A stretch of 64,000 nucleotides of DNA from Escherichia phage AV128. The number at the start of each line of letters is the position of its first letter. Position 1 is the stretch's first letter. The notes under the pieces were generated by a model, which was not told the origin of the DNA, did no database searches, and was given only the letters and a program-made list of their open reading frames with translations. Positions 1 through 64,000 of the stretch are shown here, piece after piece. Made by a program: the position numbers and the translations under genes. The DNA lies in the sequence record OR352958.1. One strand, 5' to 3'.

Positions 1-33
1 TGGGTGCTTTCTTATTAAAATATTGAGGTTAAC

Positions 34-282
34 ATGAATAAAAATGAATCAGTAGCATTCTTGCAATGGCTGGAAGGCGTGGTGGAGTATCGCGCGACAA
101 GCGACCGTTTCATCTTTCAAGGCAAAAGCTTCAAGCGCAAAGGACAAGCCCAGAAAGCAGCGCGTAAGTACTGGAAGGAAGTTTATTCAGAATTTTTCTC
201 TCAAATGGGAATCATCGGTGCAACCGTATCCGGCGACCCTGCGCAGTTGGTATCGATTGATGAATCCAATCGTTACAATTAA
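34..282 (+). CDS. hypothetical early protein (82 aa)
   Basis: ATG at 34 with GAGG upstream; track ORF; no motif recognised. Confidence 0.5.
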   Translation: MNKNESVAFLQWLEGVVEYRATSDRFIFQGKSFKRKGQAQKAARKYWKEVYSEFFSQMGIIGATVSGDPAQLVSIDESNRYN

Positions 283-297
283 TAAACCGATTTGAAT

Positions 298-320
298 GCC
301 GCGCTATGCGGCTTTATTAT
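298..320 (+). terminator. intrinsic terminator
   Basis: GCCGC-loop-GCGGC hairpin followed by TTTATTAT just after stop of 34..282. Confidence 0.45.
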
Positions 321-355
321 AGTTATTGTTAATCACCCTCATGAAAGGTAATGAT

Positions 356-736
356 ATGTCAAATAAGAATGATTCTATTCACAACACATATACTAAAGGC
401 AGCGGAATGGCCTTTGGTGGAAGCATCAAAATTAACGTGCCATCTTGCGATTATGATGGATTGGAAGTCGGCAACCGCGACTTAACATGGGTTTTACGTC
501 GCCAATCCGATTTAGAAGAGAAGCTGGAAAATATTGAGCGTTCTCTTGAAAGTCTTCGCGACCAGCTTTTTGGTTGTCCTGAAGATGAGTCAAAACCTGA
601 ATCACATGCAGCCAATCGCGGTTTGATTGATAATATGCTTGCTATTACCGCTCGATCAATTGGTAAAACTGTGTCCATTGAATCATTGATCAGCCAGATT
701 GCGGATGGCTTTGGTGATGCCCATAAGAGTGAATAG
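356..736 (+). CDS. hypothetical early protein (~126 aa)
   Basis: track ORF 326..736 opens at TTG; in-frame ATG at 356 has AAGG about 7 nt upstream (ATG 341 also possible). Confidence 0.45.
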   Translation: MSNKNDSIHNTYTKGSGMAFGGSIKINVPSCDYDGLEVGNRDLTWVLRRQSDLEEKLENIERSLESLRDQLFGCPEDESKPESHAANRGLIDNMLAITARSIGKTVSIESLISQIADGFGDAHKSE

Positions 737-1384
737 TGGGTGTTGCTGATTTAACCGTGAATCGTGGGTCGCTGTGGCGGCCCTTTCTTTTGCCTGCCGC
801 GCAGGAGTGTACTGCAAATTTACTGTGGGCACAAAATAGTACGGTACTGTCTAGGACTTTTTCTTTGAAAAGTTAGTGGACCAAATGTGTCGTATTTTGA
901 TTAGTGTACTGCAAATTTCATCAAGTACCAAAACGCACCAAAAGACCCATGCCCTAAAAACCACACGAACGCAATAATCAATCGCCGTTACAGTTTCCAG
1001 CGTTACAATTAGAAAGCGAATGATTCGATGCATAATAATATGAAACATAATGATTCGAAAGCGAATGATTGCGTGTAGGATAATATCGGTGGGGATTATT
1101 ATATATGTCGGTAATTTCGCATGCGTACTATTTTCGGGCGAAGGGTCGGCATATTCCTCGTTTTAGTTCGGAACGAAGGGAAAGTTTTGCGCCTTTATAA
1201 AACAACGACTTACGCGACCCGCCTTAACGGTCCGATATAGGTGTCTATATAAAACAAGGACTTGCGCGATGTTCTCCATTTAACGTAATACCTGTTATGC
1301 GAACTAAGGAGCATCTCGAAGAAGATTATGCGACGACGAAGGGAAGGATAAAGGAGTTTTCGCGTAGGAGCGCACCGAGATAGG

Positions 1385-1413
1385 GACGAAGAAAAGCCGC
1401 GACTAAGCGCGGC
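1385..1413 (-). terminator. intrinsic terminator (minus-strand RNA)
   Basis: GCCGCG-loop-CGCGGC hairpin (1396-1413) followed on minus strand by CTTTTCTTCG; 20 nt downstream of stop of 1434..1724. Confidence 0.5.
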
Positions 1414-1433
1414 CTATTAGTAACGGAAGGGTA

Positions 1434-1724
1434 TTATAAGGAGACGATTTTAAAATAAGTCACTTCGCCGCCGAGTTGCGGTACAGCGATATATTCGCCG
1501 CCGATTTCGGTAATCGTATAGACGAAGCCGTTAATCGTTACGCGGCAGGATACGATGTCCTCGTCGCGATACTTGTAAAGGTCGAGGAAGTTGATCGGCT
1601 CATAAATAGACTCGATAGTTGCGTCGACGTTAGAGAGATAAACGCTCTCTAAGGTTTCGCCAAATACGTTAGAGTTTTCGGAAGTCTCGACGCGAGCGGA
1701 ACGGATAGCGGCTAAAGTAATCAT
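1434..1724 (-). CDS. small acidic protein, paralog A (96 aa)
   Basis: ATG with AGGAG upstream; protein shares segments with ORFs 2010..2312 and 2537..2821 (e.g. SVYLSNVDATIES vs EVYAANVDQTIEA). Confidence 0.55.
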   Translation of the reverse strand: MITLAAIRSARVETSENSNVFGETLESVYLSNVDATIESIYEPINFLDLYKYRDEDIVSCRVTINGFVYTITEIGGEYIAVPQLGGEVTYFKIVSL

Positions 1725-1748
1725 AATAATCTCCTAGTTGGTCGGGCG

Positions 1749-1769
1749 GGTAGCGACCTATTCGCTACC
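1749..1769 (-). promoter_or_regulatory. 5-prime leader stem-loop of paralog A transcript
   Basis: GGTAGCG-7nt-CGCTACC inverted repeat between promoter and RBS; same position in paralog C leader carries GTTAACG-7nt-CGTTAAC (compensatory changes). Confidence 0.4.
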
Positions 1770-1791
1770 TCATCCCCTCTCGATATAAAAC

Positions 1792-1820
1792 ATTATAGTC
1801 TTAGTGTACGAAGAAGTAAA
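1792..1820 (-). promoter_or_regulatory. sigma70-like promoter for paralog A
   Basis: on minus strand TTTACT-N17-TATAAT; 19-nt block CTTTACTTCTTCGTACACT conserved upstream of paralog B. Confidence 0.45.
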
Positions 1821-1839
1821 GCACTTTTCGTTATTTTTT

Positions 1840-1992
1840 CTATTTATTTAAAGCGCGTCTCCCAAGTTCGACGACCCAAGCGGCGGCATCTTCCGCCTTA
1901 TTAAATTCGTATAGATGCTTCTTATCTTCGAAGACGTAAAATAAAATACGTCCGAACTTATTAGCCTTCGCGCTTAACTCGATAGTTTTCAT
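1840..1992 (-). CDS. micro-ORF (50 aa), hypothetical
   Basis: ATG at 1992 with AGGAG 5 nt upstream; below the track's 60-aa cutoff; lies between paralog B and the paralog A promoter. Confidence 0.3.
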   Translation of the reverse strand: MKTIELSAKANKFGRILFYVFEDKKHLYEFNKAEDAAAWVVELGRRALNK

Positions 1993-2009
1993 CTTCTACT
2001 CCTTTTTCG

Positions 2010-2312
2010 TTATTTTGCGATAAAATATTTATAAGCCTTATCGCCTTCTACGTCGATATACTCGACGATAATTAACGCTTCGCCGCGCGGCGTAACCGTC
2101 TCGATAAGGGTAACGGCTTCGTCGTCGGTCTTCGCGAAGCGGATGGCACTACGTTCGGCGTACTTAATATCGTCGAAGGAAAGGCCGACGAAAGCGACCG
2201 CGCGGACCTTAATGATGGTGGATTCTAGTTCCGCGTTAACGGCGGCGATAAGAGAACGAACGGTTAAACGGTCTTCGTCGTAAGTAATGATAGAAGAGAT
2301 TAAAGTGGTCAT
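2010..2312 (-). CDS. small acidic protein, paralog B (100 aa)
   Basis: track ORF 2010..2369 trimmed to ATG at 2312, which has GGAG upstream; paralogous to 1434..1724 and 2537..2821. Confidence 0.55.
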   Translation of the reverse strand: MTTLISSIITYDEDRLTVRSLIAAVNAELESTIIKVRAVAFVGLSFDDIKYAERSAIRFAKTDDEAVTLIETVTPRGEALIIVEYIDVEGDKAYKYFIAK

Positions 2313-2368
2313 AATAAAACTCCCGATGCTAGTAGAAGGAAGGGCCATCGCCCGTCTCGATATAAACA

Positions 2369-2396
2369 AGTATACGCGAGTGTACGAAGAAGTAAA
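2369..2396 (-). promoter_or_regulatory. sigma70-like promoter for paralog B
   Basis: on minus strand TTTACT-N16-TATACT with the conserved CTTTACTTCTTCGTACACT block. Confidence 0.4.
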
Positions 2397-2440
2397 GAAA
2401 AAAGATAAAATAATTTATCTCATTTTTATCGAAAAAGTGC

Positions 2441-2468
2441 TTTACTTTTTTCTACACTATATTATAAT
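2441..2468 (+). promoter_or_regulatory. sigma70-like promoter for paralog C
   Basis: TTTACT-N16-TATAAT; divergent from the paralog B promoter. Confidence 0.45.
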
Positions 2469-2492
2469 GTACTCATATCGGGACGGGATGAG

Positions 2493-2513
2493 TTAACGAA
2501 TAGGTCGTTAACG
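2493..2513 (+). promoter_or_regulatory. 5-prime leader stem-loop of paralog C transcript
   Basis: GTTAACG-AATAGGT-CGTTAAC immediately upstream of CAACTAGGAG RBS. Confidence 0.4.
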
Positions 2514-2536
2514 CCTCTCCCAACTAGGAGTTTAAA

Positions 2537-2821
2537 ATGGCTATTCTTAACGTTTCTTCTATTCGTAACGCTATCGTCGAGAACTACGGCGTAAAACAAA
2601 TTTTATCCGAAGTCTACGCCGCGAACGTAGACCAAACTATCGAGGCGGGTGGGGTAACGGTCGCCGAGGCGTTTAAACTTTACGCGGCGTTACCGGAATC
2701 GGACCGCGAAGCCTTCGAAGTAAACGTTAACGGATATTTCTTCGAAGCGGTCGAAATCGGTAATATCTTACTCGTTATGGGCGAAGAAGAATTTGAGACC
2801 TTCTCCCTCGTCGAAGCGTAA
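2537..2821 (+). CDS. small acidic protein, paralog C (94 aa)
   Basis: ATG 2537 with AGGAG; about 18 Asp/Glu vs 4 Lys/Arg; paralog of A and B. Confidence 0.55.
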   Translation: MAILNVSSIRNAIVENYGVKQILSEVYAANVDQTIEAGGVTVAEAFKLYAALPESDREAFEVNVNGYFFEAVEIGNILLVMGEEEFETFSLVEA

Positions 2822-2901
2822 GAGAGGATTTTTAGAGCGTCGTGCGCGGCGCTTTAATAAAATTCTTTCGCGCCTAGCGCCCTAACAAATAGGAGTTTAT
2901 T

Positions 2902-3528
2902 ATGGTTAGCTTAAATCGCTTTTCTACTAGCGGCGACGTTATCGCAACTAAGACCGCCGACCTCGTTGCATTCTATAATGCAAATTCCGGCTCAAAACCG
3001 ATTAAGAAGTTTGCGGACCGCCGGACCGCCGAGACTCGCGTAATCGCGTTAATCGAGTCCTTAAACGCGCTCGATGAGCCGTCCAACGAGTCGCCCATCC
3101 CTGACGCGAAGCCGCGCGAGGAAGTGTCCAGCGATGTAAAAACGCATAAGGCGCGTGCGGTCGTTAAAAAGGCCGAGCCGACCCAGGAAGAACTCGATGC
3201 GATGAGCGATGAAGAGTATGAAGCCTTCGTTAAGAGCGGCTTAAACGATAGTGCAAATTGCGTAGTGCAAAATGGAACTCCTTCCCATCGCCGTTCGAAT
3301 AGCGAAGGTATTGCAAAAAGTTGGGATAACAAGGAAGTGGCGCAAAAGCGTCTCACCCGTAACGGCGTTATTGTCGAGGGTGTAGGAGAGTTCAAATCGG
3401 TCCGCGTAGCGTTTGCTGCGCTGGGCTTACCAGATAGCAAGCACATTCGCTTCCGCATGAAGCTTAAAGAAGCTGGACGCTTGAACTTCGAGTTCGGCAA
3501 CAAGTCCTACACCTTCCAGATCATCTAA
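2902..3528 (+). CDS. hypothetical early protein (208 aa)
   Basis: ATG with AGGAG upstream; contains two in-frame copies of the ATAGTGCAAAT motif (3248-3275). Confidence 0.5.
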   Translation: MVSLNRFSTSGDVIATKTADLVAFYNANSGSKPIKKFADRRTAETRVIALIESLNALDEPSNESPIPDAKPREEVSSDVKTHKARAVVKKAEPTQEELDAMSDEEYEAFVKSGLNDSANCVVQNGTPSHRRSNSEGIAKSWDNKEVAQKRLTRNGVIVEGVGEFKSVRVAFAALGLPDSKHIRFRMKLKEAGRLNFEFGNKSYTFQII

Positions 3529-3534
3529 TCGAAT

Positions 3535-3560
3535 GGCGGCCCTTCGGGGTCGCTTTTCAT
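3535..3560 (+). terminator. intrinsic terminator
   Basis: GGCGGCCC-TTCG-GGGTCGC hairpin then TTTTCAT after stop of 2902..3528. Confidence 0.5.
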
Positions 3561-3578
3561 AGTGCAAATTGGTGGCTT

Positions 3579-3842
3579 ATGAACACGCTTATTCTCATCG
3601 CTACGTTGTCCATCGGAAGTGGTCGCGCCTTATCCCTTTATGACCATAGTGCAAATTGCGCTTACCCAACGCGCGTTGCGGCGATAGTTAATAGTGCAAA
3701 TCGAATGCTATTTGAGACTTGTTGGCGGGTAGATAACGAGAAAGGGCGCATCGTCTTAGGTTATAGTGCAAATCTGCTGGTGGAGTCGTTCGATTGGACG
3801 GCGGAAGGTCGTAAATTGTTACGTAAAGTGACTAAAAGATGA
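3579..3842 (+). CDS. doubtful ORF (87 aa) lying over the motif array
   Basis: ATG with GGTGG upstream, but three motif copies fall in-frame (each read as Ser-Ala-Asn); may be non-coding. Confidence 0.2.
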   Translation: MNTLILIATLSIGSGRALSLYDHSANCAYPTRVAAIVNSANRMLFETCWRVDNEKGRIVLGYSANLLVESFDWTAEGRKLLRKVTKR

Positions 3843-3901
3843 CTTATAATAATACACTTTCTAACGCGTTTATGGTTGTAGCCTTCCCCGTCGTATTACC
3901 G

Positions 3902-3944
3902 ATGGCCCTAGAAGTTGAGAAAATGTGTTCTAGGGCCATTTTAT
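3902..3944 (+). terminator. intrinsic terminator / stem-loop
   Basis: perfect 12-bp inverted repeat ATGGCCCTAGAA...TTCTAGGGCCAT with 14-nt loop followed by TTTAT. Confidence 0.45.
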
Positions 3945-3956
3945 AGTGCAAATTGG

Positions 3957-4445
3957 CTAGTGGCGGGAGAATTGCTCACCCTCTTTGGCTGCCTCTCCAA
4001 AATCCTTGTAGAAATCGTCCATGGAACGGCCCATTTTACTATTGCCATTTTCATCAATCATCGTGATGCCGTAGATGATATTCAGTTCACGGATAGCATT
4101 AAGCTTGGCTGATGCCGCGACTTCTGGATCACGCACAAGCTTCACTAAATTGTGGATGGAACTCTTTACGCTCCACAATTCCTTCAATGGCATCTCTTCC
4201 ATACGCTTTTTGTAGCGCATCTTGTAGTACGGATTGCGCTGCGTGCAGAGGATTCGCTGGCCAGTGTAGTTATCGGTCGCAACCTCCATGCCAAATACTA
4301 GTGCAAAAGCTGCGCGCATGTCATGGCCCTGAATAACAAGGTCAATGAACTCATCGAATAAAGCCTGATTGTGCTCTGCAAATCGCGGGTCTTCAAAGTC
4401 CTCAGGCATCGCTACATAATCTTGACTCATAGTGCAAAATCCCAT
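3957..4445 (-). CDS. hypothetical protein (162 aa)
   Basis: track ORF; both candidate ATGs (4445, 4430) sit inside motif copies and lack a clear RBS. Confidence 0.4.
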   Translation of the reverse strand: MGFCTMSQDYVAMPEDFEDPRFAEHNQALFDEFIDLVIQGHDMRAAFALVFGMEVATDNYTGQRILCTQRNPYYKMRYKKRMEEMPLKELWSVKSSIHNLVKLVRDPEVAASAKLNAIRELNIIYGITMIDENGNSKMGRSMDDFYKDFGEAAKEGEQFSRH

Positions 4446-4656
4446 AGTGCAAATTAATAGTGTGAATTATACAATGATTGAACATTATATTCAAGTGCAG
4501 ATTGATGTTCAAATTGGCTGTAAACGTACACAAACCATAGTGCTGAATGAATATCGGACCGTGGTGCGTGGTGTACTGTTTGATACGTATAAAAGAAATC
4601 CATCCCTTTCGCCGCTTGTTATGCAAATCAATGACTTAGCCGCTGCTGGATGGTTG

Positions 4657-4945
4657 AAGCGTATCATGAAGTATCATCCGTATTGCCGCAAGTCTTTGTT
4701 TTTACTTATATCTTACGGATGATACGTATAAATATAAGTTTAGTATAAGTATGAGGATGTAGAAAAAAATTAATTTAAATTAATTCAAAATGGAGTTAAT
4801 TGTTTTTTTTCAAAGTTGTATAAAGTATAGCGGCGACGCGTATCATCCGTATCATCCGTAAGATGTACCACTGAACCCAGTCGCGGCGCACCATAGAAGT
4901 GTGTGGAGTGAACTACGGATAGGTCCAAATCTTACGTCATTATAC
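4657..4945. repeat. iteron/AT-rich palindromic element, copy A
   Basis: tandem 9-bp units GTATCATCC in direct and inverted orientation around an AT-rich core; 46-bp block nearly identical to 57322-57367. Confidence 0.6.
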
Positions 4946-4999
4946 GCTTAAATTCTATGCGTAAGGTTAGCCAGCTAACTATATCTCCTTTTTAATTTC

Positions 5000-5225
5000 A
5001 AGCGGCAATCCCATAGACGGCGCAGCCTACAGGCCCACACACCACGGTACACGCTCCAATTCCTAGTGATTCCCTCTACAATCCCACAGCACCACAGTAC
5101 AATATTCTTCCAAATACGCACACATATTCAAGACACACAAATCACGTCACAATCCTCGTTTCACACCATCCTCTAATAGATTTACACAAATCAATCGCTT
5201 TATCCGATAATAAAGCCTCACAAAC
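5000..5225 (+). other. CA-rich, G-poor strand-asymmetric tract
   Basis: runs such as cccacacaccac, acacatattcaagacacacaaatcac; dense ACA triplets; no ORF. Confidence 0.5.
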
Positions 5226-5230
5226 AACAG

Positions 5231-5256
5231 GCAAACAAAAAGGGCCAATCGGCCCT
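5231..5256 (-). terminator. intrinsic terminator ending the minus-strand early/middle operon
   Basis: AGGGCC-GATT-GGCCCT hairpin followed on minus strand by TTTTTGTTTG, just past stop of 5274..5726. Confidence 0.55.
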
Positions 5257-5273
5257 CTTAACATTAGTCAAAA

Positions 5274-5726
5274 TTAAAATATAAAATTCTTCACTCCTAG
5301 CCTTTTAAATTCTTTCCTTAACATTATATTAAACTTCTTCAATTTAGTTTTATTCATCCTTAGCGGATTGTAGGTGAACACCTTTTCTATTACTTCCTCG
5401 CTCATTTTTGAGCGCATATTAGTTGCGTAATAGTTCTTGAACGTATAAATAAGGTAATTTGCTTCAAGCTTAAGTTCAATTACTTCCTCCGATTCATCAA
5501 GCTCAAGCAATCCTCTTTGCGTAAGAATATCTCTTAATATATCCTGACATTTCTTGCAATCACCTTTGCCTAAAAGCGAGTCGATATAATCGCCGCTGAC
5601 GCGCTCATCACCGAAATATGTTGCGCGACCGCAAAGGCTTTGCACTTCTCCTTCGTCAAAGTAATGCGCACGATGGCCCCACTTCGGTATGGCCCAACCA
5701 GCGGCGATAAGCCGTTTGCCCATCAC
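5274..5726 (-). CDS. hypothetical early/middle protein (150 aa)
   Basis: track ORF, last gene of minus-strand operon. Confidence 0.5.
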   Translation of the reverse strand: MMGKRLIAAGWAIPKWGHRAHYFDEGEVQSLCGRATYFGDERVSGDYIDSLLGKGDCKKCQDILRDILTQRGLLELDESEEVIELKLEANYLIYTFKNYYATNMRSKMSEEVIEKVFTYNPLRMNKTKLKKFNIMLRKEFKRLGVKNFIF

Positions 5727-6148
5727 CCCTCCTTAACGACCCGATAAGCAATAATGTCACTGCCTTTGAGTGCTCCTATATGACCCCAGTGAAGATGGTC
5801 AGAAAGTCTCGACAGTACTTTATCACCTCCATTGCGCAGCTTGTATTCAACAATCTCGCCAGGCACCGGATTCTTTCCACCAAGCCACACGGTCCACGCA
5901 CCATCCTTCGGCGCACTTTCCTCTTCGATTCGCGTGGCAACAACGTCGTGCAACTGCTTAACGAGCGCCGACGCATCACGGACCTGTGAGCGTAATGCAA
6001 CCAACTCGCGTTGCGCTTCACTGTATTTCGCTTCCAGCGCGGCGTAGTCCTCATATGCAACAAAACGTCCTTTGTGACTTTCTGGAACAGGAGTGATGTC
6101 GAAATCTTCTGTCGCCACATCGTATGTCAGGTCGTAACGTTGTACCAT
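5723..6148 (-). CDS. hypothetical protein (141 aa)
   Basis: track ORF, start/stop overlap with neighbours. Confidence 0.5.
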   Translation of the reverse strand: MVQRYDLTYDVATEDFDITPVPESHKGRFVAYEDYAALEAKYSEAQRELVALRSQVRDASALVKQLHDVVATRIEEESAPKDGAWTVWLGGKNPVPGEIVEYKLRNGGDKVLSRLSDHLHWGHIGALKGSDIIAYRVVKEG

Positions 6149-6151
6149 GAT

Positions 6152-6544
6152 TTAATCCTGTTTGTATTGAATAGTTAATTTGACGTAAGCCTTTCCGATT
6201 ACTTTTGCGCGTTTATATTCGATTGCGCGAAGGAGTTCGAAACGCATCCAAGTGGTGCGACAAGGTTGACCGTCGACAATCTCATAGATGATGCCGTCGC
6301 TATCATCACTTGTCGGGAATGCATAAATGCTTCCAGAAGAATTGACCATTTTGACAACGGTGTATTCTTCGCCTGCCGTTTTCATAAGGTCAATTTGCAA
6401 GTCACGATGGGCCAGTTCAGCAGCGATGTCAGACTTGCTGTAAAGTCCTTCGTGAGTCATGGCATAGATGTGGCGCGTATAATAGCCGCCCTCGTCGAGT
6501 TGCTCGATGTCACGTTGCCCGACTGCGTATTGTTTATCGGTCAT
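6152..6544 (-). CDS. hypothetical protein (130 aa)
   Basis: track ORF in same-strand operon. Confidence 0.5.
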   Translation of the reverse strand: MTDKQYAVGQRDIEQLDEGGYYTRHIYAMTHEGLYSKSDIAAELAHRDLQIDLMKTAGEEYTVVKMVNSSGSIYAFPTSDDSDGIIYEIVDGQPCRTTWMRFELLRAIEYKRAKVIGKAYVKLTIQYKQD

Positions 6545-6948
6545 AATTTCACCTTCTCATAAACGGTTGCCACTGCACCTTCGCCTTTGTTGATGTGCAG
6601 TTTAATGATCACGTGCATAACGGCGCGTAAGGGGTTGTCATGCCAGCCGCTGCGCTTGAATGATGCGATGTCCATACTGTCCAACGCGACGTAAGCCGAG
6701 TAGTCACGGTTTGGTCTCTGGTTGCCGCAGTTGCGAACGACGCTGACATCATTGGCAAGCATCACGGGCCAAGCTGCTGTGATGTCGTTGCAATAGTCTC
6801 GCGGATAAGGGAAACGGCCTTGCGGGTCGACTAGCCCGTGCACATACTCGTTGATGATTGCATCGCTTAACTTGAACAGTGAGTCATCGCCGCCGTAAAG
6901 CTCGCCGCGCACCAGTTCTTCTAAACGTTCTTTATGTTGATTCATCAT
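6541..6948 (-). CDS. hypothetical protein (135 aa)
   Basis: track ORF, 4-nt overlap with neighbour. Confidence 0.5.
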   Translation of the reverse strand: MMNQHKERLEELVRGELYGGDDSLFKLSDAIINEYVHGLVDPQGRFPYPRDYCNDITAAWPVMLANDVSVVRNCGNQRPNRDYSAYVALDSMDIASFKRSGWHDNPLRAVMHVIIKLHINKGEGAVATVYEKVKL

Positions 6949-7275
6949 TTATTCCTTGACTGGATAAAATTTAGGATTGTTCTTGTAGAATGCCTTGAGC
7001 CACGCCTTTGCTTCGGCAATGCTGCTGAACTCTTCCTTGGAGAGTCCGGTGCGGTCCTCGCCTGCGACCTTGAAATGAATGCGCACCTTGAGCCGAAGGT
7101 TGGTTGCTCTCGCGTAGTGGCCTTCATAGCCGTGATGGTCGAGGCTTACGATGGCGGCAAGCAGCTCGCAATCTTCTTTATCGGGATTACCGTTGTAACA
7201 AGTCGGCCAGCCGCGACGTTGGAATGACCTGTATTGGCCTGTTGGCTCAGGGTCCACATACCATTTCAATTTCAT
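6949..7275 (-). CDS. hypothetical protein (108 aa)
   Basis: track ORF in operon. Confidence 0.5.
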   Translation of the reverse strand: MKLKWYVDPEPTGQYRSFQRRGWPTCYNGNPDKEDCELLAAIVSLDHHGYEGHYARATNLRLKVRIHFKVAGEDRTGLSKEEFSSIAEAKAWLKAFYKNNPKFYPVKE

Positions 7276-7613
7276 TTAACCTTCTCCAATTGGAATCTTG
7301 CTTCTGGAAAGCCTGCGACAAACATGTCACGGCCATCGACATCACGCTTCACGAACCAACGCATGCCGTTGACAACCGTGAAGACAATTTGCCTTCCATC
7401 AATAATAAGTCCTTTTGCCTCATAAAGCAAATAAGTCTGACCGACTTTGAAGCTTAACATATCCTTGCTTGTGCTGGTGCACTTGAGCCGCCATTGGGTG
7501 AGATTGGATTCGCTCGCCTCAATGTCAACAACCTTACCGCGCAGCGGCGATGTGCGCTGAAGCTCTTTCATTTGCTCGTCGAACGTGAGCTCACGGCCTT
7601 CTTGCTCTTCCAT
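7272..7613 (-). CDS. hypothetical protein (113 aa)
   Basis: track ORF in operon. Confidence 0.5.
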   Translation of the reverse strand: MEEQEGRELTFDEQMKELQRTSPLRGKVVDIEASESNLTQWRLKCTSTSKDMLSFKVGQTYLLYEAKGLIIDGRQIVFTVVNGMRWFVKRDVDGRDMFVAGFPEARFQLEKVK

Positions 7614-7939
7614 TATTCAACCTTCTCCTTCAAATGCTCATGCTTCTCCCCGATGTGAGCGACAGGTTGACGGCTTCCGTAATAGAATGCCAACGCAACG
7701 TCGTAGGATGGATGGGTGTTGGATAAGCAGATGTCATCACACCAAAGCTCCATGGTGCGCGACTTAAGCGTCATCATATTAGTATACCACTCGATGGTGT
7801 AGTGGTCGTTAAGGTTGCCGACGATATAGAAGTTGCGACAAAAGTGCGCAGCATCATCCGACTTCTCGCGGCTATAGCTTCTGATTGCGCCAGCCTTTAC
7901 CGCCATTTCCAATACTGCTTCGAGTTGTTCGATTTTCAT
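7613..7939 (-). CDS. hypothetical protein (108 aa)
   Basis: track ORF in operon. Confidence 0.5.
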   Translation of the reverse strand: MKIEQLEAVLEMAVKAGAIRSYSREKSDDAAHFCRNFYIVGNLNDHYTIEWYTNMMTLKSRTMELWCDDICLSNTHPSYDVALAFYYGSRQPVAHIGEKHEHLKEKVE

Positions 7940-8172
7940 TTCTTTGCTCCGAGTTCAATTTGATAGCCGATTGACAATTCATTTTCGCCGATGTTGAATG
8001 CATCAACGGGCTGCGACATCACCGCCTTTAAATATACCTTCTTGCGCCGCTTCGCCTTGTACAAGCAACGGTTGCCGCTGCGGTTGTAAATGTTAAGCCA
8101 GGTGCGCTTACTAATCTTATATGGCACATGCGGCTTAATGAATAATAAACGGGCCTTAAGATTTGATGCCAT
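7936..8172 (-). CDS. hypothetical basic protein (~78 aa)
   Basis: track ORF 7936..8214 trimmed to internal ATG (MASNLKARL) so it does not run over the upstream gene. Confidence 0.4.
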   Translation of the reverse strand: MASNLKARLLFIKPHVPYKISKRTWLNIYNRSGNRCLYKAKRRKKVYLKAVMSQPVDAFNIGENELSIGYQIELGAKK

Positions 8173-8177
8173 AATAT

Positions 8178-8486
8178 TCACTTCCCTCCAAACGTTGCAA
8201 CACGGATTCCGCAACGTTCAAATGTCAACATAGGGTTAAGGCCGTCGGCACAAGTGATGAATAAATCATCAACAACAAGCTCATACCCTCCGACGTAAAG
8301 TATAAACTTATCATCGGTGTTATTTAACAAAAGGATTGCGGCGATGCCGCCTTGATTATTACTAAATCCTATTGCATTCTCTCCGCTGACTTGCGCCTCA
8401 TTAAACTCTTTGATAGCACCACAGTTCACGCCTTCTTGCAAAGCGTTCAAAATCTTTTTCTTCAACGCTTCGGTACTCATAATCAT
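8178..8486 (-). CDS. hypothetical protein (102 aa)
   Basis: track ORF in operon. Confidence 0.5.
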   Translation of the reverse strand: MIMSTEALKKKILNALQEGVNCGAIKEFNEAQVSGENAIGFSNNQGGIAAILLLNNTDDKFILYVGGYELVVDDLFITCADGLNPMLTFERCGIRVATFGGK

Positions 8487-8728
8487 TCCTCCTCAGAAAA
8501 TATGGCGCACAATCCATCTAATTTTTTATCCTCAGAGAGAAAGTAATAGAACAAGCCGCTTGAAGACTTCTCGATGTTCAAACAGCCAGCTCCTGGTGAT
8601 AGCGGGTCCATATAGTAATGCGAAACGCCATCATCACCCTCTACTGATTCCACTACATAGGTCTCACCAAAAGATGGCTTGAATTCAGAATTAATCTTGC
8701 TGTAAATACAAACTGTTCTAATACTCAT
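8483..8728 (-). CDS. hypothetical protein (81 aa)
   Basis: track ORF in operon. Confidence 0.45.
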   Translation of the reverse strand: MSIRTVCIYSKINSEFKPSFGETYVVESVEGDDGVSHYYMDPLSPGAGCLNIEKSSSGLFYYFLSEDKKLDGLCAIFSEEE

Positions 8729-9027
8729 AGCTCACCCTCTTTAAAAACAAAGCCGCTGATAACAGATTGATAGTAGGTCACGCCGCGCACCTCTACAGCC
8801 TTGCACCGATGAGCCTGACCCTTGTATTCTATCCACCAGACTTCCATGTCAGGCAAGTTGTTGCGACGCGCCAACCAGCCGTGAAACAGCTTGTGTGTTT
8901 CGCCGACCTTAAAAGGTTTCAGCGTACCGTAAGAATCAACCTTGAATGCGCAGACAACATCTTTGCTGTCTTTGTGTACAGCGTCATGAAATAATCCGCT
9001 TCTGCCAAACCTTTCGTCGTAACTCAT
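8725..9027 (-). CDS. hypothetical protein (~100 aa)
   Basis: track ORF 8725..9087 trimmed to ATG with AAGGAG upstream; the longer start would lie inside the terminator hairpin. Confidence 0.45.
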   Translation of the reverse strand: MSYDERFGRSGLFHDAVHKDSKDVVCAFKVDSYGTLKPFKVGETHKLFHGWLARRNNLPDMEVWWIEYKGQAHRCKAVEVRGVTYYQSVISGFVFKEGEL

Positions 9028-9073
9028 AATCATTTCTCCTTTGCTTGATGAACTAAGTATAATACAGGCAAAT

Positions 9074-9102
9074 AAAAAGGCAAGCATTTAGCTCACCTTT
9101 TT
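9074..9102 (-). terminator. intrinsic terminator, copy 1 of an identical pair
   Basis: minus-strand RNA AAAAAGGUGAGC-UAAAU-GCUUGCCUUUUU then AUUUG; needs G-U pairs so forms only in minus-strand RNA. Confidence 0.5.
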
Positions 9103-9105
9103 GAA

Positions 9106-9366
9106 TTAAATATTCTTCGCCTCTTCGTGAAGGCCGACCGACCTTAGTTTGCGCCGCAAGTAAGCTTTCTTTTCGCTCTCCCGCCCTTTCGGAGTAACGC
9201 GCCAGCGTAATGTGTTCTCCAGATTCTTGCGTCGGTTGTGCTCGTCGAGTAGCTCTACCAGTGCCTTTGCATCGTCTAGTGTTAACGCCACGGGCCGCGA
9301 CCCATTAACGGCTTGCCGAAGCTTCCGCGCGGCAACGGCTAACTTAGTCATCGGACCCTTGTTCAC
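9106..9366 (-). CDS. hypothetical basic protein (86 aa)
   Basis: track ORF in operon. Confidence 0.5.
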   Translation of the reverse strand: MNKGPMTKLAVAARKLRQAVNGSRPVALTLDDAKALVELLDEHNRRKNLENTLRWRVTPKGRESEKKAYLRRKLRSVGLHEEAKNI

Positions 9367-9746
9367 GGCAACTCCTTATTCATAGGCGTGATAGACAACA
9401 CCTTCACTTCAGTTATGTCACGGTTGTATTCGCGCTTCATTTGTAGAATCTGAGATTGGATGCGCGCAATAAAGTGCGGCGTGACTCCTTCCTTAACGTT
9501 AATCCAAGCCGCAAGCTGAATTGAGTCGATGTCGCTTCTCAATGTTGTTGGACAGTAAATCGTACTTGGTGCGCCGTAAGAACGTTGCACTTCATAAGCA
9601 GAAGCTTTGAATGACACCAAGAACATTCTTTCTTCAAGTTGGCTTTCGCTATTAGGATTCTTATCACAGTTAGTCAAGTGCTGCACAAACTCTTCGTGTG
9701 GAAGGTGCATTACATTGTGGCAGTAAGGGCAACGCTTCATTCTCAT
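9363..9746 (-). CDS. hypothetical protein with Cys/His-rich N-terminus (127 aa)
   Basis: CPYCHNVMHLPHEEFVQHLTNC suggests zinc binding. Confidence 0.5.
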   Translation of the reverse strand: MRMKRCPYCHNVMHLPHEEFVQHLTNCDKNPNSESQLEERMFLVSFKASAYEVQRSYGAPSTIYCPTTLRSDIDSIQLAAWINVKEGVTPHFIARIQSQILQMKREYNRDITEVKVLSITPMNKELP

Positions 9747-9979
9747 TTTGCATACTCCATAGCATATTGCTGCAATTTATAAGCAGCCTTTCGTAATTGT
9801 TGGTGACGTTCAAATAAAGTCTCACGCTTTTCAGCAGGGCAATCAGCGCGAAGCATCGTGATGGCAAGCTTTGACATTGCGTTCAATACAAATTGAAAGC
9901 GCGACACCATACGCAACTCGTTGCGCTTGTTAAAAGACAGCTTACCCAGCGCGGCATTCATAATTGCACCTCGACACAC
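9743..9979 (-). CDS. hypothetical protein (78 aa)
   Basis: track ORF in operon. Confidence 0.45.
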   Translation of the reverse strand: MCRGAIMNAALGKLSFNKRNELRMVSRFQFVLNAMSKLAITMLRADCPAEKRETLFERHQQLRKAAYKLQQYAMEYAK

Positions 9980-10275
9980 GATTCACTAGCCTTGAAGCTC
10001 CAACCTTCCAGACCGACTTCGCCGCAACAGCGTGCCTTTGCCCATCCAGTCATCAACCATTGGCGGTGCTTCTCGAAATACGTTGGCCTTTCTGAATAAC
10101 AATGAACAAGGCCGTTATCGTCAATGGCCACGTAACGCGTCCAAGGTGCAACGGGTACAACTACGTCGGGGTGACCCTCTGGCCAAGGCTTGATGTGTAC
10201 AGCTGTGTTCAAGTCTACGTTTAACACGCTTCCTAACCGCTCGTCTTGTTCCTTGTCGATGCCTAAGTAAATCAT
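9958..10275 (-). CDS. hypothetical protein (105 aa)
   Basis: track ORF in operon. Confidence 0.45.
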   Translation of the reverse strand: MIYLGIDKEQDERLGSVLNVDLNTAVHIKPWPEGHPDVVVPVAPWTRYVAIDDNGLVHCYSERPTYFEKHRQWLMTGWAKARCCGEVGLEGWSFKASESCVEVQL

Positions 10276-10326
10276 AATTCACCTCACTTGTTCGTCTTGA
10301 TGAAAAGAGTATAAGTATTGATAAAA

Positions 10327-10355
10327 GAAAAGGCAAGCATTTAGCTCACCTTTTT
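10327..10355 (-). terminator. intrinsic terminator, copy 2 of an identical pair
   Basis: same 28-bp sequence AAAAGGCAAGCATTTAGCTCACCTTTTT as at 9074-9102. Confidence 0.5.
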
Positions 10356-10360
10356 GATAT

Positions 10361-10693
10361 TCATTTTACATAGTGGAGTAGGTCAATCTCTATCTCGTGC
10401 CTTGTCCTTGTTATCTTTGTATCACCCGTCCTGTGGGAGAATTGATAGAAGAAAGAGTCTTTGTGAGCACCTCGTTCAAACGTCATGCTGGCAATTCTGC
10501 ACCCGCATATTGCATCAAGCTTTGCTCCGTTAGACAAAAGGTTGAATGTCAAGACGGTGTTATCCATCCTTGCGTTTTGTTTGATGCAAGACTTTAAGAA
10601 CACATAAGAGTCAGCAAATGATTTGTGCCTTTTACAAATCTCTTTCACCTTCTCACGCTCATGCGCGGCGAGTATCTGATCACGGGTCATCAC
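10361..10693 (-). CDS. hypothetical protein (110 aa)
   Basis: track ORF in operon. Confidence 0.5.
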   Translation of the reverse strand: MMTRDQILAAHEREKVKEICKRHKSFADSYVFLKSCIKQNARMDNTVLTFNLLSNGAKLDAICGCRIASMTFERGAHKDSFFYQFSHRTGDTKITRTRHEIEIDLLHYVK

Positions 10694-10929
10694 TGCACCT
10701 CTGTTATTCCGGTAATTCGAACGATGACTGTGTCATCCAAATTGAACTGCTGCCGCGCGACGCGTTTGATGTCGTCCTTAAGGTCCGCAATCAACTCCCT
10801 TGTCAACACTGTACGCTCTGAAACGTCGTATTGAACGTCAAAGGTATACTCGCCATAAAATACCGCGCCATTGGGAAGTTGCACGACATAGAATGCCATA
10901 TACATCGCGTTAATATAATCTTCCATCAT
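10690..10929 (-). CDS. hypothetical protein (~79 aa)
   Basis: track ORF 10690..11040 trimmed to ATGATG at 10929, which overlaps the stop of the upstream gene. Confidence 0.4.
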   Translation of the reverse strand: MMEDYINAMYMAFYVVQLPNGAVFYGEYTFDVQYDVSERTVLTRELIADLKDDIKRVARQQFNLDDTVIVRITGITEVQ

Positions 10930-11273
10930 GCATTCTCCACGGGTCGACGGATGAGTTTGCGTAACCCTTCGGGCCACACCTTCTTGATCACAGCTTTCGC
11001 TGGGCTGGATGAAAGCTTCTTCAGTTTCAATAGAACACACCCCTCATCATCGTTCGGTTGTACCTGGATAACGACGCGCGCTTGTCGGTCGATGACCATG
11101 ACATCGCCAATGCGAATGTCTTTTACCAACACGCCCATCTCTTTCGTGCCGGATACGCCAATCACATGGTCGCATCGAACGCGCGGCGGTAGCAGCGTGC
11201 CACCGGAAGCCATCTCACGCACGCGCTTCTTAATTTCTGCGCCATACAACACTTCGTCTTTAACATGAGCCAT
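10926..11273 (-). CDS. hypothetical protein (~115 aa)
   Basis: track ORF 10926..11351 trimmed to internal ATG (MAHVKDE). Confidence 0.4.
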   Translation of the reverse strand: MAHVKDEVLYGAEIKKRVREMASGGTLLPPRVRCDHVIGVSGTKEMGVLVKDIRIGDVMVIDRQARVVIQVQPNDDEGCVLLKLKKLSSSPAKAVIKKVWPEGLRKLIRRPVENA

Positions 11274-11751
11274 GGTCGAGTACCTTATAGAATTTAGTGG
11301 TGAATCGCTCGTCGCCATAGTAGCGATATTTGCCGCCGCCAGTGTTATCAAACCTTACCCATTGAATTAAAGTCTGATCAGCGTCGTGCGACACGTGAAT
11401 CACTCGGCCATTGACAGGAATTGCACCCTCTTCCGCGTCCTTGCTTATGATTGAGTCGCCTTTCTTTATGTCAAATATGTCAATTGGCTTAAGGCGCGGC
11501 TTTTTATCAACATAAGTTTTAATAGGAACTCTTACGCAACGTGATTGATGGCAAATGGGTCTTGTTGCACCTTTGACGTTGCGCTTCAGTAATTCATCAA
11601 TGGCATAGTCAACGTCATCACTTTCAAACTCCTTCATGATAAAGTCTCTCACCCTTACACGAAGGTTAACATCTGCCTCTGCACGTCTCAATGCGTGTAA
11701 AATTTCTTCACACTCTTCTTTGTTTAACATTAAAGGGCGATGTATGATCAT
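11260..11751 (-). CDS. hypothetical protein (163 aa)
   Basis: track ORF in operon. Confidence 0.5.
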   Translation of the reverse strand: MIIHRPLMLNKEECEEILHALRRAEADVNLRVRVRDFIMKEFESDDVDYAIDELLKRNVKGATRPICHQSRCVRVPIKTYVDKKPRLKPIDIFDIKKGDSIISKDAEEGAIPVNGRVIHVSHDADQTLIQWVRFDNTGGGKYRYYGDERFTTKFYKVLDHGSC

Positions 11752-11754
11752 AAT

Positions 11755-11909
11755 TAACCTCTGATTTGTGACACAAAACGTTTATAATGCTCTTTGGCCA
11801 GGACGCGTGCGCGCTCTTTCGTATGGCCGCTGGCTTCAAGTACGCGGCGAAGCTGCTTGATTGCGTCTGCCTTACTGATTTTGTTATCGCTAAATTGATA
11901 TTTATTCAT
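11755..11909 (-). CDS. micro-ORF (50 aa), hypothetical
   Basis: ATG overlaps stop of upstream gene (ATGA); fills an otherwise empty 150-nt gap; below track cutoff. Confidence 0.35.
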
Positions 11910-12127
11910 GCTTCACAAGCCGCCTTGATTTGACGTGGAGTTACAATGACGACTTCACCAACCAGTGATTTGTCATCTTCTTTAACTGTATCGATTCTGA
12001 CGCGGTAATGATTGCGACCGCGCGAATCAGTAAGGTATTGATCCAGCTCAAGGATGGTGCCTGCACGCATGTGCTGTCCTGACATCCAACGGATACGGTC
12101 GCCAGCCTTAAGGGTTTTCTTGCTCAT
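11906..12127 (-). CDS. hypothetical protein (~73 aa)
   Basis: track ORF 11906..12292 trimmed to internal ATG (MSKKTLKAGD). Confidence 0.4.
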   Translation of the reverse strand: MSKKTLKAGDRIRWMSGQHMRAGTILELDQYLTDSRGRNHYRVRIDTVKEDDKSLVGEVVIVTPRQIKAACEA

Positions 12128-12134
12128 CTTCAAC

Positions 12135-12413
12135 TCACTTATAATATTTAAACATTGCCGCGCAAAAGTCTTGCATGGCATTCTTAATTTGCTTCTTGAA
12201 CAACGGATCATGCATCGTCTCAACATTCGTCTTGATCCGAACGTGACCGATAACATCAAACGCAGTTGCTGGCATCGGCTCATAGATTTCATGATCGTTC
12301 AAGATTATATCTAGCCTTGACTCAGAAATCACGGGATAATTCTTTCCAGCAGTAAATTGGTCATCAATAGATGATGTGCACTTGACAAAGAACACTTTGT
12401 ATGTAGTAATCAT
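12135..12413 (-). CDS. hypothetical protein (92 aa)
   Basis: track ORF in operon. Confidence 0.5.
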   Translation of the reverse strand: MITTYKVFFVKCTSSIDDQFTAGKNYPVISESRLDIILNDHEIYEPMPATAFDVIGHVRIKTNVETMHDPLFKKQIKNAMQDFCAAMFKYYK

Positions 12414-12619
12414 AGCGAGTCCTTCGGGCCGCAGTAGCGCCCGTCCAGGTAGCGGTCATATTGGATTAAAGCGAATGTTTTTAAAGAAAGGTTACGGCGC
12501 TTAAACAGATTGCCAGTTGCTGGATTCTGCTCGTGCGCCGTTGGATAAAGGCGTGACAGGTAGTGGATGAGGACTTGTAAAGCCCTACGTTGATTTGTTA
12601 TTCTCCCCTGTGTATTCAT
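12410..12619 (-). CDS. hypothetical protein (69 aa)
   Basis: track ORF in operon. Confidence 0.4.
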   Translation of the reverse strand: MNTQGRITNQRRALQVLIHYLSRLYPTAHEQNPATGNLFKRRNLSLKTFALIQYDRYLDGRYCGPKDSL

Positions 12620-12809
12620 GGCTGAATCTACCCTCTGTCAATATCCGGTCGTGGATAACTATACCAGTGCAGCGCAGGCGGTTGGCATTGCTTCGCGCCT
12701 TTGCTGCTTGATGAGGATTGAACAAGCCAAACAAACTAGCCTTAAAAGCAAACTGGTAATATTTGATTAAGGTACTAAGTGCTAACTCAATCCTGTCTAA
12801 ATTAATCAT
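12585..12809 (-). CDS. hypothetical protein (74 aa)
   Basis: track ORF; start uncertain. Confidence 0.35.
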   Translation of the reverse strand: MINLDRIELALSTLIKYYQFAFKASLFGLFNPHQAAKARSNANRLRCTGIVIHDRILTEGRFSHEYTGENNKST

Positions 12810-12848
12810 AATATCACCTCGTCAGAAAAGCAAATATTTTGATGATAA

Positions 12849-13496
12849 TTATCCTGTGGCCTGCATATTGCGTACATACTTCTGCTCTAATGAATAGATG
12901 AAGTCGGCGACAGTCAATCCCTTCGTGTGCCATTCATACATGGTGAAGCCTGTATTCAGGAAATAGCCGCGCACCTTGTCCATCGCTTCAGCTTCCTCCA
13001 TTGAAGCCATCAGCGCGGCGACGTTGTCATAAGAAGGCACAAATCCCTTCTTGCGTAGCGCATTGCGCAAATCTTTAGTTCTGAAGCCAATCTTGCAAGG
13101 GTCATCACGACCAGTGGATGATGCAACCTTTGGAAGAGCAAGGAACTCTTTAAGGAACATTGCAATGTTCAAGTCGCCTGCGTCATCAAGCTTCTGGATT
13201 CGGTTGCGACCGCGCCCCTTGAATTCACTCGCACGAGGGTGAGCGCCAAAACAGTGCGCCCCTTCCAGTTTAGGGTCGATGATCATTACATCTTTACCAA
13301 TGCGAAGCTCTACGTAGTAAAGATAAGACTCATCGACAAGCTTTGTGCGCTTGCAAGTGATTGAGTCCTTATCATAACCAAAGCCGCGCAACACTGTTGA
13401 AATCATCCGGTTCATTTCTTCGCCGTGAACATCACTCTCTTTGTTCAGTTCACCAAGATGTTGAAAGAATTTAGCGATGTTGATTGCTTTATTCAT
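12849..13496 (-). CDS. hypothetical protein (215 aa)
   Basis: track ORF immediately downstream of the NTPase gene. Confidence 0.5.
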   Translation of the reverse strand: MNKAINIAKFFQHLGELNKESDVHGEEMNRMISTVLRGFGYDKDSITCKRTKLVDESYLYYVELRIGKDVMIIDPKLEGAHCFGAHPRASEFKGRGRNRIQKLDDAGDLNIAMFLKEFLALPKVASSTGRDDPCKIGFRTKDLRNALRKKGFVPSYDNVAALMASMEEAEAMDKVRGYFLNTGFTMYEWHTKGLTVADFIYSLEQKYVRNMQATG

Positions 13497-15166
13497 CAGA
13501 ATTCATCCTTATCTCTTCCCAAAGAACGTTTACGCTCAATAACCTTCTTCAAGAATTCAATATCTTCAGGGTCAGACTCATCGCGGATAAGATACGCTAA
13601 GATGGTCATCAAATCAGAAATGTATTCACCTGCTTCATTCTTAATCAGCGGCGTAAAGTAACCACGCTGGTTGCGATAGGTTGCAGGCTCAAATCCAAGC
13701 TTCGACATGTGCGGCGCAAGGGTACGTGAGAAAGGCGACTTGCCACACTTAGCTCTGAATCCCATAGCGATTGCACCACTGGTAATGTGCCAGCGTCCGC
13801 TGTGATGTCGGTCATAAGGCGCGGTGATGACGACTTCAACAAGGTCGTTGTCGACCATCTCATCACGGATAACGCCGCGAGCACGTTCCATTTCGTTCTT
13901 GCTGAACTCAGTAAGCATGCGAGACGTTTCACCAACAAAAGCGTTGTAACCTGCTTCGCCGTGTTTCTCCATCCACGCAGCACACTCAGCCATCAACTGC
14001 CAAACGTCTTCTTTCAAAGTGGAAAGGTCAGCTTGGAAGTCTTTAGACCAGTTCGGTTGCCCGTCCTTGTCAGCGAGTTGGCCAACAAAGATAGGGTAAA
14101 CACGACGGTTGCCCGTATCGTCACGCTGCATGCCTGCGTATTCGTTTCCGTCCATGATAGCAATCCACTGGCGTGGTTTAACCTGCGTATCTTCAAATTT
14201 GAAGTCCAGGTCATCTTCCGTCTTAGTCAGGAATGCTTTCATGTTTTCGATGTCAGCCTTTTTAAAGCCTGTCATCTCGCCAACGTTCGCGATAATTGAG
14301 CGACCAGTAATAGCTCGCAAGAACGGGTTGAAGTTCTGCGCGGCCAAGTTCAACGGAATCGGTGTTGCGTGGCGGTCGTTCATAATGGCTTCGCAAAGTA
14401 GCTTGCTAAAATAACTCTTCCCTGCGTTCTGGCCGCCGATGAGCGCAATGGAGATTGGCGCTTGACAGCCAGGGTTGGTCAGGCGGTTATAGAGCGATAG
14501 CCAAAAATACACACCGATTTGTCGGTTTAACTCTGTATCGAACGGTCGGAATAGCTCGATAAGGTATTTCTCAATGCGCGCAGTACCGTCCCATTCAGGC
14601 AGCTTCTTGTAGAAGAAGTCCATCAGGTCGTCACGCTGATAACGCATGGCCCATTCCTTATAGGACTGAGCTACCTGACGTGAGTTTGGGTTGGACAGTC
14701 CTGCTGCGTCGACAGCGGCAACTATCTCTGTGACTTCCAACGTCCGGTCGGTGAATGTTTCGCCGCGATGGTCGACTAAGCGCCCACGAAAAGTATCTTT
14801 GTGAGGGAATGGAACAACGCCGCTTCCCTTATCAAACAACGCGTCGAAAACCGCATAACGGTTCATGTCACTCGTCCGGTCCGCCTGAAGAACAAAATCA
14901 TCTTTCGTCGGTTTGTAGTGAGGGAACTTGATTACCTGAAGTGAGGCGAGCAAACGTGCTCTTTCAACCAAGTCTTCTTCACCGTAGCATTCCATGCGCT
15001 CTGCATCTTTCTCAACAGCCTTGTGCTGGAGGCTGATTTTAGCTCTGGTGCCTTGCTGCTCTGCCGCTTGCATTTCTTCTGAAACACCAGCGTCTTGAAT
15101 TTCGTCAAAGATTGCACCAAATTCATCACCTGTATCCTCTGGAAGATTGTCATGTTCAATTGACAT
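13496..15166 (-). CDS. VapE/VirE-like P-loop NTPase (primase-associated helicase-like)
   Basis: Walker A IALIGGQNAGKS; 556 aa; next to putative primase. Confidence 0.55.
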   Translation of the reverse strand: MSIEHDNLPEDTGDEFGAIFDEIQDAGVSEEMQAAEQQGTRAKISLQHKAVEKDAERMECYGEEDLVERARLLASLQVIKFPHYKPTKDDFVLQADRTSDMNRYAVFDALFDKGSGVVPFPHKDTFRGRLVDHRGETFTDRTLEVTEIVAAVDAAGLSNPNSRQVAQSYKEWAMRYQRDDLMDFFYKKLPEWDGTARIEKYLIELFRPFDTELNRQIGVYFWLSLYNRLTNPGCQAPISIALIGGQNAGKSYFSKLLCEAIMNDRHATPIPLNLAAQNFNPFLRAITGRSIIANVGEMTGFKKADIENMKAFLTKTEDDLDFKFEDTQVKPRQWIAIMDGNEYAGMQRDDTGNRRVYPIFVGQLADKDGQPNWSKDFQADLSTLKEDVWQLMAECAAWMEKHGEAGYNAFVGETSRMLTEFSKNEMERARGVIRDEMVDNDLVEVVITAPYDRHHSGRWHITSGAIAMGFRAKCGKSPFSRTLAPHMSKLGFEPATYRNQRGYFTPLIKNEAGEYISDLMTILAYLIRDESDPEDIEFLKKVIERKRSLGRDKDEF

Positions 15167-15232
15167 TTAATCCTCCTGATACGGCTTTGTTATATTGTTG
15201 CATGGATATATCCTTTCAGGGTGCGGTAAATA

Positions 15233-15252
15233 AACGCCAGAAATCTGGCGTT
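15233..15252 (-). promoter_or_regulatory. intergenic RNA stem-loop (attenuator or processing site)
   Basis: perfect 8-bp inverted repeat AACGCCAG-AAAT-CTGGCGTT between 15303-ORF and NTPase gene. Confidence 0.3.
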
Positions 15253-15302
15253 GTATATTAATATAGTAAAACTCAATTTAAAGCAATATAACTGGTGAAC
15301 TA

Positions 15303-15593
15303 TCAGCAAGGAAATTGGTTGGCGTATGCCTTTCTCAATTTGTTTACTGATTGAACAGCATGAAGGTATTGGCAATCGGTGAAGATGCGGCGCAAATGAT
15401 CCATAGAAGACAGGTCATCGTTAGTAACCACCAGAATCTCTTCCGAAGGACAGCCAGCTTCTTTGACAATCTCATTGAGATTTGCGCCACTAATTTCTTC
15501 AACACGTTTCACCTCATCGATACCGTAAACATCAACGGCAACTTCGATGTCGTCATCGCTGATATTTTCACCATAAAGAATTACAATATTCAT
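15303..15593 (-). CDS. hypothetical acidic protein (~96 aa)
   Basis: track ORF 15303..15695 trimmed to internal ATG (MNIVILYG). Confidence 0.4.
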   Translation of the reverse strand: MNIVILYGENISDDDIEVAVDVYGIDEVKRVEEISGANLNEIVKEAGCPSEEILVVTNDDLSSMDHLRRIFTDCQYLHAVQSVNKLRKAYANQFPC

Positions 15594-15713
15594 CCACTCA
15601 CCCCTGCCAAATAATATGCCATATCCAATACATATAATAGCCCCAGGATGATGACAAGGGAAATGATTAATGTGTATTTTCTTTACGGCTTTCATAAGTA
15701 TCTATACCTAAAT

Positions 15714-15977
15714 TTACTGTTGAGGATCACCAATGGAGTCTGTTGCATCCCATTCAACGCGTGCTGTGCGCTCTGCTGGTGGGCAACCTTCGCCAGCGTA
15801 AAGCTCCACAACGCCTTCATGAGAGCAGCACTGGCACTCTACAAGGTCGCCATCTTCCCAGGCACCTTCCTCCGCGTTGCGATGCTGCCGCACCTTGATA
15901 ACATCGCTCGCACAGTTAGGACAAGTCGAGAGATTGCTGGTAACGTTCCAGATGAACTCGTTACGGAAAGCGCCCAT
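15714..15977 (-). CDS. zinc-ribbon-like small protein (~87 aa)
   Basis: CPNC ... CQCC cysteine pairs; ATG with AGAGGTG upstream. Confidence 0.45.
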   Translation of the reverse strand: MGAFRNEFIWNVTSNLSTCPNCASDVIKVRQHRNAEEGAWEDGDLVECQCCSHEGVVELYAGEGCPPAERTARVEWDATDSIGDPQQ

Positions 15978-15978
15978 G

Positions 15979-16269
15979 CTACACCTCTTGATCTCTTTGC
16001 TGTTGAATCGCGGCTGAAGCTTCGTCAAAATTGACTGGCTCAACGGTGAACGTTGCACTGACTGTAAGGTCTTTAATAGTCAGCAGCGTGTTGAATCGCT
16101 CGGCCTGAAGATTCATAGCTACATGCGTGGATACGTTAAGGATTGCACCAACAACTTCCTCCACCGCGTAGCCTGCAAACAAAGGAAGAATCTGGTTGAC
16201 AAGCTTAAGCTCGTTTTCAACACGAAGCTTTTGCGCTTCTTCAACGGTCATCATTTTTGGTTCGTTCAT
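15979..16269 (-). CDS. hypothetical protein (96 aa)
   Basis: track ORF in operon. Confidence 0.5.
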   Translation of the reverse strand: MNEPKMMTVEEAQKLRVENELKLVNQILPLFAGYAVEEVVGAILNVSTHVAMNLQAERFNTLLTIKDLTVSATFTVEPVNFDEASAAIQQQRDQEV

Positions 16270-16271
16270 CT

Positions 16272-16418
16272 TTATTCCTTAACAAATTCAGAGTAGTGTT
16301 TGGCCGCAGCCGCTTGATGGTGAGCCATGACGCCTTGAAGGGTCGGAAGCTCTGCTGGTTTAGGTTCTAACGACTTTAACAGACATTCAACCTCGATGTT
16401 CAATTCTTCGCTTTGCAT
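16272..16418 (-). CDS. micro-ORF (48 aa), hypothetical
   Basis: ATG with GAGGTG upstream; stop abuts next gene's RBS; below track cutoff. Confidence 0.35.
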   Translation of the reverse strand: MQSEELNIEVECLLKSLEPKPAELPTLQGVMAHHQAAAAKHYSEFVKE

Positions 16419-16476
16419 AAATCACCTCTGCTTCAGTTCATAAAATGATTATAGTTGCTATGAAAATAAAAGCAAA

Positions 16477-17559
16477 CTATTTTATGCCACCTGCACGACG
16501 ATTTATCATGTCAAGTTGATTCTCAATATAAGGCATGACGATTGCTTCAACAAAAGCAGTCCAACCTTTCTTGCCTTCCCCTTTACGGTGACAGTCGTGG
16601 GCGCAACCGAACACAAACTCATGCTCTGCACCAGGGATAGGGCCGCGAAAGTACGCGCCATACGGGTCGCCGTTGGTGTGCTCTTCACCCCAAGGACAGA
16701 TTATGCGGCACTTGCCTGACATGTTCTCGATGACGTCGCCATCAGACCCTTCACCCATCTTGTTGCGCGCAAGAATTTGCTGGGCTATCTTATACCAAAC
16801 AGCATCGTACTTGTATTCATCGACGTCAATTTGAATCTCACGCTTTTGCGGCATTACAACGTGAAAGCCGAACGCCTGACAGATGTCTTCGATGGTGTAG
16901 CGCAAGGAGTAGTCTGCATGGACAAGTCGGCAGCGAAACGGGTCGCCGTTCTCATCGACATATTTATAGGGGCCGTCGTGAGTCACACGCTTATTGTTGA
17001 TGCACCCAGGAACACGGCCCACGCGCGTTACGTCTTTAATCGTGTTGTCGCCGCCCTTCTTGAGTACCATGTTAACGAAAGACCCAAGGAACGCTTTGAA
17101 CTGAATAAGATGGTCAATCGGTTCTTTAAAGAAGTACCACAGCTGGTGGTTGTTCGGTGATGTCTCGACGATGACAGTCGGCTTCAGTCGCTCGAAAAAG
17201 AATTCCAAATCTAAATCGCCTTTGGACCCTTTACCGTGGCCGATGTCGTCGACCATCATCGCCATACCGTGACCAAAGGCCGACTCTGTACGCCAGTATC
17301 GCATCTCACCCGTCTTTGGGTTGGGAGACTTACGCATTGAACTGATGCACGCATAGCCGTTTTGGTGCTGCATGAGCGGCTTGCCCAACTTCCAAGGCTT
17401 AGGCCAGAAGCTGCTGTTGATCTTCTTGCCGCGCTCGTCGGTCTGTACCGTTGCTTCAGGAGCAAACACCGTCATGACGCGCTCATCTTCTGGGATTCCT
17501 CTTTGGAGTTCTGTTAAAAACTCTTCAATTATTTTTGCTTCTTCTCTTAAACTAGCCAT
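16477..17559 (-). CDS. putative DNA primase / replication initiation protein
   Basis: first gene of operon; acidic MMVDDIGHG motif and C-terminal Cys/His cluster (CPWGEEH...GCAHDCH); family assignment tentative. Confidence 0.4.
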   Translation of the reverse strand: MASLREEAKIIEEFLTELQRGIPEDERVMTVFAPEATVQTDERGKKINSSFWPKPWKLGKPLMQHQNGYACISSMRKSPNPKTGEMRYWRTESAFGHGMAMMVDDIGHGKGSKGDLDLEFFFERLKPTVIVETSPNNHQLWYFFKEPIDHLIQFKAFLGSFVNMVLKKGGDNTIKDVTRVGRVPGCINNKRVTHDGPYKYVDENGDPFRCRLVHADYSLRYTIEDICQAFGFHVVMPQKREIQIDVDEYKYDAVWYKIAQQILARNKMGEGSDGDVIENMSGKCRIICPWGEEHTNGDPYGAYFRGPIPGAEHEFVFGCAHDCHRKGEGKKGWTAFVEAIVMPYIENQLDMINRRAGGIK

Positions 17560-17588
17560 CTTTCTTTCCTTCGGTGATCAATACCTGC

Positions 17589-17616
17589 AGTATAATATTG
17601 AGTGATACAAAGTCAA
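17589..17616 (-). promoter_or_regulatory. sigma70-like promoter for minus-strand operon
   Basis: on minus strand TTGACT-N16-TATACT. Confidence 0.5.
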
Positions 17617-17653
17617 CAATATTTACCATTTAGTTCACAATTTCGATTTACTT

Positions 17654-17681
17654 TGCTTTATACTATATCTGCAATTATACT
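17654..17681 (+). promoter_or_regulatory. sigma70-like promoter for plus-strand block
   Basis: TTGCTT-N16-TATACT about 40 nt before ATG 17720. Confidence 0.5.
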
Positions 17682-17719
17682 ATCAGAAAATATTTCCGCA
17701 CTAACAAAGGTCGCCTGAA

Positions 17720-18046
17720 ATGAACGAAAAAGAGACGAAGCAACGCGAACGTGCAACACACGTCGGAATCGTTGAGTCCTTCCTTAATACAAGATTGAAT
17801 TCAAGCCTAACAATCATGCGATTCCTGGGTCAACCAGACAGAATCAAATTTATTTTTGCCGCAAATCCGGTATCGCTGTACATCCCTGTTGAATCCATGG
17901 CGTACTTAGTGCGCGACGAGAAAGGATGGAAGATACCAAACACAACTGTTTTCTTCAGCCATGTTGATGGTGAGATGTTTGAACGAAAAGAAGATTGCCA
18001 TTTTATTCCAGTATATCTGGACCTTGAAAGCGTAGTGGAGTTATAA
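17720..18046 (+). CDS. hypothetical protein (108 aa)
   Basis: track ORF; stop overlaps helicase start. Confidence 0.5.
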   Translation: MNEKETKQRERATHVGIVESFLNTRLNSSLTIMRFLGQPDRIKFIFAANPVSLYIPVESMAYLVRDEKGWKIPNTTVFFSHVDGEMFERKEDCHFIPVYLDLESVVEL

Positions 18047-19230
18047 TGAACATTCCAGAATTTAATGATGAGCCAGTGATTCAGTTTAACGCGCAACAAA
18101 TCGATGCCATCGAGAAGGCCGTTGCATGGTACAAGCGATTGCAGGACGGTAAAACGACGAAGCGTGTGTTTTTCATTGCTGGCTATGCAGGGACTGGTAA
18201 AACCTCTATTGCTCGCGAGATTGTGCGCCGCTGTGTCGGTGAGTACGGCGCTATCTATATTGCGCCGACCGGAAAGGCTGCAAGCCGATTAAAGCAAAAA
18301 GGCTGTCGTGGCGCTAAGACCCTTCACCAGTTCATCTATAACGTGCGCGGCGTAAATGACGACAATGAGCCAATCTTTTCGAGAAAGTCAAAGCTGGATG
18401 AAAGGCCGCACCTTGTTGTACTCGATGAAGCGTCGATGGTTGGCGAGTGGGACACAGAGCGTCTTCTTGATCACCGCATCCCTGTGCTGGCATTAGGCGA
18501 CATTGGACAAGTCCCTCCGGTAAAAGCCGCCGCCTACTTTACTGAAGAAGCTGTTGACGTTCTGTTAACAGAAATCATGCGGCAGGGGAAAGAGTCCAAC
18601 ATCATCCGTGCCTCCTTCTTCGTGCGCCAAGGCAACCGCCTTCCTCCGCGTGAATACGATGACGTCAAAGTATTGGCAGAATCGCCGCGCGTTACTGCGT
18701 TGAAGAAATTCATGGGCGAAGATGATCAAATTATTTGCTCCTATAATAGCACCAAAGACAAATGGAATTCATTATTACGGCAAGTGAGCGGACGTATAAC
18801 GCCAATGCCAGGAATCGGCGAGAAGGTTATTTGCACCTTCAACCAACACGGCCCAGGATTCTGTAATGGCGAGCAAGGGATTGTTATTAGCTATGAGCCA
18901 GTGCCGGACTTTGAAAGGGACGAAGACGAGTCCAATGAAATCATGTATGTCAATTTGCGCTCGCTTACCGATGGCAAAGATATAAAGGTTAAGATTAATC
19001 CTCTTTCCTTCTCTACTGATCAGGAAGTGCGCAAAGAGGCCCAACGCGCTGTTGGAGGCATGGACTATGGCTATGTCATCACGGTGCACAAATCGCAAGG
19101 CAGCGAGTGGGACAATGTGTGCGTGCTGGAAGAAATCCTGCGCGGCGTTCCGTACTCCAAGATGATGTACACCGCTATCACCCGTGCTAAGAAGAATCTG
19201 ACCGTGTACCGTGATTTGAAAGCGCGTTAA
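18046..19230 (+). CDS. SF1 DNA helicase, Dda/RecD-like
   Basis: Walker A AGYAGTGKTS; C-terminal VHKSQGSEWDNV. Confidence 0.7.
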   Translation: MNIPEFNDEPVIQFNAQQIDAIEKAVAWYKRLQDGKTTKRVFFIAGYAGTGKTSIAREIVRRCVGEYGAIYIAPTGKAASRLKQKGCRGAKTLHQFIYNVRGVNDDNEPIFSRKSKLDERPHLVVLDEASMVGEWDTERLLDHRIPVLALGDIGQVPPVKAAAYFTEEAVDVLLTEIMRQGKESNIIRASFFVRQGNRLPPREYDDVKVLAESPRVTALKKFMGEDDQIICSYNSTKDKWNSLLRQVSGRITPMPGIGEKVICTFNQHGPGFCNGEQGIVISYEPVPDFERDEDESNEIMYVNLRSLTDGKDIKVKINPLSFSTDQEVRKEAQRAVGGMDYGYVITVHKSQGSEWDNVCVLEEILRGVPYSKMMYTAITRAKKNLTVYRDLKAR

Positions 19231-19389
19231 TGTTGACGTAAATTTACGAAAAATAAAACTGAAAATCAGTTTAATTAAAGTGGCATTGCCGCCATAGTTT
19301 TTAGTTGCTACTGGCGGCGACTGAAGGCATAATTAAGTTATCCCAAACGGGGAATATAAAATAAACTAATTTATTTAAGGACTGTGAAT

Positions 19390-20229
19390 ATGGCCGAAGC
19401 AATCAAAGTATTATCTAAAGAAGAAAAACAAGCAGCCGCAGCAGAACGTCGTCGCGTGGCTGAAGAAAAACGCCTGGCTAAAAAGAAAGAAGCCGAAGAA
19501 AAACGCCAGAAGCGTGAGCAGGAAAAACAAGCCAAGCGTGAAGAAGCCGCGCTGAAGCGCAAACAGGCTGCTGATGAGAAGGCTCAGAAGCGTGCTGAAG
19601 AAGCAGCTAAGAAAGCTAAAGAGCGTGCAGAAAAGGCTGCTGCTAAGAAAGCAGAGCGTGAAGCCGCTAAAGCAGCAAAAGAAATCGAAAAGGCAAAGGC
19701 CAAAGAAGAAGCCAAGCGCCTGAAAGCTGAACAAGCTGCTGCTAAGAAAGCAGAGCGTGATCAAGCCCGTGCTGCAGCAAAGGCCGAAAAAGAGAAGGCT
19801 AAAGAAGAAGCGAAAGCGAAACGCAAGGCAGAGCGTGAAGCTGCTAAGATCGCGGCGAAAGAAGCTGCAGAACAGCAAAAAGAACAGCGTAAGAAAGAAG
19901 CTGAAGAACGTCGCAAAGCCATCGCAGAGCGCAAGGCTGCCAAAAAGGCAAACGGTCAGCGCCGTGCAAAAGCTACTCACTTCATCTACACTGGCAACGG
20001 CCTGAGCCAGCCGCAGGAGCACTCCACCCGTGGGCGCGTTCTGGCGGCGATCAAAGAAGGCGAAGTTGGCGTGGCGCAGTCTATCGATGAGCTGGGCGAG
20101 AAAGTTAAAGATCAACTGTTTGGCGCTTCCGTTCGCTCCTACCTGAGCAAGCTGGAAGAGATGGGCCACATCGAGTTTGTCGATGTTGAATCCAACGACG
20201 ATGCCGAAGACGGTGATCAAGCGGAATAA
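19390..20229 (+). CDS. K/A/E-rich coiled-coil protein with globular C-terminal domain
   Basis: about 190 aa of Lys/Ala/Glu/Arg low-complexity repeats, then a ~90-aa conventional domain; track start 19384 is GTG, ATG at 19390 has TAAGGA upstream. Confidence 0.55.
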   Translation: MAEAIKVLSKEEKQAAAAERRRVAEEKRLAKKKEAEEKRQKREQEKQAKREEAALKRKQAADEKAQKRAEEAAKKAKERAEKAAAKKAEREAAKAAKEIEKAKAKEEAKRLKAEQAAAKKAERDQARAAAKAEKEKAKEEAKAKRKAEREAAKIAAKEAAEQQKEQRKKEAEERRKAIAERKAAKKANGQRRAKATHFIYTGNGLSQPQEHSTRGRVLAAIKEGEVGVAQSIDELGEKVKDQLFGASVRSYLSKLEEMGHIEFVDVESNDDAEDGDQAE

Positions 20230-20257
20230 CCTGTAGGACGGTTATATAGCGGTAATT

Positions 20258-20286
20258 GACCCACACTTGTTGTGGGTCTTTTTTCG
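20258..20286 (+). terminator. intrinsic terminator
   Basis: GACCCACA-CTTGT-TGTGGGTC followed by TTTTTTCG. Confidence 0.65.
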
Positions 20287-20310
20287 TCTGTACTAAATAG
20301 AAATGACTTG

Positions 20311-20339
20311 TTGCTGTAAAATAATTTAGCTATTATACT
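20311..20339 (+). promoter_or_regulatory. sigma70-like promoter of the enzyme unit
   Basis: TTGCTG-N17-TATACT, 25 nt before ATG 20364. Confidence 0.45.
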
Positions 20340-20363
20340 TCTCATATCACCCACAAAGGACAA

Positions 20364-21359
20364 ATGAACATGAAACAACCTGTAATGATTATCGGCGGCG
20401 GTTTGGCAGGACTTATTACCGCGTGTCACTTCCCGAACTCTATTGTGTACGAAGCAGGGGAACGAGCGCAACAGCACAAGGCGCTGCTACGCTTTCGCGG
20501 CGAAGAAGTAAGCCGTATTACCGGAATCCCTTTTAAGGCCGTGACAGTTGACAAGGCTGTGTATTTTCGCGGCAACTACTACCACGACCATTGCCCAATC
20601 AACCTTGCCAATATGTATTCCATGAAGGTCACCAATCAGTTTGGCAGCCGTTCAATCATGAAGCTTAAAACTGCAACGCGTTATATTGCGCCTGATGACT
20701 TTTATGATCAGCTTGTCGACAAACTGGGTGACCGCATATTCTTTAATACTCCGGTAGATACTCTTTGCGGCTATAGCGAGACGCCAATCATCAACACGTC
20801 GCCGCTGCCAGTCATGATGAAGCTGGCTGGGATTGATCAAAAGCTTGATTTCTCATTCGATAAAGCAAACATTCGTGTTTACCGCTTTAAGATTAAACGT
20901 AAGTGTGATTTGTATCAGACAATTTACTTCCCTGACTACTCCGTCAGAACTTATCGCGCATCAATTACTGGTGACACGCTTATCATTGAAACAATTCCTT
21001 TGGTCAGCGTGAGTGAAGCTGCAGTTGAAGCCGCTGGCGGCATCACTCGTTACCGTGACATGAAGCTGCGCGCAGAAGTCGACGAAGTGTTGACAGCCTT
21101 TGGCCTCTCATGGAGTGACATTGCTCTTGAAGAAGTTGAAAAGGTCGACCAGAAATATGGCAAGATTGTCGACATTCCGAAAGACTTGCGACACGCCCTA
21201 CTCCTGCAGCTGACTATGGATTTGAACGTGTTCAGTGTCGGTCGATTTGCTACCTGGCGCAACATTTTGCTTGATGACGTTGCCCATGACCTTGTTGAAG
21301 TTGAAAAACTCATCAAAGCAAATAACTATCAAAAATTTGCTTATATTGCTAATAAATAA
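20364..21359 (+). CDS. FAD/NAD(P)-binding Rossmann-fold oxidoreductase-like protein
   Basis: N-terminal MIIGGGLAGL dinucleotide-binding motif; family not resolved. Confidence 0.45.
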   Translation: MNMKQPVMIIGGGLAGLITACHFPNSIVYEAGERAQQHKALLRFRGEEVSRITGIPFKAVTVDKAVYFRGNYYHDHCPINLANMYSMKVTNQFGSRSIMKLKTATRYIAPDDFYDQLVDKLGDRIFFNTPVDTLCGYSETPIINTSPLPVMMKLAGIDQKLDFSFDKANIRVYRFKIKRKCDLYQTIYFPDYSVRTYRASITGDTLIIETIPLVSVSEAAVEAAGGITRYRDMKLRAEVDEVLTAFGLSWSDIALEEVEKVDQKYGKIVDIPKDLRHALLLQLTMDLNVFSVGRFATWRNILLDDVAHDLVEVEKLIKANNYQKFAYIANK

Positions 21360-21424
21360 TTTGCTTTCTGCTTCAATGGGCGTATACTTTAATCATTGAA
21401 GCAGAACTCATAGAGGAAACGAAA

Positions 21425-21871
21425 ATGAAACGAATCACTGGAATCGCGCTTGCCGCTACTGCTATTCTCGGCACCATGTATATGGAAGCGACTGAAGCTG
21501 CCATCCGCACTTCCGATTCAGTCGCTGTTTACGATTGCGAAGCGATGGACGGTAAGACCGCAGCAACGACTGGTGCGAAGATTACCACTTACATCGGTGT
21601 GAATGAGCAAGAAGGTCTGAATATTCAGATTCAGGGATTCACAGGGAAAGGTGCCAACCGTACTCCGTGGATGCAACGTTTCACTTTCGTCCAGCCTCGT
21701 TCAACTGGCGGCTTTATCAATCTGATTGGTGAAAACCGTTCTGGTGCAGAAATCTTTACATCAATGAGTTCTAATAATGAACCAAAGAAAAGTTTTCAGT
21801 TGCTTTATAACGCACAATTCGTTTATCATTGCACCTTCTCTGGTGATCAGCAACTAGTGAATTACCGTTAA
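21425..21871 (+). CDS. secreted/periplasmic protein (148 aa)
   Basis: N-terminal signal-peptide-like hydrophobic stretch ITGIALAATAILG; two Cys. Confidence 0.5.
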   Translation: MKRITGIALAATAILGTMYMEATEAAIRTSDSVAVYDCEAMDGKTAATTGAKITTYIGVNEQEGLNIQIQGFTGKGANRTPWMQRFTFVQPRSTGGFINLIGENRSGAEIFTSMSSNNEPKKSFQLLYNAQFVYHCTFSGDQQLVNYR

Positions 21872-21884
21872 TAGGACAATTAAA

Positions 21885-22688
21885 ATGAAAGTTGAATTAA
21901 TTCGATACACCCAAGATGCACTTGACCTTTTGCTGGAAACAAAGAACACGCGCATGACTGGTAAGCCTGTCTCTGAGATGACGGAATCAGAGAAGCAAGA
22001 GCATTGGCGCTACATGCTTGATACAATCAAGTCTCCTTTTGACTTTGTGGACTATATCTTTGATATCACAGCTGTATCAAAGAACATGACCCATCAGATG
22101 GTACGCACACGCACAGGCGCATATCAAGAACGCACCAGCCGCGCTCAGGAGTCGTCTGCATTTGATGCGATTCGTCCTGCTAAATTCACTTACCCAGAGG
22201 ATGATCCAAAGGGATGGACTCGCCATGACGAGAAGGCCGCTGAACTGGCAGAGAAGTGGGATGATGCGATGGCGACTATCGATGCTTTGTATCAAGAGCT
22301 TCGCGCGGCTGGCGCAGAGATTCAAGATGCACGTGCCGTATTGCCTTCTAATATGCAAACGCATATCATGGCAAAGTTCAACTTGCGCACGCTGCAGCAG
22401 ATGGCGTCAAACCGCTTGTGCACGCGCACGCAAGGAGAGTATCAAGAAGTATTCCGCGCAATGGTTGCGGAAGTCCTCAAGGTGCACCCTTGGGCGAATC
22501 CATTACTGCAGCCGCAATGCATTGGTATGGGTAAGTGCGCATTTCCTCGTCACGGTAAAGCCCATTGCCCTTGGTATCGTGATTGGATGGATACCACGGC
22601 ACAGCAAGAAGAGTTGCGCATCCAGTTTTGGAGTGCGATGCCAATCACCAACAATCCAGTTGCTAAAGATGGAGTATCAAAAGGATGA
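21885..22688 (+). CDS. thyX: ThyX-like flavin-dependent thymidylate-synthase-family protein (divergent)
   Basis: THQMVRTRTGAYQERTSR resembles the ThyX HQxVRHR...S region but reads RTR; ARAVLPSNMQT...NxR matches the ThyX C-terminal block; extra Cys-rich tail. Confidence 0.5.
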   Translation: MKVELIRYTQDALDLLLETKNTRMTGKPVSEMTESEKQEHWRYMLDTIKSPFDFVDYIFDITAVSKNMTHQMVRTRTGAYQERTSRAQESSAFDAIRPAKFTYPEDDPKGWTRHDEKAAELAEKWDDAMATIDALYQELRAAGAEIQDARAVLPSNMQTHIMAKFNLRTLQQMASNRLCTRTQGEYQEVFRAMVAEVLKVHPWANPLLQPQCIGMGKCAFPRHGKAHCPWYRDWMDTTAQQEELRIQFWSAMPITNNPVAKDGVSKG

Positions 22689-23557
22689 GCATTAAAAACA
22701 GCGAAATCTTAAACGTATTCGACCTTGACGGAACGCTGTTTGATGACCGTTGGCGCTTAGACCGCATCAAGGTGGCAGGTCCGTTGTCAGACTATGATGA
22801 TTATCACAGCGGTATTGGTTATGATCAGTTCTATCCTCACATTGCATCAGCAGTAGAGTCGGCATCTCTTCGCGGTGAGGCGGTTGAATATTGGACTGCA
22901 AGGCCAGAAAAATACAGACAAGTGACTTTTGAACGTCTGGACAATGTTTTTCCTTTTGATGAATTTACAATCAAGATGAGAGACTATGGCGACAAACGTC
23001 CATCAACTATTATGAAATCTGCATGGCTATCGCACGCATTGCGGCACGGCGATTATCGAATCATCAATGTATTCGACGACCGACAAGACGTACTCGCGCG
23101 GATGCAAGATGAAGCATTGTATTATAATTCCGTTGCTCAAAATAAAATCTCTTTTACATTTAATCTTTGCAAGGCAGGTGAAGTGGTGCAACAATTAGCA
23201 ATTGATCCAAGCGCAACAGGGCAAGAAGAGACTAAGGCTGTGGAAGTTGAACAATCTCCGGCAACTGCCGCCGATATTCTTGATGCAATGGCAGCAACCT
23301 TCCGTGAGCGCAACGCTGTCTATGGCGATAACGCTGTGATGGTAGGTCAGGTTATGCAAGTGCTTTTCCCTAATGGCGTGACGTTGAAAACGCCGGAAGA
23401 CTACCACATGTGGCATCTGTTCGAACTTAAGATTGTCAAGCTTACACGCTTCGCAATCAGCGGCCTGAAGCACGAAGACTCTATACACGATGATGGTGTT
23501 TACAGCGCCATGTGTGAACGTCTTGTTAACACCCATAATATTAATTTCAATAAATAG
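22685..23557 (+). CDS. HAD-superfamily phosphatase fused to an uncharacterised C-terminal domain
   Basis: FDLDGTLFD motif I near N-terminus; NVFDDRQD later; C-terminal ~100 aa unassigned. Confidence 0.45.
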   Translation: MSIKNSEILNVFDLDGTLFDDRWRLDRIKVAGPLSDYDDYHSGIGYDQFYPHIASAVESASLRGEAVEYWTARPEKYRQVTFERLDNVFPFDEFTIKMRDYGDKRPSTIMKSAWLSHALRHGDYRIINVFDDRQDVLARMQDEALYYNSVAQNKISFTFNLCKAGEVVQQLAIDPSATGQEETKAVEVEQSPATAADILDAMAATFRERNAVYGDNAVMVGQVMQVLFPNGVTLKTPEDYHMWHLFELKIVKLTRFAISGLKHEDSIHDDGVYSAMCERLVNTHNINFNK

Positions 23558-23622
23558 TTTACTTGTGCGTTTCGATGAGTTATATTTATCTCATCGAAAC
23601 GAAGTCCAAAAAGGATAAATAA

Positions 23623-24306
23623 ATGAAAAAAGTAATTGTTGTAACTGGCTGCAATTCCGGTCTTGGTAAATCCATTTTTGACACCCTTGGCGCTTACGGT
23701 CATGAAGTTGTCGGTATTGATTTGGAGAACGGCTATGACATCCGTAACGCGAAACAGATGAAAGAGCTTCTCTCTCAATACGACGTAGAAGGCTTGATCA
23801 ACTGCGCTGGCGTCAACTCCAACAACTGGTTCGAAGATGTTAACTACGAAGAGTTCAATCGCGTTATGCACACCAACGCCTTCTCTTTCGTCAACACGAC
23901 TCAGGCCGCGCTGAAAAGTCTTATTGACAACAAAGGTTTTGTGATCAACATCGTTTCCAACGCTGCGCATATTCCTATGACGTCCAGCTTGTGTTATAAT
24001 GCTTCCAAGGCTGCTGCGCTCATGATTAGCAAGCAGATGGCTCACGAGCTTACGCCTAAATACGGGATCACGGTATTCTCTATTAGTCCTAACAAGCTAC
24101 GTGGTACTGGCATGTCCAAACAGATTGAAGATGCTGTTTGCGCGACTCGCGGCTGGACTCCTGAGTATGCTGCTGAATACCAGAAAAAGGCGTTGATGAA
24201 TGGATTGGAGACTGAGCCGCAAGTAATTGCTGACTTCATTCGACATATCTTAATTACGGGCGCATGGCGCTTTATGTCTGGCACTGATATTCCATTTGGT
24301 AAATAA
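23623..24306 (+). CDS. short-chain dehydrogenase/reductase (SDR)
   Basis: VTGCNSGLGK cofactor-binding motif and YNASK catalytic motif. Confidence 0.65.
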   Translation: MKKVIVVTGCNSGLGKSIFDTLGAYGHEVVGIDLENGYDIRNAKQMKELLSQYDVEGLINCAGVNSNNWFEDVNYEEFNRVMHTNAFSFVNTTQAALKSLIDNKGFVINIVSNAAHIPMTSSLCYNASKAAALMISKQMAHELTPKYGITVFSISPNKLRGTGMSKQIEDAVCATRGWTPEYAAEYQKKALMNGLETEPQVIADFIRHILITGAWRFMSGTDIPFGK

Positions 24307-24402
24307 ATCACGAACACTTGAAGTTATCACACCCGCTCCTGAAAAGAAACAGGACGAAGACAACACAGTAATCAATCAATAATATTTAATTAAGGAAACA
24401 AA

Positions 24403-24954
24403 ATGCCACATTTTAAAATTGAACAAATCGCCCTGTCAATTCCAGATGCTCAGCGCGCACAGGATTTCTTGGCTAAAATTGGTCTGACAGAGTGGTTCCA
24501 TGATCACGTTGTTGCTACTGGTCGCGTATTTGAAGCTGATGAATTCAAAGGTCAGCGTGGATATTGCACCAATGAAGCTGACTTGCGCTTCAATTATCAA
24601 GCTGGAAACGGAACTGATGGCGGCGCTGGTAAGCCTCTTGAGCTTGAAATCCTTGACTACACAAAGGGGTGTAACTGGATCAGCGAAAACATTGAAATGC
24701 TCGATGCGCACGACAATCAGGTTAGCCATCTTGGTATGCACGTGACTGCCGCTGAACTTGCTGAATGGCGCAAGTTCTTTAAAGAAGAAGGCATTCAGGT
24801 TGCGCAGGAAGTTGTGACCGGCTCTCACACCAACCCAAACATTGCTGGTCAGCGTCGTTACAACTATGTGATCTTTGATACGCGTGAAATCATTGGTGTT
24901 GACCTTAAGTTCATCGTGCGGTTGAATCAAGACGGTACTCCGTACACTGTATAA
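24403..24954 (+). CDS. putative VOC/glyoxalase-fold protein
   Basis: weak by-eye resemblance only (SHLGMHV, GVDLKFIV). Confidence 0.3.
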   Translation: MPHFKIEQIALSIPDAQRAQDFLAKIGLTEWFHDHVVATGRVFEADEFKGQRGYCTNEADLRFNYQAGNGTDGGAGKPLELEILDYTKGCNWISENIEMLDAHDNQVSHLGMHVTAAELAEWRKFFKEEGIQVAQEVVTGSHTNPNIAGQRRYNYVIFDTREIIGVDLKFIVRLNQDGTPYTV

Positions 24955-24970
24955 CGAATCGTGAATCTGT

Positions 24971-24996
24971 GGCCGTCCTAATGGGCGGCCTTTTTG
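24971..24996 (+). terminator. intrinsic terminator
   Basis: GGCCGTCC-TAAT-GGGCGGCC then TTTTT. Confidence 0.6.
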
Positions 24997-25008
24997 TAGG
25001 AGGCCAAT

Positions 25009-25551
25009 GTGTTATTTCTCCCTTATGACTTCGAAACAACCGGATTAACCGTGCACCCGAAAGCGCCGCTTGGGATGCAGCCGCGCCCTATTGAATTTGC
25101 AGGCCTGTTGACGGACGGCAAAGAGATTCTTGAAACGTTCGAGTTCATAATTAATCCTGAAATTGTGATTGAAGAAATCATCACAAAGATTACCGGATTA
25201 ACAAATGAAGACCTTGAGTGCAATCCACCATTCATCCATTTCGTTCCGCAACTAAAAGAAATATTCAAGAAGACGGATGCAACTATAGCGCACAACCATG
25301 CGTTTGATAAAAACATTCTTGACTATGCATTACAGCGCGAAGGTCTTACACTTGGTGATGTTAATTTTCCAGAAATAAACATTTGTACAGTAGAGCAAAC
25401 CTTGCCTATTTTTGGCCGAAGAGTTAAGCTTCAAGAGCTGTATGAATTATATTTCGGAAAATATGAACAGAAACACCGTGCATTAGACGACGTAATATTG
25501 CTGCACAAAGTTTGCCAACAAATTGGCGTATATGACATCTGGAGCAAATAA
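25009..25551 (+). CDS. DnaQ-like 3-prime to 5-prime exonuclease
   Basis: Exo motifs DFETTG, AHNHAFD, HRALDD; GTG start with GGAGG upstream. Confidence 0.6.
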   Translation: MLFLPYDFETTGLTVHPKAPLGMQPRPIEFAGLLTDGKEILETFEFIINPEIVIEEIITKITGLTNEDLECNPPFIHFVPQLKEIFKKTDATIAHNHAFDKNILDYALQREGLTLGDVNFPEINICTVEQTLPIFGRRVKLQELYELYFGKYEQKHRALDDVILLHKVCQQIGVYDIWSK

Positions 25552-25552
25552 T

Positions 25553-25705
25553 ATGTGGATTCTATTAATATTGGCAATCGGTGGCACAACCATTTCGCCA
25601 CATCCAATTGAGTTCAAATCACAAAATGCTTGTGAAATTGCAAAGGAAAAGGTTGAACGTAATTCTTCAAGCTATACAAATGTAATTTGCGTATCAAAGG
25701 AATAA
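25553..25705 (+). CDS. small membrane protein (50 aa)
   Basis: ATG with GGAG upstream; N-terminal hydrophobic WILLILAIGG; track ORF 25523..25705 trimmed. Confidence 0.4.
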   Translation: MWILLILAIGGTTISPHPIEFKSQNACEIAKEKVERNSSSYTNVICVSKE

Positions 25706-25708
25706 CAT

Positions 25709-28606
25709 ATGTTTCCACAATTGAGAGTTCGCAGCGGTTACACGTTCAAAGAAGTATATGGACGGCATCCTGAAATTATAGCACGGCTCAAAGAGTTGGG
25801 CTGCGAAGTCGCGGCATTAGTTGATAACAATACATGGGGTCACGTCCGATGGGAAAAGGAATGTCAGAAGAATGATATCAAGCCTGTGTTCGGCATGGAG
25901 ATTCCAATCATCGACCCTGATGCAGACCCGAAAAAGGGATTCAAACCGAAGGCTTGGATATTGGCTCTTGACCTGAAATCCTTTTACAATGCGACCACGC
26001 TTGCAACACAACGCGGCGGACTGACCCGTGCAGAGTTCGGGGCGCTCGATGGAGTCATTAAATTCTGTGGCGGTGCCGTGGAGTTGCTGCGACCAGAGGA
26101 CTACGATTATATAGACGTCAACCCATCATCGTTCCTTTTGGCCAAGCGCCAGGTATTGGCTCACCGCAGCAACGGAAGGCCGCTTGTTTTAACCGGATAC
26201 AACCACATGCCTTCACCTGCGCACGTTGACTTTGCTTATGCTTGGGAAGTTCGCGACACGGTTAAGCCGCACTGCATCGTTGACGCGGAAGACTTGCGCA
26301 AACAGCTTAAAGGAATCCTGACCGAAGATGAGTTGAATCAAGCAACGGCCAATGCGGTTGACATTGCAAACGGAATCGTGGGACTTGACCTGAAGCTGCG
26401 CAAGGCACCGATTATCCACCTTGCTGGTGACATGGTAAAACTTGCTCGCGAGGGGATGGAGTACCGCCTTAAGGCAGGTCACATCAAAGAATGGACTCAG
26501 GAATATGAGGACCGATTCAACGAAGAGATTCACCAGATTCAGCTGAAAGATTTCGACTCATACTTTCTGGTGGTAGCGGACCTTGTTCGATTCGCAAAAA
26601 CAAAAATGCTCGTCGGACCCGCTCGCGGCTCATCGGCTGGTTCACTGGTTTGTTATTGCCTCGGCATCACGGAAGTCGACCCAATCCCGTATAAGCTGCT
26701 ATTTGCCCGATTCATCGACGTAAGCCGCGCCGACCTTCCTGATATTGATATTGACTTTGAGGATACCAAACGCTATATGGTGTTTGATTACCTTAAAGAA
26801 AAATACGGCGAAATGAACGTTGCAAAGCTTGGCAACATCAACACGCTTAAGGCCAACTCAGTAATGGCTCAGGTTGGTAAGAAGTTCAACATTGGCTATC
26901 ACGAAACGGCCAACATTAAAAACGCATTGCTTGAATACTCATCCGGTGACGCCCGTTATGGTCACGGCCTGGAGGATACCTTTGCAACAACGACCACGGG
27001 TCAAGAGTTCGTGGCGAAATATCCTGATGCCGCGCGTTGCATGGGCGACCTTGAGATTCACCCGTCCCACACAGGGGTGCACGCAGCGGGAATCATTGTG
27101 TGTAATGACCCAATCTCTGATTACTGTACTGTAACTGCAGAAGGGATTGCGCAAATCGATAAGCCTGACAGCGAATACCTTAACCTTTTGAAGCTTGATG
27201 CACTGGGCCTTCGTACTCTCGGCATTATTTCTGATACAGGCGTTATTGATGCTGAAACGCTTTACGGAATCAAGCTTGATGATCAAAGCGTACTTGACAT
27301 TCTTAACGAAAACAAGATGTCAGGCATCTTCCAGTTTGAAGGTGACGCTGTACGCTCAGTAACAAACTTTGTGCACGTCGACAACTTTAACAAAATCGAC
27401 AACCTGACAGCTTTGGGTCGACCTGGCCCGTTGTCATCCGGTATGGCCCAGAAATACATTGAACGCGCGGCAGGGCGTGCGCCGATTGAATACGACGTGC
27501 CGCAGCTTGAGCCGTACTTAAAAGAGACTTACGGAGTGTTTCTTTACCAAGAGCAAATCATGGCCGTGGTTAAAGAGATTGGTTCATTTGACTGGGCGAA
27601 AACGTCCGCTGTACGTAAGGCAATGTCAGGCCGTAAGGGTGAGGAATACTTCAACAAGCTTGGCGAGGACTTCGTTGCAGGCGCAATAAATAACGGCGTA
27701 CCGGAAGCGGATGCAAGAAAGCTTTGGCAAGCAATGGCTACGTTCGGGTCATGGGGCTTTAACAAGTCGCACTCCGTGTCATACGCGGTCGTGACCTACT
27801 GGACATTGTGGCTTAAGCGACACTACCCGTTGGAATTTGCCGCTGCCTGCTTACGCGCTGCTAAGGACGAAGACCAGACGATTGCGATATTACGTGAACT
27901 TGCGAAGGAAGGCGTGGATTACGTTCCAATCGACCCTGATCACTCTTCAATGAACTGGACAATCGCGAACGGAAAGCTAATCGGCGGCATTATGAACGCG
28001 AAAGGGTACGGAATGGTGAAGGCGATGAAGTACATCGAAGCGCGTGAAGCCGGAACCTTAACGCAGAAGCAAAAGGACGCATTGGCCAATGCTGAAGTAA
28101 AATATGGCGACCTTACAGAGATGCACACAAAGTTCGGCTGGGCGTATAATGACCCGTATCTGATTGGTGTGACGTCCGGCGCTTCAATACGCCAGATGAA
28201 GGAAGTCGGTGATGACGAGCGCGCAATAGTAATCGGCAAGTTGACAAAGAAAGTGCTTGCGGACGAGAACGAAGCAACACGCATCCGTAAACGACTTGAG
28301 CGCGGCATCTATACAAAGCACGGCAAGCTTAAAAAGGGTCTTCAAGCTGATGGCCGCTACGCAGAGTTTGACCAGTACGGGAACAAGCTTGAGACTCAGT
28401 TCATCGACCTTATGTGCAAAGACGACTCGACCGACTCGCCAATGCGCTTCAGGATTCGTCCAGAGAAGTTCCAGAAGTACGGGAAGTACATCGCTGAAAA
28501 CGTCGGGAACGGCGCATTCTTCCTGATGAAAGGTCGTAAGCTTGAAGGCATTGACATGTTCATCGTTGACGTGATCAAACAGGTGTATCCAGATGGCAAC
28601 AAATAA
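25709..28606 (+). CDS. DNA polymerase III alpha-like (DnaE-family) replicative polymerase
   Basis: GPARGSSAGSLVCYCLGITEVDP and DIDIDFED palm-domain blocks as in DnaE; 965 aa. Confidence 0.7.
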   Translation: MFPQLRVRSGYTFKEVYGRHPEIIARLKELGCEVAALVDNNTWGHVRWEKECQKNDIKPVFGMEIPIIDPDADPKKGFKPKAWILALDLKSFYNATTLATQRGGLTRAEFGALDGVIKFCGGAVELLRPEDYDYIDVNPSSFLLAKRQVLAHRSNGRPLVLTGYNHMPSPAHVDFAYAWEVRDTVKPHCIVDAEDLRKQLKGILTEDELNQATANAVDIANGIVGLDLKLRKAPIIHLAGDMVKLAREGMEYRLKAGHIKEWTQEYEDRFNEEIHQIQLKDFDSYFLVVADLVRFAKTKMLVGPARGSSAGSLVCYCLGITEVDPIPYKLLFARFIDVSRADLPDIDIDFEDTKRYMVFDYLKEKYGEMNVAKLGNINTLKANSVMAQVGKKFNIGYHETANIKNALLEYSSGDARYGHGLEDTFATTTTGQEFVAKYPDAARCMGDLEIHPSHTGVHAAGIIVCNDPISDYCTVTAEGIAQIDKPDSEYLNLLKLDALGLRTLGIISDTGVIDAETLYGIKLDDQSVLDILNENKMSGIFQFEGDAVRSVTNFVHVDNFNKIDNLTALGRPGPLSSGMAQKYIERAAGRAPIEYDVPQLEPYLKETYGVFLYQEQIMAVVKEIGSFDWAKTSAVRKAMSGRKGEEYFNKLGEDFVAGAINNGVPEADARKLWQAMATFGSWGFNKSHSVSYAVVTYWTLWLKRHYPLEFAAACLRAAKDEDQTIAILRELAKEGVDYVPIDPDHSSMNWTIANGKLIGGIMNAKGYGMVKAMKYIEAREAGTLTQKQKDALANAEVKYGDLTEMHTKFGWAYNDPYLIGVTSGASIRQMKEVGDDERAIVIGKLTKKVLADENEATRIRKRLERGIYTKHGKLKKGLQADGRYAEFDQYGNKLETQFIDLMCKDDSTDSPMRFRIRPEKFQKYGKYIAENVGNGAFFLMKGRKLEGIDMFIVDVIKQVYPDGNK

Positions 28607-29015
28607 CCGTGAGCAGAAATACATATTCGTGCCTTTGAAGAAGCATTCAGAATCGGTATTGAAGCTTCAACGAATCGAGTCGATGACTGGTGATGGCGTG
28701 CCGGACGTAATCGGCACCAACCGGAAAGGGCGCGGCTTTTGGCTTGAAATGAAGTTCTTTGAATCGTGGCCTGCAAGGGCCACCACTGCACCTTTCAGAA
28801 ATGCATTTGAGAAAGGTCAATGCAGCTTTCTTTCTTCTTGGAATGATTGGAGATACCCATCATTCGTTTTGCTTAAGGTTGATTCTGAGAAGATGTTTTA
28901 TTTAGTCCACCCTTCGATTGAATTAAAGCGTTATAATACTGCAGACGTTCAACGTGAGATAATCGTGAAGGGAACTATTCATCACATCATCAAGTATTTA
29001 GAGGAATTGTCATGA
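28593..29015 (+). CDS. VRR-NUC / PD-(D/E)xK nuclease
   Basis: GVPDV ... WLEMKF motif; directly upstream of SNF2 helicase. Confidence 0.45.
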   Translation: MATNNREQKYIFVPLKKHSESVLKLQRIESMTGDGVPDVIGTNRKGRGFWLEMKFFESWPARATTAPFRNAFEKGQCSFLSSWNDWRYPSFVLLKVDSEKMFYLVHPSIELKRYNTADVQREIIVKGTIHHIIKYLEELS

Positions 29016-30535
29016 AAACACAAGGGATGCGCCACCAATTATTGGCGCTTGATAAAGCAGGCCGCAGAAAATACTTTGCTTATTTTATGGAGCAGGGCCT
29101 TGGCAAAACCTGGACTGCTTTGGCAGAGTTTGAAAAGCACTTCACCGCTGGCGCGTTTGATGCCATGGTTGTTATCGCTCCAAACGGTGTACACTCAAAC
29201 TGGATTCGTCGTGAAGCGCCAGAGCACCTTTCCATCAAGTGGATTGGGCATTACTGGCGCGGCAATGACAAGATGAAGACTAAAAAGGGCAAGGCGCTTT
29301 GGGAGAAGATGTTTGCTGATCACTACCCTGAAGGCGAAGTGCCTGCGCGCATCTTCTCATTCAACATTGACACCGTCAACACACCAGTCGGTTATCAACA
29401 CATTGAGTCGGTCTTGAAGAAATACCGCTGTTTGATGATCATTGATGAATCGACGCGTATCAAAAATAACACAGCCAAACGCTCCATCAAGGTTGTAGAA
29501 TTGGGACGGCTGGCAAAGGCCCGTCGAATCCTTTCTGGTACGCCGCTGCCACGCTCGCCTGCTGATATTTACATGCAATATCACTTCCTTGAGGCCGGCT
29601 TGCTTGGCACCAAATCGTTCCGTGCATTCAACTCTGAATTCACAGTGCTACTTGAAGCGCACGACCCAGAGATGCAGGCCATTCTCAAGAAAATCGGCGG
29701 CAACGGTTATGGCATTCCGCAAGTGCCGCGCAAAGACCAGTTTGGCCGACCGATGTACAAAAACCTTGACAAGCTTATCCGGCTGATGGAGCCGCACTAT
29801 TTCCGCGCGACAAAAGCGGAATACCTGCCGGACCTTCCAGAGAAGGTGTACAAGTTTATCGACTTCGAGTTGTCGCCTAAGCAGCGCGATGTCTATGATG
29901 AACTCAAGAATGAGTACAACTATCTGATGGAGTATAAAGGAGAAGAAGAAAACGTTAAGTTTGAGATGATCGCATCTCGCACTAAGATGAAGCAGGTGAC
30001 ATCAGGCTTTGTTAAGGTGTATGATGAGATGGTCTACATGGAAGATAACCCACGATTCACGGCCTTTAAGGATTATGTGGAAGGGGTGTTGGAAGATGAC
30101 CCAGAGCGCAAATTCATTGTGTGGGCCATCTTTAAGGAAGAGATGAACCAGATTAAGGATTGGCTTGAGTCTGAAGGCGTGGTCACTGGTGTATATAACG
30201 GTGAAACATCAAAAGAGCAGCGCGAGTTCTTGATTGATGACTTCCAGAAGAACACAGTTGAGAACGGTGGAACGCAAGTCTTAGTTTGTCACGCTGCAGC
30301 GGCAGGCATCGGAATCACGCTTACCGCCGCCGACTTGGCAATCTATTATTCTTGCAACTATGACAACGAGCTGCGCAAGCAATCCGAAGACCGAAATCAC
30401 CGCATCGGCACCAAATCAAGTGTGTTGTATGTTGATTTTATTGGTGTTGATACCATCGATGAAGAAATTCAGCGATCACTAAGCATGAAATCTATGCTTG
30501 CTGATCACATCCTCGACGGCAAAAAGATGAATTAA
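29012..30535 (+). CDS. SNF2-family helicase/ATPase
   Basis: GLGKT Walker A, DESTRIKN box, LSGTPLP. Confidence 0.7.
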   Translation: MKTQGMRHQLLALDKAGRRKYFAYFMEQGLGKTWTALAEFEKHFTAGAFDAMVVIAPNGVHSNWIRREAPEHLSIKWIGHYWRGNDKMKTKKGKALWEKMFADHYPEGEVPARIFSFNIDTVNTPVGYQHIESVLKKYRCLMIIDESTRIKNNTAKRSIKVVELGRLAKARRILSGTPLPRSPADIYMQYHFLEAGLLGTKSFRAFNSEFTVLLEAHDPEMQAILKKIGGNGYGIPQVPRKDQFGRPMYKNLDKLIRLMEPHYFRATKAEYLPDLPEKVYKFIDFELSPKQRDVYDELKNEYNYLMEYKGEEENVKFEMIASRTKMKQVTSGFVKVYDEMVYMEDNPRFTAFKDYVEGVLEDDPERKFIVWAIFKEEMNQIKDWLESEGVVTGVYNGETSKEQREFLIDDFQKNTVENGGTQVLVCHAAAAGIGITLTAADLAIYYSCNYDNELRKQSEDRNHRIGTKSSVLYVDFIGVDTIDEEIQRSLSMKSMLADHILDGKKMN

Positions 30536-30609
30536 TATCAAAAATAATTTGACTTGTCATGGAAGATGAGTCATAATTACTTCATCGAAACGAAACAGAG
30601 GAATACAAA

Positions 30610-30834
30610 ATGGTACGCATCCTTGAACGTTACAAAAATGAAGCTACTGGCGCAATCGCTTTCAAACGTCTTTTGGTCAAAGAAATTGACGGAATGTTTC
30701 GCGTTGTTAAAGAGTTTGATTATGGCAACGGTGCTGGGGTGAATACCGTCATCATGCCTGGAATCAAGGCATATAAAACCTTAAAAGGCGCTGAGAAGGC
30801 TTTGGCGGCTTGGAACCTGAACGTTATCAAATGA
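30610..30834 (+). CDS. hypothetical protein (74 aa)
   Basis: ATG with GAGGA upstream. Confidence 0.5.
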   Translation: MVRILERYKNEATGAIAFKRLLVKEIDGMFRVVKEFDYGNGAGVNTVIMPGIKAYKTLKGAEKALAAWNLNVIK

Positions 30835-30868
30835 CCCGTGTTGAAGGGCTAATGCAAGAAGGTAAAAT

Positions 30869-31426
30869 ATGAGCAATATTAATTGGGAAGATGATTTGCC
30901 GCAGGTTGCTCCTGAGAGCATTCAAGAGCGCCTTGCGCGCTTAGTATCTGAACTGGCAGAACGCCAAGAAGCTTTGACAGAGCTTGAAGATGAAGCTGAT
31001 ATGCAAAAGCAGCGTATCAGTGAAATCAAAACTGTTTTGCTTCCTGGCGTTATGGATGAGCTTGGCGTGTCCGAAATCAAGCTTGAGGACAAGACCAAAA
31101 TCAAGGTCGAGTCCAAGGTGAATGCTTCAATCAAGAAAGAAAACGAATTAAAAGTTTTCGATTGGCTTGTAAACAACGGTTACGGCGGCCTGATCAAGTC
31201 CAGCGTCACGGCTGAGTTTGGTCGCGAAGAAATCGAACAGGCGCAAGAGATTGTTGCCGCGCTGCGTGAAGATGGTGTTGAAGCCACATTGAAACAAGGC
31301 GTTCATTCTGCTACACTGAAGTCATTTGTAAAAGAACAGCTGGAAGCAGGCAATCCAGTTAGTGAAGATATTAGCGTTTTTGAATACAAAGAAGCTAAAA
31401 TAACCTTGCCTAAAAGCAAAAAGTAA
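30869..31426 (+). CDS. hypothetical coiled-coil protein (185 aa)
   Basis: track ORF with RBS; sits beside SSB, possibly recombination-associated. Confidence 0.45.
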   Translation: MSNINWEDDLPQVAPESIQERLARLVSELAERQEALTELEDEADMQKQRISEIKTVLLPGVMDELGVSEIKLEDKTKIKVESKVNASIKKENELKVFDWLVNNGYGGLIKSSVTAEFGREEIEQAQEIVAALREDGVEATLKQGVHSATLKSFVKEQLEAGNPVSEDISVFEYKEAKITLPKSKK

Positions 31427-31485
31427 TTTAACCTTTATCTTGAAATCAGGTTGCCACGAAACTTGATACTATAGGAAAATATCAA

Positions 31486-32346
31486 ATGTCTAAGAAAGAA
31501 ACTACCGAAGTTGCAGCGAAAAACACCCAGATGTCCGCTATGGCTGATTTTGTCGACATGACCGATTTTGGCGCTGGTTTTGAAGGTGCCGATGCCGATG
31601 CGTATGCCATTCCTTTTATCGTCGTCCTGCAGAAGATGTCTCCTATGGTCGACGAAGATGATCCAAAACACGTTCCTGGTGCAAAAGCTGGCATGCTTTA
31701 CAACACCGTAACGGGTGAGTTGTACGACGGAAAGAAAGGCGTTCAGATCATTCCTTGCGCATTCAAACGCACCTTCATCCTTTGGGGCGGTCGCGAATCC
31801 GATGATAAAGGCTTCAAAGGTGAATTTACTAAAGAGCATGTTGACGCAGAAGTCGCGGCAGGCCGCGCTGTTGAAATCAACGGTAAGGTCTTTGTGCCGG
31901 ACGAAAATGGCAAGGTGCACGAGAAGAAATCACCTTACTACGCTGATACGCGCAACCACTTTGTGATCCTTTTGAACGAAGAAACAGGCGAATTTGGCAG
32001 CGCCATGCTTTCCCTGACTTCTTCAATGATCAAGCCGTCTCGCATGCTGATGACCGCGCTTCAGCAGAAGAAAGTTCAGACTCCACAAGGTCTGAAAACG
32101 CCGCCGACCTTTATGAACATTGTTCGCATGGGCACTGCATCTCAGTCCAAAGACGGCAACACCTGGTCAGTTCTTAAGTTTGAGCTGGAAGGTCTGGTGC
32201 AGGATAAAGGTCTGTACGAAGTCGCTAAAGCATTCCACAACGACGTAGTTGGCGGCAACGTTAACATTGACCGCAGCAAGCAGGAAGAAGCAAGCGGTGC
32301 CGCTGGTCCTGTCAATGAAACTCCTACCGACGCAGAAGAGTTTTAA
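31486..32346 (+). CDS. putative single-stranded DNA-binding protein, T7 gp2.5-like
   Basis: acidic C-terminal tail ending in Phe (TDAEEF), as in gp2.5-type SSBs; by-eye only. Confidence 0.4.
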   Translation: MSKKETTEVAAKNTQMSAMADFVDMTDFGAGFEGADADAYAIPFIVVLQKMSPMVDEDDPKHVPGAKAGMLYNTVTGELYDGKKGVQIIPCAFKRTFILWGGRESDDKGFKGEFTKEHVDAEVAAGRAVEINGKVFVPDENGKVHEKKSPYYADTRNHFVILLNEETGEFGSAMLSLTSSMIKPSRMLMTALQQKKVQTPQGLKTPPTFMNIVRMGTASQSKDGNTWSVLKFELEGLVQDKGLYEVAKAFHNDVVGGNVNIDRSKQEEASGAAGPVNETPTDAEEF

Positions 32347-32363
32347 TCGACAATCAAATCAAC

Positions 32364-32391
32364 AAGGCTGCCGATTGGCAGCCTTTTATTT
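32364..32391 (+). terminator. intrinsic terminator
   Basis: AAGGCTGCC-GATT-GGCAGCCTT then TTTATTT. Confidence 0.65.
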
Positions 32392-32403
32392 ATCTGGTGC
32401 ATC

Positions 32404-32922
32404 ATGATAGAAAGAATTGTACCGCTCTTGAAGATTCTGGCCCTTGTTGGCGCGTTTGCCGCTGGATCATACGTTGAAGACCTGCAGCAAACCAACGCAT
32501 CACTGGCCAAGGATAATCAATATCTGACATCGCTTAATGAGCGTAAGGACAAGATAAATGCACTCGAAGAGCAAATTGCATCTTTACAGGTTGAATCGGC
32601 ATCGGCATATGAGAAAGGTCGCCAGGAAGCGCAACAGGTTGCTGATGACACTATTGCTCGTTACAAGTCTGGGAATATCAAGTTGCGCGCGCAACTCAGC
32701 TGCTCCCGTGAGTTACTCAGGAGTATGCCCGACTCTGCGACCACTGGACGCCTCTCTATCCCAGAAGGAAACTGTGGACTATCAGAAGAGGATGTCAGAT
32801 TTCTTGTTCAGTTCGCCGCAGAAACAAATCGATTAAAAGAGAAAGTTAATAGCTTGATTGATACTTATAATCAGGCTAAAATAAAAATCGATCAATTCAA
32901 TGCATCAAAGGAAAATAAATGA
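32404..32922 (+). CDS. Rz: i-spanin (Rz-like)
   Basis: N-terminal transmembrane segment then coiled coil; a lipoprotein ORF is embedded in another frame. Confidence 0.5.
   Translation: MIERIVPLLKILALVGAFAAGSYVEDLQQTNASLAKDNQYLTSLNERKDKINALEEQIASLQVESASAYEKGRQEAQQVADDTIARYKSGNIKLRAQLSCSRELLRSMPDSATTGRLSIPEGNCGLSEEDVRFLVQFAAETNRLKEKVNSLIDTYNQAKIKIDQFNASKENK
32609..32836 (+). CDS. Rz1: o-spanin (Rz1-like lipoprotein) embedded in Rz
   Basis: MRKVARKRNRLLMTLLLVTSLGISSC: basic n-region, hydrophobic core, lipobox-like ISSC; wholly inside 32404..32922 in a different frame. Confidence 0.45.
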   Translation: MRKVARKRNRLLMTLLLVTSLGISSCARNSAAPVSYSGVCPTLRPLDASLSQKETVDYQKRMSDFLFSSPQKQID

Positions 32923-33542
32923 AACAGATTTATGCAAACATTCGCCAGTGGGCTTCTGACCGTAACATCATCCAAGGTTGCGACCTTAAGGACCAATACC
33001 CGAAGCTTATCAGCGAGTTCGGGGAGTTAACCGACCACGTTGATCAACTCCATGACCTTGTGTTCTTCGACCCTGAAATTGGATATACAGAGCAAGCCAT
33101 CTGTGACTTGCAGGCAGCAATTAAGGACGACATCGGCGATTGCCTTGTTGTGTTGACCATCCTGGCAGCGCAAAACGGTACTGAAATCGAAAACATTAAT
33201 GGCGGCGGTTGCGCTGATAAAGGTGCTCACCCTCATTCATTTATCCTTCGCCTGGCAAAGACCCTTGGACGACTTGGTGATGCAATCGCTAAGAATCAGA
33301 CCATGGATATTGACGTGACCATCATGGCCGCAGTCGATTACCTTTCCGGCGTAGCGCATGATTATGGCCTTCGCTTATCCGACTGTGCGCAAGCGGCCTA
33401 CGAAGACATCAAGGACCGCAAAGGTGTCATGTACAACGGAACGTTCATCAAATCTACTGATCCAGCTTATGAGCACTCCTGCAAAATGGTAAAGAAGCTG
33501 GAACTTGAAGACCGTGTGATCAGAGAAGTTACAGGACAATAA
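32919..33542 (+). CDS. mazG: MazG-like nucleoside triphosphate pyrophosphohydrolase
   Basis: EFGELTDH and DDIGDCLVVL acidic motifs. Confidence 0.5.
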   Translation: MKQIYANIRQWASDRNIIQGCDLKDQYPKLISEFGELTDHVDQLHDLVFFDPEIGYTEQAICDLQAAIKDDIGDCLVVLTILAAQNGTEIENINGGGCADKGAHPHSFILRLAKTLGRLGDAIAKNQTMDIDVTIMAAVDYLSGVAHDYGLRLSDCAQAAYEDIKDRKGVMYNGTFIKSTDPAYEHSCKMVKKLELEDRVIREVTGQ

Positions 33543-33544
33543 TT

Positions 33545-34507
33545 ATGACAGCATTAAAACCAATGAAGGGTTGCCAACGTAAGCAGATTATCGAGCGCGG
33601 CGAGGACGTGCCGCTGCCTTGCGGACTGTCATTCAAGGTCGATGGCATACGTGCAATGGCGTATGACAAATTGCCAATGGGCACTTCCGGCATGCCGTTG
33701 CGCAATGTTCAAATCAAAAAAGAGTTCCTCTTCTTGGGTGAATTAATTCACGGACTTGATGGAGAGCTAATCGACGGCAATCCGAATGACAAGAACGTCA
33801 TGCAACAGGCCTATACTGCATGCATGAATACTGATGCAATCACTAACTTTACATGGTGGGTGTTTGATGACTTCAGCGACCCTGATTTGCCTTTTGAAAA
33901 GCGTTATGCAAACTATCGAGCTAGAGTTGCTGAGGTCAATCAGCATCTCATCAACCATGGTCGACGCCCATTCCTTCGCGCTCTCGAATATCGAAACATC
34001 GAAAATATGGAACAGTACGCGGCGATGCAAATCGAAGCAGACCAGCTTGGATATGAAGGCTTGTATGGCAAGTCTTGGACGGGCAAATACAAGCATGGCC
34101 GCGCAACGCCAAAGTCACGTGATGTATGGAAGGACAAGCCGTGGACGGATGAAGAAGGATTGATCATAGACTTCGTTGAGATGATGGAGAACAACAACGA
34201 AGCATTCATTGACGAATTGGGTCGCACCAAGCGTTCAAAAGAGGCTGAAGGTTTAGTTGCGAAAGGATACCTTGGCTCATTCGTAGTCGTCAATCCAAAA
34301 TATGTGGATGAGAAAGGTGAAATGATTCCTTTCCGCGTCTCCGCTGGTTCGATGCCTATGGCAGAGAGAAAAATGCTTTGGGAGAATCGCGAGAACTATC
34401 GCGATAAATACCTGACATACAAATTCTTTAACTTTGGCATCGTTGACGTGCCGCGCTCTGCTTTGTATAAATGCTTCCGTGATATTACCGATATGGAGTA
34501 TTTTTAA
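33545..34507 (+). CDS. ATP-dependent DNA ligase
   Basis: adenylation motif I KVDGIR. Confidence 0.6.
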   Translation: MTALKPMKGCQRKQIIERGEDVPLPCGLSFKVDGIRAMAYDKLPMGTSGMPLRNVQIKKEFLFLGELIHGLDGELIDGNPNDKNVMQQAYTACMNTDAITNFTWWVFDDFSDPDLPFEKRYANYRARVAEVNQHLINHGRRPFLRALEYRNIENMEQYAAMQIEADQLGYEGLYGKSWTGKYKHGRATPKSRDVWKDKPWTDEEGLIIDFVEMMENNNEAFIDELGRTKRSKEAEGLVAKGYLGSFVVVNPKYVDEKGEMIPFRVSAGSMPMAERKMLWENRENYRDKYLTYKFFNFGIVDVPRSALYKCFRDITDMEYF

Positions 34508-34580
34508 GACACTAGATAAATAATTGGTGCGGATAATCTATCGCGTTGTTTTATAGAATTTAATATACAGTGTATACATA

Positions 34581-34612
34581 AAGCCGGAAATCTCCGGCTT
34601 TTCTTTTATTTA
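34581..34612 (+). terminator. intrinsic terminator
   Basis: AGCCGGA-AATC-TCCGGCT then TTTTCTTTTATTT. Confidence 0.65.
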
Positions 34613-34624
34613 CCTTTCGCCTTA

Positions 34625-34652
34625 TTTACTTTCAAAACCTTCGGCCTATACT
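34625..34652 (+). promoter_or_regulatory. sigma70-like promoter
   Basis: TTTACT-N16-TATACT about 30 nt before ATG 34684. Confidence 0.4.
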
Positions 34653-34683
34653 ATTAATATTCGTAATCAAAAGGTGAATTATA

Positions 34684-35226
34684 ATGAAATCGAAAACTTT
34701 AAAGATTGTTTTGATCACCATCATGGCTATGCTGACAGTCTTGTTCTTCACCAAAAGTGCAGCGGCTGAAAGTATGTTTACGCCGCCAAATAGTAATGCC
34801 AAAGTGTTAACGAGATATTTTAACAACGGCCAATCGTTCGAATTTTGCTGGAACAAATATGATGTGATAAAGGAAAGGTTTGATAAGGAAAAGATGTGCG
34901 TAATGAATGATCGCGGTCGCCAAGTCGTTTCGTTTGTGTTCGGAATGTCAATTGCAAAAGTTGATGCCGCTGAAATCGTTGTCAGGTATAATACATTGGA
35001 CAGCGGCCTTGTCGACAAGACATACCCTGTTGCAGTAGACAGCAGGACAGGCGGCGCACTCATACTCACTCCAGAAGATAAATCAGATGTCGTTAACATG
35101 CTCATCAACAGCAAAGACGTAATCGTGTTTTATCATGTTGAAGGCGTATCAGACTACCAAATGGCCTACTATCCACTGCCCTTAAGAGATGCTTCAGGTA
35201 ATGTTAAGACACAGGATGTGCGTTGA
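34684..35226 (+). CDS. secreted/periplasmic protein (180 aa)
   Basis: signal-peptide-like N-terminus IVLITIMAMLTVLFFTKSAAA; several Cys. Confidence 0.5.
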   Translation: MKSKTLKIVLITIMAMLTVLFFTKSAAAESMFTPPNSNAKVLTRYFNNGQSFEFCWNKYDVIKERFDKEKMCVMNDRGRQVVSFVFGMSIAKVDAAEIVVRYNTLDSGLVDKTYPVAVDSRTGGALILTPEDKSDVVNMLINSKDVIVFYHVEGVSDYQMAYYPLPLRDASGNVKTQDVR

Positions 35227-35240
35227 CATGGGTGGTAGTT

Positions 35241-35453
35241 ATGCAGAAAGATTTGGAAGAAAACAAAAGGCTGAAAAAGGCTTTGACGTCTCAAATCTTG
35301 TCCCTGTTGGTAAAGCTTATTGGGGAGTCAATCAGCAACAAGGTGGCACGGGCCGCGATTGTTGGCGTGATTGGCATGGCGGGGTATTACTTCGACTTGC
35401 CAGACATTGATACAAGTTCCGCGCCGCCCGTCCAGGTTGAAGCCGTAAAATAA
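35241..35453 (+). CDS. small membrane-anchored protein (70 aa), holin candidate
   Basis: ATG with GGTGG upstream (track start 35223 is TTG); hydrophobic ARAAIVGVIGMAGYYF near C-terminus. Confidence 0.35.
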   Translation: MQKDLEENKRLKKALTSQILSLLVKLIGESISNKVARAAIVGVIGMAGYYFDLPDIDTSSAPPVQVEAVK

Positions 35454-35454
35454 A

Positions 35455-35478
35455 CAAAGGCCCATATGGGCCTTTTTC
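35455..35478. terminator. bidirectional intrinsic terminator
   Basis: AAA-AGGCCCA-TA-TGGGCCT-TTTTT palindrome between convergent operons. Confidence 0.65.
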
Positions 35479-36123
35479 TTACATAACTGCTAGTGCATCC
35501 TTGTAACGCTTCCGTCGCAAATCTCCATGGTTAGCCGTATTCGGCGCGGCCCCGTTAATCCGCTTCACAGTCGAATCAAATGCGCCAGCATCAGCAATTG
35601 GAATGCAACCGCTGTTCTTGAAGAACCATGCCGCGCTGTCAGCGATGTATTTCGGCTCAGTCAAAATGTCAGGGTTATTCAGTGCATCATACCCTGATTG
35701 CTTTGAATACTCTGCATAGTTAGCCTTTCCAGTCAGCTGAATGGCACCACGGCCACGGTACTTCCAACCGTCTCCCGATGCTACCGAACCGTTGCCCATG
35801 CGGTTTGCATATGTATTATTGGCGATTTCCATTGGTTTACGGGCAATCGACAATGCCAAGGAGTTGGGTGCACCGCCGAAACGACCGCTGGCGCTGTAAC
35901 GGCTAGGCCATGTATTAGCAAGACCTTGAGCGGAATAATTCAAGTTTTCCACAAATGTCTTCAGACTGCCTGTTTCCACTCCTACGTTTGCAAGCAGCGC
36001 CGCGATGGCATTCTTGCTTTTGATTCCGTAGTGCTCACAAGCCTGCTTGAAAGGGTCCAACCACTTCTCTGCGACATCCATGCTGCATCCGGTCCCTTTA
36101 GATATTACGTTTGCATTAATCAT
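35479..36123 (-). CDS. endolysin, glycoside hydrolase family 19-like
   Basis: GRGAIQLTGKANY block typical of GH19 phage endolysins; no signal anchor. Confidence 0.65.
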   Translation of the reverse strand: MINANVISKGTGCSMDVAEKWLDPFKQACEHYGIKSKNAIAALLANVGVETGSLKTFVENLNYSAQGLANTWPSRYSASGRFGGAPNSLALSIARKPMEIANNTYANRMGNGSVASGDGWKYRGRGAIQLTGKANYAEYSKQSGYDALNNPDILTEPKYIADSAAWFFKNSGCIPIADAGAFDSTVKRINGAAPNTANHGDLRRKRYKDALAVM

Positions 36124-36131
36124 AAATCACC

Positions 36132-37976
36132 TTATGCGCTTCTGTACCAGCCGTTCAAGACGACATATCGCGGCAGAGTTGAAACAGCCGTTGGAACGGA
36201 CTGTCCTGCATTGCCAGTGTTACCGACCACATCGTGAGTGTGAGCGGGTAGGGTATAGCCATGGCTGTGATTGCCAGCATAATTTATATTCAACCCATGA
36301 GTGTGTGACCCAGAGGATTGAATATTGTGGACGTGGTTGCCGTTAGTCGAGGTGTTGTATTTGTAGTTGTCCCAGTCGCCGCCCTTTCGACTACCGAAGT
36401 TGTTGTGCGTCCCATCATAAACGCCGTACCGCGCATCGCTAGTATTGGCTTCACCCCAGCTGCTGTCATGGTGATGGTTGCCTGCCGTATCCATTCCATG
36501 CACGTGAGCACCGTTTTGGCTTGTATCACCTGTGTGGTTATGGTTGCCTGCGTCTCCAGTTGTATTGGACCATGGACCACTTTGTCGCGTGGTAATGTTC
36601 ACGCTGTGATTGTGGAGAGGAAGCATTGCAGCGGTGAGAGTAACAGAGTCCGCGCCGCCAGTGGCAAGACCGTTTCGCGCCGCTCCAGATGTTCTGATAA
36701 CCATGTTATCAGGCAGTCGTGTCCATACCTGACCGTAAGCGCCCAGTTTAGTATTTGGGTCTGTGCCGTTGGTCAGGAATCGAGTCTCACCTACTTCGAA
36801 TACGTCACCCATAGTGATCAACTTCGCAGCCAAAGCATCGAGTTGGCGCTTTGTAACAAACTGTTGCGGCTCAGTAGCGTCAACGCCGATTTGCGCCGCG
36901 CCAAACGCCTGAAGGAGACGCCAAACAGTGCCGTCATAAATGATGGTGAATGGCAACAAGCCTACGATAGCGCCAGCTGGTAACTCGCCGCCGTCGAATC
37001 CAAGAACGGCAACTTTGTTTACACCAATGGTCACGGTGACAGGTCCGGTAGTAGTCACGTCATTGACGATGGTCAAACGACTACCCGCAGAAGGTGGCCA
37101 TGAATACCCTGCTGGAACGGTGAGGATTATATCTTGCGCGCCTTTACCAGATGCAAGGTTTGGAGTTCCGATTTGCACGTCTTGAACAGTGGCATTTTGA
37201 ATCCAAGCACTCCAAGCACCAGAAGTGTAAGAGCGAGTAAACAAATAGCCATTCATTGATGTATATTGCTGCAGCGCAAACGTTTGTGCATCGACCTGCC
37301 AAGCGCAAACCTGAAGGCGACCTGCAACCTTCGTCGCGCCAACCGCATTCGGAATATTAGAGCACAAAGCGGCAACGGCATCGGATTGAATGACGATAGT
37401 TGTGGAAGTCGTAATATTATCGAAGTCCACAAAACTTGAAATCAATCCGCGAACGAAGTACGGGTTTTGCGCATCGCCGCCGGCAGGCATCGGAATGTAT
37501 TTTCGCGCTTCGCTGGGCAGCGTTAATTCCTGCCAAGATTCCGTTTCTCCGTTAGCTGGTACGGCGCTTGTGTTGCCGTCGACCACGCTTTGAAAGATGC
37601 GCCACTCAGGCGCTGAAGGTGTTCCAGAGTTGCTGACAACAATGGCGTTTTTCGGGTATCCATCCGGCTTCAAGTCAGAAGAGAAATACTGTTGAGCGCC
37701 ATGATCTTGAATAAACATAAGGTTGTCTGTAATCAAATTCAGCAACCAGTTCATCGATTCGCGCTCAACAGCCTTCGCGGCGACGTTTCCGGCCTCCAGC
37801 GCAAGCGCATAGTCAGGGGTGTAGCCGCGCTGGAAGTTCACATAACCGCTTGGGCTTGCATCCGGCACCACGGATACATCACCGCTTTGCGCGAAAGGTC
37901 TGTTAATAAGTGTTGGCATTGCCGTTCCTCTACACGATGTATTTAATTTTTGATAAAAGGGTTGATGCCCAATCAC
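36132..37976 (-). CDS. tail fiber protein with His-box C-terminal domain
   Basis: C-terminal repeated HxH boxes (NHNHTG, AHVHG, NHHHD, NHVHN, SHTHG, NHSHG, AHTHD); Gly/Thr-rich shaft. Confidence 0.6.
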   Translation of the reverse strand: MIGHQPFYQKLNTSCRGTAMPTLINRPFAQSGDVSVVPDASPSGYVNFQRGYTPDYALALEAGNVAAKAVERESMNWLLNLITDNLMFIQDHGAQQYFSSDLKPDGYPKNAIVVSNSGTPSAPEWRIFQSVVDGNTSAVPANGETESWQELTLPSEARKYIPMPAGGDAQNPYFVRGLISSFVDFDNITTSTTIVIQSDAVAALCSNIPNAVGATKVAGRLQVCAWQVDAQTFALQQYTSMNGYLFTRSYTSGAWSAWIQNATVQDVQIGTPNLASGKGAQDIILTVPAGYSWPPSAGSRLTIVNDVTTTGPVTVTIGVNKVAVLGFDGGELPAGAIVGLLPFTIIYDGTVWRLLQAFGAAQIGVDATEPQQFVTKRQLDALAAKLITMGDVFEVGETRFLTNGTDPNTKLGAYGQVWTRLPDNMVIRTSGAARNGLATGGADSVTLTAAMLPLHNHSVNITTRQSGPWSNTTGDAGNHNHTGDTSQNGAHVHGMDTAGNHHHDSSWGEANTSDARYGVYDGTHNNFGSRKGGDWDNYKYNTSTNGNHVHNIQSSGSHTHGLNINYAGNHSHGYTLPAHTHDVVGNTGNAGQSVPTAVSTLPRYVVLNGWYRSA

Positions 37977-40668
37977 CAGTTAAGTCAGTTATATTCATGC
38001 TTGAAACATAACCACCAGCAGCACTTCTTGGAAAGTTTACTGTCGCTACAACATCCCCATTCGAAGCTATCAATTGAACTCCAGTCGCCAGCGACCCTGG
38101 GTTTTTGATGTATATAGAAGTTGCAGTTTTCTTTGCAAAGTCTTCGCTTGTTGAAATCGCAAGCGCATTCATCGTATTACCAGAAACAAGCATCAAGCTT
38201 AAAATATCAAGTTCAAGAGTCGTACCAACTTCGGTCGGCAAGTCTTTCCCTGATATCAAGCCAATGCTTATTCCACCTGTCGAACCATCCCAAGTCGTTC
38301 CTGCAACAATCTCAGCGGCAAGGTCAACTTCGATACGTTGCAAATCACCTGCGCCTATGCTGTAGAATTTAGGGATATAGCCGCCCATACCATCCGGTAC
38401 GGTTACGAAAAGTTTTTGACCGTTTACCGTGTTGTTTTTAACTATTGCGATAAATGACAAAGGACCAGTCAGGCTGCCAGTGTATTTAGTAGCAAGTACA
38501 GCGCGTGCATAACCGGACGCTGGCACAGTTCCTATTGTAGCGGAAAGCTTGAATGATGGGAACTGGTTGGGCACACCGCTGATTGGCGTCACCGTTACCG
38601 TGTTAGCTCCGTCCTTGACGATATTGCCAAAAGATGTACCGTCATTGGGCTGTGTGTATCGCCAGTAGTTAGTGATCGCAGCACGTGGGATTTCGCGACC
38701 AAAATCATCTCTTGAAGCTTTTGAGATTGAATAGTCGTTGACAAGCGCGCCATCGATAACTTGGTTAACACCTTTCAAAGCCTCAAGTTGTCTTATGACA
38801 CCGTTAAAGTTGTTCAACGGCCACTCGTTAATGCCGCCAACTCTGATGATCCCGTCAGTGTTAATCCATGCAACACCTTCCGTTTCGAATCCTACTCGCG
38901 TGTCTGTTATGTTGCTGACAGTCAAATCAATATCAGATAAGTCTGCGACTTCTTGGTAAAGCTGCCAACGTATTCCGGCATTTGCTGGCAAGAATCCTTC
39001 ATTCCTGTCGCCAACTAGCGTCTTAAAGTTGTCGGATAAGTTGTTGGCGAAATAAGGCCCGATGACATATTCCATGTAATAGTCAGCGGTCGGCGGCGGC
39101 GGTACGCCGTCCAATCGGCTAACGTTCCATGAGCGTCTGATGCCGTCAGTCTCTGCAATCAATGTTGCGTTTCCTGGGTACGGGTAGCCGCCGATTGAAC
39201 CAGAGTACGCAAGTGATGACCCAGGCTGCATAAATGACTCGCCCACCACGCCATTTCTTGTCGTCAACGGACCGTTTGCGCAAGAAATGTTGTTGAGCGT
39301 TCCTGCCGTAACAGACAAAATTGCTGTGCCATCTGCAGGCGGATTTTGAGTCCCATAGAAATAAGGCTCAGGCCCATTAGGATTCTGAACAGGGTCGCAA
39401 ACACAAATTGAGTATCCAAAAAGAAGCGCATCAGACCCTTCAGGCAATTCGCGAGTCTGAGTTGATCCAGCGGCAGTTGCTTTCAACTCAATTGAAAAGC
39501 TTGTGTTTACCCCAGCTGTCGCGTTCGCAGTTTGTTCTACAATCCAGATTCTGTACCAATCGCCGCCGATTGCCTTGATGCCACCACGGTTTGATTCCCT
39601 TCTCACACCGTCGAACTTGCCTGTGATGAAATAACTCAAAGAAGAGTCAAGGTTGAACTGTCCAGTCACTGGGTCGAAAAGTTTTCCATTACTCGATGCA
39701 TCACTGTTCTCTGTTACGGAAACAGAAGCCACGTTTTCAGAAAGCACTTTTATGTAGAAGCTATAGCAAACGTTGACACCAGCCTGAGAAGGAAGCGCAA
39801 TAGATTGGGCGCTTGGATTACTGGCCAAAGAATACACAGGCTCGCCGCTGGAAGCGGTCTTGATGACCCGTACTGCGTTGGCGAAATTCTCTATGGCTTC
39901 TCCTGGGTAATCACCACACAGTTGGCCGTAATAGTCAGGGCCGCCATATTGGCGTGTATCACCGCCGACAATACCAGTGCCGGACCCGTTACCCCATGAA
40001 TACCAGTCTGGGTGCGCCATTCGCGAAACGGTCCCTGCCACCCCACTTATGGTAAGTCCTGCGTTGTTGCCGTGACTCAAAAGAATTTGTTTATAATCGT
40101 GTTGAATCTCAGTTGACCCCTGCCAGTCGTACAGAAGGAATGAACCGTTTGTTGATTCAGAAGAAGACACCGCGCCTTGAGTATTGTCTGTCACGTATGC
40201 ATAGCGCGATGAAGAGTAATCCCAATCTTCTCCACGGTTAAAAATCCACTTAAGCATACGGTTGATGCTTTCGATGCGGCCATCACTTGTAAGCGTCAGA
40301 TAACGAAGCTTTAGAAGGATGCGCGCTTCTTCAATGTTTTTCACAACCTTTCCGCCAGCACCAAAGAAGTTGCCGCCGATATTGTCCGTCCCTTCAAAGT
40401 TGTCGCGTGTTGGCCCGAATGCCCAGTTGTGCTCATAGTTACTTAAGTCAACAAAATCCCTTGGTATGCATAGGATGTCGCACCAAATATAGATGCCCAT
40501 TGCATCGCAAGTATCAATGTTGAATATGTTTTTGTACCAGTCAATCCAAAACTGATCTTGATATCGCTCATACCAGTCACTCTTCTTCTGAACTAAAGAT
40601 GTGATGTTTGGCGCGTTGTTTTGCATCCACTTAAGGTTTTGCAACAGGTTTGTGTCAAACTTTTGCAT
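37930..40668 (-). CDS. large tail fiber / baseplate-associated structural protein (912 aa)
   Basis: 912-aa Gly/Ser/Thr/Asn-rich protein between baseplate gene and tail fiber. Confidence 0.45.
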   Translation of the reverse strand: MQKFDTNLLQNLKWMQNNAPNITSLVQKKSDWYERYQDQFWIDWYKNIFNIDTCDAMGIYIWCDILCIPRDFVDLSNYEHNWAFGPTRDNFEGTDNIGGNFFGAGGKVVKNIEEARILLKLRYLTLTSDGRIESINRMLKWIFNRGEDWDYSSSRYAYVTDNTQGAVSSSESTNGSFLLYDWQGSTEIQHDYKQILLSHGNNAGLTISGVAGTVSRMAHPDWYSWGNGSGTGIVGGDTRQYGGPDYYGQLCGDYPGEAIENFANAVRVIKTASSGEPVYSLASNPSAQSIALPSQAGVNVCYSFYIKVLSENVASVSVTENSDASSNGKLFDPVTGQFNLDSSLSYFITGKFDGVRRESNRGGIKAIGGDWYRIWIVEQTANATAGVNTSFSIELKATAAGSTQTRELPEGSDALLFGYSICVCDPVQNPNGPEPYFYGTQNPPADGTAILSVTAGTLNNISCANGPLTTRNGVVGESFMQPGSSLAYSGSIGGYPYPGNATLIAETDGIRRSWNVSRLDGVPPPPTADYYMEYVIGPYFANNLSDNFKTLVGDRNEGFLPANAGIRWQLYQEVADLSDIDLTVSNITDTRVGFETEGVAWINTDGIIRVGGINEWPLNNFNGVIRQLEALKGVNQVIDGALVNDYSISKASRDDFGREIPRAAITNYWRYTQPNDGTSFGNIVKDGANTVTVTPISGVPNQFPSFKLSATIGTVPASGYARAVLATKYTGSLTGPLSFIAIVKNNTVNGQKLFVTVPDGMGGYIPKFYSIGAGDLQRIEVDLAAEIVAGTTWDGSTGGISIGLISGKDLPTEVGTTLELDILSLMLVSGNTMNALAISTSEDFAKKTATSIYIKNPGSLATGVQLIASNGDVVATVNFPRSAAGGYVSSMNITDLTGDWASTLLSKIKYIV

Positions 40669-40674
40669 AGTTCC

Positions 40675-41946
40675 TCACACAAATTTAACGTTTATGAAGC
40701 CGCGCATAGTGTTGGCCTTATCCCAAGGATTGGCAATCCACTCGCTGCCATAATCGGAAGGATAAGTTGGCGCTGCCTGTCCGCTTTTAACTGCTGCAAT
40801 TTTGCAATCTTTGATATAAAGTCCTGGATATTCGCAGGATACTGCTGAAGCAATTTCAAAAGAAGATTGAGATTGGCCTACTGTATATCCCTGCTCACCG
40901 TTAAAATTGCCATTTCCGTAATTTAGTACAGCAGCAATAATAGACTCTGCATCAGCGGTCGCCGTTCCTCTTGAAACGGTTATGTCAACATACAAATCAT
41001 ATATCACTGCAGTGTTAAATTTGACGAAATAAGACAACTGTGATTCTGCATCGACCACTTCGATTCCATCAGGCGAGTTTACCGGATTTCCTTGATTAGC
41101 AGCGCCAAAGTCCCAAGGTTGACCGCCCATCTTCGCCTTGAATATCGTCTCCGCAAACACCTGCTTGTCAAATGTTCCGCTTGCGCATACCCAAACACCG
41201 TTAGGCGTTGAGAACGTAATGCCGCGCACCGTTCCAGGCGCTCCTGTGTCATTCTCCACGACCATCACAGACTCTACACCGTCGACCGACATGGCGCGAG
41301 CGCGGATGGCACCAAGCGATGCAATGCCCTGCTGGTAAAGACGCTTAACGCGAGCGGCCTTTAATGCTCCGTCGCCCATGTATTGCGTGCCTGGCACGGT
41401 CGTCGTTGCTGATGTTGAATACGTTCTTGACCATCCGATGACGTCATAACCTTGCACCACTGTAAACTCTTCATCAGGCGCAACGGTAAATGAGCCATAA
41501 TCTTTTGACGCAAGAGTCATGTTGCTTGTCTTGCCAGTCGAAGTGATTTGAACGTCTTCCAGCACATACCAGTATGTACCATTTGAATCAGTAAGAAGAC
41601 TTCCAGCAGGAATTTCCAGCAGCGGCGTTCCCTCTGCAGTAACACCTTTCAACATTGTGCTTACATTCTTTGTGCGCTCGATGCCAAGAAGCGCCGCGAT
41701 TGCATCAAGGTATACTCCATATGAGTAGTTAGGGTTGATGAGACTTCCCAATTCGGCATTATTCTTCATCACTGAAGTTCTTGCCAACGTCTCTGTTGCG
41801 ATTAGCGTGCCTTGCGGCGTCGAAGCATCAACATCAAGCCCGACCCCTAAAGACTCAATCCATTCACCTTGAACATCAGCCAATAAATCTGCCGTGTCAA
41901 TGGTGATCACACCAGTGCTTACTATGTAAGAATATTGTGCACTCAT
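40675..41946 (-). CDS. baseplate protein (J-like), putative
   Basis: 423 aa, position in baseplate cluster. Confidence 0.4.
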   Translation of the reverse strand: MSAQYSYIVSTGVITIDTADLLADVQGEWIESLGVGLDVDASTPQGTLIATETLARTSVMKNNAELGSLINPNYSYGVYLDAIAALLGIERTKNVSTMLKGVTAEGTPLLEIPAGSLLTDSNGTYWYVLEDVQITSTGKTSNMTLASKDYGSFTVAPDEEFTVVQGYDVIGWSRTYSTSATTTVPGTQYMGDGALKAARVKRLYQQGIASLGAIRARAMSVDGVESVMVVENDTGAPGTVRGITFSTPNGVWVCASGTFDKQVFAETIFKAKMGGQPWDFGAANQGNPVNSPDGIEVVDAESQLSYFVKFNTAVIYDLYVDITVSRGTATADAESIIAAVLNYGNGNFNGEQGYTVGQSQSSFEIASAVSCEYPGLYIKDCKIAAVKSGQAAPTYPSDYGSEWIANPWDKANTMRGFINVKFV

Positions 41947-42671
41947 TCTATCATATTCCCAGTTCTGTTTCCAGGCCCGTTACCGATATGCCCGTGAGTG
42001 GATACATCAATGCCGCCGACCGTTGTGCCAGTCGGAAGCGTTGCCGTCGTTCCTTCTTTGCCTTCTATCCCACCATTGAATGTTGCCTTTCCATTTACTA
42101 TCAATTGTTGATCGATAGTGGTTATCGGGGTCTTGACGTTTACTCCAGCAGACGCAGTTATGTTTATTGAGTCATCGCTTAGTGCAATTCTCACAGCGCC
42201 GCTGAGGGATTGAATTACCATTGACCCTGCATCCTCTCCGCTTATGGTGTATTTTCGGAATACATCCGGTATGAACAGTCCATCAGCGAAAGTTTTTGCA
42301 CGGCCATTGGTAGGCGCTGTCGGCTTCAATTCTTCAAGGAATGTCGACAACTCGCGGTCGCCAGCGAATATCCAGCCCAAGTCGCCTTCCTTCAAAGGGA
42401 AGTTGATCACGAATCCGCCGCCGCCGATTGCCAGTACCGGAATTGACACCAAAGGTTGACGCTCCACTGGCTTATCATCAAGACTTACGAAATGAATAAC
42501 AGGTTTTATGACTGCTAAATTTTTCTTGCGGTCATAAGATATTACTTGCGCAGGAATCATGCCATCAGTGGTATACTTGCCACGGTCCAGCATTCCCTGA
42601 AGCGCGGCAAACATACTTGATTTGTCAGTTTGGTTGGGGCTTGTAAGTTGGGTTAACTTTTCTGCCATCAT
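41943..42671 (-). CDS. baseplate component (~242 aa)
   Basis: track ORF 41943..42695 trimmed to MMAEK; Gly-rich. Confidence 0.35.
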   Translation of the reverse strand: MMAEKLTQLTSPNQTDKSSMFAALQGMLDRGKYTTDGMIPAQVISYDRKKNLAVIKPVIHFVSLDDKPVERQPLVSIPVLAIGGGGFVINFPLKEGDLGWIFAGDRELSTFLEELKPTAPTNGRAKTFADGLFIPDVFRKYTISGEDAGSMVIQSLSGAVRIALSDDSINITASAGVNVKTPITTIDQQLIVNGKATFNGGIEGKEGTTATLPTGTTVGGIDVSTHGHIGNGPGNRTGNMIE

Positions 42672-42728
42672 AGACTCCTTATATCTGATTAACAAATTAT
42701 AATCTATAAGGAGTCTATAAGCAATATT

Positions 42729-43250
42729 TTAGCGATTTGACTTTGATTCTTTAATGGCAGCTTCGTTTGAGTAGGCTTCATTAAGTGATTTTGCTATTAG
42801 TCCATCAAACATAGCGAATGCATCACGCAATGAATAATATTCTTCCAATTCTTTTAACGAAGCAAGACCATTGTTTATTAGGCTTGCAACCATCGGCTCA
42901 AGATAATTAGGCTCTACGGTCGGGACGTCAGCCAAGAATCTATTTGGAATCTTAGTGCCTTTCCAATCACTGAGGAATCCAAAATTGTGCTTCTTTACCG
43001 CTTCCATTAGAACTTTCAATACAAGGTTGGGCGGCAAGTGATTTGGCACACTTTTCACTTCTTCACTGATGGCCTTCTCAGAGTTTAATCTGACTTTAGT
43101 TCCGTCATATTTAATAACGTGACATTCACTTAATAATTCAAGTGGAGTTAATATGCTTATCGCATCAACCATTTCAAACGCGTCTATTGCGCTGAATTGA
43201 TGAATTTCATAAGTTACGCCAAACAAGTCGATTATTTTGTTCTTTCTCAT
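42729..43250 (-). CDS. baseplate/tail protein (~173 aa)
   Basis: track ORF trimmed to internal ATG. Confidence 0.35.
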   Translation of the reverse strand: MRKNKIIDLFGVTYEIHQFSAIDAFEMVDAISILTPLELLSECHVIKYDGTKVRLNSEKAISEEVKSVPNHLPPNLVLKVLMEAVKKHNFGFLSDWKGTKIPNRFLADVPTVEPNYLEPMVASLINNGLASLKELEEYYSLRDAFAMFDGLIAKSLNEAYSNEAAIKESKSNR

Positions 43251-43251
43251 A

Positions 43252-44124
43252 TTATGCCGATGGTGCAACGCCGCCCGTCACCGTAAATATATCATCACGA
43301 CTCGCTAAATCATATTCAAGTTGCATGATGACAAATGTGGTGTCGTTCAAGCTTGGGTTTAAGACTGATTTGAATTTAACACCTTGTGCAAGCTTCAAAT
43401 CTGCGTTATACATACAAGTGAAGTCTGCACCCCACTCATTCCACATCGGTATTCCGACAAATTCCTCAATGACCGTTATCTGGTCTGGATTTAGAATTTT
43501 GTCTTTGTCCTTAACAATTAACGTATCGTCATCAATGTATGCCGCGATTGAGTTGCGTTGATAGTTCTGGATCTCAAGCAGCAGCGCAGCAGCAACATAT
43601 GTCGTTCTTCCTGGATTCACAAGGCGCTGATTGTTAATCGACGTGTCGCAAATAACAGTATCAATGTCCATTTGCTTTGCAGACCATTCCACAAACTCTT
43701 TGAAAGTCGGGTTGGATGGTGCGGCTTGAGTTATGAACTTCGTTCTGTTTATTTGGTTGGTGTAACAAGTGATTCTGATAACAATATTCGGCGGCGGCGC
43801 GGTGATCTCAACTGTCGTCACCTGTCCCTTGTATACCAAGTTGCTGCTGATTACGCTCCCTTCTCTGTATCCAGCTTCAATAGTCACATTAACGTAGTTC
43901 GCCGCCAACTGGCCTTGATCACGCAGACGTTTGTTGAATGCCGTGAAGTTGGAAAGCAGGTACTCTCTCAAGTACCCTGTTAATCCTGCGACTTCAATCG
44001 TGGCCTTATTCTGAACGGAAAGTGCTGCCTTTTTGATTCGGCATCTGAGCATCAATCCTTCATCAAGAACTTGGCTTGTGCCATCCGGCATAGATAAGGT
44101 GACCTTAAGGATTCTCTTTTTCAA
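43252..44124 (-). CDS. baseplate hub/tail protein (290 aa)
   Basis: immediately downstream of tape measure gene. Confidence 0.4.
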   Translation of the reverse strand: MKKRILKVTLSMPDGTSQVLDEGLMLRCRIKKAALSVQNKATIEVAGLTGYLREYLLSNFTAFNKRLRDQGQLAANYVNVTIEAGYREGSVISSNLVYKGQVTTVEITAPPPNIVIRITCYTNQINRTKFITQAAPSNPTFKEFVEWSAKQMDIDTVICDTSINNQRLVNPGRTTYVAAALLLEIQNYQRNSIAAYIDDDTLIVKDKDKILNPDQITVIEEFVGIPMWNEWGADFTCMYNADLKLAQGVKFKSVLNPSLNDTTFVIMQLEYDLASRDDIFTVTGGVAPSA

Positions 44125-44128
44125 ATTA

Positions 44129-46309
44129 TCACCACTTCAAAGGTGTAGCAGTAAGGTTGTTTATGTCGTTGATATCATCTTGTTCAAGCACACGCTTAGT
44201 CTCAATCGCCGTGCTTCTTGGGTCTTGAGCGCCGTTGACGTTGATGACAACGTTTTTCTGACCCATAGTAATATCACGCCCACCAGGTCGACTATTCGCG
44301 GAAAGGTCGCCGCCGTATTTCTGGAATGCTTCAAGCTGGAATGCCGCAAGACGAGCATTCTTCATGGCTTCGGCCTGAATGTTCGGCCTTACACCTGGAG
44401 TTGAAGCCAGCTGCATGTTTTTAATATAATCCCTTTGCGTTCCAAGTTTAAGGTAAGTTTGAGCAAAGTCAATATCACCTTTGTTGACTTGTCCTTGCAT
44501 CAGCTGCTCAACTGGCACGTTGAGGTATCCTGCAATAGCTTCTTGCAGCTGTCTGTATTGCACCGTTTGGCGGGATTGGCCCTGTACTGGAGCGTAGCTG
44601 CCTTTTGGCGCTTCTACTCCGCTACCGCTAAGCACTGGAGTAACTGGTGCACCTTGCGGCGCTCCCGTGGCGTATTCTCCATTTGCCTGTCGTTCGAGAG
44701 CGGCCATCACCTTGCCAGGGTATGCGCGGGTGTTCTTTCCCCATCCGCTGCGGTCATATCCGCCGTGATACATAGTCAGCGCAAGATTCCAATCGCCATT
44801 GGCAGCAGTTAAATATTCCTTGAGAAGTTGAGCGCCGCCCATAATGTTTTGTCTTGGGTCGTTACCGTCTGTGATGCCAAGTCCCTTGAAGTTGGAAGGC
44901 ATTATTTGCATCAATCCGGTCGCGCCTGCTCCGCTTACGGCATTAGGGTTGAATCCAGATTCGACTTCTGTGACGGCCTTCATCATCGCAACAGGGATTC
45001 CATAACGCTTGGAGGCTTCCTCATAGATTGAGTCATATGCAGTCGGATTTCCTGACCCCAAGTTGTTACCTACGGTCGCACCAGTGCTTAGTGCTGGCGT
45101 GCCAGGCATTGCGGATTGGCCTGCGCTTCGTCCTATCTCACCAGCCCATGCAGCCCACGCTTGTCGCTCATCAATAACACCAGCAAAGGTTGAAACGGCG
45201 CTTGAAAACAGGTTTATATCGCGAGTGAAAAGTGCTTGCGCAGAACGTTGTTCAGCCGCGTTTTGCTCCTGGTTCCTCTGGCGTTTCACATCGCCGTCGG
45301 CCATCTGAGTGATCCATCTATCAACGGCACGCTCGTGACGCTCGTTAACAGCCGCCTGTTTATCGAACGGGTGTTTCAAATCAGCGATGAAATTGTCGAC
45401 AAATTCAGACCATCCATCAGACATCCTTTGGAACATCATCTGGAATCCTTCGACTGTATCGGCAGTCTTGCTGACAAGCGTCGAGAATGCAGGCATCACG
45501 TTCTCACCGATTACCAGTTCAATGCGTCGCCAGTCTTCTTGAATTTGGCCCATGCTGTTTCGTATCGTTTCAAGCGCAGCCTGCTGTCTTTGCAGCTTCG
45601 CCGTTTCTTCGTCGCTTATACGGGTGCTTTCTTTGACTGATTGATTTCGCTCACGAAGCGCACGGACTTCATCGGCGGTAAAACCTGCCAGAGCACCAAT
45701 AGCACGAGCGGTTTGCTCATTCACACTTCTCAGCTTTGTGCCAATTTCATCAAGCAGCTGGTTTGTGTCTTTGATGCCGCCGTTACTGTTGAAAGGACTG
45801 GTCCCCATCTTGTTCAGCAGCAAGTTATCCTTGTTCATCACATCGGGGTTGGTGTATGCGTTGAATGCGAGATTAGAAGCCTTGCTGATTAAATCCCTTG
45901 ACCCTTGCGCACCAAGAACTCCGCCTGAACTTTCATTCAATTGTCGCTGTAATTGCTCTACGCCAATTGGTGAAAGACCTGCTTCAAATCCAAGCTTCCT
46001 TTGCGCTTCGTATTCTTTTCGAACATCAACGATAGATTTGACTACGACAGCCAATCCTGCGACAACAGGGACGAGCGCGGCAAAGCGATAAGTAAGCCGC
46101 GCAAGGATTCCGTCAATAGACCCCAGTTCAGCTGTGAGAGGCTTCAACTCACCAAACACATCCTTGAATGCTCCAGTGAAGTCTTTGCCAGCGGACTTTG
46201 CCTTTTTGTTTGTCTGATCAACCTTATCTTGCAATTGCTCAAGACGATTGATGGACTCTTTCAAGTCCACCGTGTATTGAAGAACAAATTTTTCTAATGA
46301 GTCAGACAC
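44129..46309 (-). CDS. tape measure protein with lytic transglycosylase (SLT) domain
   Basis: N-terminal coiled coil; C-terminal GAGATGLMQIMPSNF SLT motif; 726 aa. Confidence 0.6.
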   Translation of the reverse strand: MSDSLEKFVLQYTVDLKESINRLEQLQDKVDQTNKKAKSAGKDFTGAFKDVFGELKPLTAELGSIDGILARLTYRFAALVPVVAGLAVVVKSIVDVRKEYEAQRKLGFEAGLSPIGVEQLQRQLNESSGGVLGAQGSRDLISKASNLAFNAYTNPDVMNKDNLLLNKMGTSPFNSNGGIKDTNQLLDEIGTKLRSVNEQTARAIGALAGFTADEVRALRERNQSVKESTRISDEETAKLQRQQAALETIRNSMGQIQEDWRRIELVIGENVMPAFSTLVSKTADTVEGFQMMFQRMSDGWSEFVDNFIADLKHPFDKQAAVNERHERAVDRWITQMADGDVKRQRNQEQNAAEQRSAQALFTRDINLFSSAVSTFAGVIDERQAWAAWAGEIGRSAGQSAMPGTPALSTGATVGNNLGSGNPTAYDSIYEEASKRYGIPVAMMKAVTEVESGFNPNAVSGAGATGLMQIMPSNFKGLGITDGNDPRQNIMGGAQLLKEYLTAANGDWNLALTMYHGGYDRSGWGKNTRAYPGKVMAALERQANGEYATGAPQGAPVTPVLSGSGVEAPKGSYAPVQGQSRQTVQYRQLQEAIAGYLNVPVEQLMQGQVNKGDIDFAQTYLKLGTQRDYIKNMQLASTPGVRPNIQAEAMKNARLAAFQLEAFQKYGGDLSANSRPGGRDITMGQKNVVINVNGAQDPRSTAIETKRVLEQDDINDINNLTATPLKW

Positions 46310-46312
46310 AGT

Positions 46313-46729
46313 TTACCCCTTGTTTGGAGTCTCGCCGCTGAGGAATGGCGCGATTAATCGCATCGATTCGCCAATAAATGCTGCAGCCATTTCGCCGCCA
46401 GCCTGTTCCCAGTATCCTTCACGTTCAGCGTGAGTCTCTGGGTTTATTCCGTTTTCCATCAACACCGCTTCGAAAACCAATTTCAAGTTTTCCCAGTCGC
46501 CAAGATGGTTGTCAATCAGTGCGCCAGTGCTCAGAGGAATTTCTTGCCCTACATCAAGTTCAACCTTTGCAAAGCTTAATACTTCCATTGTATATTCTGA
46601 ACGAAATGCAGGGTCCTTTGACATTGCAAATTCGATGAATCGGCGCTGTATGTTCCAACCTTCCATCGCAGTCATTTTGCTGATTTTAATTTCTACTTTG
46701 CGACCAGTTTGTTTATTGGTGATCTTCAT
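46313..46729 (-). CDS. tail assembly protein (chaperone candidate)
   Basis: 138-aa ORF directly upstream of tape measure. Confidence 0.35.
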   Translation of the reverse strand: MKITNKQTGRKVEIKISKMTAMEGWNIQRRFIEFAMSKDPAFRSEYTMEVLSFAKVELDVGQEIPLSTGALIDNHLGDWENLKLVFEAVLMENGINPETHAEREGYWEQAGGEMAAAFIGESMRLIAPFLSGETPNKG

Positions 46730-46730
46730 T

Positions 46731-47291
46731 TTATATTCCTACTGTTGATTTTATTTTATTATATAACGAACTCACAGTTGTAGTCAAACTGACTGGCTCT
46801 TTAATAGCCACGCCATTTGACGATTCATCTGCGGACTGTTTAGGGTCAAAGCTTCCCTGAATACTAAATGACGTCTGTTCAAATGTTATTACAATTGAGA
46901 CTCCATTCAGGTTTTCTTCTGACTGAGTTATTTCGACATCAGACATCGACATTTTGCTTGCAATTATGCTTCGAGAAGTTATTGAAAATGTAACTTCATC
47001 ATTGTCGAATGTATTAATTATGTTTTCAATAGTCGATTGGTCATTGCAAATTACGTTTAGCGCCATGTGCGCTGGCATTATTACTTTTGCCGCCTGTAAA
47101 TTGCTTACTGAGGATGTGCTTGATACTTCCACCACCTGCATCGCCGTTCCAGCAAGTGGAAATTGAGTAGTTTCTGCTGGTGATGTTATTTCTGCAGACA
47201 CTGGAGAAAGCTTTGTCCATACAGGAATCCCTGTTGACTCATTCGTTATGGTCAGAGATTGACCAGAGAGCAGAATCGAAACAAAGTCCAT
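46731..47291 (-). CDS. tail assembly/structural protein (186 aa)
   Basis: track ORF in tail cluster. Confidence 0.35.
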   Translation of the reverse strand: MDFVSILLSGQSLTITNESTGIPVWTKLSPVSAEITSPAETTQFPLAGTAMQVVEVSSTSSVSNLQAAKVIMPAHMALNVICNDQSTIENIINTFDNDEVTFSITSRSIIASKMSMSDVEITQSEENLNGVSIVITFEQTSFSIQGSFDPKQSADESSNGVAIKEPVSLTTTVSSLYNKIKSTVGI

Positions 47292-47824
47292 CAGAACATC
47301 CCCTTGATGCCATTCATCACCTTTGTTGCAACGCCAGTGACGCTGGCAGTAGTCTCTTTTATATAAGCGATGCCGCGCTCAATGACAGTGGAGTCGGCTG
47401 CTTGCGCTGTTTGAATAGACACATCCTGCTGTGTTAATATCTCATGGAAGACCAGTTGTATGGGTTGTGAGGTTATATTGTCAGCATCTTGGCTGAAATT
47501 GTTATTTTGCAGCACCATACGTTCAAAGATTAGCCCACGAGAATTTATTGTGTATATAGTGGACCTGTTCTGCAACATCTTTGCGATTGCGTCGGACGCG
47601 CTTTTTGTCTGCGCTATTACAGTCACAGTCAATATTCTAGGCATTTTGACTCTGCCATCGACAATATAGCTTCCATCTTCCCTTTGGTTCTTGAATATCT
47701 TTGCTTGGAGTCTTATTTTAACGTTAACAATCGCCCAACCAAGCGTTGACACTTCCCCAAGGTTGAAGCTTCTTATTGTGAAGCTTCTGTTGGAAAGACT
47801 ATATGACAATAAATCGATAGCCAT
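47291..47824 (-). CDS. tail structural protein (177 aa)
   Basis: track ORF in tail cluster. Confidence 0.4.
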   Translation of the reverse strand: MAIDLLSYSLSNRSFTIRSFNLGEVSTLGWAIVNVKIRLQAKIFKNQREDGSYIVDGRVKMPRILTVTVIAQTKSASDAIAKMLQNRSTIYTINSRGLIFERMVLQNNNFSQDADNITSQPIQLVFHEILTQQDVSIQTAQAADSTVIERGIAYIKETTASVTGVATKVMNGIKGMF

Positions 47825-48321
47825 TAAATTGACCCCAATATGCTCTGCACCACGCCTTTTGCAATTTGCGATGTGCTCTGTGCGCCGCCGTAGCTGGCAA
47901 ACACGAATGTGTATCTGTTTGTCTTACGACGACCGGACTGCTCAATGGAGTCGCCAAGCGGACCGCTGATGATGGTCCCGTTCGAAAATGCTACTCTGCC
48001 GCCATCAGGATATGTAATAAGCATTGATGTGACATCCTGTATAGGAAGCCACTTGAATCCGCCTTTACGAGCGGAAAGCAAAAGCTTTAGGTTTATGTCA
48101 TCTTCAGTGTTTGGGATCACCGCAATGGATACGCGAACGACGGCGGCCTTGTCATAAATACAAATGCCGCCGTCGTAAGTAAGTTGATAGCCTACTGATT
48201 CAACTTCCTCAATAATTAGCGAATCCTGGTCATCAGACAAAGAACTGATATTCAGCCCAACAGGGAAAGATTGGAGAGCGACAATTCTAATGCTTGTGCC
48301 AAATCCACTAATATTGACCAT
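47824..48321 (-). CDS. tail tube-like protein, paralog 2
   Basis: paralog of 49272..49739 (MVNISGFGTSIRIVA vs MINVSGFGASIRLVA and downstream blocks). Confidence 0.45.
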   Translation of the reverse strand: MVNISGFGTSIRIVALQSFPVGLNISSLSDDQDSLIIEEVESVGYQLTYDGGICIYDKAAVVRVSIAVIPNTEDDINLKLLLSARKGGFKWLPIQDVTSMLITYPDGGRVAFSNGTIISGPLGDSIEQSGRRKTNRYTFVFASYGGAQSTSQIAKGVVQSILGSI

Positions 48322-48323
48322 GT

Positions 48324-48590
48324 TTACTCCGCAGATGCAGATTTAACTGCCGCAAGAATTTCATCCTTATAAGAAAGACCTTTAATGTCAATCTCATGTT
48401 CCTTTGCATAAGCCTTCAATTCAGAGACGCTCATTGAATCAAAATCAACTTTTGACTCTACTGTCTTCTCTTCTACCTGTTCTTTCTTCTCCGCAACAGG
48501 GTTTGAAGTCTTTTTGAATAATTCCGATGCGTCTTCAAATTTTTCGCCAAATTTCATGACGCCATTAGCAAAATGAATTACTTGTGCCAT
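48324..48590 (-). CDS. hypothetical virion-module protein (88 aa)
   Basis: C-terminal SVSELKAYAKEHEIDIKGL resembles a SAP/HeH helix-hairpin motif. Confidence 0.4.
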   Translation of the reverse strand: MAQVIHFANGVMKFGEKFEDASELFKKTSNPVAEKKEQVEEKTVESKVDFDSMSVSELKAYAKEHEIDIKGLSYKDEILAAVKSASAE

Positions 48591-48946
48591 TATTGATTAC
48601 TCACCTTTATACGTTCGCCATAAATAGTCACCACTTCAGCGGTGAATCCAAGAATACCGTTTTGGATGGTGACAGTCAATGAGTCGATTCCGGCAACGTC
48701 TGCTTTCTTCAGAATAGCATCTGCAATCGACTTTCTCGCACCGTCTTCATCAACGGGCGATTTGAAAACAGTGCCCAAATAATCGACTCCGTTTTCAACA
48801 TCGTACAAGTCTTCACCAAGTCGCATTTGATGCGCCGCCTTGATAACTTGTACCATGGCCTTTTCTCCTGACAGAATATTCAAATTTCTTCCATCAGGCA
48901 GAAACAGGTCATTGTTATCATTAACTTCAATCGTTAGAGTTGTCAA
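48590..48946 (-). CDS. hypothetical tail-module protein (118 aa)
   Basis: track ORF. Confidence 0.4.
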   Translation of the reverse strand: MTTLTIEVNDNNDLFLPDGRNLNILSGEKAMVQVIKAAHQMRLGEDLYDVENGVDYLGTVFKSPVDEDGARKSIADAILKKADVAGIDSLTVTIQNGILGFTAEVVTIYGERIKVSNQ

Positions 48947-49272
48947 ATTGCAAACTCCGCTTCAGCAGTTTTCTGGAATTCAGCCAACTCAGATTCTGAC
49001 ATGTAATATAAATTACAGCCGCCAGAGTTAAAATGCTCATAATCGGGTACGCTGTCAAAAATAAAGTTGCCGTACCCAATCATGAGATATTTATAAGGCA
49101 CCATTGGTATACCACCAAAACAACGTACCCCCTGAATCAACAATTCGCCATTGCGGTAAACATCTGCGCACATGTGCTCAATTGCGGCGAATATGTGCAG
49201 CTGCCAATAAGCACCGTCAACGTTAAAGCTGATATTCTGGTTAGGTACGCTGTCAAGTGGTATTTGATACAT
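48943..49272 (-). CDS. hypothetical tail-module protein (109 aa)
   Basis: track ORF. Confidence 0.4.
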   Translation of the reverse strand: MYQIPLDSVPNQNISFNVDGAYWQLHIFAAIEHMCADVYRNGELLIQGVRCFGGIPMVPYKYLMIGYGNFIFDSVPDYEHFNSGGCNLYYMSESELAEFQKTAEAEFAI

Positions 49273-49739
49273 TATAAAATCTCTTGGTTGCTCACGCCAG
49301 TTTTGACTACGTTCTCAAACTTAAAGCGATATTGACGTGTTTTTACACGACCCTGAGACTGGATGCCAGGAATCACTGAACCAGTCGTCAAAGTTCCCTT
49401 GTTCAGTGTGATTACCATGCCAGAAGGGTAGGTCAGAATAAGGGTGATCACGTCTTTCGCAGAGTTCTTGCGCTTGCCTACACGGTTAGCCGCTGCCAGA
49501 ACATCTAAGTTTACATCGCTTTCAGAAGTAGGGATGATGTTGACGCCTACTTCAAGAGGGTTGGCACGGTTCCAGACTACCAAGTCACCGTTCAATCCCA
49601 TTGCCGCTTCAGAGATTTGAAGATCAGGCGCGTCAATCGGATCAGCATCATCTGCGAAATCAGAAAGAGTTACACCATTTGGAAAAGTGTTTGATGCCAC
49701 TAAACGAATCGAAGCGCCAAAACCGGAAACGTTAATCAT
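49272..49739 (-). CDS. tail tube protein
   Basis: 155 aa, immediately downstream of sheath gene; paralog of 47824..48321. Confidence 0.5.
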   Translation of the reverse strand: MINVSGFGASIRLVASNTFPNGVTLSDFADDADPIDAPDLQISEAAMGLNGDLVVWNRANPLEVGVNIIPTSESDVNLDVLAAANRVGKRKNSAKDVITLILTYPSGMVITLNKGTLTTGSVIPGIQSQGRVKTRQYRFKFENVVKTGVSNQEIL

Positions 49740-49762
49740 TACAGATTCCTCTCAGAGAGATG

Positions 49763-49780
49763 GCCGCCAGTTACGGCGGC
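49763..49780 (-). promoter_or_regulatory. sheath-tube intergenic RNA stem-loop
   Basis: GCCGCC-6nt-GGCGGC between sheath stop and tube RBS. Confidence 0.3.
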
Positions 49781-49786
49781 AATTAT

Positions 49787-51325
49787 TTAGATAAGAACGT
49801 CACGACCTTCAACGCGACGCACAGCATCATCTTTAGAGTAGATTAGCGTGTATGTTGCATAGTATTCGGTGCGCCCATCGGAAGTGGTTTCAGTATCAAA
49901 ATCTACAGTCAGCCAGTAACCGATAGTTTCAACCTGCCGCCAAGCAGTGTTGTCACCGGAAGTTTGCGTGATGTATTGTTTCTGAATCTCAGTCAGCGCC
50001 TTGCCAACAGAGATGGTGCCGTTAACCTTCGCATTGTCAACAGCAACTTGAATCATGGCTTGTACAGTCGCTTTACCTTCTTCGTTTGCAGGCACGCGAC
50101 CAAGATTCAAGAACATGCTGAACAGCTGAGAAGTGATAGCAGATTTAAGCCACATCTCATTGGCATAAGTATTCATGTCAACTGCTGCGGTAGACCCGCC
50201 CATCAATACGCCGCGCTGGAAGAATGCCAAGGTTTGTCCGGCCTGCTGAGTTGCACCGATGTAGTTAGCACGGTTTTGATCAGCAGTATCTGCGCGAGAG
50301 TCAGTTGAAACAGTCACGTTGCGAGTATCAAACTGATAATACATGTAGTTTTGAGTCGCATTCACAGTATTATAGTTCGTCGCCGCGAGGATTTCAGCAG
50401 GTGCTTGGTCGATGTAATCGTTTGCAAGGTTAGTGGCGCGAATCATCATGCCAACGCCTGAGTACCCTTTCAGAGCGGTGTAGTATGACCCGATATTAGC
50501 GAACGAAGTCGAGAATAAATACATGTACATATTATTCTGCGAATGATTCCACGCTGCCACAGCGGTAATTTCTTCCAGAGTTCGGTCAGCCCCAGCAAAA
50601 AGGAATGAGCCGAAGTTGTTGGAGATTTCCACAGATGCTGCGATTGCTTCTACCGGACTTGAAACGCCCTGGCCTGCAACGGTTACGGTGCCAGTGGTGG
50701 TCCAACCCAATGCTTGAGACGGGTCGGTCGGTTGGCCTGTGACGTTGATAGACAGGTTGCCTGCGCCAGCGGTCGACGGCGCTGCTTCCAGCGTGAACTG
50801 CTGAGTATTAGCGTTCCAATACACTTCTGCATCAGCAAGTGCAGGCACCGACGTGCCACCTTCTGCTGCAAATTTAGTATTGATTGCCGTTTCCAGAAGT
50901 TCAGCCACATTCGCCAGACTTGTTGCCGCTGAAAGGTTAATTGCGTCAGTCAGGTAGTCTGTGCCATCATAAGTGATGCTTAAAATAGCGCCAGTGAATG
51001 ATTGAAATGTAGCAAGCACTTTAGGCTCAGTATCACCGATGACCATTGCTGGAATCGCAGTTGAAACAATACGCGAGAAGCTGATTGAATCAGGCGAGTT
51101 TATTTGCTTGCTGATGAATCCAAAATATAATGCTGCGCGCTTATATTCTTCGGAAGAATAACCGAAATATGATCCAACAGCATCAGCCGTTGAAAATTCT
51201 GCTACAATGCCCGGCGGCAGAACTGTATTAGAAGTCATGACGCGAAGCGACAGTTTGCGAACTGCAACAGCCGCGCCTGCTCCGACCCCTGATACAATTT
51301 TAATATAACGAGATTGACTGATCAC
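49787..51325 (-). CDS. tail sheath protein
   Basis: 512 aa; position upstream of tube; C-terminal YTLIYSKDDAVRRVEGRDVLI-type tail. Confidence 0.6.
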   Translation of the reverse strand: MISQSRYIKIVSGVGAGAAVAVRKLSLRVMTSNTVLPPGIVAEFSTADAVGSYFGYSSEEYKRAALYFGFISKQINSPDSISFSRIVSTAIPAMVIGDTEPKVLATFQSFTGAILSITYDGTDYLTDAINLSAATSLANVAELLETAINTKFAAEGGTSVPALADAEVYWNANTQQFTLEAAPSTAGAGNLSINVTGQPTDPSQALGWTTTGTVTVAGQGVSSPVEAIAASVEISNNFGSFLFAGADRTLEEITAVAAWNHSQNNMYMYLFSTSFANIGSYYTALKGYSGVGMMIRATNLANDYIDQAPAEILAATNYNTVNATQNYMYYQFDTRNVTVSTDSRADTADQNRANYIGATQQAGQTLAFFQRGVLMGGSTAAVDMNTYANEMWLKSAITSQLFSMFLNLGRVPANEEGKATVQAMIQVAVDNAKVNGTISVGKALTEIQKQYITQTSGDNTAWRQVETIGYWLTVDFDTETTSDGRTEYYATYTLIYSKDDAVRRVEGRDVLI

Positions 51326-51337
51326 GTCGGTGTCCTC

Positions 51338-51823
51338 TTATTTAATGACTTGGCTGCTGACAGATTGCCACATGAGGCTAGTGTGAATCAAAGGCTTGTC
51401 GAATCCCTTCACACGTACAGTATATCTGGCATTTGGTTGCCACGGTCCGTTTTTAATTGATTCGACAATCTTTGCTTCCATCGCAAGCCCAATTTGACCT
51501 AATGCCTGTCTAGCGTCTATTTTACCGGAAAAAATCTTTTTAGCAATTTTATTCTCTATTTCACTGCGCTCACTAACGAATAATTCATAGGCATATCTCA
51601 TGAATGGTCTGGGTGGAACTTCTACCCTGACTGGCCCTTGTCCAAAGTTCAAAACGGCTATGTGACCAAATTCATTAAGCCGCGCGACTTCTGACACCAA
51701 CATTCCTTCTCCACCAGTTTCTGAAGGGTATCTGGTTGAATCAAACCATCCTGCCTCAACAGTAAGACCCTTCATAGATTGAAGTGCCTTAATCTGTTTT
51801 TCTATCATTTTTGATTTTGTCAT
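51338..51823 (-). CDS. neck/tail completion protein (hypothetical)
   Basis: track ORF trimmed to internal ATG to avoid overlap with upstream gene. Confidence 0.35.
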   Translation of the reverse strand: MTKSKMIEKQIKALQSMKGLTVEAGWFDSTRYPSETGGEGMLVSEVARLNEFGHIAVLNFGQGPVRVEVPPRPFMRYAYELFVSERSEIENKIAKKIFSGKIDARQALGQIGLAMEAKIVESIKNGPWQPNARYTVRVKGFDKPLIHTSLMWQSVSSQVIK

Positions 51824-51824
51824 A

Positions 51825-52406
51825 TTACACCGGAACGTCACCCAAGTCATTATTAACAGCTCTTGCAACTGCAGGAGTATCAATTGAAATTGCGTTTCTG
51901 TGAAGTATTACTAAATCAAAAGAAGGGAATGATTCAAATTGCGACATGTCATCATAAAACTTTTCATTATTATTCATGTCGATTCGATACACTGAAGCTT
52001 GGTGCTTTTTGAACCAATCTCTCAGATTAGCCTTATGAGTTATGAATCTTGCCAAATAAGTCAACACGTCATTAGCAGTAGGCTTTTCTGGATTGCCAGG
52101 AACTTCTGGAAATAAGCCGCTGATTTGAAAACGTGTAGCGTATATTTGATCTTCAATATCTTTGAATTTTCCGTTTACAAATTGAGACTCATCATTGACA
52201 AATTCACTTTTCCTCATGGACCATCCAAACGGAACTGAGAATAAAAGGTTAAACCAAATTTGGTCACCAGTCGGAATACCCTGTTGAGTCGGTTGATACT
52301 TTTTCTGGACCGGAACAGCAGAAAGGTCTGCACGACTATACGCCGCCAGACCTTCTTCAATTCGCGTTGCCAGCATGTCAATCAGGTCGACATCTGTCAT
52401 ATACAC
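51825..52406 (-). CDS. head-tail joining protein (hypothetical)
   Basis: track ORF between capsid and sheath modules. Confidence 0.4.
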   Translation of the reverse strand: MYMTDVDLIDMLATRIEEGLAAYSRADLSAVPVQKKYQPTQQGIPTGDQIWFNLLFSVPFGWSMRKSEFVNDESQFVNGKFKDIEDQIYATRFQISGLFPEVPGNPEKPTANDVLTYLARFITHKANLRDWFKKHQASVYRIDMNNNEKFYDDMSQFESFPSFDLVILHRNAISIDTPAVARAVNNDLGDVPV

Positions 52407-52407
52407 C

Positions 52408-52794
52408 TCAAGTAGACACTGGAAAGCTTTGTTTTACTTCCACGGCAAGGCAAGTCGTCCAACCATCTTGGTCAAACCATGTCGTTTCATCTTCCATTTT
52501 ATACGTTTTCCCACCAAACACAAAATAGTCGCCGGAAGCGTCGCGGTCAAGGTCAACAATGTCTTTGTCTACCCAGATTTTGACATAGTTCTTTTGAAGC
52601 TCTAACCCAAGCTCGACGTATTGATTTCGAAGTACAGCCTGCACCGAAGCAAGCAGGGTGATTGGTTCTTCATAAGTGGTAACATAGTTGCGCATCTTAT
52701 CAAGAGTACGCCCCTTGTACATGTAATATTGAATCGGTTGGCGACCGATGACCTTTGTCGCAACTCGATATAAGTTTACGCCAGGAATCCTCAC
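52408..52794 (-). CDS. head-tail joining protein (hypothetical)
   Basis: track ORF. Confidence 0.4.
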   Translation of the reverse strand: MRIPGVNLYRVATKVIGRQPIQYYMYKGRTLDKMRNYVTTYEEPITLLASVQAVLRNQYVELGLELQKNYVKIWVDKDIVDLDRDASGDYFVFGGKTYKMEDETTWFDQDGWTTCLAVEVKQSFPVST

Positions 52795-53255
52795 CAGAAC
52801 ACCCCGCCAATTTTACGAAATCCTTCGCGCTCTGGAAGCCCACCGAATGACAAGCCGCCAACGGCCAGTGCTTGAAGAAGCGCCCACAACGCCATGCCAT
52901 AAGGAGTGCTTGAAAGCCAGTATTCCCAACCATCACTCGCAGGCGGCGCTACCTTATTCACGGTGATGTCACCGATTGTTGCACCAGTCACGAAGCCGCC
53001 TTGTTCAACTCCGTCACCAGAAGACACAGACACCTGTTGGTCTGCGGCTATGCATAAAAGATGAGCCGTCATATATTCCAATGCCAGCTCCAATTTACTG
53101 CCATTTAAAACACGACAAGGACTGTCTTGTGATTCAATAAATTCACATGCCATGTCATAGAATACTTGAAGCGTTGCGTCAGGGAATTTTACCTGATCAG
53201 CAAACTGTGGAAATTTTATTCTGAACTTTTCGTAATCTAATGACATGGCATTCAC
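52791..53255 (-). CDS. head completion protein (hypothetical)
   Basis: track ORF. Confidence 0.4.
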   Translation of the reverse strand: MNAMSLDYEKFRIKFPQFADQVKFPDATLQVFYDMACEFIESQDSPCRVLNGSKLELALEYMTAHLLCIAADQQVSVSSGDGVEQGGFVTGATIGDITVNKVAPPASDGWEYWLSSTPYGMALWALLQALAVGGLSFGGLPEREGFRKIGGVFW

Positions 53256-53260
53256 CTTAT

Positions 53261-53725
53261 TTAAACGCGGAACAAATCATCTTCTTGTTCGCCGCTCAAT
53301 TTAACCTTGATGCGCTTGTCAGCCGTCTCACGCGTCATAGGTGCGAACGGGTCATCTGACATGCCGCGCACTTCTTTAGCGACAGCTTTGTGATTGCCAA
53401 CGATGTCGTGGTTAACCACTTTAACCAGACCTTTTTCAAGGTGCTGCTTGAATACGTGATGATCTTTTAAATGTTCAAAATCAGCATCGCTTACAACGGT
53501 GACGATTCCTTCAGGAGTCCACAAAGGTGCACCATCAGCGCCTTTTGCCATTTCACCAAAGCCGGAAGTTGCCGAAGTAAGACCAGCACCGCCCTTGATC
53601 AGAATCTGTTTGCGAATATTTGGAAGAGCGCCTGAACCAGCTTTTGCATTCGGGTTTTCTTTCACTTCCGTATAGAAAGTGTAGTTGACTGACATAGACA
53701 TAGTTGAAACGATGTATTTTGGCAT
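53261..53725 (-). CDS. virion protein (154 aa), hypothetical
   Basis: track ORF immediately downstream of capsid gene. Confidence 0.4.
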   Translation of the reverse strand: MPKYIVSTMSMSVNYTFYTEVKENPNAKAGSGALPNIRKQILIKGGAGLTSATSGFGEMAKGADGAPLWTPEGIVTVVSDADFEHLKDHHVFKQHLEKGLVKVVNHDIVGNHKAVAKEVRGMSDDPFAPMTRETADKRIKVKLSGEQEDDLFRV

Positions 53726-53787
53726 TTTGTAGTCCTATTTATATAAGCCTCAGATAAGCCCCTACAGCCCTTGAGGTCTATTGATAT

Positions 53788-53813
53788 GGGGCGAAGCCTT
53801 TCGACCACGCCCC
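53788..53813 (-). promoter_or_regulatory. RNA stem-loop downstream of capsid gene
   Basis: GGGGCG...CGCCCC inverted repeat in the 115-nt gap after the capsid stop. Confidence 0.3.
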
Positions 53814-53840
53814 ATGTGTTTTACTGTGTAATCACAGCAA

Positions 53841-54980
53841 TTAGATACCAGTCATACGGACGACTGCGAAAGGACGCTTGAGCAGAACGCCTGCTGTTGC
53901 GTTTGCGTAGTCTTCAACGTAGCTCTTAGCACGTTTCTCAACGCCCAGAGTCATGAACTTAGTCTGAACCAGCTGGCTGAATACGGAACCATCGTCGCTT
54001 GAGCCATCAATTGAGGAATCGATGTGATCAGCGTACAGATATGCCACGTTCAGGAAAGTCGGGTCACTGCCAAGTGCGCCGTTGAGTTCCGGTGCAGATT
54101 TGATCTTCATCTTCGGATAAGTCTGGGTGATCCAGTCACGTACAGAAATACCGAAGTCAGTGGTGTTTGACAGCCAATCAATAGAGTTGGTCGGCAGCGC
54201 CAGAGTCATATCAACCTTCTCTGGATCAATCTGGTCCTGAGAGTTGACACGGATTTGACGAACCATCAAACGGATGTCTGCAGTCACCTGTTGGAAGGTC
54301 GCAGTGGCCCAGCCGGAAGTGGTGTTTGAAGTCATCGCTGCTGGCAGGTTTGGATCATTCAGGAAGCCGAACGTGCGGTTGTTCCCGTTGTACCAGCCAT
54401 AGAAGCCGATTGCGTTACGCATGATTTCCAGAGATACAGCAGCCTGCTGGCGCTTGGTCTCTGCGGAGTTCAGACGCATCGCAGACGCGCGACCTTCTTC
54501 CAGCATACCGACTGCCATGCCCATTTCACCGCGAACGATGGAACGTCGCTCAAAGTTTACGTTCCAGCTTGCCAGAGGAATAGAGGTGAAATCACCATAT
54601 TCAACTGCGGTGCCAGCTGGTTCAACGATGCCCTGAACGATTTCCGCATCTTCCCACTGACCAACGGTGTCAATGCCAACCAGCTCGTCGATTTTACGAG
54701 CAGCGGTCATGATTTTGACGAAGCCAGGCAGCCACTGTTGCAGGAACTGCAGCGGGGTCGGGATTGATGGCGTGGTCTGCGGCGCAGTAAACGCGGCGTC
54801 ACCTACGCGGAAAGCGCCTGCACGGTTTAAGTGCTCAATCTGATCACGCACAATCGCGGAATCAAACACAATACCGATACGAGCAAGCTGGGAAACAGCC
54901 GCGTCGGTGACGGATTGCATATCAAAAGGGCGCACCTTGCTCGCTGGGAGGCGAGAGTGTGTTTGGCTAATGCGAGTCAT
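53841..54980 (-). CDS. major capsid protein
   Basis: 379 aa, follows protease/scaffold and a small structural gene; typical size and order. Confidence 0.55.
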
Positions 54981-54994
54981 TATTCACCTGCCTA

Positions 54995-55612
54995 TTAACG
55001 AGTCAATTGTACAATGGTATAAGTGGAAGACTGGACGCTTGGGCCGGAAAGGGCAATAGTCGTCGGGTCAATCACAATACCGCCTGGGATGGCAACCATG
55101 CCAGTTGGCAATGAGCCAGTATAGGCGATAATTGCACCAATAGGCAAGTTGTTCGGGTTGTTACCGCTGGAAATGCCTTTAGGTACATAAGCAAGCAGGT
55201 CGCCATAGTTAAGCGTCTGCGGACTGGTGCTTGGGTTGAATACTTCAACTACGAGGCCCGTGCACATATCGTAGAACTCGCCTTCGCTATATTGAGGCAG
55301 AACCATGCTGGCACCCAAAGGACCAGTAGAGTTGCCATACAGCGCGTAACGCTTGCTATTGCCGAGGATGCCGTAGTAGTTAGTGCCGCCCAGCTCAACT
55401 TCAAAGTCCTGCGCGCCCAAAGTTTTGGTTTGACCAGTACCCATTAAGGATACGTCAGTCTTAAAACCGAACACACGGCTGATGGCGTTTACGTTTGCGC
55501 CTTCGTTAGCGTTGGCAATTCGGCCTGGCTTCCCACGCTGTGGGCCGTCGCGAACGATGTCGCCAGGAAAGCCAGTTGTATATTGACGGCCTACACTAGT
55601 TTGGAAAGTCAT
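54995..55612 (-). CDS. capsid-associated structural protein (decoration or scaffold-like)
   Basis: Gly-rich ~205 aa between protease/scaffold and capsid genes; start trimmed to MTFQTSVG. Confidence 0.4.
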   Translation of the reverse strand: MTFQTSVGRQYTTGFPGDIVRDGPQRGKPGRIANANEGANVNAISRVFGFKTDVSLMGTGQTKTLGAQDFEVELGGTNYYGILGNSKRYALYGNSTGPLGASMVLPQYSEGEFYDMCTGLVVEVFNPSTSPQTLNYGDLLAYVPKGISSGNNPNNLPIGAIIAYTGSLPTGMVAIPGGIVIDPTTIALSGPSVQSSTYTIVQLTR

Positions 55613-55614
55613 GT

Positions 55615-57033
55615 TTATTCCCCTTTCAACCAAGCTTCAAATGCTTCGTCAGTTGCTGCAGAATCCGCAGCAGCCTTTTGTTTTGCGACTACACGCTGTT
55701 TTTGACCGTGTTCAACGCCGCGCAGATAATTATCCACCACGTCAAACTCAGCACCATCAACGCACTTCAAGCCTAACTTTTTAGCGCCATATTTCGCTAC
55801 GGACTTGGAGTCCATAGTTGCATGATCAAAGGCACCAACAACTTTAGACAGGCGCTGGTAGAGGCTATTCTTACGAGCAGAATCAGCGTAGAAAGCAGCA
55901 ACTGCTGAATCAGATGCCATTGAGTGTTCCCCTTTTGCTGGACCTGGCGACGCTTTCGCCGCTTTTGTCGGTTTGTCATCTTTTTCGACCGAAGCCCCCT
56001 TTACGTTGCTGTTTTGCAGGCCGCTAACCACATCTTCAGCTTTGTCGCAAGGTGATACATCTTCAGCCTTGACTTCAACTTCTTCGTCTTTGACTTCGGC
56101 TTCAACTTCTTCTTCATCACCTACCGCGCCACCTTTCAGTTTTGCAATAAGTGCTTCGATTTGGCTGATCAGTTGCGGAAGCTCGCCGTCAGCGTGAGAT
56201 TCAGTTTCAACTTCAAACTTCTCTTCACCTTCTGGAGTCTCTTCAGCTTCTGCTTTAACTTCTGGATCAACCATCACTTCTTCATGTTCTTCGGTTGAAT
56301 CCTTCTCTTCTGCTTTCACTTCGACTTCGTCCTGATGAGCAGCTTCGGTGCTCTCTTCATTCAGAAATTGTTCGAGCGCAGGGATCAGTGATTTCAGCTG
56401 TTCAACAGCATTATCACGCGCTTTACCTTTTAACGGTTTTGGCATGTCTAAATCCTCGTTGGATGGTGTTACAGTCGTCAAACAAAGATGGTCAAAGCAA
56501 CGACCATCCAGCACCCGTGCACCTGGTACTCGACCAACGTCCACGAGAGCAATGTGGTTGCCGCGAAGAGTTGTCTGTACCACTTCATACGGCTGCCCGT
56601 CAAACTCTCCAGACTGTATGATGAATTCACAGTCATAGCCCAAAGACAAGTCAACCTTTCCAGAATCGATGGCCTTCTTCAGACGGCGGCTAAAAACTTT
56701 GAGGTCGCCGCGCATCCATGGCTTGTCATAATAAACATTGCCAGTTAGAACGCCATCAACACCATACTCTTCGGGTGCTGTGTTATCCTCATCACCTTCG
56801 AATCCAGAAAGCATTTCGTGATTGTCGATGAAAGGGATATTTTTGAATGAATCTATCGCTTCGGGGTCTTTCACCGCTGACTCTGGGCGATAAACTTTTA
56901 CGATGCGATTCGGATCACCATCAAGTCCAACCTGACCTGCAGAATAGTCAAAAATGCCAAATGACGAAATGGGACAACCCACAATCGTCAAGAATCCATT
57001 TTTGTCAATTTCGCGTGCCGTTTGCATTCGCAT
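55615..57033 (-). CDS. prohead protease / scaffold fusion-like protein
   Basis: N-terminal globular domain then long Glu/Lys/Val-rich acidic coiled coil; ATG with GAGGGTGG upstream. Confidence 0.45.
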   Translation of the reverse strand: MRMQTAREIDKNGFLTIVGCPISSFGIFDYSAGQVGLDGDPNRIVKVYRPESAVKDPEAIDSFKNIPFIDNHEMLSGFEGDEDNTAPEEYGVDGVLTGNVYYDKPWMRGDLKVFSRRLKKAIDSGKVDLSLGYDCEFIIQSGEFDGQPYEVVQTTLRGNHIALVDVGRVPGARVLDGRCFDHLCLTTVTPSNEDLDMPKPLKGKARDNAVEQLKSLIPALEQFLNEESTEAAHQDEVEVKAEEKDSTEEHEEVMVDPEVKAEAEETPEGEEKFEVETESHADGELPQLISQIEALIAKLKGGAVGDEEEVEAEVKDEEVEVKAEDVSPCDKAEDVVSGLQNSNVKGASVEKDDKPTKAAKASPGPAKGEHSMASDSAVAAFYADSARKNSLYQRLSKVVGAFDHATMDSKSVAKYGAKKLGLKCVDGAEFDVVDNYLRGVEHGQKQRVVAKQKAAADSAATDEAFEAWLKGE

Positions 57034-57143
57034 CCACCCTCAAATAAGTATTGTGTATTATATCTAATGAAAAAAACTTAGGCAAACAATAATTATGGTT
57101 TGAATATGTATAACAACCGATATAGCCGCGCCTTAATTAGTGT

Positions 57144-57425
57144 GATACGGATGATACGGATAAAATGAGGCGTATTTTTATCCGTATCGGTGTATAAGCC
57201 GCGCTATCACTGGTGTGCTACGGATGATACGGATGATACGGATACTTTTCATATATAAGAGTTTATAAAAAAAATAAAATTAAATTAGATATATAATTTT
57301 AAATTAATTTATTTGAATTCCTATAAAGTATCGCGGCAACGCGTATCATCCGTATCATCCGTAAGATTCTTTTGAAAACAACTACTTACTTGATACGGAT
57401 GATACGTCATTATACGCGTAAAACC
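57144..57425. repeat. iteron/AT-rich palindromic element, copy B
   Basis: GATACGGAT units at 57144-57162, 57218-57245, 57392-57406 and rc GTATCATCC at 57343-57365 around an AT-rich core; homologous to 4657-4945. Confidence 0.6.
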
Positions 57426-57450
57426 CTGCGGCAATCCATTGCCAGGCGAT

Positions 57451-57588
57451 TCAGTGAATATTAAAAAGCACTCCAGCAACTAAAACGCCAATCAGCATCG
57501 AGTCGTAAACAGCCCATTTCCAAGAAAGCAAAGAGTTGCAATTAATATTTCGCACTTTAACGTAACGTGACTGAATAATCTTTTGCAT
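57451..57588 (-). CDS. micro-ORF, small membrane protein (45 aa)
   Basis: ATG with AGAGGAAG upstream; hydrophobic MLIGVLVAGVLF; below track cutoff. Confidence 0.35.
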   Translation of the reverse strand: MQKIIQSRYVKVRNINCNSLLSWKWAVYDSMLIGVLVAGVLFNIH

Positions 57589-57598
57589 AACTTCCTCT

Positions 57599-58519
57599 TT
57601 AGTTCAACTTAATTGCGGTGATCTGTCCGTAAACGGTAGATGTCAATGCGTCTGTGCATTGATAGTTTAGATACACATTGCCAGGCGCGGCAAGAGTAAT
57701 TATCTTTGTTGGAATATTGCCGCCGAAACGACCTGCAGCCCGAATGCCAGCAGACATCGTGAATGCATCATCCGTAATATCTGAATTACTTGTTGACAAT
57801 TTTACTGTAATTCCGGTATTCGCTTGAACTCCTTCTGTTGCGACAGTCAACTGACTTGCTGTCACAAGCCATTTCCCTGCAGGCAGGTTTAATGTTGCCA
57901 GATTCACCAGAGTTGTCGGAGGATTGCTTACACTATTGCTTGTGTTTTGCACATTGCTTGCAGCAGCGTTAAGAACTCCAGAACCATCAATTGATAGTGT
58001 CGTTCCTACTTTTACGCCACCCAAGGTTGATGCTGATGCAATCGGTAATGAGTATTGAGTAACACTAATTGTACCGTCACCTGCAACACTTATGCCACTT
58101 CCTATCTTGACGCCGCCGAGAACAGAAGCCGTTGCCGCTGGTAACGTGTATTGGTTGCCGCTGGATTTGACTACCTTAACGGCGACAGCATTCTTGGACC
58201 CTCCAGACTCCATGCCTATAATCACTGCTTCTCCAAAAGCGATGGTGATTGTAGATGCAGTTAAACCAGTCTGCACGTCTGTTATGTCCATTTTGGGAAC
58301 TGAAAGTGTCAGATTCGGCTTGCTGGTAGAATCGCCATCATTACCGATCATAAAGAATTGGCCGACTGAATTGTATCCAGATGCCAATGGCGGACTCAAT
58401 GGAACAATCAAATTTTTATCGGATGTAAATTCTGAAACAATCGCCAAGCCGTTAGCATATACAGCAGGCAATACTGGCGTCTGTCCAGATAGAGGAAACG
58501 TGCTGATTGGTATCGTCAT
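57599..58519 (-). CDS. fiber-like repeat protein (~306 aa)
   Basis: repeats ATASVLGGVKIGSGISVAGDGTISV / ASASTLGGVKVGTTLSIDGSGVLN; start trimmed to ATG with GAGGT upstream (track start 58588 is GTG). Confidence 0.45.
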   Translation of the reverse strand: MTIPISTFPLSGQTPVLPAVYANGLAIVSEFTSDKNLIVPLSPPLASGYNSVGQFFMIGNDGDSTSKPNLTLSVPKMDITDVQTGLTASTITIAFGEAVIIGMESGGSKNAVAVKVVKSSGNQYTLPAATASVLGGVKIGSGISVAGDGTISVTQYSLPIASASTLGGVKVGTTLSIDGSGVLNAAASNVQNTSNSVSNPPTTLVNLATLNLPAGKWLVTASQLTVATEGVQANTGITVKLSTSNSDITDDAFTMSAGIRAAGRFGGNIPTKIITLAAPGNVYLNYQCTDALTSTVYGQITAIKLN

Positions 58520-58526
58520 AATGACC

Positions 58527-59378
58527 TCAAATGATTGGTATTTTTCTGCACTTGCAGTGTATCGCCCATCCAGGAGGACCGATGTCACCCTTTTTGAACT
58601 TCAACTCTCCGCCCACTTCCCATAGACGCTTGTCATCAAGTTTGAATCTCATTCCGTCGACATGTTCATGAGAGATTCGCGGCTCCTTTCCTGCTCCTGA
58701 GTGCGCCCATTCAAATTCTTCAACTCCATTCTGGCGCATCCTTTCATCGCTTAGAACGCAATACAATTTGCTTGTCTGGTCTTTAGCGATTAAGTCGACT
58801 CTCTTTGCAGAGAAGTGTTTTACGTTTCGCAGCGCCGCCTGAATGCCTGACGTGCCTTGCTGGGCTGGGTCGGGCGAAGTCAGCGAAAGCATTACTGCTT
58901 CGTACACTCTGTTGTGAATGTCCTCGCCAACCTTAGTCACTAGAGTCGTGTTAAACGTCTCGCTTGTTCTAAGAGTGTTCTCAACGAATTTGTTATATGT
59001 GGCCTTTGGCGCTTCTATGCCTGCGGACTTAAGGCTTGCGAATGTAGCAGAAGTGGCACCCTTTTCGACCGATTTGATAAAATCAGCGGCAATCTTCGAC
59101 CCAACACGTGCAAACGCCCTTGCCCATTTCAGCTGCAGACGTTTCATAAGAGTCTGGAATGTTGAATCAGCAGAGTCTTGCGCAAAGAACTTCTGCACCT
59201 GCTTCTTTTCAAGCCACTCTGAAATTCCTGCCTGATAGTCATCAATCATCGCATAGCAAAGACCTTTCATCTCACGACGGTAGGCCATCGCAATAGCGTT
59301 TGATGGGATTATCGGACTGCCGCGCCCGATTCTATCGGGTGAGCGGCGTTCACGTTTTTTCGAAGCTTTAAAAGCCAT
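58527..59378 (-). CDS. head morphogenesis protein (MuF/SPP1 gp7-like), putative
   Basis: position between portal and head genes; basic N-terminus; start trimmed to MAFKASKK. Confidence 0.45.
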   Translation of the reverse strand: MAFKASKKRERRSPDRIGRGSPIIPSNAIAMAYRREMKGLCYAMIDDYQAGISEWLEKKQVQKFFAQDSADSTFQTLMKRLQLKWARAFARVGSKIAADFIKSVEKGATSATFASLKSAGIEAPKATYNKFVENTLRTSETFNTTLVTKVGEDIHNRVYEAVMLSLTSPDPAQQGTSGIQAALRNVKHFSAKRVDLIAKDQTSKLYCVLSDERMRQNGVEEFEWAHSGAGKEPRISHEHVDGMRFKLDDKRLWEVGGELKFKKGDIGPPGWAIHCKCRKIPII

Positions 59379-59379
59379 A

Positions 59380-61755
59380 TCAACCTTGCTTCGGTGAATT
59401 AGTAGGATTATTGAGTGCTCCGTATGCTTGAGAGCAATCACCCTTCAACCACTCCTTGAATGAGTTCACATCTAATTCGTGGATTGAGTCGAATCCGTTC
59501 CAACCGTTACCAAATGATGCTTGATAAGCTTCTTTCGCTTCTTCTGCTGAATCGAATCCAAGCATACACTTGTGTTCATCAAACTCGCCAGAGTAGTTAT
59601 CGTTTTGGTTCACGATAAAGACTTTCGGCGACTTCAGATTTGGACCCACAAAGCAGTCGACTTCATCACCGTCTGCGCCCTTGGTGCCCTTGATGAATCC
59701 GTAGTGGTGCGGCATCTTCACGGCCCATTCACCGTCAAGGCTGTTTCCTCTACGAATGCTGTTTCGCGGATTCTCAATGCCAAGAATCATTCCGTGCAAC
59801 TTCATCTTAGGTAATGATGCTGCGTCCATTTTACCCACGTTGTGGCGTAAGTTGACGACGTGTCCTTTAACGCTTGGAAGGGTAGACGGTTGCACCGACC
59901 GTGAATCTTTTTGAGGGTCAAAATCCACATCCTGACCTTCTTTCAGGTAGTAATCCGCAATACCCTCCAGACCTTCTTTCAACTGCGTTAGGACATCAAC
60001 CTGATGGCTTGATTCATCATCGGTATCGTCCATGTTGATTTCGACAGGCGCTTTGTCAGGGTTTTCCGCCAACTCACCACGCGCGGCACCCTCTGGCATA
60101 ATACCTGTTTCACTATAGAACTGGCCGCCCATCTTAACGACATCAGCTTTCGCCTGTTCAATATCGGCCTTACCTTGCAGGACTTCACCAGCAGACTTGC
60201 CAAGCAATGCCATATTCTCTGGAGACATCCCTGGGGTTTCTTCTGCTGCGTCTTCCGGCAGACGGTTGTAGCCGCTGTTTTTGTCGTCTTTGATGCGGTC
60301 GCGCTCTTCATCAGGAGAAATGACGCCAGCATCAATAAGAGTTTTGCCAGTGTTGGCTCGCTTATCATTGATTTCTGCAAGTTGAGTAGCAGTAAGTGAG
60401 CCAACTGGTTCCCATGCAACCTTAACATCGACGTCCACCCCTTCTGATTTGAGAAGGATTTTGTAATGGCGGTCGAGAATTTTTGTCAGGTCATGCTGCT
60501 GGCACGTTTCCAACTCTTCGTGATAGCTGACCATCTCGAATTCACCAGTGGCGTTAAAGCCTTTTGGCGAAGTCCCAAGCAGTTTGGTCGACGGAACTTT
60601 TGCGATTGCGGCCACTAGCTGGTACTGGTTCATGATGATGCTGTCGAAGTCTGACAAGTTGATGTCAAACTGGTCCATCTCTTCTTTTTGTCCAAGCACT
60701 TTGACTGCATAGTTGTCGCGGTACTTGATCCACATCATCAGACGTTCTGCAAAAGACCGCTCATTGGCAATCGCCTTGTCAACGTCGGTCCGCAGCGTGG
60801 TTGTACGCTTGGACATCGCCAGCAATGGCGCTTCGTTAGCGGTACGTTCAGCGGCATAGATGCGTTCATAAATCTGCTGAGTCAGAGGAATGCCGCCGTA
60901 AATATAAGTTGGCTTGAGAATATCAGCTGGCTCATCATTGCGCAAGATGATGAGGTGACTTCGATGATAACGTTGTCCGCTGATCACCCAGTATTCTGGA
61001 TCATAGAAGTGCTGTGATGCAGGGTCTGCGGTATTTTCAGACGTCAAAAATGGCATCATCCAATAAGGGTCAACCTGAATGATTCCCTTATAAGACCCCT
61101 TTGTCACACCATCAATGTTAAAAGGCTTGCTGTAATATTCTGGGTCATCGCTACGCACATCAAATATGATGACGCGGATACCAAAAATATTTTTGAATCG
61201 TTCGGCTTCAACTAAGTGCTCTTTGATATTAAATTCTTTATCAATTTGCTTTAGGCGTTCGCTTGCCTGCACAGACAATTCTGATTCAGAGCTTGATTTT
61301 ACTTCCCAACCTTTACGCACTGCATCACGGCCTACCATAGAGCAAGCCTTGTTTACCAGCCAGTGTTGCGCGATAATTGCGCAAGCTTGATAGCCGATAA
61401 ATGATTGCGACAAGTACCAGTTTTGCAACTGAATAGGTACTGTATATGGATTCACCTGCCCTTCTGAACTGATGTTCTTTAAGGCATTATCCATAACCTT
61501 TTTGGATACGGTTGCTGAATCTACTGAGCGACCTTTGATGATTGCAACACCGTCCCCGTTGATATCAGGCTCATACAAAGGAAAGTCATCAACGGTTTTA
61601 AAGGTCGGGCGGTTGCTTTCGGTCTTATCCCAGCGTTGACCGCTGCCGCGCCTTTCCAGGCGTTCGAACGGTGCCAATGGGTCGCCTGGCGGCATCTCCG
61701 CTGGTTCGGCTTCTGGTTGCGTCTTCTCCCAGAGTTTTATGCCAAGAATTTTCAT
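59380..61755 (-). CDS. portal protein with C-terminal extension
   Basis: about 790 aa between terminase and head morphogenesis gene; start trimmed to MKILGIK (AGGTGG upstream); C-terminal ~150 aa carry a pyrophosphatase-like DGDEVDC signature. Confidence 0.5.
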   Translation of the reverse strand: MKILGIKLWEKTQPEAEPAEMPPGDPLAPFERLERRGSGQRWDKTESNRPTFKTVDDFPLYEPDINGDGVAIIKGRSVDSATVSKKVMDNALKNISSEGQVNPYTVPIQLQNWYLSQSFIGYQACAIIAQHWLVNKACSMVGRDAVRKGWEVKSSSESELSVQASERLKQIDKEFNIKEHLVEAERFKNIFGIRVIIFDVRSDDPEYYSKPFNIDGVTKGSYKGIIQVDPYWMMPFLTSENTADPASQHFYDPEYWVISGQRYHRSHLIILRNDEPADILKPTYIYGGIPLTQQIYERIYAAERTANEAPLLAMSKRTTTLRTDVDKAIANERSFAERLMMWIKYRDNYAVKVLGQKEEMDQFDINLSDFDSIIMNQYQLVAAIAKVPSTKLLGTSPKGFNATGEFEMVSYHEELETCQQHDLTKILDRHYKILLKSEGVDVDVKVAWEPVGSLTATQLAEINDKRANTGKTLIDAGVISPDEERDRIKDDKNSGYNRLPEDAAEETPGMSPENMALLGKSAGEVLQGKADIEQAKADVVKMGGQFYSETGIMPEGAARGELAENPDKAPVEINMDDTDDESSHQVDVLTQLKEGLEGIADYYLKEGQDVDFDPQKDSRSVQPSTLPSVKGHVVNLRHNVGKMDAASLPKMKLHGMILGIENPRNSIRRGNSLDGEWAVKMPHHYGFIKGTKGADGDEVDCFVGPNLKSPKVFIVNQNDNYSGEFDEHKCMLGFDSAEEAKEAYQASFGNGWNGFDSIHELDVNSFKEWLKGDCSQAYGALNNPTNSPKQG

Positions 61756-61861
61756 TGTTAACGCCACCTGACAGTGAAAGGGAATCAATCTATATTATAA
61801 ATATTCATGTGTTTGTAAGCAAATGATATGTATAGTAATCATAAATAGTTCATAAAATATT

Positions 61862-61889
61862 TTGCTTTTGTATCATTTTGAGTTATATT
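61862..61889 (+). promoter_or_regulatory. sigma70-like promoter
   Basis: TTGCTT-N16-TATATT about 30 nt before ATG 61918. Confidence 0.4.
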
Positions 61890-61917
61890 TTAGTTAACCA
61901 AACGAAAGGAGATTGAA

Positions 61918-62334
61918 ATGAGCACAACAATTGTATTTGTCGTCCTTCATCAAGGCGAAGTAGTAAACGTATGCGAATATGAAGAGTCGGCAAAAGCCAC
62001 TGCTGCGCGATATGAAGGTGCCACAGTCGACCCTTGGATTTTAGATGCGCGCAACGTCTTGCAGGCGACTTTGGATGAGTGGTTGTTGGGTCGCAAGGTC
62101 TATCCAGTAGACAACATCGACTCCATTCAAGGTGAAACAGTATACTTTGAAGATGAATGCGTTCGCGGAATCGGCAAATTTATGGGATTGTGCCCATCTT
62201 CATCCAAAAATAAATTTTATCGTATTCAAGTTGAAGAAAACGATATGTTTGACAAAGTTACGCGCTCGATTGTTCCTGGCGGCGCCACTCCAATCTTCAT
62301 GGCAGAATCAGACATCAAGGGGATTATTAAATGA
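61918..62334 (+). CDS. hypothetical protein (138 aa)
   Basis: ATG with AAGGAG upstream; opposite strand to the surrounding late genes. Confidence 0.5.
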   Translation: MSTTIVFVVLHQGEVVNVCEYEESAKATAARYEGATVDPWILDARNVLQATLDEWLLGRKVYPVDNIDSIQGETVYFEDECVRGIGKFMGLCPSSSKNKFYRIQVEENDMFDKVTRSIVPGGATPIFMAESDIKGIIK

Positions 62335-62570
62335 GAACGTTAACCGAACTCGATGTTTTGAAAGATGTTGCAGCCGCGCTCGGCGTTGAAGTCTCCGATA
62401 AGTCGACACTGGGTGCACTGCGTCGCGATTTACTTGAAGCCGTCGACCGCAACGATTTTGACCGTAAGTGTTTGCAAAAGAAGATTCGACAGGCAGTAAG
62501 AGCGGGTAAGCGATTCCGTGCCAGGTCGTTTGCCGCAAGAAAACTCGACCTTCAGCACGGAATGCTTTAG
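62331..62570 (+). CDS. hypothetical basic protein (79 aa)
   Basis: track ORF overlapping stop of 61918..62334. Confidence 0.45.
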   Translation: MRTLTELDVLKDVAAALGVEVSDKSTLGALRRDLLEAVDRNDFDRKCLQKKIRQAVRAGKRFRARSFAARKLDLQHGML

Positions 62571-62573
62571 TTG

Positions 62574-63992
62574 TTATAGGTTAGAGAAGAAGCCGGATGC
62601 TGCAACAATTGGTTTCATCAATGCCATGATTGCTGCGTCCGCTTTGTTAGGAGATTTGACTCCACGCTTTGCCATATCCTTTTTCGATTCAACTTTGAAC
62701 TTGCCAAGTACAGACGTGTCTTTGCGCGGCGCTGACATTTCAAAAAGAAACGTCTCAATCTCTTCCGCAGTCCAAGCAGGAATCCCAAGTTCTGGAATGC
62801 CGTCTGTGTCGATGGAAATCAACTCATCGGTCGGATATACAGCCTGCCCTGTCGCATACTCGTATGTCTTCCTGAATCGTTCGGCAATCTCAGTCCATTT
62901 TTGCGCTTTTATGTTTGCGAAATGGTCTTTATTGAGTATTTCAACGTGTGGTAACTCAAGGAAGACGTCATCAGGATCATCAACAGCACCTTGCGCGTTG
63001 AATGCATTAAATTCGATTCTTGGGAATGTTGGATTTTCATGGATTGCATACTCATTAAGCTCATCAAATTTTGAACCAGCAAATGCACCAACACCGATGG
63101 CGTCATAGGTGATTGATGCGCCGAATGTCAATGCGTCTTTCCAGACTCCGCTTGCGGACTTAAGCAATTCATCTTCCAGACCTTCCCATGTCTTGATGCC
63201 ACGTAATACGTTGCCTGTGACAAATGCTGTGGCGTTTAAGTCGTCGCCGTCGTCCGCCACGTCGAAGCCTATACGGTTAGACCCTGACAAGCTCCACCCC
63301 AGCGTAGGGTGTTTGTGGAGGTTTAGCGCGGCTTTGACGAATGCACGGTTGATGACCGACTTATCGCCGCCTGTCTTCGGCACTCCGCCATAAACGTGTT
63401 CTGCCTTTTTCGGGTCGCGCTCATACATGCCAGCGATAACATCCAGCATTGTTTGCGACAAGAATGGATTGTCCTGCCAGTTAATCTTCTTAACGATGGC
63501 ATTTTTCGGCGGTCGCATGACAAAGTTCTGGTAGACGAAATCAGCCTCTTCATCAGGGTTAAATATGATCCATATTTCGGACCCTTCCTTACGAATTGTC
63601 GGCTCAATAATGTCCCATTGCTCTTCAGTCAGTGCATGCGCTTCTTCAAGCCAAAGAACATCAACACCTTCTGTTGATTTGATTTCGTCAACGTTGCGTG
63701 CGATACCGTAAAATAAAAATTCAGATTTTGTTCTTTTGTGTTCGATAGAGTTCTTTAATAAGTTGAACTCGTCTTTAAAATCAGAAATCTCTATTTTATC
63801 TTTTAATAGCGTATATACTGATTCAGAAATCTTGTTCTGGAATTGTCGAACGCAAAGGAATTTTAATTTGAAGTTTGCCGCCAAATAAATAGCAAAACCA
63901 GCGGCATCGTGCGATTTGGAAGATGCACGACCGCCGTATATGACTTTGTATCGCGCTTTCGTCTTCCAGACTTCTCTTAAAGCAGGATTCAA
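62574..63992 (-). CDS. terL: terminase large subunit
   Basis: N-terminal Walker A YGGRASSKS; 472 aa; adjacent to portal. Confidence 0.65.
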   Translation of the reverse strand: MNPALREVWKTKARYKVIYGGRASSKSHDAAGFAIYLAANFKLKFLCVRQFQNKISESVYTLLKDKIEISDFKDEFNLLKNSIEHKRTKSEFLFYGIARNVDEIKSTEGVDVLWLEEAHALTEEQWDIIEPTIRKEGSEIWIIFNPDEEADFVYQNFVMRPPKNAIVKKINWQDNPFLSQTMLDVIAGMYERDPKKAEHVYGGVPKTGGDKSVINRAFVKAALNLHKHPTLGWSLSGSNRIGFDVADDGDDLNATAFVTGNVLRGIKTWEGLEDELLKSASGVWKDALTFGASITYDAIGVGAFAGSKFDELNEYAIHENPTFPRIEFNAFNAQGAVDDPDDVFLELPHVEILNKDHFANIKAQKWTEIAERFRKTYEYATGQAVYPTDELISIDTDGIPELGIPAWTAEEIETFLFEMSAPRKDTSVLGKFKVESKKDMAKRGVKSPNKADAAIMALMKPIVAASGFFSNL

Positions 63993-64000
63993 CTGGTACA

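Follow-up and report, generated by a model that had tools for sequence, protein, structure and literature searches.

Organization of the locus

The window analyzed here, a 64,000-nucleotide stretch of Escherichia phage AV128 (OR352958.1), is that of a Wifcevirus, an E. coli myophage; the region described here shares 93–97% identity with 28 Wifcevirus records. Three small genes, designated A, B and C, lie near its beginning exactly where they were originally predicted, and each is preceded by a promoter and a leader. The features of the region are listed below.

1090..3240, no strand: CA/TG-depleted island, comprising the three cassettes, the non-coding DNA at 1090-1393 and the N-terminal half of D
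1394..1415, minus: intrinsic terminator closing the A transcript (terminator scan; also annotated in the Mansfield and WFH records)
1434..1724, minus: gene A, acidic orphan protein of the A/C/C' family, 96 aa, pI 4.2, 14 Asp/Glu against 6 Lys/Arg
1725..1784, minus: 5' leader of A, with the predicted start at the A of AUCGAGAGGG at 1784 and a hairpin at 1749-1769
1792..1838, minus: promoter P_A, with an A-tract/GAAAAGTG upstream, the -35 CTTTACT, a 17-nt spacer and TATAAT (promoter scan)
1840..1992, minus: small basic ORF, 50 aa, with its own Shine-Dalgarno and without a promoter of its own
2010..2312, minus: gene B, orphan protein of a separate family, 100 aa, pI 4.7, 17 Asp/Glu against 12 Lys/Arg
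2313..2397, minus: promoter P_B and leader, TTTACT-16-TATACT at 2396..2369 (promoter scan)
2398..2439, no strand: AT-rich divergent region common to P_B and P_C, UP-element-like (sequence)
2440..2536, plus: promoter P_C and leader, TTTACT-16-TATAAT at 2441..2468 (promoter scan)
2537..2821, plus: gene C, acidic paralog of A, 94 aa, pI 4.05, 16 Asp/Glu against 4 Lys/Arg
2822..2901, plus: C-D spacer, with a strong hairpin (fold z=-4.4) and a repeat of the Shine-Dalgarno block TAGGAGTTTA (folding, repeat search, junction sequences)
2902..3528, plus: gene D, basic protein, 208 aa, phrog_4730 (function unknown)

All three cassettes are contained in a ~3.8-kb direct terminal repeat, 150–230 bp from one physical end of the genome. 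The terminal repeat of Mansfield (PhageTerm, positions 1–3673 of the record) and the duplicated ends of WFC place this repeat at ~860/941–4791 of the window.

The module proteins

A and C are paralogs (30% identity by BLASTP, E=7e-6). B had been taken for a third paralog, but by sequence it is not one: BLASTP detected no similarity to A or C, and profile-profile comparison with hhalign gave a probability of 0.2%. For C, the four Lys/Arg residues reported earlier are correct, but we count 16 Asp/Glu rather than about 18. An exhaustive A/C profile search gained just two distant members, P0038 and P0042, and P0038, the A-like protein of the distant relative L127, matches the profile only at E=1.8e-11. 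The same search also brought up Big_13 repeat proteins, which were rejected as spurious summed matches. Relatives of B with 122–125 aa occur in L127 and in another distant relative, L129, and a large-database search found homologs of A and B confined to Wifcevirus genomes.

The earlier statement that the family is not a recognizable one holds for all three proteins, which are orphans in Pfam, PHROG, NCBIfam, PDB and fold searches. Pfam, PHROG, NCBIfam and PDB-sequence searches likewise returned nothing above noise for the 50-aa ORF, C' (see below) and the inserted ORFs, and only the match to phrog_4730 for D, the sole module gene conserved in distant relatives.

The suggested profile of DNA mimics, in contrast, was not borne out. 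A, B and C have no match to Ocr, ArdA or any known family, and the proposed check for Ocr/ArdA-like folds yielded AlphaFold models with a pLDDT of 58–61 and empty PDB fold searches. The proteins share with Ocr and ArdA a small size, acidity and a predicted place among the first to be expressed. However, they show no HMM, sequence or PDB fold match to them, and the low-confidence models are mostly beta in A and alpha/beta in B, whereas Ocr is all-helical. A, B and C are only moderately acidic (15–17% Asp/Glu), much less so than Ocr. An Ocr/ArdA-type mimic would moreover leave the resistance to EcoRI and EcoRV, described below, unexplained. Neither homology nor a confident structure ties A, B, C or D to anti-restriction or takeover proteins.

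Exchange of cassettes among relatives

B was found in 28 of 28 Wifcevirus records. The C slot is variable: C is present in 11 of the 28, a different protein of 104 aa, C', takes its place in WFH-type phages, and the gene is absent elsewhere. In ECML-117 and RCIP0319, the P_C promoter and leader drive D directly. The 50-aa ORF is an indel, and Mansfield, WFH and ECML-117 lack it. The repeated Shine-Dalgarno block TAGGAGTTTA is apparently the crossover point for the gain or loss of C. By these sequence comparisons, the units are cassettes that relatives exchange, with small orphan proteins as their cargo: the A/C/C' family, the B family and the conserved D.

Promoters resembling T7 A1

The three sigma70-like promoters of the original prediction were confirmed. 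The shared 19-nt block, CTTTACTTCTTCGTACACT, is exact at A and B and appears at C as CTTTACTTTTTTCTACACT, with 3 mismatches, while the -35 and -10 hexamers match at 9–10 of 12 positions at each promoter (for P_A, TTTACT-17-TATAAT at 1820..1792 on the minus strand). When a degenerate form of the block was searched with 0 mismatches, only these three places were found in 64 kb, against a chance expectation of 0.08. Transcription is predicted to start at ~1784(-), ~2361(-) and ~2477(+). The 19-nt block is exact in L127 and has 1 mismatch in L129, both of which also show the divergent layout of P_B and P_C, and Pantoea phage Kyle, with 4 copies, and Serratia phage MTx also have promoters of the form CTTTACT-16/17-TATAAT. 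A scan of IMG/VR with the degenerate block gave mostly chance matches, because its 14 specified bases are too unspecific.

The closest known counterpart is T7 A1, an early promoter established by experiment, with which these promoters and leaders are colinear. In both phages, three strong sigma70 promoters near a genome end stand ahead of small acidic early proteins. The likeness extends to the upstream ATC(G)AAAAAG(A)GT, the 17-nt spacer (P_A) and the 7 nt from the -10 element to the start. P_A repeats the first 10 transcribed bases of T7 A1, ATCGAGAGGG, exactly, and the corresponding bases read ATCGAGACGG in P_B and ATCGGGACGG in P_C; the T7 A1 start, at position 498 of the T7 record, reads ATCGAGAGGGACACGGCGAATAGCC, and that of P_A ATCGAGAGGGGATGAGGTAGCGAATAGG. 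A hairpin loop, GCGAAUAG, is also present in both (GC GAAUAG). This resemblance may reflect either common descent or convergence. On the other hand, the -35 is TTGACT in T7 and TTTACT here, that is, without the G and therefore without TG. In addition, A1–A3 are arranged in tandem upstream of gene 0.3/Ocr, whereas here the promoters are divergent and each has its own gene; the Wifcevirus proteins are unrelated to Ocr, and the leading DNA of T7 lacks CA/TG depletion.

The anatomy of the cassettes supports their assignment as putative immediate-early genes read by the host RNA polymerase. Thus, of the earlier description of highly expressed early proteins with an anti-restriction DNA-mimic profile, the early-gene anatomy is supported, by the terminal repeat and the T7 A1-like promoters, and the mimic profile is not. 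On balance, the three cassettes probably form part of a larger unit, an immediate-early (pre-early-like) module of Wifcevirus.

A leader hairpin with compensatory changes

The leaders of A and C are homologous (78% over 65 nt). Each contains a hairpin, GGTAGCGA-AUAGG-UCGCUACC at 1749–1769(-) in A and GUUAACGA-AUAGG-UCGUUAAC at 2492–2512(+) in C, in which, as predicted, two pairs differ and pairing is kept. Leader A folds at -19.7 kcal/mol (z=-2.3), and its Shine-Dalgarno AGGAG stays unpaired, while the B leader, which starts AUCGAGACGGG, has just a weak 4-bp hairpin (z=-0.05). RNA folding and covariation analysis of 11 distinct leaders found the core helix 98.9% paired, with 0 of 500 shuffles reaching the score; two pairs are changed on both sides, which amounts to only about two independent events. 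Three variants carry G·U or U·G intermediates. As exceptions, two Kyle cassettes have no hairpin, and one Bas98 variant breaks a pair. An Rfam scan (E<=1) gave chance-level matches only, elsewhere in the region, and the leader matches no curated RNA family.

The original prediction allowed for an RNA structure or a palindromic operator. The compensatory pairs together with the G·U intermediates favor the former, and the A/C hairpin would thus act through pairing at the RNA level. It is rather improbable that the palindrome works as DNA, whether as an operator for a dimeric regulator or as a recombination hotspot like the T4 PeSL stem-loops. The invariance of the loop (CGAAUAGG) in 11 of 11 Wifcevirus leaders does suggest sequence-specific recognition, similar loops occur in Kyle and T7 A1, and the cassettes recombine at short shared sequences. 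However, a single genome holds two different stem sequences with pairing kept in both, and a G·U pair, neutral in RNA, would be a mismatch in a DNA cruciform and an asymmetry in an operator. Furthermore, the hairpin spans roughly +16 to +36, 3' of the promoter, and the crossover mapped for gene C is the Shine-Dalgarno repeat, outside the hairpin.

The T4 cassettes with PeSLs share with these units the repeated strong sigma70 modules, the AT-rich upstream DNA and the stem-loop beside orphan genes that vary between relatives, and PeSLs mediate insertion, deletion and replacement between close relatives (PMC2839356, PMC4122927). They differ in that their stem-loop is a terminator upstream of the promoter, whereas that of Wifcevirus is located in the 5'-UTR without a U-tract, and in that the crossover mapped here is a repeated Shine-Dalgarno block.

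A CA/TG-depleted island at the repeat boundary

The region had been described as CpG-rich. CpG is indeed enriched (observed/expected 2.1–2.2 versus about 1.1 elsewhere), but this is secondary, being a by-product of a depletion of CA/TG. The symmetrised odds ratios of the island and the rest of the window are 0.33 and 1.18 for CA/TG, 2.07 and 1.10 for CG, and 1.22 and 0.66 for TA. The island is unique in the 64 kb: outside the island, the CA/TG odds have a mean of 1.19, an sd of 0.11 and a minimum of 0.80; within gene D, the composition turns normal mid-gene, near 3240. The terminal-repeat location and the CA/TG purge are the two most informative facts about this locus, and both were absent from the original prediction.

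The depletion exceeds what synonymous codon choice would give: resampling of synonymous codons predicts 34.5±4.0 CA/TG in A, 36.5±4.3 in B and 33.9±3.8 in C, as compared to 11, 9 and 6 observed, and the 50-aa ORF has 5 where 18.6 are expected. Even the amino acids with CA/TG codons (Met, Trp, Cys, His and Gln) are shunned, making up 1–4% of the island proteins versus 10.5%. All eight NTG/TGN contexts are depleted (0.04–0.5), CTG/CAG most strongly. CA and TG are equally scarce on the sense strands and in the non-coding DNA, which points to a property of double-stranded DNA.

The island is kept beside the same repeat boundary in WFC, Pantoea phage Kyle and Serratia phage MTx, and is also found in metagenomic relatives, being seen in L127–L129. 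L127 has just 9 CA/TG in 1,130 bp, 5 of them within ATG triplets (3 of which are start codons). Inserted genes with normal CA/TG exist in natural isolates, namely a 193-aa ORF in L125 and gp19 of ECML-117, the latter judged normal because it is rich in Met, His, Cys and Trp. A targeted full-text literature search and the Wifcevirus literature yielded no earlier description of the depletion.

Several general causes of such a composition were considered and rejected. Recent horizontal acquisition does not account for an island that is conserved across genera with module proteins ~30–55% identical, and truly inserted genes within it have normal composition. A cause at the level of translation or codons would not affect non-coding DNA and codon junctions equally, as is the case. 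An RNA-level cause acting on a single dinucleotide is at odds with the equal absence of CA and UG from the sense strands of the unidirectional L127 operon. Finally, the depletion is not a general trait of early-injected DNA: neither the first-step DNA of T5 nor the left end of T7 has it, and early entry alone therefore does not predict a CA/TG purge.

Restriction resistance and comparison with other terminal modules

According to published data, Wifcevirus phages withstand restriction of types I, II and III with no known mechanism of protection, which leaves room for an early anti-restriction function. They are resistant to EcoKI, EcoCFT_I, EcoRI, EcoRV and EcoCFT_II, and very sensitive to EcoP1_I. 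We deduced the putative site of the type III enzyme EcoCFT_II, CACAG, from its agreement with the site counts published for Bas98 and Bas99. The island contains no site for EcoKI, EcoCFT_I, EcoRI or EcoRV and no CACAG, but 5 copies of the EcoP1I site AGACC in both orientations; EcoP1I is the sole restriction system that stops these phages. For 6-bp or bipartite systems, close to zero sites are expected by chance alone in 2.15 kb, and the discriminating evidence is therefore essentially one contrast, that between the deduced CACAG and AGACC. Genome-wide modification in a CA context was rejected as the sole basis of resistance, since EcoRI and EcoRV would fall outside its reach.

In T5-like phages, sites outside the terminal repeats leave the phage resistant to type I, II and III restriction (PMC10644984), EcoRI sites of T5 are cut only within the first-step-transfer DNA (10.1101/866236), and the type I sensitivity of murciaviruses is set by their leading region (PMC12455610). 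The published phenotypes and the site distribution of Wifcevirus fit such a T5-like rule, by the one contrast with the deduced CACAG site, and the near-absence of CA/TG may explain the resistance to restriction enzymes. As for the strength of the depletion, the odds of 0.02 reached in L127 seem too strong for diffuse avoidance of restriction sites, and count against it.

The pre-early region of T5/BF23 further resembles the module in that its early genes are placed inside a long direct terminal repeat and have host-type promoters that diverge. It differs in the length of the repeat (10 kb there, 3.8 kb here) and in its first-step DNA, in which CA/TG is normal (0.8–1.07) and just CpG is raised; stepwise transfer is a feature of T5. 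Pfam, PHROG and NCBIfam searches revealed no homologs of A1, A2 or dmp among the module proteins. The host-takeover module of SPO1 likewise groups small genes within the terminal redundancy, where they are served by a number of strong early promoters and ribosome-binding sites, and some of its products, such as Gp44 and Gp46, are acidic DNA mimics. Unlike the present module, it serves a Gram-positive host, has 24–26 genes and bears no sequence relationship to it. We know of no report of a dinucleotide purge in SPO1.

A model for the terminal module and its alternatives

In the account that we prefer, and in which we place moderate confidence, the module, lying near the physical end, would be among the first DNA available in the cell, where transcription by the host sigma70 RNA polymerase would begin at three strong promoters of the T7 A1 type. 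All three have an A-tract, the -35 CTTTACT and a near-perfect -10, with a predicted start at AUCGAGAGGG and a 5'-UTR behind it, which in A and C would carry a 5'-proximal stem-loop and leave the strong Shine-Dalgarno free. One or more products would then serve host takeover or the general protection of the genome against restriction, like T5 pre-early or T7 class I genes. Until protective products exist, the island DNA would have to work unprotected, and it would be under strong selection against some reader of CA/TG-containing sequence, at minimum many restriction sites. The make-up of the module, its position, its conservation, its composition and the distribution of restriction sites are observed, and the timing of expression, the function of the proteins and the cause of the depletion are what we infer in this account.

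The breadth of the purge also brings up an activity that reads the CA/TG dinucleotide itself, in place of restriction-site avoidance. Such an activity could be a frequently cutting or nicking nuclease or a DNA-modifying enzyme, encoded by the phage (e.g. for rapid breakdown of host DNA) or belonging to a host defense, from which the first-expressed DNA must be exempt. The depletion of every NTG/TGN context, the nearly CA/TG-free L127, the shunned amino acids, the TTTACT where T7 A1 has TTGACT, and the equal loss of CA and TG on sense strands and in non-coding DNA all speak for it. We nevertheless consider it unlikely, as the BASEL annotation shows no nuclease or modification gene beyond the standard replication genes, the remaining genome with its normal CA/TG would need separate protection, and natural isolates tolerate the inserts in L125 and ECML-117. 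Still less probable, indeed very doubtful, is a purge that serves the mechanics of the terminal repeat instead of the evasion of defense, for instance by excluding primase start sites on both strands close to the end to give long 3' tails for concatemers, or through other replication, recombination or packaging needs. E. coli DnaG primase uses CTG, and no trinucleotide is more depleted than CTG/CAG; one or more primases are encoded by the phage itself, and the depletion is strand-symmetric and always adjoins the same repeat boundary. However, only about 55% of the repeat is depleted and the half by the other terminus is normal, the terminal 150–230 bp hold repeats in which CA/TG is present, a trinucleotide site requires no purge of every CA/TG context, and the edges of the island follow the early transcription units, including the one within D.

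A weightier possibility, although not the one we expect, is that the small proteins are unrelated to defense and act in host shut-off (of transcription, replication or division), in DNA entry like T5 A1/A2, or as dispensable accessory genes. The SPO1 module reportedly encodes inhibitors of RNA polymerase, HU and ClpCP and not anti-restriction proteins. C is dispensable in nature, and the only moderate acidity of A, B and C is itself shaped in part by CA/TG avoidance, which limits the amino-acid alphabet. Against this, something gives broad restriction resistance and there is no other annotated candidate, and the diversification of paralogs and replacement of slots (A, C, C' and a 94-aa protein of Kyle) are typical of arms-race genes, which is suggestive only.

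Under the preferred account of an early module with takeover or protection products, the search for the basis of restriction resistance narrows to four to five candidate genes in a leading module of 2 kb, and the EcoP1I exception receives a simple, testable rule, that of sites within the island. As expression parts, the T7-A1-like promoter and leader would be compact, portable and of predicted high strength. The CA/TG-free island is an unusually extreme signal, altering codon choice, amino-acid content and even the -35 of a promoter, and at least three phage groups have kept it; explaining it could show what the first-entering DNA must hide from. In a bolder and decidedly unlikely reading, the near-absence of CA:TG would mark DNA hidden in the first minutes of infection from an unrecognized dinucleotide-reading activity, with A, B, C and D controlling or inhibiting it. 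Either a phage nuclease or modifier that attacks all other DNA or a widespread enterobacterial defense could be responsible. If true, this would be a new principle, in which the sequence composition of a virus's leading DNA serves to tell self from non-self.

Position of the cassettes in the genome

The 3-kb region around the three promoter cassettes is 93–97% identical to 28 phage records, all of them from Wifcevirus, a group of ~68-kb myophages that infect E. coli and Shigella. The small ORFs A, B and C were all present where the original prediction had placed them.

Features of the cassette region
1434–1724, minus strand: gene A, 96 aa, pI 4.2, 14 D/E and 6 K/R
1840–1992: 50-aa ORF, an indel among relatives
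2010–2312, minus strand: gene B, 100 aa, pI 4.7, 17 D/E and 12 K/R
2537–2821, plus strand: gene C, 94 aa, pI 4.05, 16 D/E and 4 K/R
2902–3528, plus strand: gene D, 208 aa

In Mansfield, the direct terminal repeat was defined by PhageTerm as record positions 1–3673, and in the WFC record a copy stands at each end. Mapped onto the window, these ends delimit a repeat from about 860/941 to 4791, and the cassettes (1434–2821) therefore lie within it. They start a few hundred bases from the repeat boundary, which is one physical end of the genome.

AGTGTACTGCAAATTT occurs in two exact copies, one (806–821) just outside both boundary estimates (WFC end, 860; Mansfield PhageTerm, 941) and one (903–918) between them; they have AGTGTAC in common with the promoter block read as its reverse complement. 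Arrays of AATCATT/AATGATT-type 8–9-mers, which resemble part of a Fur-box half-site, lie between the boundary and the CA/TG-depleted island described below (4 copies at 1000–1086) and recur in the relatives L129 (3370–3600, at least 10 copies), L127 (6200–6450) and L137 (2410–2600). The 10-mer TAGTGCAAAT is present in seven copies at 3249–4454, all on the plus strand, extending from the C-terminal half of D through gene E and intergenic DNA into the beginning of the small terminase gene. It is absent from the remainder of the 64 kb (chance expectation, 0.24), and the copies could serve as recognition repeats for terminase or packaging. At 4466–4512 and 4671–4867, a minus-strand cluster of near-consensus promoter-like sites (TTGAAC-17-TATAAT) is accompanied by nested inverted repeats (GTATCATCCGTA) in the AT-rich DNA flanking the second end of the terminal repeat, 4791.

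Promoters and leaders resembling T7 A1

A consensus scan recovered the three promoter-like sites at the predicted positions. The promoter block has zero-mismatch matches in the 64 kb only at these sites (chance, 0.08); the 19-mer is exact in A and B but carries three mismatches in C. L127 contains an exact copy of the block CTTTACTTCTTCGTACACT, and L129 a copy with one mismatch. CTTTACT-17-TATAAT promoters are also found in the Pantoea phage Kyle (four) and the Serratia phage MTx (one), each followed by (U)AUCGA/G.

Along its whole length, the Wifcevirus element is colinear with promoter A1 of T7 (annotated start, position 498). Shared features are an upstream ATC(G)AAAAAG(A)GT, a spacer of 17 nt, a distance of 7 nt to the start, transcripts that open with AUCGAGAGGG and a small hairpin whose loop is GCGAAUAG. 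The −35 element differs, being TTGACT in T7 A1 and TTTACT in Wifcevirus. By analogy, transcription is predicted to start near 1784 (minus), 2361 (minus) and 2477 (plus).

The A and C leaders are homologous (65 nt, 78% identity), and both fold into hairpins of 8 bp with an AUAGG loop that leave the Shine-Dalgarno sequence unpaired, whereas folding of the B leader revealed no significant structure (z=−0.05). The compensatory changes noted earlier in the A and C hairpin were confirmed: the helix is 98.9% paired among 11 distinct Wifcevirus leaders of the A and C types, and two pairs are altered on both sides (UA/GC and GC/AU). Three variants contain G·U or U·G intermediates, and the one mismatch is in Bas98. 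None of 500 shuffles scored as high for covariation, and the signal collapses when the register is slid. Since the leaders fall into two clades, the compensatory events number about two independent ones, with a rough chance estimate of ~0.002. In the wider clade, most but not all cassettes carry a hairpin of differing sequence at the same position. Together with the covariation, this favors pairing at the RNA level. The hairpin may act as a 5′ stabilizer, a ribosome-binding-site insulator or, given its invariant loop, a protein-binding site.

Orphan proteins in exchangeable cassettes

Although the three proteins had been proposed to be paralogues, this relationship holds only for A and C (30% identity, E=7e-6); B showed no detectable relationship to either in BLASTP or profile-profile comparison. 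B has relatives of its own, 122–125 aa long, in the contigs L127 and L129, so the cassettes encode two orphan families, not one. None of the three proteins matched Pfam, PHROG, NCBIfam or PDB sequences, and in a search of 5.8 billion proteins A and B were confined to Wifcevirus genomes. An exhaustive A+C profile search yielded two members that are genuine though distant: P0038 (E=1.8e-11) and P0042 (E=1e-3); repeat proteins were also returned and were discounted. Because P0038, the A-like protein of L127, matches only at that value, L127 and L129 are considered distant relatives.

A DNA-mimic fold of the Ocr/ArdA type, as suggested originally, received no support: the AlphaFold models of A and B were poor (pLDDT 61 and 58; A mostly beta, B two helices and a sheet, at low confidence), and Foldseek searches of the PDB with them returned no match. 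The predicted charge of C was correct for its four K/R and slightly high for D/E (about 18, compared with 16). The acidity of the three proteins is moderate (15–17% D/E) and is by itself weak evidence for DNA mimicry.

C is found in only 11 of the 28 Wifcevirus records. In WFH-type phages its place is taken by C′, a 104-aa protein that aligns weakly but end-to-end with C and whose first 39 residues are 44% identical to a 94-aa acidic protein of Kyle (E=9e-7). In ECML-117 and RCIP0319, which lack C, the same promoter and leader run directly into gene D. The gain/loss junction is a repeated Shine-Dalgarno block, TAGGAGTTTA. ECML-117 has an additional gene after A, and the relative L125 lacks A and carries a 193-aa gene. 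In L127 and L129, an A-like gene precedes a B-like gene, each with its own promoter. Gene D is 53–55% identical in these two contigs, and 29 IMG/VR loci contain homologues of it.

A CA/TG-depleted island

The CpG richness noted previously is real (observed/expected 2.1–2.2, about 1.1 elsewhere), but it is a side effect of CA/TG depletion over an island at ~1090–3240.

Symmetrized dinucleotide odds
CA/TG: island (1090–3240) 0.33; rest of window 1.18
CG: island 2.07; rest of window 1.10
TA: island 1.22; rest of window 0.66
CA/TG in other islands: L127, 0.02–0.10 (9 CA/TG in 1,130 bp); L129, 0.28–0.36; Kyle, 0.24; MTx, 0.14–0.3

Outside the island, CA/TG odds average 1.19 (sd 0.11), and no 500-nt window in the 64 kb falls below 0.80. 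When codons were redrawn from the phage's own usage with the protein sequences fixed, 34–37 CA/TG per gene were expected against 6–11 observed, a level reached in 0 of 2,000 draws. Met, Trp, Cys, His and Gln, whose codons require CA/TG, account for 1–4% of the residues in A, B and C, compared with 10.5% elsewhere. Non-coding DNA (1090–1393) is equally depleted, CA and TG are absent from sense strands to the same degree, and every trinucleotide context is affected, CTG/CAG most strongly. Normal composition returns within gene D, whose N-terminal half is CA/TG-poor (22 observed, 40 expected) and whose C-terminal half is normal; the first TAGTGCAAAT copy lies at this switch. The segment 999–1439, CA/TG-poor from 1090, is 95% conserved in ECML-117 although it lacks a convincing ORF. 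A direct repeat of 25 nt lies within it (1193 and 1245), and a 39-aa ORF is annotated there in Mansfield.

In WFC, Kyle and MTx, the phages with known repeat ends, the island adjoins the same terminal-repeat boundary. GC-rich relatives retaining D have no island, and neither T5 first-step DNA nor the T7 left end is CA/TG-depleted. In the T5 first-step-transfer repeat (1–10219), CpG odds are mostly 1.1–1.5 (one 1-kb window, 0.97), and in the adjacent early region (10220–20000) 0.5–0.9.

Foreign ORFs interrupt the island in two relatives: ECML-117 gp19 (1441–1650; 69 aa, annotated as "transcriptional regulator"), in which Met, His, Cys and Trp are abundant, and the 193-aa ORF of L125 (2133–2714), of normal measured CA/TG content. 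A phage can therefore violate the purge without immediate lethality. As the island is conserved in relatives while the L125 insert is normal and gp19 is rich in the excluded residues, the depletion is upheld by selection on the resident sequence.

Restriction and the origin of the depletion

The poverty of restriction sites in the island agrees with published phenotypes. EcoP1_I is the exception to the broad restriction resistance of Wifcevirus phages, which are very sensitive to it and resistant to EcoCFT_II, despite similar site numbers for both (published data). Five AGACC (EcoP1_I) sites lie in the island, with both orientations represented. The EcoCFT_II site is probably CACAG, an assignment drawn purely from published per-genome site counts, the source text giving no site: CACAG is the sole 5-mer with 92 occurrences in Bas99 and 93 in Bas98. 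Our counts for control enzymes agreed with the published table (Bas99, 5/5; Bas98, 3/3 checked: EcoP1_I, EcoRI, EcoRV). In the island, CACAG occurs 0 times in the window, 0 in Bas99 and once in Bas98. T5-like phages are restricted only via sites in terminal repeats or first-step DNA (PMC10644984; 10.1101/866236), and in murciaviruses the leading region decides type I sensitivity (PMC12455610). The Wifcevirus site distribution and phenotypes match these rules, as one discriminating contrast rather than proof. EcoRI, EcoRV, EcoKI and EcoAI-type sites are also absent from the island; zero sites of a 6-bp or bipartite motif in 2 kb is near chance expectation. However, site poverty seems too weak a force to produce odds of 0.02. 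A nuclease or modifier reading dinucleotides is possible, as are the replication mechanics of the terminal repeat.

Implications

The most plausible view of the cassettes is that they form the leading, immediate-early module of the Wifcevirus group. In this module, promoters of the T7 A1 type, together with structured leaders and strong ribosome-binding sites, would direct the expression of exchangeable orphan genes, all within DNA stripped of CA/TG. The module would operate in the manner of the T5 pre-early region, the T7 class I genes and the SPO1 host-takeover module, and shares protein families with none of them. Its gene shuffling resembles that of T4 PeSL cassettes, again with no shared families, but its stem-loop, placed in the 5′-UTR, falls outside the PeSL definition. 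It is reasonable to infer that an early product of the module protects the remaining genome, which is now directly testable.

Follow-up and report, generated by a model that had tools for sequence, protein, structure and literature searches.

A co-oriented array of an 11-bp word around the small terminase gene of Wifcevirus, a possible recognition array for packaging

The DNA surrounding the small terminase gene (terS) of a Wifcevirus, a myovirus of E. coli, carries a one-directional array of a short word, which lies inside the terminal repeat near one genome end, is confined to this region and is conserved in relatives. The sequence analysed, here called the window, is a continuous stretch of 64 kb. 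A packaging signal bound by a protein is more likely to account for the array than a set of promoters, and the explanation that we tentatively prefer, at less than even confidence, is that the array provides binding sites for a phage-encoded protein, with TerS itself as the likeliest candidate, which would mark the end for packaging and at the same time make terS expression self-limiting.

The 9-mer TAGTGCAAA occurs 10 times, exclusively on the plus strand and exclusively between positions 3249 and 4445 of the 64-kb window, and is the most over-represented word among the 9- to 12-mers of the window. The word ATAGTGCAAAT has seven exact copies (3248, 3559, 3646, 3691, 3763, 3943 and 4444) compared to 0.03 expected by chance. 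The initial annotation had described at least ten copies within approximately 1.3 kb and their confinement to one region, and both statements hold: the sole other match to the family pattern TAGTGC[AG][AG]A in the 64 kb is on the minus strand at 17703, and the complete genome of Bas99 has 10 co-oriented copies of the pattern in the equivalent region and one match elsewhere. Such a single location in the genome is what a small-terminase recognition site of the cosB or pac type requires. The family consensus is an 11-bp unit, (A/G/C)TAGTGC(A/G)(A/G)A(T/A), with an invariant TAGTGC core, and the copies are irregularly spaced, 13–486 bp apart, over 1.3 kb. The signal resides only in near-exact copies, as a search with two mismatches, of the kind that had been proposed, yielded 25 matches across the window compared to 27 by chance, and hence no excess. 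A scan of IMG/VR for pairs of motifs returned about 120 matches, equal to the chance expectation; the dispersed array was found only in Wifcevirus contigs, the matches outside Wifcevirus being short-period tandem repeats. An Rfam scan of window positions 1–6000 (E ≤ 1) gave no relevant match and only two at chance level, and a literature search with the motif string retrieved unrelated primers only.

The members of the array are as follows, where L012 denotes a metagenomic relative discussed below.

3248..3258, plus strand: exact copy of ATAGTGCAAAT in a 208-aa ORF, frame D-S-A-N
3262..3272, plus strand: copy GTAGTGCAAAA in the 208-aa ORF, other frame, V-V-Q-N
3559..3569, plus strand: copy directly after the hairpin 3531-3558; the ATG (3579) of an 87-aa gene follows 9 nt later
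3646..3656, plus strand: exact copy in the 87-aa gene, H-S-A-N; position-conserved in L012
3691..3701, plus strand: exact copy in the 87-aa gene, N-S-A-N; 11/11 match in L012
3763..3773, plus strand: exact copy in the 87-aa gene, with a Chi octamer (3776-3783) 2 nt later
3943..3953, plus strand: exact copy between the hairpin 3901-3940 and the terS stop codon; no plus-strand gene after it
4298..4308, plus strand: copy CTAGTGCAAAA on the antisense strand inside terS; copy and flanks conserved in L012
4429..4439, plus strand: copy ATAGTGCAAAA; the minus-strand terS has its start codon at the preceding CAT (4428-4430), an arrangement also present in L012
4444..4454, plus strand: exact copy in the terS 5' leader
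4457..4467, plus strand: variant copy ATAGTGTGAAT, sharing 2 nt with the -10 (TATAAT, 4471..4466 on the minus strand) of a sigma-70-like terS promoter
4492..4548, plus strand: degenerate copies CAAGTGCAGAT (4492-4502) and ATAGTGCTGAAT (4537-4548), weak family members
809-819 and 906-916, plus strand: two copies of GTACTGCAAAT, the second 24 bp to the left of the terminal repeat

Three of these (4298 in terS and the variants at 4457 and 4492) were absent from the earlier list of copies, and the related words that it placed near 807 and 905 are the GTACTGCAAAT copies at 809 and 906. The latter are uncertain members of the family: the copy at 906 is kept in all Wifcevirus genomes and that at 809 is missing in Bas99 and WFC, while the word is degenerate in L012 and absent in L013. 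The degenerate copies in 4492..4548 vary among Wifcevirus genomes, and the copy at 3763 has an A-to-G change at 3770 in the Bas99/WFC/UViG subgroup. The copies at 3248 and 3262 represent a derived gain, since they are replaced by an unrelated patch of the same length in ECML-117 and are absent in L012. Two copies had been described as following terminators and preceding start codons. Both hairpins indeed fold well (-18 kcal/mol for 3531-3558 and -20.9 kcal/mol for 3901-3940), but a start codon (ATG 3579) comes only after the copy at 3559, where the order of terminator, motif and ATG is kept in L012, L013 and L014; what follows the copy at 3943 is the terS stop codon on the opposite strand.

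The copies had also been reported to share a codon phase. Nine starts are indeed congruent modulo 3 with remainder 1 (3262, 3559, 3646, 3691, 3763, 3943, 4429, 4444 and 4537), but those at 3248, 4298 and 4457 have remainder 2, and the phase is not conserved, being broken in five of eight Wifcevirus genomes by a 1-nt deletion between the copies at 4429 and 4444. Nor is the frame always AGT-GCA-AAT, as the copy at 3262 reads GTA-GTG-CAA. One of the three frames of the motif contains TAG, and because this is a stop codon only two frames are possible inside plus-strand ORFs. The shared phase is thus mostly explained as a by-product of stop-codon avoidance and chance.

Four metagenomic relatives (L012, L013, L014 and L015) keep the motif word in a common orientation around terS, although their TerS proteins are only 70%, 50%, 53% and 45% identical, respectively, to that of the window and their DNA is approximately 70% identical or less. 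Each has 6–11 copies compared to at most 3–5 in shuffled sequences, and several copies are position-conserved in L012, whose DNA identity to the window is about 70%. At the copy at 3691 the AAT-AGT-GCA codons are identical in four lineages, and L015 keeps N-S-A with other codons. Within the genus, with the ECML-117 patch set aside, the motif columns are threefold less variable than the rest (p = 0.014). The persistence of the word in divergent relatives, the low variation of its columns, the identical AGT-GCA codons and the gain of copies in a coding linker suggest selection for the DNA word as such. The consensus of the most distant lineage has shifted to TAGTGCGGAT, a drift that points to a co-evolving phage partner and not a fixed host factor.

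The array does not extend to more distant relatives. A search in MyoSmar, Pa193, BcepF1 and Gekk3-15 found nothing above shuffled sequences, apart from a 22-bp triple repeat and Chi octamers in MyoSmar, and the motif word is absent from Myosmarvirus, Pbunavirus, BcepF1 and Gekk3-15. In MyoSmar terS lies approximately 0.4 kb inside the predicted terminal-repeat boundary, yet there is no array. Judging from this layout, and from Pbunavirus, BcepF1 and Gekk3-15, which also lack the array, it is not required for such a style of packaging as such.

The main features around the array are listed below; the slash marks the genome end.

941..4791: direct terminal repeat of 3.85 kb, both boundaries being physical genome ends
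3957..4430, minus strand: terS, small terminase, 157 aa; phmmer E = 9e-33 to PDB 7UXE
4466..4512, minus strand: two sigma-70-like promoters upstream of terS, TTGAAC-17-TATAAT and TTGAAT-17-TATAAT, predicted by a consensus scan only
4784..4801: TTCAAAAT/GGAGTTAATT, spanning the right genome end 4791/4792; identical in L012 amid approximately 70% DNA identity

PDB 7UXE is the small terminase of Pseudomonas phage E217, and the terS orthologue of Mansfield is annotated as terminase small subunit. Variable sites in terS are distributed 4/1/45 over the three codon positions. The array is centred on this gene, extending from approximately 110 bp upstream of its start to approximately 700 bp past its stop, and likewise in L012–L015; it thus lies within and next to terS, as expected for a small-terminase site. 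The promoter and leader of terS carry three tandem copies, of which the last includes the ATG of the gene. A comparable promoter is found in relatives, and the junction of the -10 with a motif copy is kept in L012, L013 and L014, and hence in four lineages. The candidate plus-strand ORF after the copies at 4444 and 4457 has no coding signature. When the TerS proteins are aligned, all motif-bearing lineages have R65, which lies at the end of the predicted third helix, and the motif-less Pbunavirus and MyoSmar have S in its place; R59 is Y only in the lineage with the drifted consensus. This co-variation, which involves very few lineages, is an indirect hint of specific binding by TerS.

The left boundary of the terminal repeat, placed by sequence matching, is where both the PhageTerm-predicted repeat of Mansfield and the record end of WFH map, and the record starts of Mansfield and WFC map to the right boundary. 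The 18-mer at 4784..4801 is likely to be the terminase cut site. The array lies inside the repeat, 254–1543 bp from the mapped right end, with the nearest strong copies about 335 bp away.

Another repeat family, GATACGGAT, is nearer to the cut site, on its flanks, than the motif array, which we counted against recognition by TerS. The 9-mers of this family are also found immediately beside AT-rich cores at two genomic sites.

These observations lead us to infer, tentatively, that the copies bind a protein, that this protein is most likely TerS and that the binding would have a role at the initiation or termination of packaging. TerS, a ring of helix-turn-helix domains, would load on the one-directional array and thereby label as viral DNA the part of the terminal repeat that is closest to terS. 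The loaded protein could then position or time the terminase cut at the conserved TTCAAAAT/GGAG (4791/4792), 250–350 bp beyond the densest copies, and occupancy of the tandem copies at the terS -10, start region and leader would keep TerS low, as packaging needs. The site recognised by TerS in pac and cos phages is within or adjacent to terS. An excess of TerS lowers the yield of E217 (review, PMC9611059). Against TerS, the homologous E217 protein showed no appreciable DNA binding in vitro (PMC9611059), the irregular 1.3-kb array greatly exceeds every characterised cosB or pac site in size and looseness, the nearest strong copies, about 335 bp from the cut, are near the end yet more distant than in such sites, and MyoSmar shares the layout and lacks the array.

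The array can be compared with several known systems. Like it, cosB of lambda (R1–R3, bound by gpNu1, by cosN and the Nu1 gene) consists of short asymmetric repeats that are unique in the genome and lie on one side of the cut, toward the small-terminase gene. The lambda site comprises three binding sites within approximately 150 bp, in mixed orientation, and an IHF site, whereas here 10–12 co-oriented copies extend over 1.3 kb, through and beyond terS, in a phage with a 3.85-kb terminal repeat and not cohesive ends. The pacL and pacR boxes of SPP1/SF6 and the hexamer array of P1 pac are likewise several short repeats in or beside terS, there recognised by a ring-shaped TerS, and the SPP1 pac site also overlaps promoters of the terminase operon. 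Those sites lie on both sides of the cut, within at most 200 bp, and serve headful packaging, whereas the present array is on one side, more spread and associated with fixed ends. In T7, a phage with fixed ends, the SRL and SRR arrays of short direct repeats beside the terminal repetition, reportedly described by Dunn and Studier in 1983, are said to be linked to concatemer processing; they are likewise co-oriented and at the border of a direct terminal repeat. Their 7-bp units are closely spaced and border a 160-bp repeat on the outside at either end, in contrast to the 11-bp units here, which are interleaved with genes inside the 3.85-kb repeat, near one boundary only.

A different phage DNA-binding protein, such as an early-to-late switch regulator or a silencer of terminal-repeat genes, could also use these sites, covering this section of the repeat and switching off or tuning terS and the convergent early genes, and we regard this as rather unlikely. 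The evidence for selection at the DNA level and for lineage-specific drift applies to such a protein as it does to TerS, a copy overlaps the -10 of the terS promoter in four lineages, and most genes of the phage encode unannotated small proteins. Regulators, however, usually use dyad or paired sites at promoters and not 10 co-oriented single sites running through coding DNA, and three strong early promoters at 1792–2468 have no copy at all. Pfam and PHROGs scans of ten neighbouring ORFs revealed no informative family and no candidate DNA-binding protein. For the 208-aa protein, phmmer against PDB gave only noise (NusA, E = 0.2), and a homologue search found almost exclusively near-identical sequences.

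The strict co-orientation, irregular spacing and redundancy of the copies are the signature of Chi- or KOPS-type signals, and the word could be a polar signal that a translocating enzyme reads as it comes from the DNA end, a possibility that we consider improbable. The array might be a roadblock or a recombination hotspot that cooperates with Chi, for or against RecBCD entering from the side of terS, or it might be a brake for the packaging motor shortly before the terminal cut. Equally improbable, in our view, is that it represents a new kind of polar end signal without a described counterpart. In one version, the packaging motor would read the multi-copy word during translocation, as a terminase counterpart of Chi, which would signal that the repeat is about to end and trigger the fixed cut. 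Alternatively, it might be a landing pad on the first-injected DNA, coated by TerS made at once from the inward-facing promoter near the end; the coat would block RecBCD and, in concert with Chi, direct the end to recombine with the second copy of the repeat. Chi octamers cluster in the region of the array, on the strand of the motif, in relatives (five in 1.96 kb in L014, seven in L013 and four in MyoSmar) and number one, at 3776, in the window; every one has the orientation that acts on RecBCD coming in from the 4791 end. Clusters of one-directional Chi octamers concentrated by a genome end or terminal repeat are documented in other phages (lambdoid LLS, P1; PMC12315714), though these clusters are not tied to terS or its promoter. 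The motif is wholly different from the Chi of enteric bacteria, 5'-GCTGGTGG-3', and unlike any other known Chi. Neither E. coli RecBCD nor any other enzyme is known to read the word. L012 has a full array and no Chi, and the fusion of copies with the promoter and start codon of terS would be left unexplained. A pairing of Chi with the motif failed across lineages, with Chi inconsistently found within 15 nt of motif copies (3/5, 4/4 and 0/2).

It is doubtful that the terminal repeat contains a replication origin with the copies as its iterons, to which the phage primase-helicase or some other initiator would bind. Iterons are typically direct repeats in one orientation, there is an AT-rich stretch at 4730–4815, and in MyoSmar, BcepF1 and Gekk3-15 the terS region has primase genes as conserved neighbours on its upstream side. 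Origin iterons are, moreover, phased and stand right next to an AT-rich unwinding element. The irregular spacing over 1.3 kb of mostly coding DNA argues against an origin, as does the distance of the copies from the AT-rich stretch (at least 190 bp, and approximately 270 bp or more for the densest), and the GATACGGAT 9-mers beside AT-rich cores would fit one better.

Least probable of all are phage-specific promoters, in which a -10-like ATAGT and a start region would be used by host RNA polymerase with a phage factor, and the case for them is weak because six or more copies lack a downstream gene in their own orientation, a -35 is missing and the first T of the proposed -10-like TATAGT is not conserved (T in 2/10 copies, C in 4/10). 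Nothing is conserved upstream of the motif, including a TG, so that neither a -35 nor an extended -10 accompanies it as a sigma-70 promoter would require, and a sigma-70 scan called none of the copies. All copies point in one direction although the gene direction switches at 3842/3957; five of them (3943, 4298, 4429, 4444 and 4457) are in antisense orientation to features of the minus strand, and another five are inside plus-strand ORFs. A co-oriented gene follows at most one or two copies, the clear case being that at 3559, which in four lineages is preceded by a terminator and followed by the ribosome site of the 87-aa gene. The distant relative 14-1, a Pbunavirus, has a non-sigma-70 promoter class with a short conserved core (CTGGG) near the transcription start, which may need a phage factor (PMC10914365). 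The CTGGG elements are reported as promoters at mapped transcription starts, whereas the motif is restricted to 1.3 kb, mostly without downstream genes. Single-element phage promoters of the T4-late or 14-1 type are gene-oriented and recur genome-wide, whereas our motif is not reused elsewhere in the 68-kb genome (one match outside the array in Bas99), and an exact identity over 11 nt would be unusual for a promoter of the host polymerase. Of the three readings offered in the initial annotation, the evidence thus favours an array recognised by a protein, and promoter elements are unsupported. By-eye comparison with DnaA boxes, IHF, Fis and sigma-54 sites and T7/SP6-type promoters showed that the TAGTGC core mismatches their critical positions.

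The array bears on the question of how a myovirus whose direct terminal repeat is long identifies its own DNA and produces fixed ends. For Pbunavirus, a related group used in phage therapy, the structure of the small terminase is solved but its DNA target is not known, and the conserved, easily synthesised 11-bp word around the orthologous terS provides a concrete candidate for such a target. If another protein binds the word, it would be an unrecognised control element of the terminal repeat. If recognition by TerS is true, it would define the packaging specificity of Wifcevirus-like phages, make possible the design of packageable vectors and provide a case of a TerS site doubling as an autoregulatory operator.

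The window derives from a Wifcevirus, an E. coli myovirus of roughly 68 kb, and its segment 2400-5000 shares 97% identity with the phages RCIP0363, kaset, Mansfield and WFH. The 11-mer ATAGTGCAAAT occurs there in seven exact copies, all on the + strand between 3248 and 4454, compared with a chance expectation of 0.03 copies in dinucleotide-preserving shuffles. Its 9-mer core TAGTGCAAA, with ten copies, tops the over-representation among all 9- to 12-mers of the whole window, and the family pattern TAGTGC[AG][AG]A has just one additional match in 64 kb, at 17703 on the opposite strand.

Copies of the array motif in the window
3249, 3263, 3560, 3647, 3692, 3764, 3944, 4299, 4430 and 4445, + strand: core TAGTGCAAA
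4457: weaker variant ATAGTGTGAAT
4492: weaker variant CAAGTGCAGAT
4537: weaker variant ATAGTGCTGAAT

The list of copies in the initial annotation was essentially right, apart from two that it overlooked (4298 and 4457). A search allowing two mismatches gave a window-wide count at chance level, so the signal resides only in the near-exact copies, which are confined to the array. The common codon phase claimed earlier holds for 9 of 12 copies in the window, whose starts are congruent to 1 mod 3, but does not extend across genomes. Because TAG appears in one frame of the motif, two frames are left for + strand ORFs. All three copies within the 87-aa gene (ATG at 3579) use one of these, and copy 3262 is read in the other. 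In 5 of 8 genomes, copies 4429 and 4444 are shifted in relative phase by the loss of 1 nt between them. The codon phase is thus not a conserved property.

The array surrounds ORF 3957-4430 on the minus strand, which we assign by homology to the small terminase gene, terS. It matches the Pseudomonas phage E217 small terminase, whose structure is solved (PDB 7UXE), with E = 9e-33, its counterpart in Mansfield is annotated as small terminase, and its variable sites in 8 Wifcevirus genomes are distributed 4/1/45 over codon positions 1/2/3. The large terminase gene is distant, located where the Bas99 record begins, and the two terminase genes of E217 are similarly separated, by ~58 kb (PMC9611059). 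Codon-position counts of 7/11/44 and 3/3/19 likewise mark the 208-aa and 87-aa + strand ORFs, which hold motif copies, as real genes. Homologues of the 87-aa protein are 35-57% identical and share invariant Cys and Trp; its N-terminus resembles a signal peptide. Third-position bias is absent in the 8 genomes from ORFs 4474-4722 (+, 10/15/6) and 4509-4667 (-, 10/7/5), between terS and the genome end, and neither is conserved in L012, a metagenomic relative, which suggests that the stretch 4431-4791 is probably a non-coding leader. The Mansfield and Bas99 annotations list ORF 4509-4667 as a gene, and L012 has a 32-bp deletion in the 4474-4722 region. Farther from terS lie three strong sigma-70-like early promoters at 1790-1828 (-), 2360-2397 (-) and 2433-2472 (+), of the form TTTACT-16/17-TATAAT or TATACT, with 19-27 conserved nt around the -35 element and spacer in common. 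A 65-nt inverted repeat, 78% complementary (arms 1722-1786 and 2475-2539), is a duplicated leader of two divergent early genes.

Mansfield has a direct terminal repeat of 3,673 bp, predicted with PhageTerm, and repeats of ~3.7 kb were reported for WFC and WFH by Korf et al. (PMC6563267). By sequence matching, the Mansfield repeat has its inner boundary, and the WFH record its end, at window position 941, and the records of Mansfield and WFC begin at 4791; these matches place the direct terminal repeat of the window at 941-4791. The array lies within the repeat, and its distance to the right physical end is 254-1543 bp. Across this end, the sequence (TTCAAAAT and GGAGTTAATT on either side of it, 4784-4801) is identical in a relative with ~70% identity in the surrounding DNA, which points to it as probably the terminase cut site.

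A second family of repeats, with the 9-mer GATACGGAT/ATCCGTATC as its unit, is present in both orientations, often in tandem, and flanks an AT-rich core in each of two elements. The right genome end (4791) falls within the core of the element at 4671-4865. The element at 57143-57410 is a ~170-bp paralogue in intergenic DNA that precedes the head-protease gene, has no cut-site 18-mer, and shares with the first a nearly identical 45-nt block, TATAAAGTAT(A/C)GCGGC(G/A)ACGCGTATCATCCGTATCATCCGTAAGAT. TACGGAT repeats also precede an AT-rich stretch in L013 and L014, and the element looks like an origin or late regulatory region. At the left boundary, non-coding blocks within 826-1000, across and just outside position 941, are conserved in L012: AAATAGTACGGTACTGTC.AGG.CTTTTTCTTTGAAA, AAGTACCAAAACGC..CAAAAGACCCATG (spanning the left genome end) and AAAAACCACAC.AACGCAATAATCAATCGCCGTTACAGTTT, with AGTACCAAAA retained in L013 too. 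A repeat family separate from the array motif, tandem 34-nt units with GAAAGCGAATGATT(C)G, lies at 1008-1086, 70-145 bp inside the left repeat end, with a weak promoter-like match in every unit; L015 has 5 copies of GAATCATT in a comparable place (3398-3590).

Each of the 8 Wifcevirus genomes retains 8-10 motif copies. Within the genus, 3.6% of positions in motif columns are variable compared to 10.7% elsewhere (p = 0.014 by Fisher's test, with the 3248/3262 exception of ECML-117 set aside). In ECML-117, a same-length patch of ~30 bp with 17 substitutions (window 3241-3280) replaces this pair, removing exactly two motif copies between identical flanks and changing 11 residues of the 208-aa protein from DSANCVVQNGT to DAPVGADKIAS. 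Here L012, a more distant genome, looks like ECML-117, from which we infer that most Wifceviruses gained two copies within a coding linker.

Conservation outside the genus provides stronger evidence. A TerS protein search of public read assemblies found relatives, among them L012, L014, L013 and L015 (TerS identity 70%, 53%, 50% and 45%, respectively). Each carries 6-11 co-oriented copies of (A/G/C)TAGTGC(A/G)(A/G)A(T/A), compared with a shuffle maximum of 3-5, in a stretch that starts a little upstream of terS and ends 450-900 bp beyond its stop. Copies 3559, 3646, 3691, 4298 and the 4429/4444/4457 triple are position-conserved between the window and L012, and the consensus has drifted to (A/G)TAGTGCGGAT in L015. 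Copy 3691 encodes N-S-A, invariant in the 87-aa protein, with identical AAT-AGT-GCA codons in four lineages; L015 encodes it by AAT-AGC-GCC, without the motif. A comparable array is absent from MyoSmar (a Serratia phage), Pa193 (Pbunavirus), BcepF1 and Gekk3-15, all with TerS homologues and the last three with a common primase-gap-terS layout, and a motif-pair scan of IMG/VR detected the dispersed array in Wifcevirus contigs only. Just downstream of MyoSmar terS (5509-5639), within the predicted terminal repeat of that phage, AAAAAAATAAGCATGCTTTGTA occurs three times in one orientation; this sequence bears no relation to the Wifcevirus motif.

Two sigma-70-like promoters precede terS on the minus strand. 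In the window, L012, L013 and L014, a motif copy directly follows the -10 TATAAT of the terS promoter, the last two bases of the hexamer being the first two of the copy (in terS sense, TATA[AT-YNRCACTAT]). Two further tandem copies follow in the window and L012, the last holding the terS ATG, and a protein bound there would cover the start of transcription and the leader. An excess of TerS reportedly reduces the yield of E217 (PMC9611059), so self-limitation of terS would make sense.

The copies look as though a sequence-specific protein encoded by the phage binds each of them independently, and we tentatively put forward TerS, from sequence comparison, as the candidate binder. It is the most economical candidate because terS is at the array centre in every lineage, the array adjoins the conserved cut site, the motif has drifted in the lineage that diverges most, and TerS recognition sites of cos and pac phages are located in or beside terS. 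Such sites may serve packaging initiation, the terminal cut, or regulation only. An AlphaFold model of TerS (mean pLDDT 73) has helices at residues 22-33, 38-46 and 56-65. The third helix ends in R65, a residue that all motif-bearing lineages keep and that is Ser in Pbunavirus and MyoSmar, and R59 is Tyr only in the drifted-motif lineage, a suggestive pattern, albeit in few lineages. However, E217 TerS lacks appreciable DNA binding in vitro (PMC9611059), 335 bp separate the cut from even the closest strong copy, related genera can do without such an array, and known cosB or pac sites are all far shorter and tighter. It is less likely, although conceivable, that the binder is another phage regulator.

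We consider it improbable that the copies are a polar signal read from the DNA end. This notion is favored by true Chi octamers (GCTGGTGG), which cluster in the array region of relatives on the motif strand, all oriented to act on RecBCD entering the terS-proximal genome end, compared with an expectation of 0.03-0.1 per strand.

Chi octamers around terS
Window: 1 (3776-3783)
L013: 7 (323-1824, 4348)
L014: 5 in 1.96 kb (411-1836)
L015: 2 (792, 1272)
MyoSmar (L005): 4 (5653-5993)

Terminal Chi clustering is known in the lambdoid phage LLS and P1 (PMC12315714); around terS it is not described for this phage group. However, L012 combines a full motif array with zero Chi, and the proximity of Chi to the motif is inconsistent. 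A near-Chi GCTAGTGG follows copy 3943 in the window. That the copies are origin iterons is slightly more doubtful still.

The promoter function suggested in the initial annotation is the least probable of these possibilities, as the base completing TATAGT is T in only 2 copies and C in 4, no conserved sequence lies 5' of the motif, a sigma-70 scan calls no copy, and all copies are co-oriented although the gene strand switches at 3842/3957. Five copies are within + strand ORFs, one is antisense within terS, copy 3943 is flanked by a hairpin and the terS stop, the copies at 4429-4457 point into the probably non-coding leader, and it is unlikely that a promoter class would be limited to one 1.3-kb stretch in a genome of 68 kb. 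The best point for promoters is copy 3559 alone, where the order of terminator, motif, ribosome site and ATG is conserved in L012, L013 and L014; yet with an intergenic space of only 50 bp, this may also simply be the cheapest place for a site.

No mention of the 11-mer in a phage context was found in the literature searched, and the published Wifcevirus descriptions examined contain no such element. The array would belong with terminase or DNA-end recognition arrays, with a smaller chance that it represents something unprecedented.

Follow-up and report, generated by a model that had tools for sequence, protein, structure and literature searches.

The repeat-flanked, AT-rich palindrome at positions 4659-4952 of the window (the whole 64-kb stretch of phage DNA analysed here, from a Wifcevirus, an E. 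coli myophage with a genome of ~68 kb) is, on balance, best explained as a pac-type packaging recognition and cutting site, in a phage that would package unit-length genomes with a direct terminal repeat of ~3.85 kb. This element, copy A, points to a packaging site because a physical genome end, placed there by relatives, lies inside it, directly upstream of the small terminase gene, terS. A related element, copy B (57143-57422), has no reported genome end; judged from its sequence, it is probably a second copy of the protein-binding module and binds the protein that binds copy A.

Two copies of a repeat-flanked palindrome

Exact matches to the unit GTATCATCC number 10 in the window, and all fall inside two clusters: 4671, 4717 (minus strand), 4840 and 4849 in copy A, and 57149, 57222, 57231 and 57397 (all minus strand) together with 57343 and 57352 in copy B. 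Dinucleotide shuffles of the window, by comparison, averaged 0.32 matches, with 2 the most seen in any of them. Both clusters are also picked out by the 8-mer ATGATACG, which has one further site, at 4660. The original prediction, that such repeats occur in both orientations around an AT-rich core and that the arrangement is present twice, is borne out by these matches; of the units that it placed at 4661-4684, the first (4659-4667, CGTATCATG) is imperfect. When the copy A region (4440-5130) was compared with the whole window by blastn, copy B was the sole match (46 bp, 95.7% identity, E=1e-15), accompanied by shorter repeat matches, and the 46-bp blocks at 4819-4864 and 57322-57367 differ at exactly two positions, as had been claimed. 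Likeness in layout extends beyond this block: in a pairwise alignment, it spans ~300 bp and takes in the outer ACGTCATTATACGC, and the flank ACGTCATTATACGC(T/G)TAA, noted earlier as shared, is indeed present at both copies. Copy B lies 15.7 kb from copy A around the circular map. Both are nested imperfect inverted repeats (quasi-palindromes) around an AT-rich core, centred at ~4787 in copy A, where the following features were distinguished.

4654..4729: terS-side repeat array, with CGTATCATG at 4659, GTATCATCC at 4671 (plus strand) and GGATGATAC, the minus-strand unit, at 4717
4654-4673 and 4933-4952: outer inverted-repeat arms
4707-4729 and 4845-4867: inverted-repeat arms
4727..4838: AT-rich core, 78% AT
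4762-4775 and 4798-4811: inner inverted repeat of the core
4768-4785: perfect 18-bp palindrome in the core
4819..4867: distal block common with copy B, TATAAAGTAT-GCGGCGACGC followed by tandem GTATCATCC at 4840 and 4849 and the arm 4845-4867
4876..4897: the 22-mer CCCAGTCGCGGCGCACCATAGA, non-coding, one copy within the window; its minus-strand form ends in CTGGG
4933..4952: outer repeat ACGTCATTATACGCTTAA, inverted relative to 4654-4673 and also found in copy B at 57403-57422

The features of copy B and its surroundings are these.

57057..57085, minus strand: sigma-70-like promoter match from a consensus scan, just upstream of the head maturation protease gene
57143..57243: protease-side repeat arrays, with TGATACGGATGATACGGAT at 57143 and tandem GGATGATAC units in the arm 57219-57240
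57153-57165 and 57176-57188: small hairpin
57219-57240 and 57342-57363: perfect 22-nt inverted pair
57241..57341: AT-rich core, 82% AT
57273-57287 and 57305-57319: inner inverted repeat of the core
57322..57422: distal part, comprising the 46-bp block 57322-57367 with tandem GTATCATCC at 57343 and 57352, then TGATACGGATGATACG at 57391-57406, then ACGTCATTATACGCG
57467..57489, minus strand: terminator-like hairpin from a consensus scan, after a 46-aa ORF; it closes the upstream late transcription unit before copy B

The window as a whole is 54% AT. A search of 4300-5400 against Rfam returned no credible family, the best being mcrA, whose 16 bits fall below the threshold of 57.6. Copy B is set between the terminator-like hairpin and the promoter match of the head protease-scaffold-capsid operon, whose protease gene (identified from the annotation of relatives) starts at ~57027-57033 on the minus strand. 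Copy A had been described as lying where early transcription converges. The end of a minus-strand early operon does lie there, but the site is not a simple convergence point, the other side being the start of terS, also on the minus strand. Small ORFs in 4446-4974 (4454..4603, 4509..4667 and 4785..4928 on the minus strand; 4432..4722 on the plus strand) were treated as non-coding, because they are broken or variable among relatives and carry substitutions without third-position bias. The plus-strand frame, which had been suspected of being spurious, contains in-frame stop codons in 6 of 10 relatives. The 46-aa ORF upstream of copy B (57430-57590, minus strand) has a C-terminal half that appears hydrophobic by eye, and ORFs of 45-49 aa occupy the equivalent position in Bas101, LMA2 (gp20) and MyoSmar (gp080). 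It was considered as a DNA binder and rejected, since its sequence resembles a small membrane protein.

Both loci are matched, at fixed positions, by each of 28 Wifcevirus GenBank records. Identity at copy B is 95-99.8% throughout the 28 records; copy A is fully colinear in 10, and in most of the others likeness ends at 4864, right after the tandem repeats. An alignment of copy A from 10 genomes showed 4446-4802 to be nearly invariant, with the terS-side repeat array invariant or nearly so and AAAATGGAGTTAATT, which surrounds the cut described below, invariant. Right of 4802, the clade of WFC, TH32, Eco4M-7 and Bas98 is unalignable, yet WFC, TH32 and Eco4M-7 have kept TATCCGTATCATCCGTAAGAT in copy A despite these flanks and carry extra GTATCAT-type units, and Bas98 has the related form GTATCATCCGTATCAGCG. 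In copy B, the 306 non-coding base pairs from 57020 to 57325 hold 4 substitutions and 2 indels among six genomes, compared with ~12 substitutions per 100 bp in the coding DNA beside them; Bas101 has lost one 9-bp unit, in the distal part. A motif kept amid unalignable flanks, and a copy B far less varied than the adjacent coding DNA, argue that the repeats are under selection.

These data bear on the alternative, raised with the original prediction, that the element is a MITE-like mobile palindrome present twice, and likewise on a chance origin of the repeats. Terminal inverted repeats and two similar copies are what recommends a mobile element. However, both copies sit at fixed positions in 28 of 28 Wifcevirus records, and the two-locus layout is syntenic, with different sequences, in MyoSmar and the Pbunaviruses (see below). 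Outside the genus, the 18-mer had only three matches in IMG/VR, all of which read as chance occurrences within coding-like sequence, and chance would account for 0.3 matches to the unit in the window rather than 10. Fixed synteny in 28 genomes and two other genera, with genus-specific repeats, rules out an insert or a chance repeat, and the probability that we leave to either is close to nil.

Single-strand folding of both copies is far stronger than that of shuffled sequences (z = -4.2 for copy A and -7.0 for copy B). This hairpin or cruciform potential, together with repeats around a core of 100-112 bp that is 78-82% AT, would also suit one or more replication origins, at which the repeats bind an initiator and the core serves as the unwinding element, possibly with transcription providing the primer, as it does at T7 phi1.1A/B and phiOL/phiOR or T4 oriF/oriG. 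A polymerase, helicases and primases are among the phage's own gene products, and the homologous core in a Pbunavirus carries a promoter. On the other hand, the genes next to copies A and B are terS and the head protease gene, neither copy has an initiator-like gene beside it, and the primase genes are >11 kb away. DnaA boxes (TTWTNCACA) have no match inside either copy, and the units form chiefly inverted pairs rather than a phased direct array. Cumulative GC skew has no switch at copy B and is in any case uninformative, since its switches track gene strand, and what functional data exist on elements of this kind bear on DNA ends and a transcription start rather than on replication. A replication origin or centromere, the function favoured in the original prediction, thus has no direct support, and we regard an origin as unlikely, including one at copy A that would coincide with a packaging site in the manner of phiOR in T7 pacB.

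The predicted genome end beside terS

Four records of relatives, those of WFH, WFC, Ro157lw and Mansfield, begin at window position 4791/4792 (...AAAAT/GGAG, the slash marking the cut), and sequence identity with these relatives suggests that the genome of AV128 ends there as well. The Mansfield end was set by PhageTerm (PMC6753283), and a terminal repeat of ~3.7 kb has been reported for WFH and WFC (PMC6563267). The relevant features of the window are listed below.

901..941: predicted left boundary of the terminal repeat, cut at 940/941, TTAGTGTAC-N24-CGCACCA/AAAGACCC
3957..4445, minus strand: small terminase gene terS; phmmer match to PDB 7UXE 'Small terminase', E=7.4e-33, residues 7-152
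4466..4512, minus strand: two overlapping sigma-70-like promoter matches proximal to terS, TTGAAC-17-TATAAT and TTGAAT-17-TATAAT, from a consensus scan only
4791..4792: predicted physical genome end and right boundary of the direct terminal repeat, ...TTCAAAAT/GGAGTTAATT

In copy A, the AT core thus contains the end, which is about midway between the inverted GTATCATCC arrays, at a distance of 6 bp from the 18-bp palindrome and 346 bp from the start codon of terS. A pac-type site is expected to hold a genome end and to adjoin terS; copy A adjoins terS and, going by four relatives and by PhageTerm for Mansfield, appears to hold the end. The 3.7-kb direct terminal repeat of the relatives is at odds with a cos site. 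The core of copy B is without AAAATGGAGTTAATT, the sequence found at the copy A cut.

The direct terminal repeat, ~3.7-3.85 kb in relatives, would correspond in AV128 to window positions 941-4791 (~3.85 kb). At its left boundary, the end of the WFH record and the repeat feature of the Mansfield record agree to the base on a cut at 940/941; the WFC record ends ~80 bp farther left, at ~860 of the window. No GTATCATCC repeats were found at this boundary (901..941), and these repeats are therefore not required at every cut. The left end of Serratia phage MyoSmar has the 9-mer TTAGTGTAC, the 7-mer CGCACCA and the 40-nt distance to the end, all as in the window; the left boundary thus looks like a cut site conserved across genera. 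Because the interval 941-4791 contains terS, the gene should be present twice in each virion DNA, and its right-end copy would be severed from everything right of 4791, the distal 46-bp block included. A further copy of AGTGTACTGCAAATTT occurs at 806-821. Inside the left boundary, 1012-1075 contains the local repeats GCGAATGATTCGA, CATAATGATTCGA and GCGAATGATTGCG, and 1140-1430 contains several repeats of the CGAAGGGAA and TATAAAACAA(C/G)GACTT(A/G)CGCGA types, none of them related to the 9-bp unit at a significant level. The GAATGATTCG repeats in this area were considered as degenerate 9-bp units and dropped, since AATGATTCG, with one mismatch allowed, was observed 31 times against 26.6 expected.

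The assignment of terS follows from the match to 7UXE, which we take to be the TerS decamer of Pbunavirus E217; identity to AV128 TerS, estimated from the alignment, is ~45% over the aligned region. The Mansfield record labels the orthologous gene as terminase small subunit. Pfam gave no match for terS or the neighbouring genes, and PHROGs gave families of unknown function only (phrog_4783 for terS). In E217, TerS is a decamer, its gene is ~58 kb from the large terminase gene, and the protein, homologous to that of AV128, showed no appreciable DNA binding in vitro (PMC9611059). The two terminase genes are separated in the window as they are in E217. The promoter region upstream of terS is nearly invariant in the 10 genomes and analogous in position to the mapped start P041 of phage 14-1. 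Between these promoters and the repeats, an invariant block holds an IHF-consensus match, AATCAATGACTTA at 4626-4638; it is weak, and the window has 9 such matches.

We envisage that the repeat arrays on both sides of the core would be bound by a sequence-specific protein, for which the ring-shaped small terminase is the likeliest candidate, and that this protein would wrap or bend the AT-rich core between them, presenting it to the large terminase for the initiating cut at 4791/4792. Packaging would then run toward terS, through the terminal repeat and around the genome, and would stop at the separate conserved left-boundary site (CGCACCA/, 940/941) after one genome plus one repeat.

Paired elements in other genera

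Wifceviruses, which are reported to replicate unusually fast, have been described as distant kin of the Pseudomonas Pbunaviruses. MyoSmar and Pbunaviruses also have paired elements, and in both the two members are syntenic with copies A and B, one preceding terS and the other the head protease gene, so that an element at these positions, of the kind the original prediction recommended looking for in related phages, is present in 28 Wifcevirus genomes and two other genera. MyoSmar, whose TerS shows ~35% identity, has a PhageTerm-predicted terminal repeat at 1-3559, with terS ~390 bp inside the right end. A 52-bp block (85% identity) and the 15-mer AAAAAACGAAAAGTA occur both in the region of the repeat end and in the 470-bp gap that precedes the head protease gene, and the core 9-mer CGAAAAGTA is confined to those two loci in the ~61 kb of genome searched. 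The 22-mer CCCAGTCGCGGCGCACCATAGA of copy A is identical in MyoSmar at 3634-3655, 75 bp outside the repeat end; across the two genera its distance from that end is ~75-86 bp, in non-coding DNA. An inverted copy at 3349-3372 of MyoSmar lies inside the repeat, CCCAGTCGCGGCGCACCATAGA there forming a 26-nt inverted repeat across the end. In IMG/VR, CCCAGTCGCGGCGCACCATAGA was found in two Wifcevirus contigs and MyoSmar only. CTGGG, in which its minus-strand form ends, is also the core of a phage-specific promoter motif reported for 14-1, a connection that we treat as a lead only.

In Pbunavirus LMA2, 915 bp separate the primase gene from terS, and this gap has in common with the one that precedes the protease gene an 86-bp block (81% identity) with TAATTTGG repeats and inverted GAAAGCCTCGCGGCAC units. 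Each genus thus has its own sequences common to both loci, GTATCATCC in Wifcevirus, AAAAAACGAAAAGTA in MyoSmar and TAATTTGG in LMA2, and this matching of genus-specific sequences at two loci argues for one co-evolving DNA-binding factor.

Published Pbunavirus data bear on both ends and transcripts. For JG024, the proposed pac cut is at 59,376: out of 161 long reads, 36 begin within ± 5 of it, and gel analysis showed a pac fragment to match. The cut belongs to the terS-side element but is ~45 bp beyond its AT core, and the records of BrSP1, Pa193 and phage 109 open at exactly the equivalent base, GCGAAAAT/CGATTGC. From these ends it follows that an A-type element marks the packaging start both in a genus reported to package by the headful mechanism and in one with an exact terminal repeat. 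For 14-1, cap-selective transcript mapping placed a sigma-70-type start, P040, at 59399 on the plus strand. It also gave terS and the protease gene a proximal upstream start each, P041 and P014 respectively; the promoter match at 57057..57085 of the window is equivalent in position to P014. The 50 bp upstream of P040 consist of the AT core and shared block of the terS-side element, and the homologous module is therefore also a promoter carrier. Because the quasi-palindromic core blocks an orientation match of the shared block between Wifcevirus and Pbunavirus, we keep promoter homology as a lead.

It is conceivable, though less probable than a packaging site, that the elements are transcription-control modules, with the repeats serving as operators or activator sites for a phage-encoded regulator and a promoter contained in the AT core. 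The two copies would then drive or time terS and the head protease-scaffold-capsid operon, and the genome end would be set by signals present only at copy A. Besides the P040 upstream region, this explanation draws on the setting, each copy lying upstream of a minus-strand gene, between the end of a transcription unit and a proximal promoter, and it accounts for the existence of two copies. The 46-bp block read on the minus strand has the order repeat-repeat-GCGTCGCCGC-TATACTTTATA, with TATACTTTA present in 14-1 as well, and AT-rich boxes and intergenic motifs of PB1-like phages have earlier been noted as possible phage-specific promoter signals. However, we found no consensus promoter inside either Wifcevirus AT core. 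In copy B of Bas101 and WFC, TATAAAGTAT is replaced by TATATGGTAC or TATATAGTAC, which disrupts the candidate -10 element, and the WFC clade diverges at the TATAAAGTAT block in copy A too. Moreover, GTATCATCC is absent from every other late or middle promoter region of the 64-kb window, and the position of the cut, at the centre of the palindrome in two genera, is left unexplained.

A packaging site, a transcription-control module and an origin are not mutually exclusive. Because the 14-1 core coincides with promoter P040, the module common to A and B may be primarily transcriptional, or an origin, with a cut signal added only at A. A purely packaging role does not account for copy B, whose role may be to regulate or coordinate head-gene expression, to serve as a promoter or origin-like module, or to form a pair with copy A. 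A more speculative proposal, to which we give little weight, is that one co-evolving protein, most plausibly decameric TerS, binds both modules and either couples the initiation of packaging to head-gene expression or joins the two sites; its scope would be the lineage of Pbunavirus, Wifcevirus and Myosmarvirus. Also counting against the packaging reading are the left boundary, with its lack of GTATCATCC units, the in vitro result for E217 TerS, and Xanthomonas phage Carpasina (NC_047962), in which a 960-bp gap after the primase gene (54040-55000) contains an AT-rich core flanked by CTCGCGGCGTAT repeats. Nine small genes lie between this A-like element and terS, and a second copy was not detected before the protease gene. 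The motif TCGCGGC was considered as a family-wide signal and set aside, being too frequent, with 28 occurrences in the window; it clusters locally in LMA2 and Carpasina.

Known packaging sites

Among known sites, the layout of copy A comes nearest to the P1 and SPP1 pac sites and to lambda cosB. In P1 pac and lambda cosB, repeats flank the cut or lie beside it, and the lambda site has small-terminase sites in both orientations beside the cut site and the terS gene. The pac site of SPP1 (pacL-pacC-pacR) has been described in PMC9611059. The P1 and SPP1 sites resemble copy A in having short recognition repeats on both sides of a central region of first cutting, a bendable AT-rich centre, and a location at or just upstream of the small terminase gene with packaging toward terS. 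They differ in that P1 and SPP1 package by headful with imprecise later cuts, whereas relatives of AV128 have exact ends bounding a direct terminal repeat of 3.7-3.85 kb. In addition, the AV128 repeats form a large quasi-palindrome with a twin copy 15.7 kb away, and their binding by TerS is putative. Lambda cosB (R1-R3 for gpNu1 and an IHF site, by cosN) likewise combines direct and inverted sites next to the cut and terS, the IHF parallel in AV128 consisting of the single weak match at 4626-4638. In contrast to copy A, however, lambda has staggered nicks, cohesive ends, no terminal repeat and repeats on one side of the cut.

The T7 junction unites a promoter and an AT-rich stretch with an inverted repeat that can fold into a hairpin, and similar modules serve internally as origins. 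Like this T7/T3 junction (pacB, phiOR and the hairpin intermediate), copy A would be at the right boundary of a direct terminal repeat. The parallel in Wifcevirus comprises the terminal repeat and the inverted repeats, a promoter having been mapped only in the homologous element of 14-1. T7 differs in its 160-bp repeat, in the absence of repeat arrays and in having its own RNA polymerase; the Bas101 annotation contains no RNA polymerase gene. A homologous genomic position is held by the putative JG024 pac and 14-1 P040 locus, which lies between the primase operon and terS, is accompanied by a homologous TerS, is cut after AAAAT and has an AT core (TTTAAAATTAAT...) similar to that of copy A. 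Unlike Wifcevirus genomes, that of JG024 is reported to be circularly permuted and headful packaged; its repeats (CCGGTAATT and TAATTTGG) differ from the copy A unit, and its cut is outside rather than inside the AT core. In T4, two separate pac-like sequences, in genes 16 and 19, have been proposed to be bound by TerS rings in a twin-ring synapsis (PMC9611059); these are short, lie in coding DNA and have no defined ends, whereas the AV128 copies are large intergenic palindromes, one of which is predicted to hold an exact end.

Earlier work already covers the terminal repeat with its boundaries, the annotation of TerS in Mansfield, the proposed pac site of JG024 and P040 of 14-1, and papers on PB1-like phages mention AT-rich boxes and intergenic motifs without giving their function. 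In the literature searched, we found nothing on the repeat-flanked palindrome at the boundary of the Wifcevirus terminal repeat, on its twin ahead of the head genes, on a paired element or second copy in Pbunaviruses, or on the conservation of the paired element across genera. To our knowledge, no recognition sites have been described for phages with long, exact terminal repeats, a group for which copy A would be a rare candidate. How small terminases recognize viral DNA is still unsettled (PMC9611059), and for TerS of the E217 type a structure exists without a known DNA target. The presence of short, defined repeats flanking a base-exact cut beside a homologous TerS makes this question directly testable. 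The conserved twin, with its genus-specific common sequences, hints at a link between packaging and head-gene control. Pbunaviruses are therapy phages, and the cis-acting packaging signals of these phages and of Wifceviruses also matter for genome engineering and rebooting.

A minor feature recurs near these elements in four genera. After copy A, on the same strand, window positions 5035-5200 form a strongly CA-rich, G-poor stretch with short repeats of the CCAC/CAAC type, and similar stretches, likewise on the strand of the element, occur in MyoSmar (3740-3880 and 1-120), LMA2 (59400-59650) and Carpasina (54570-54690). In MyoSmar, the left repeat end too is followed by such a stretch. Relative to terS, it is on the far side of the element in Wifcevirus and MyoSmar and on the near side in Pbunavirus. 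The stretch could be a leader sequence or a Rho-loading region.
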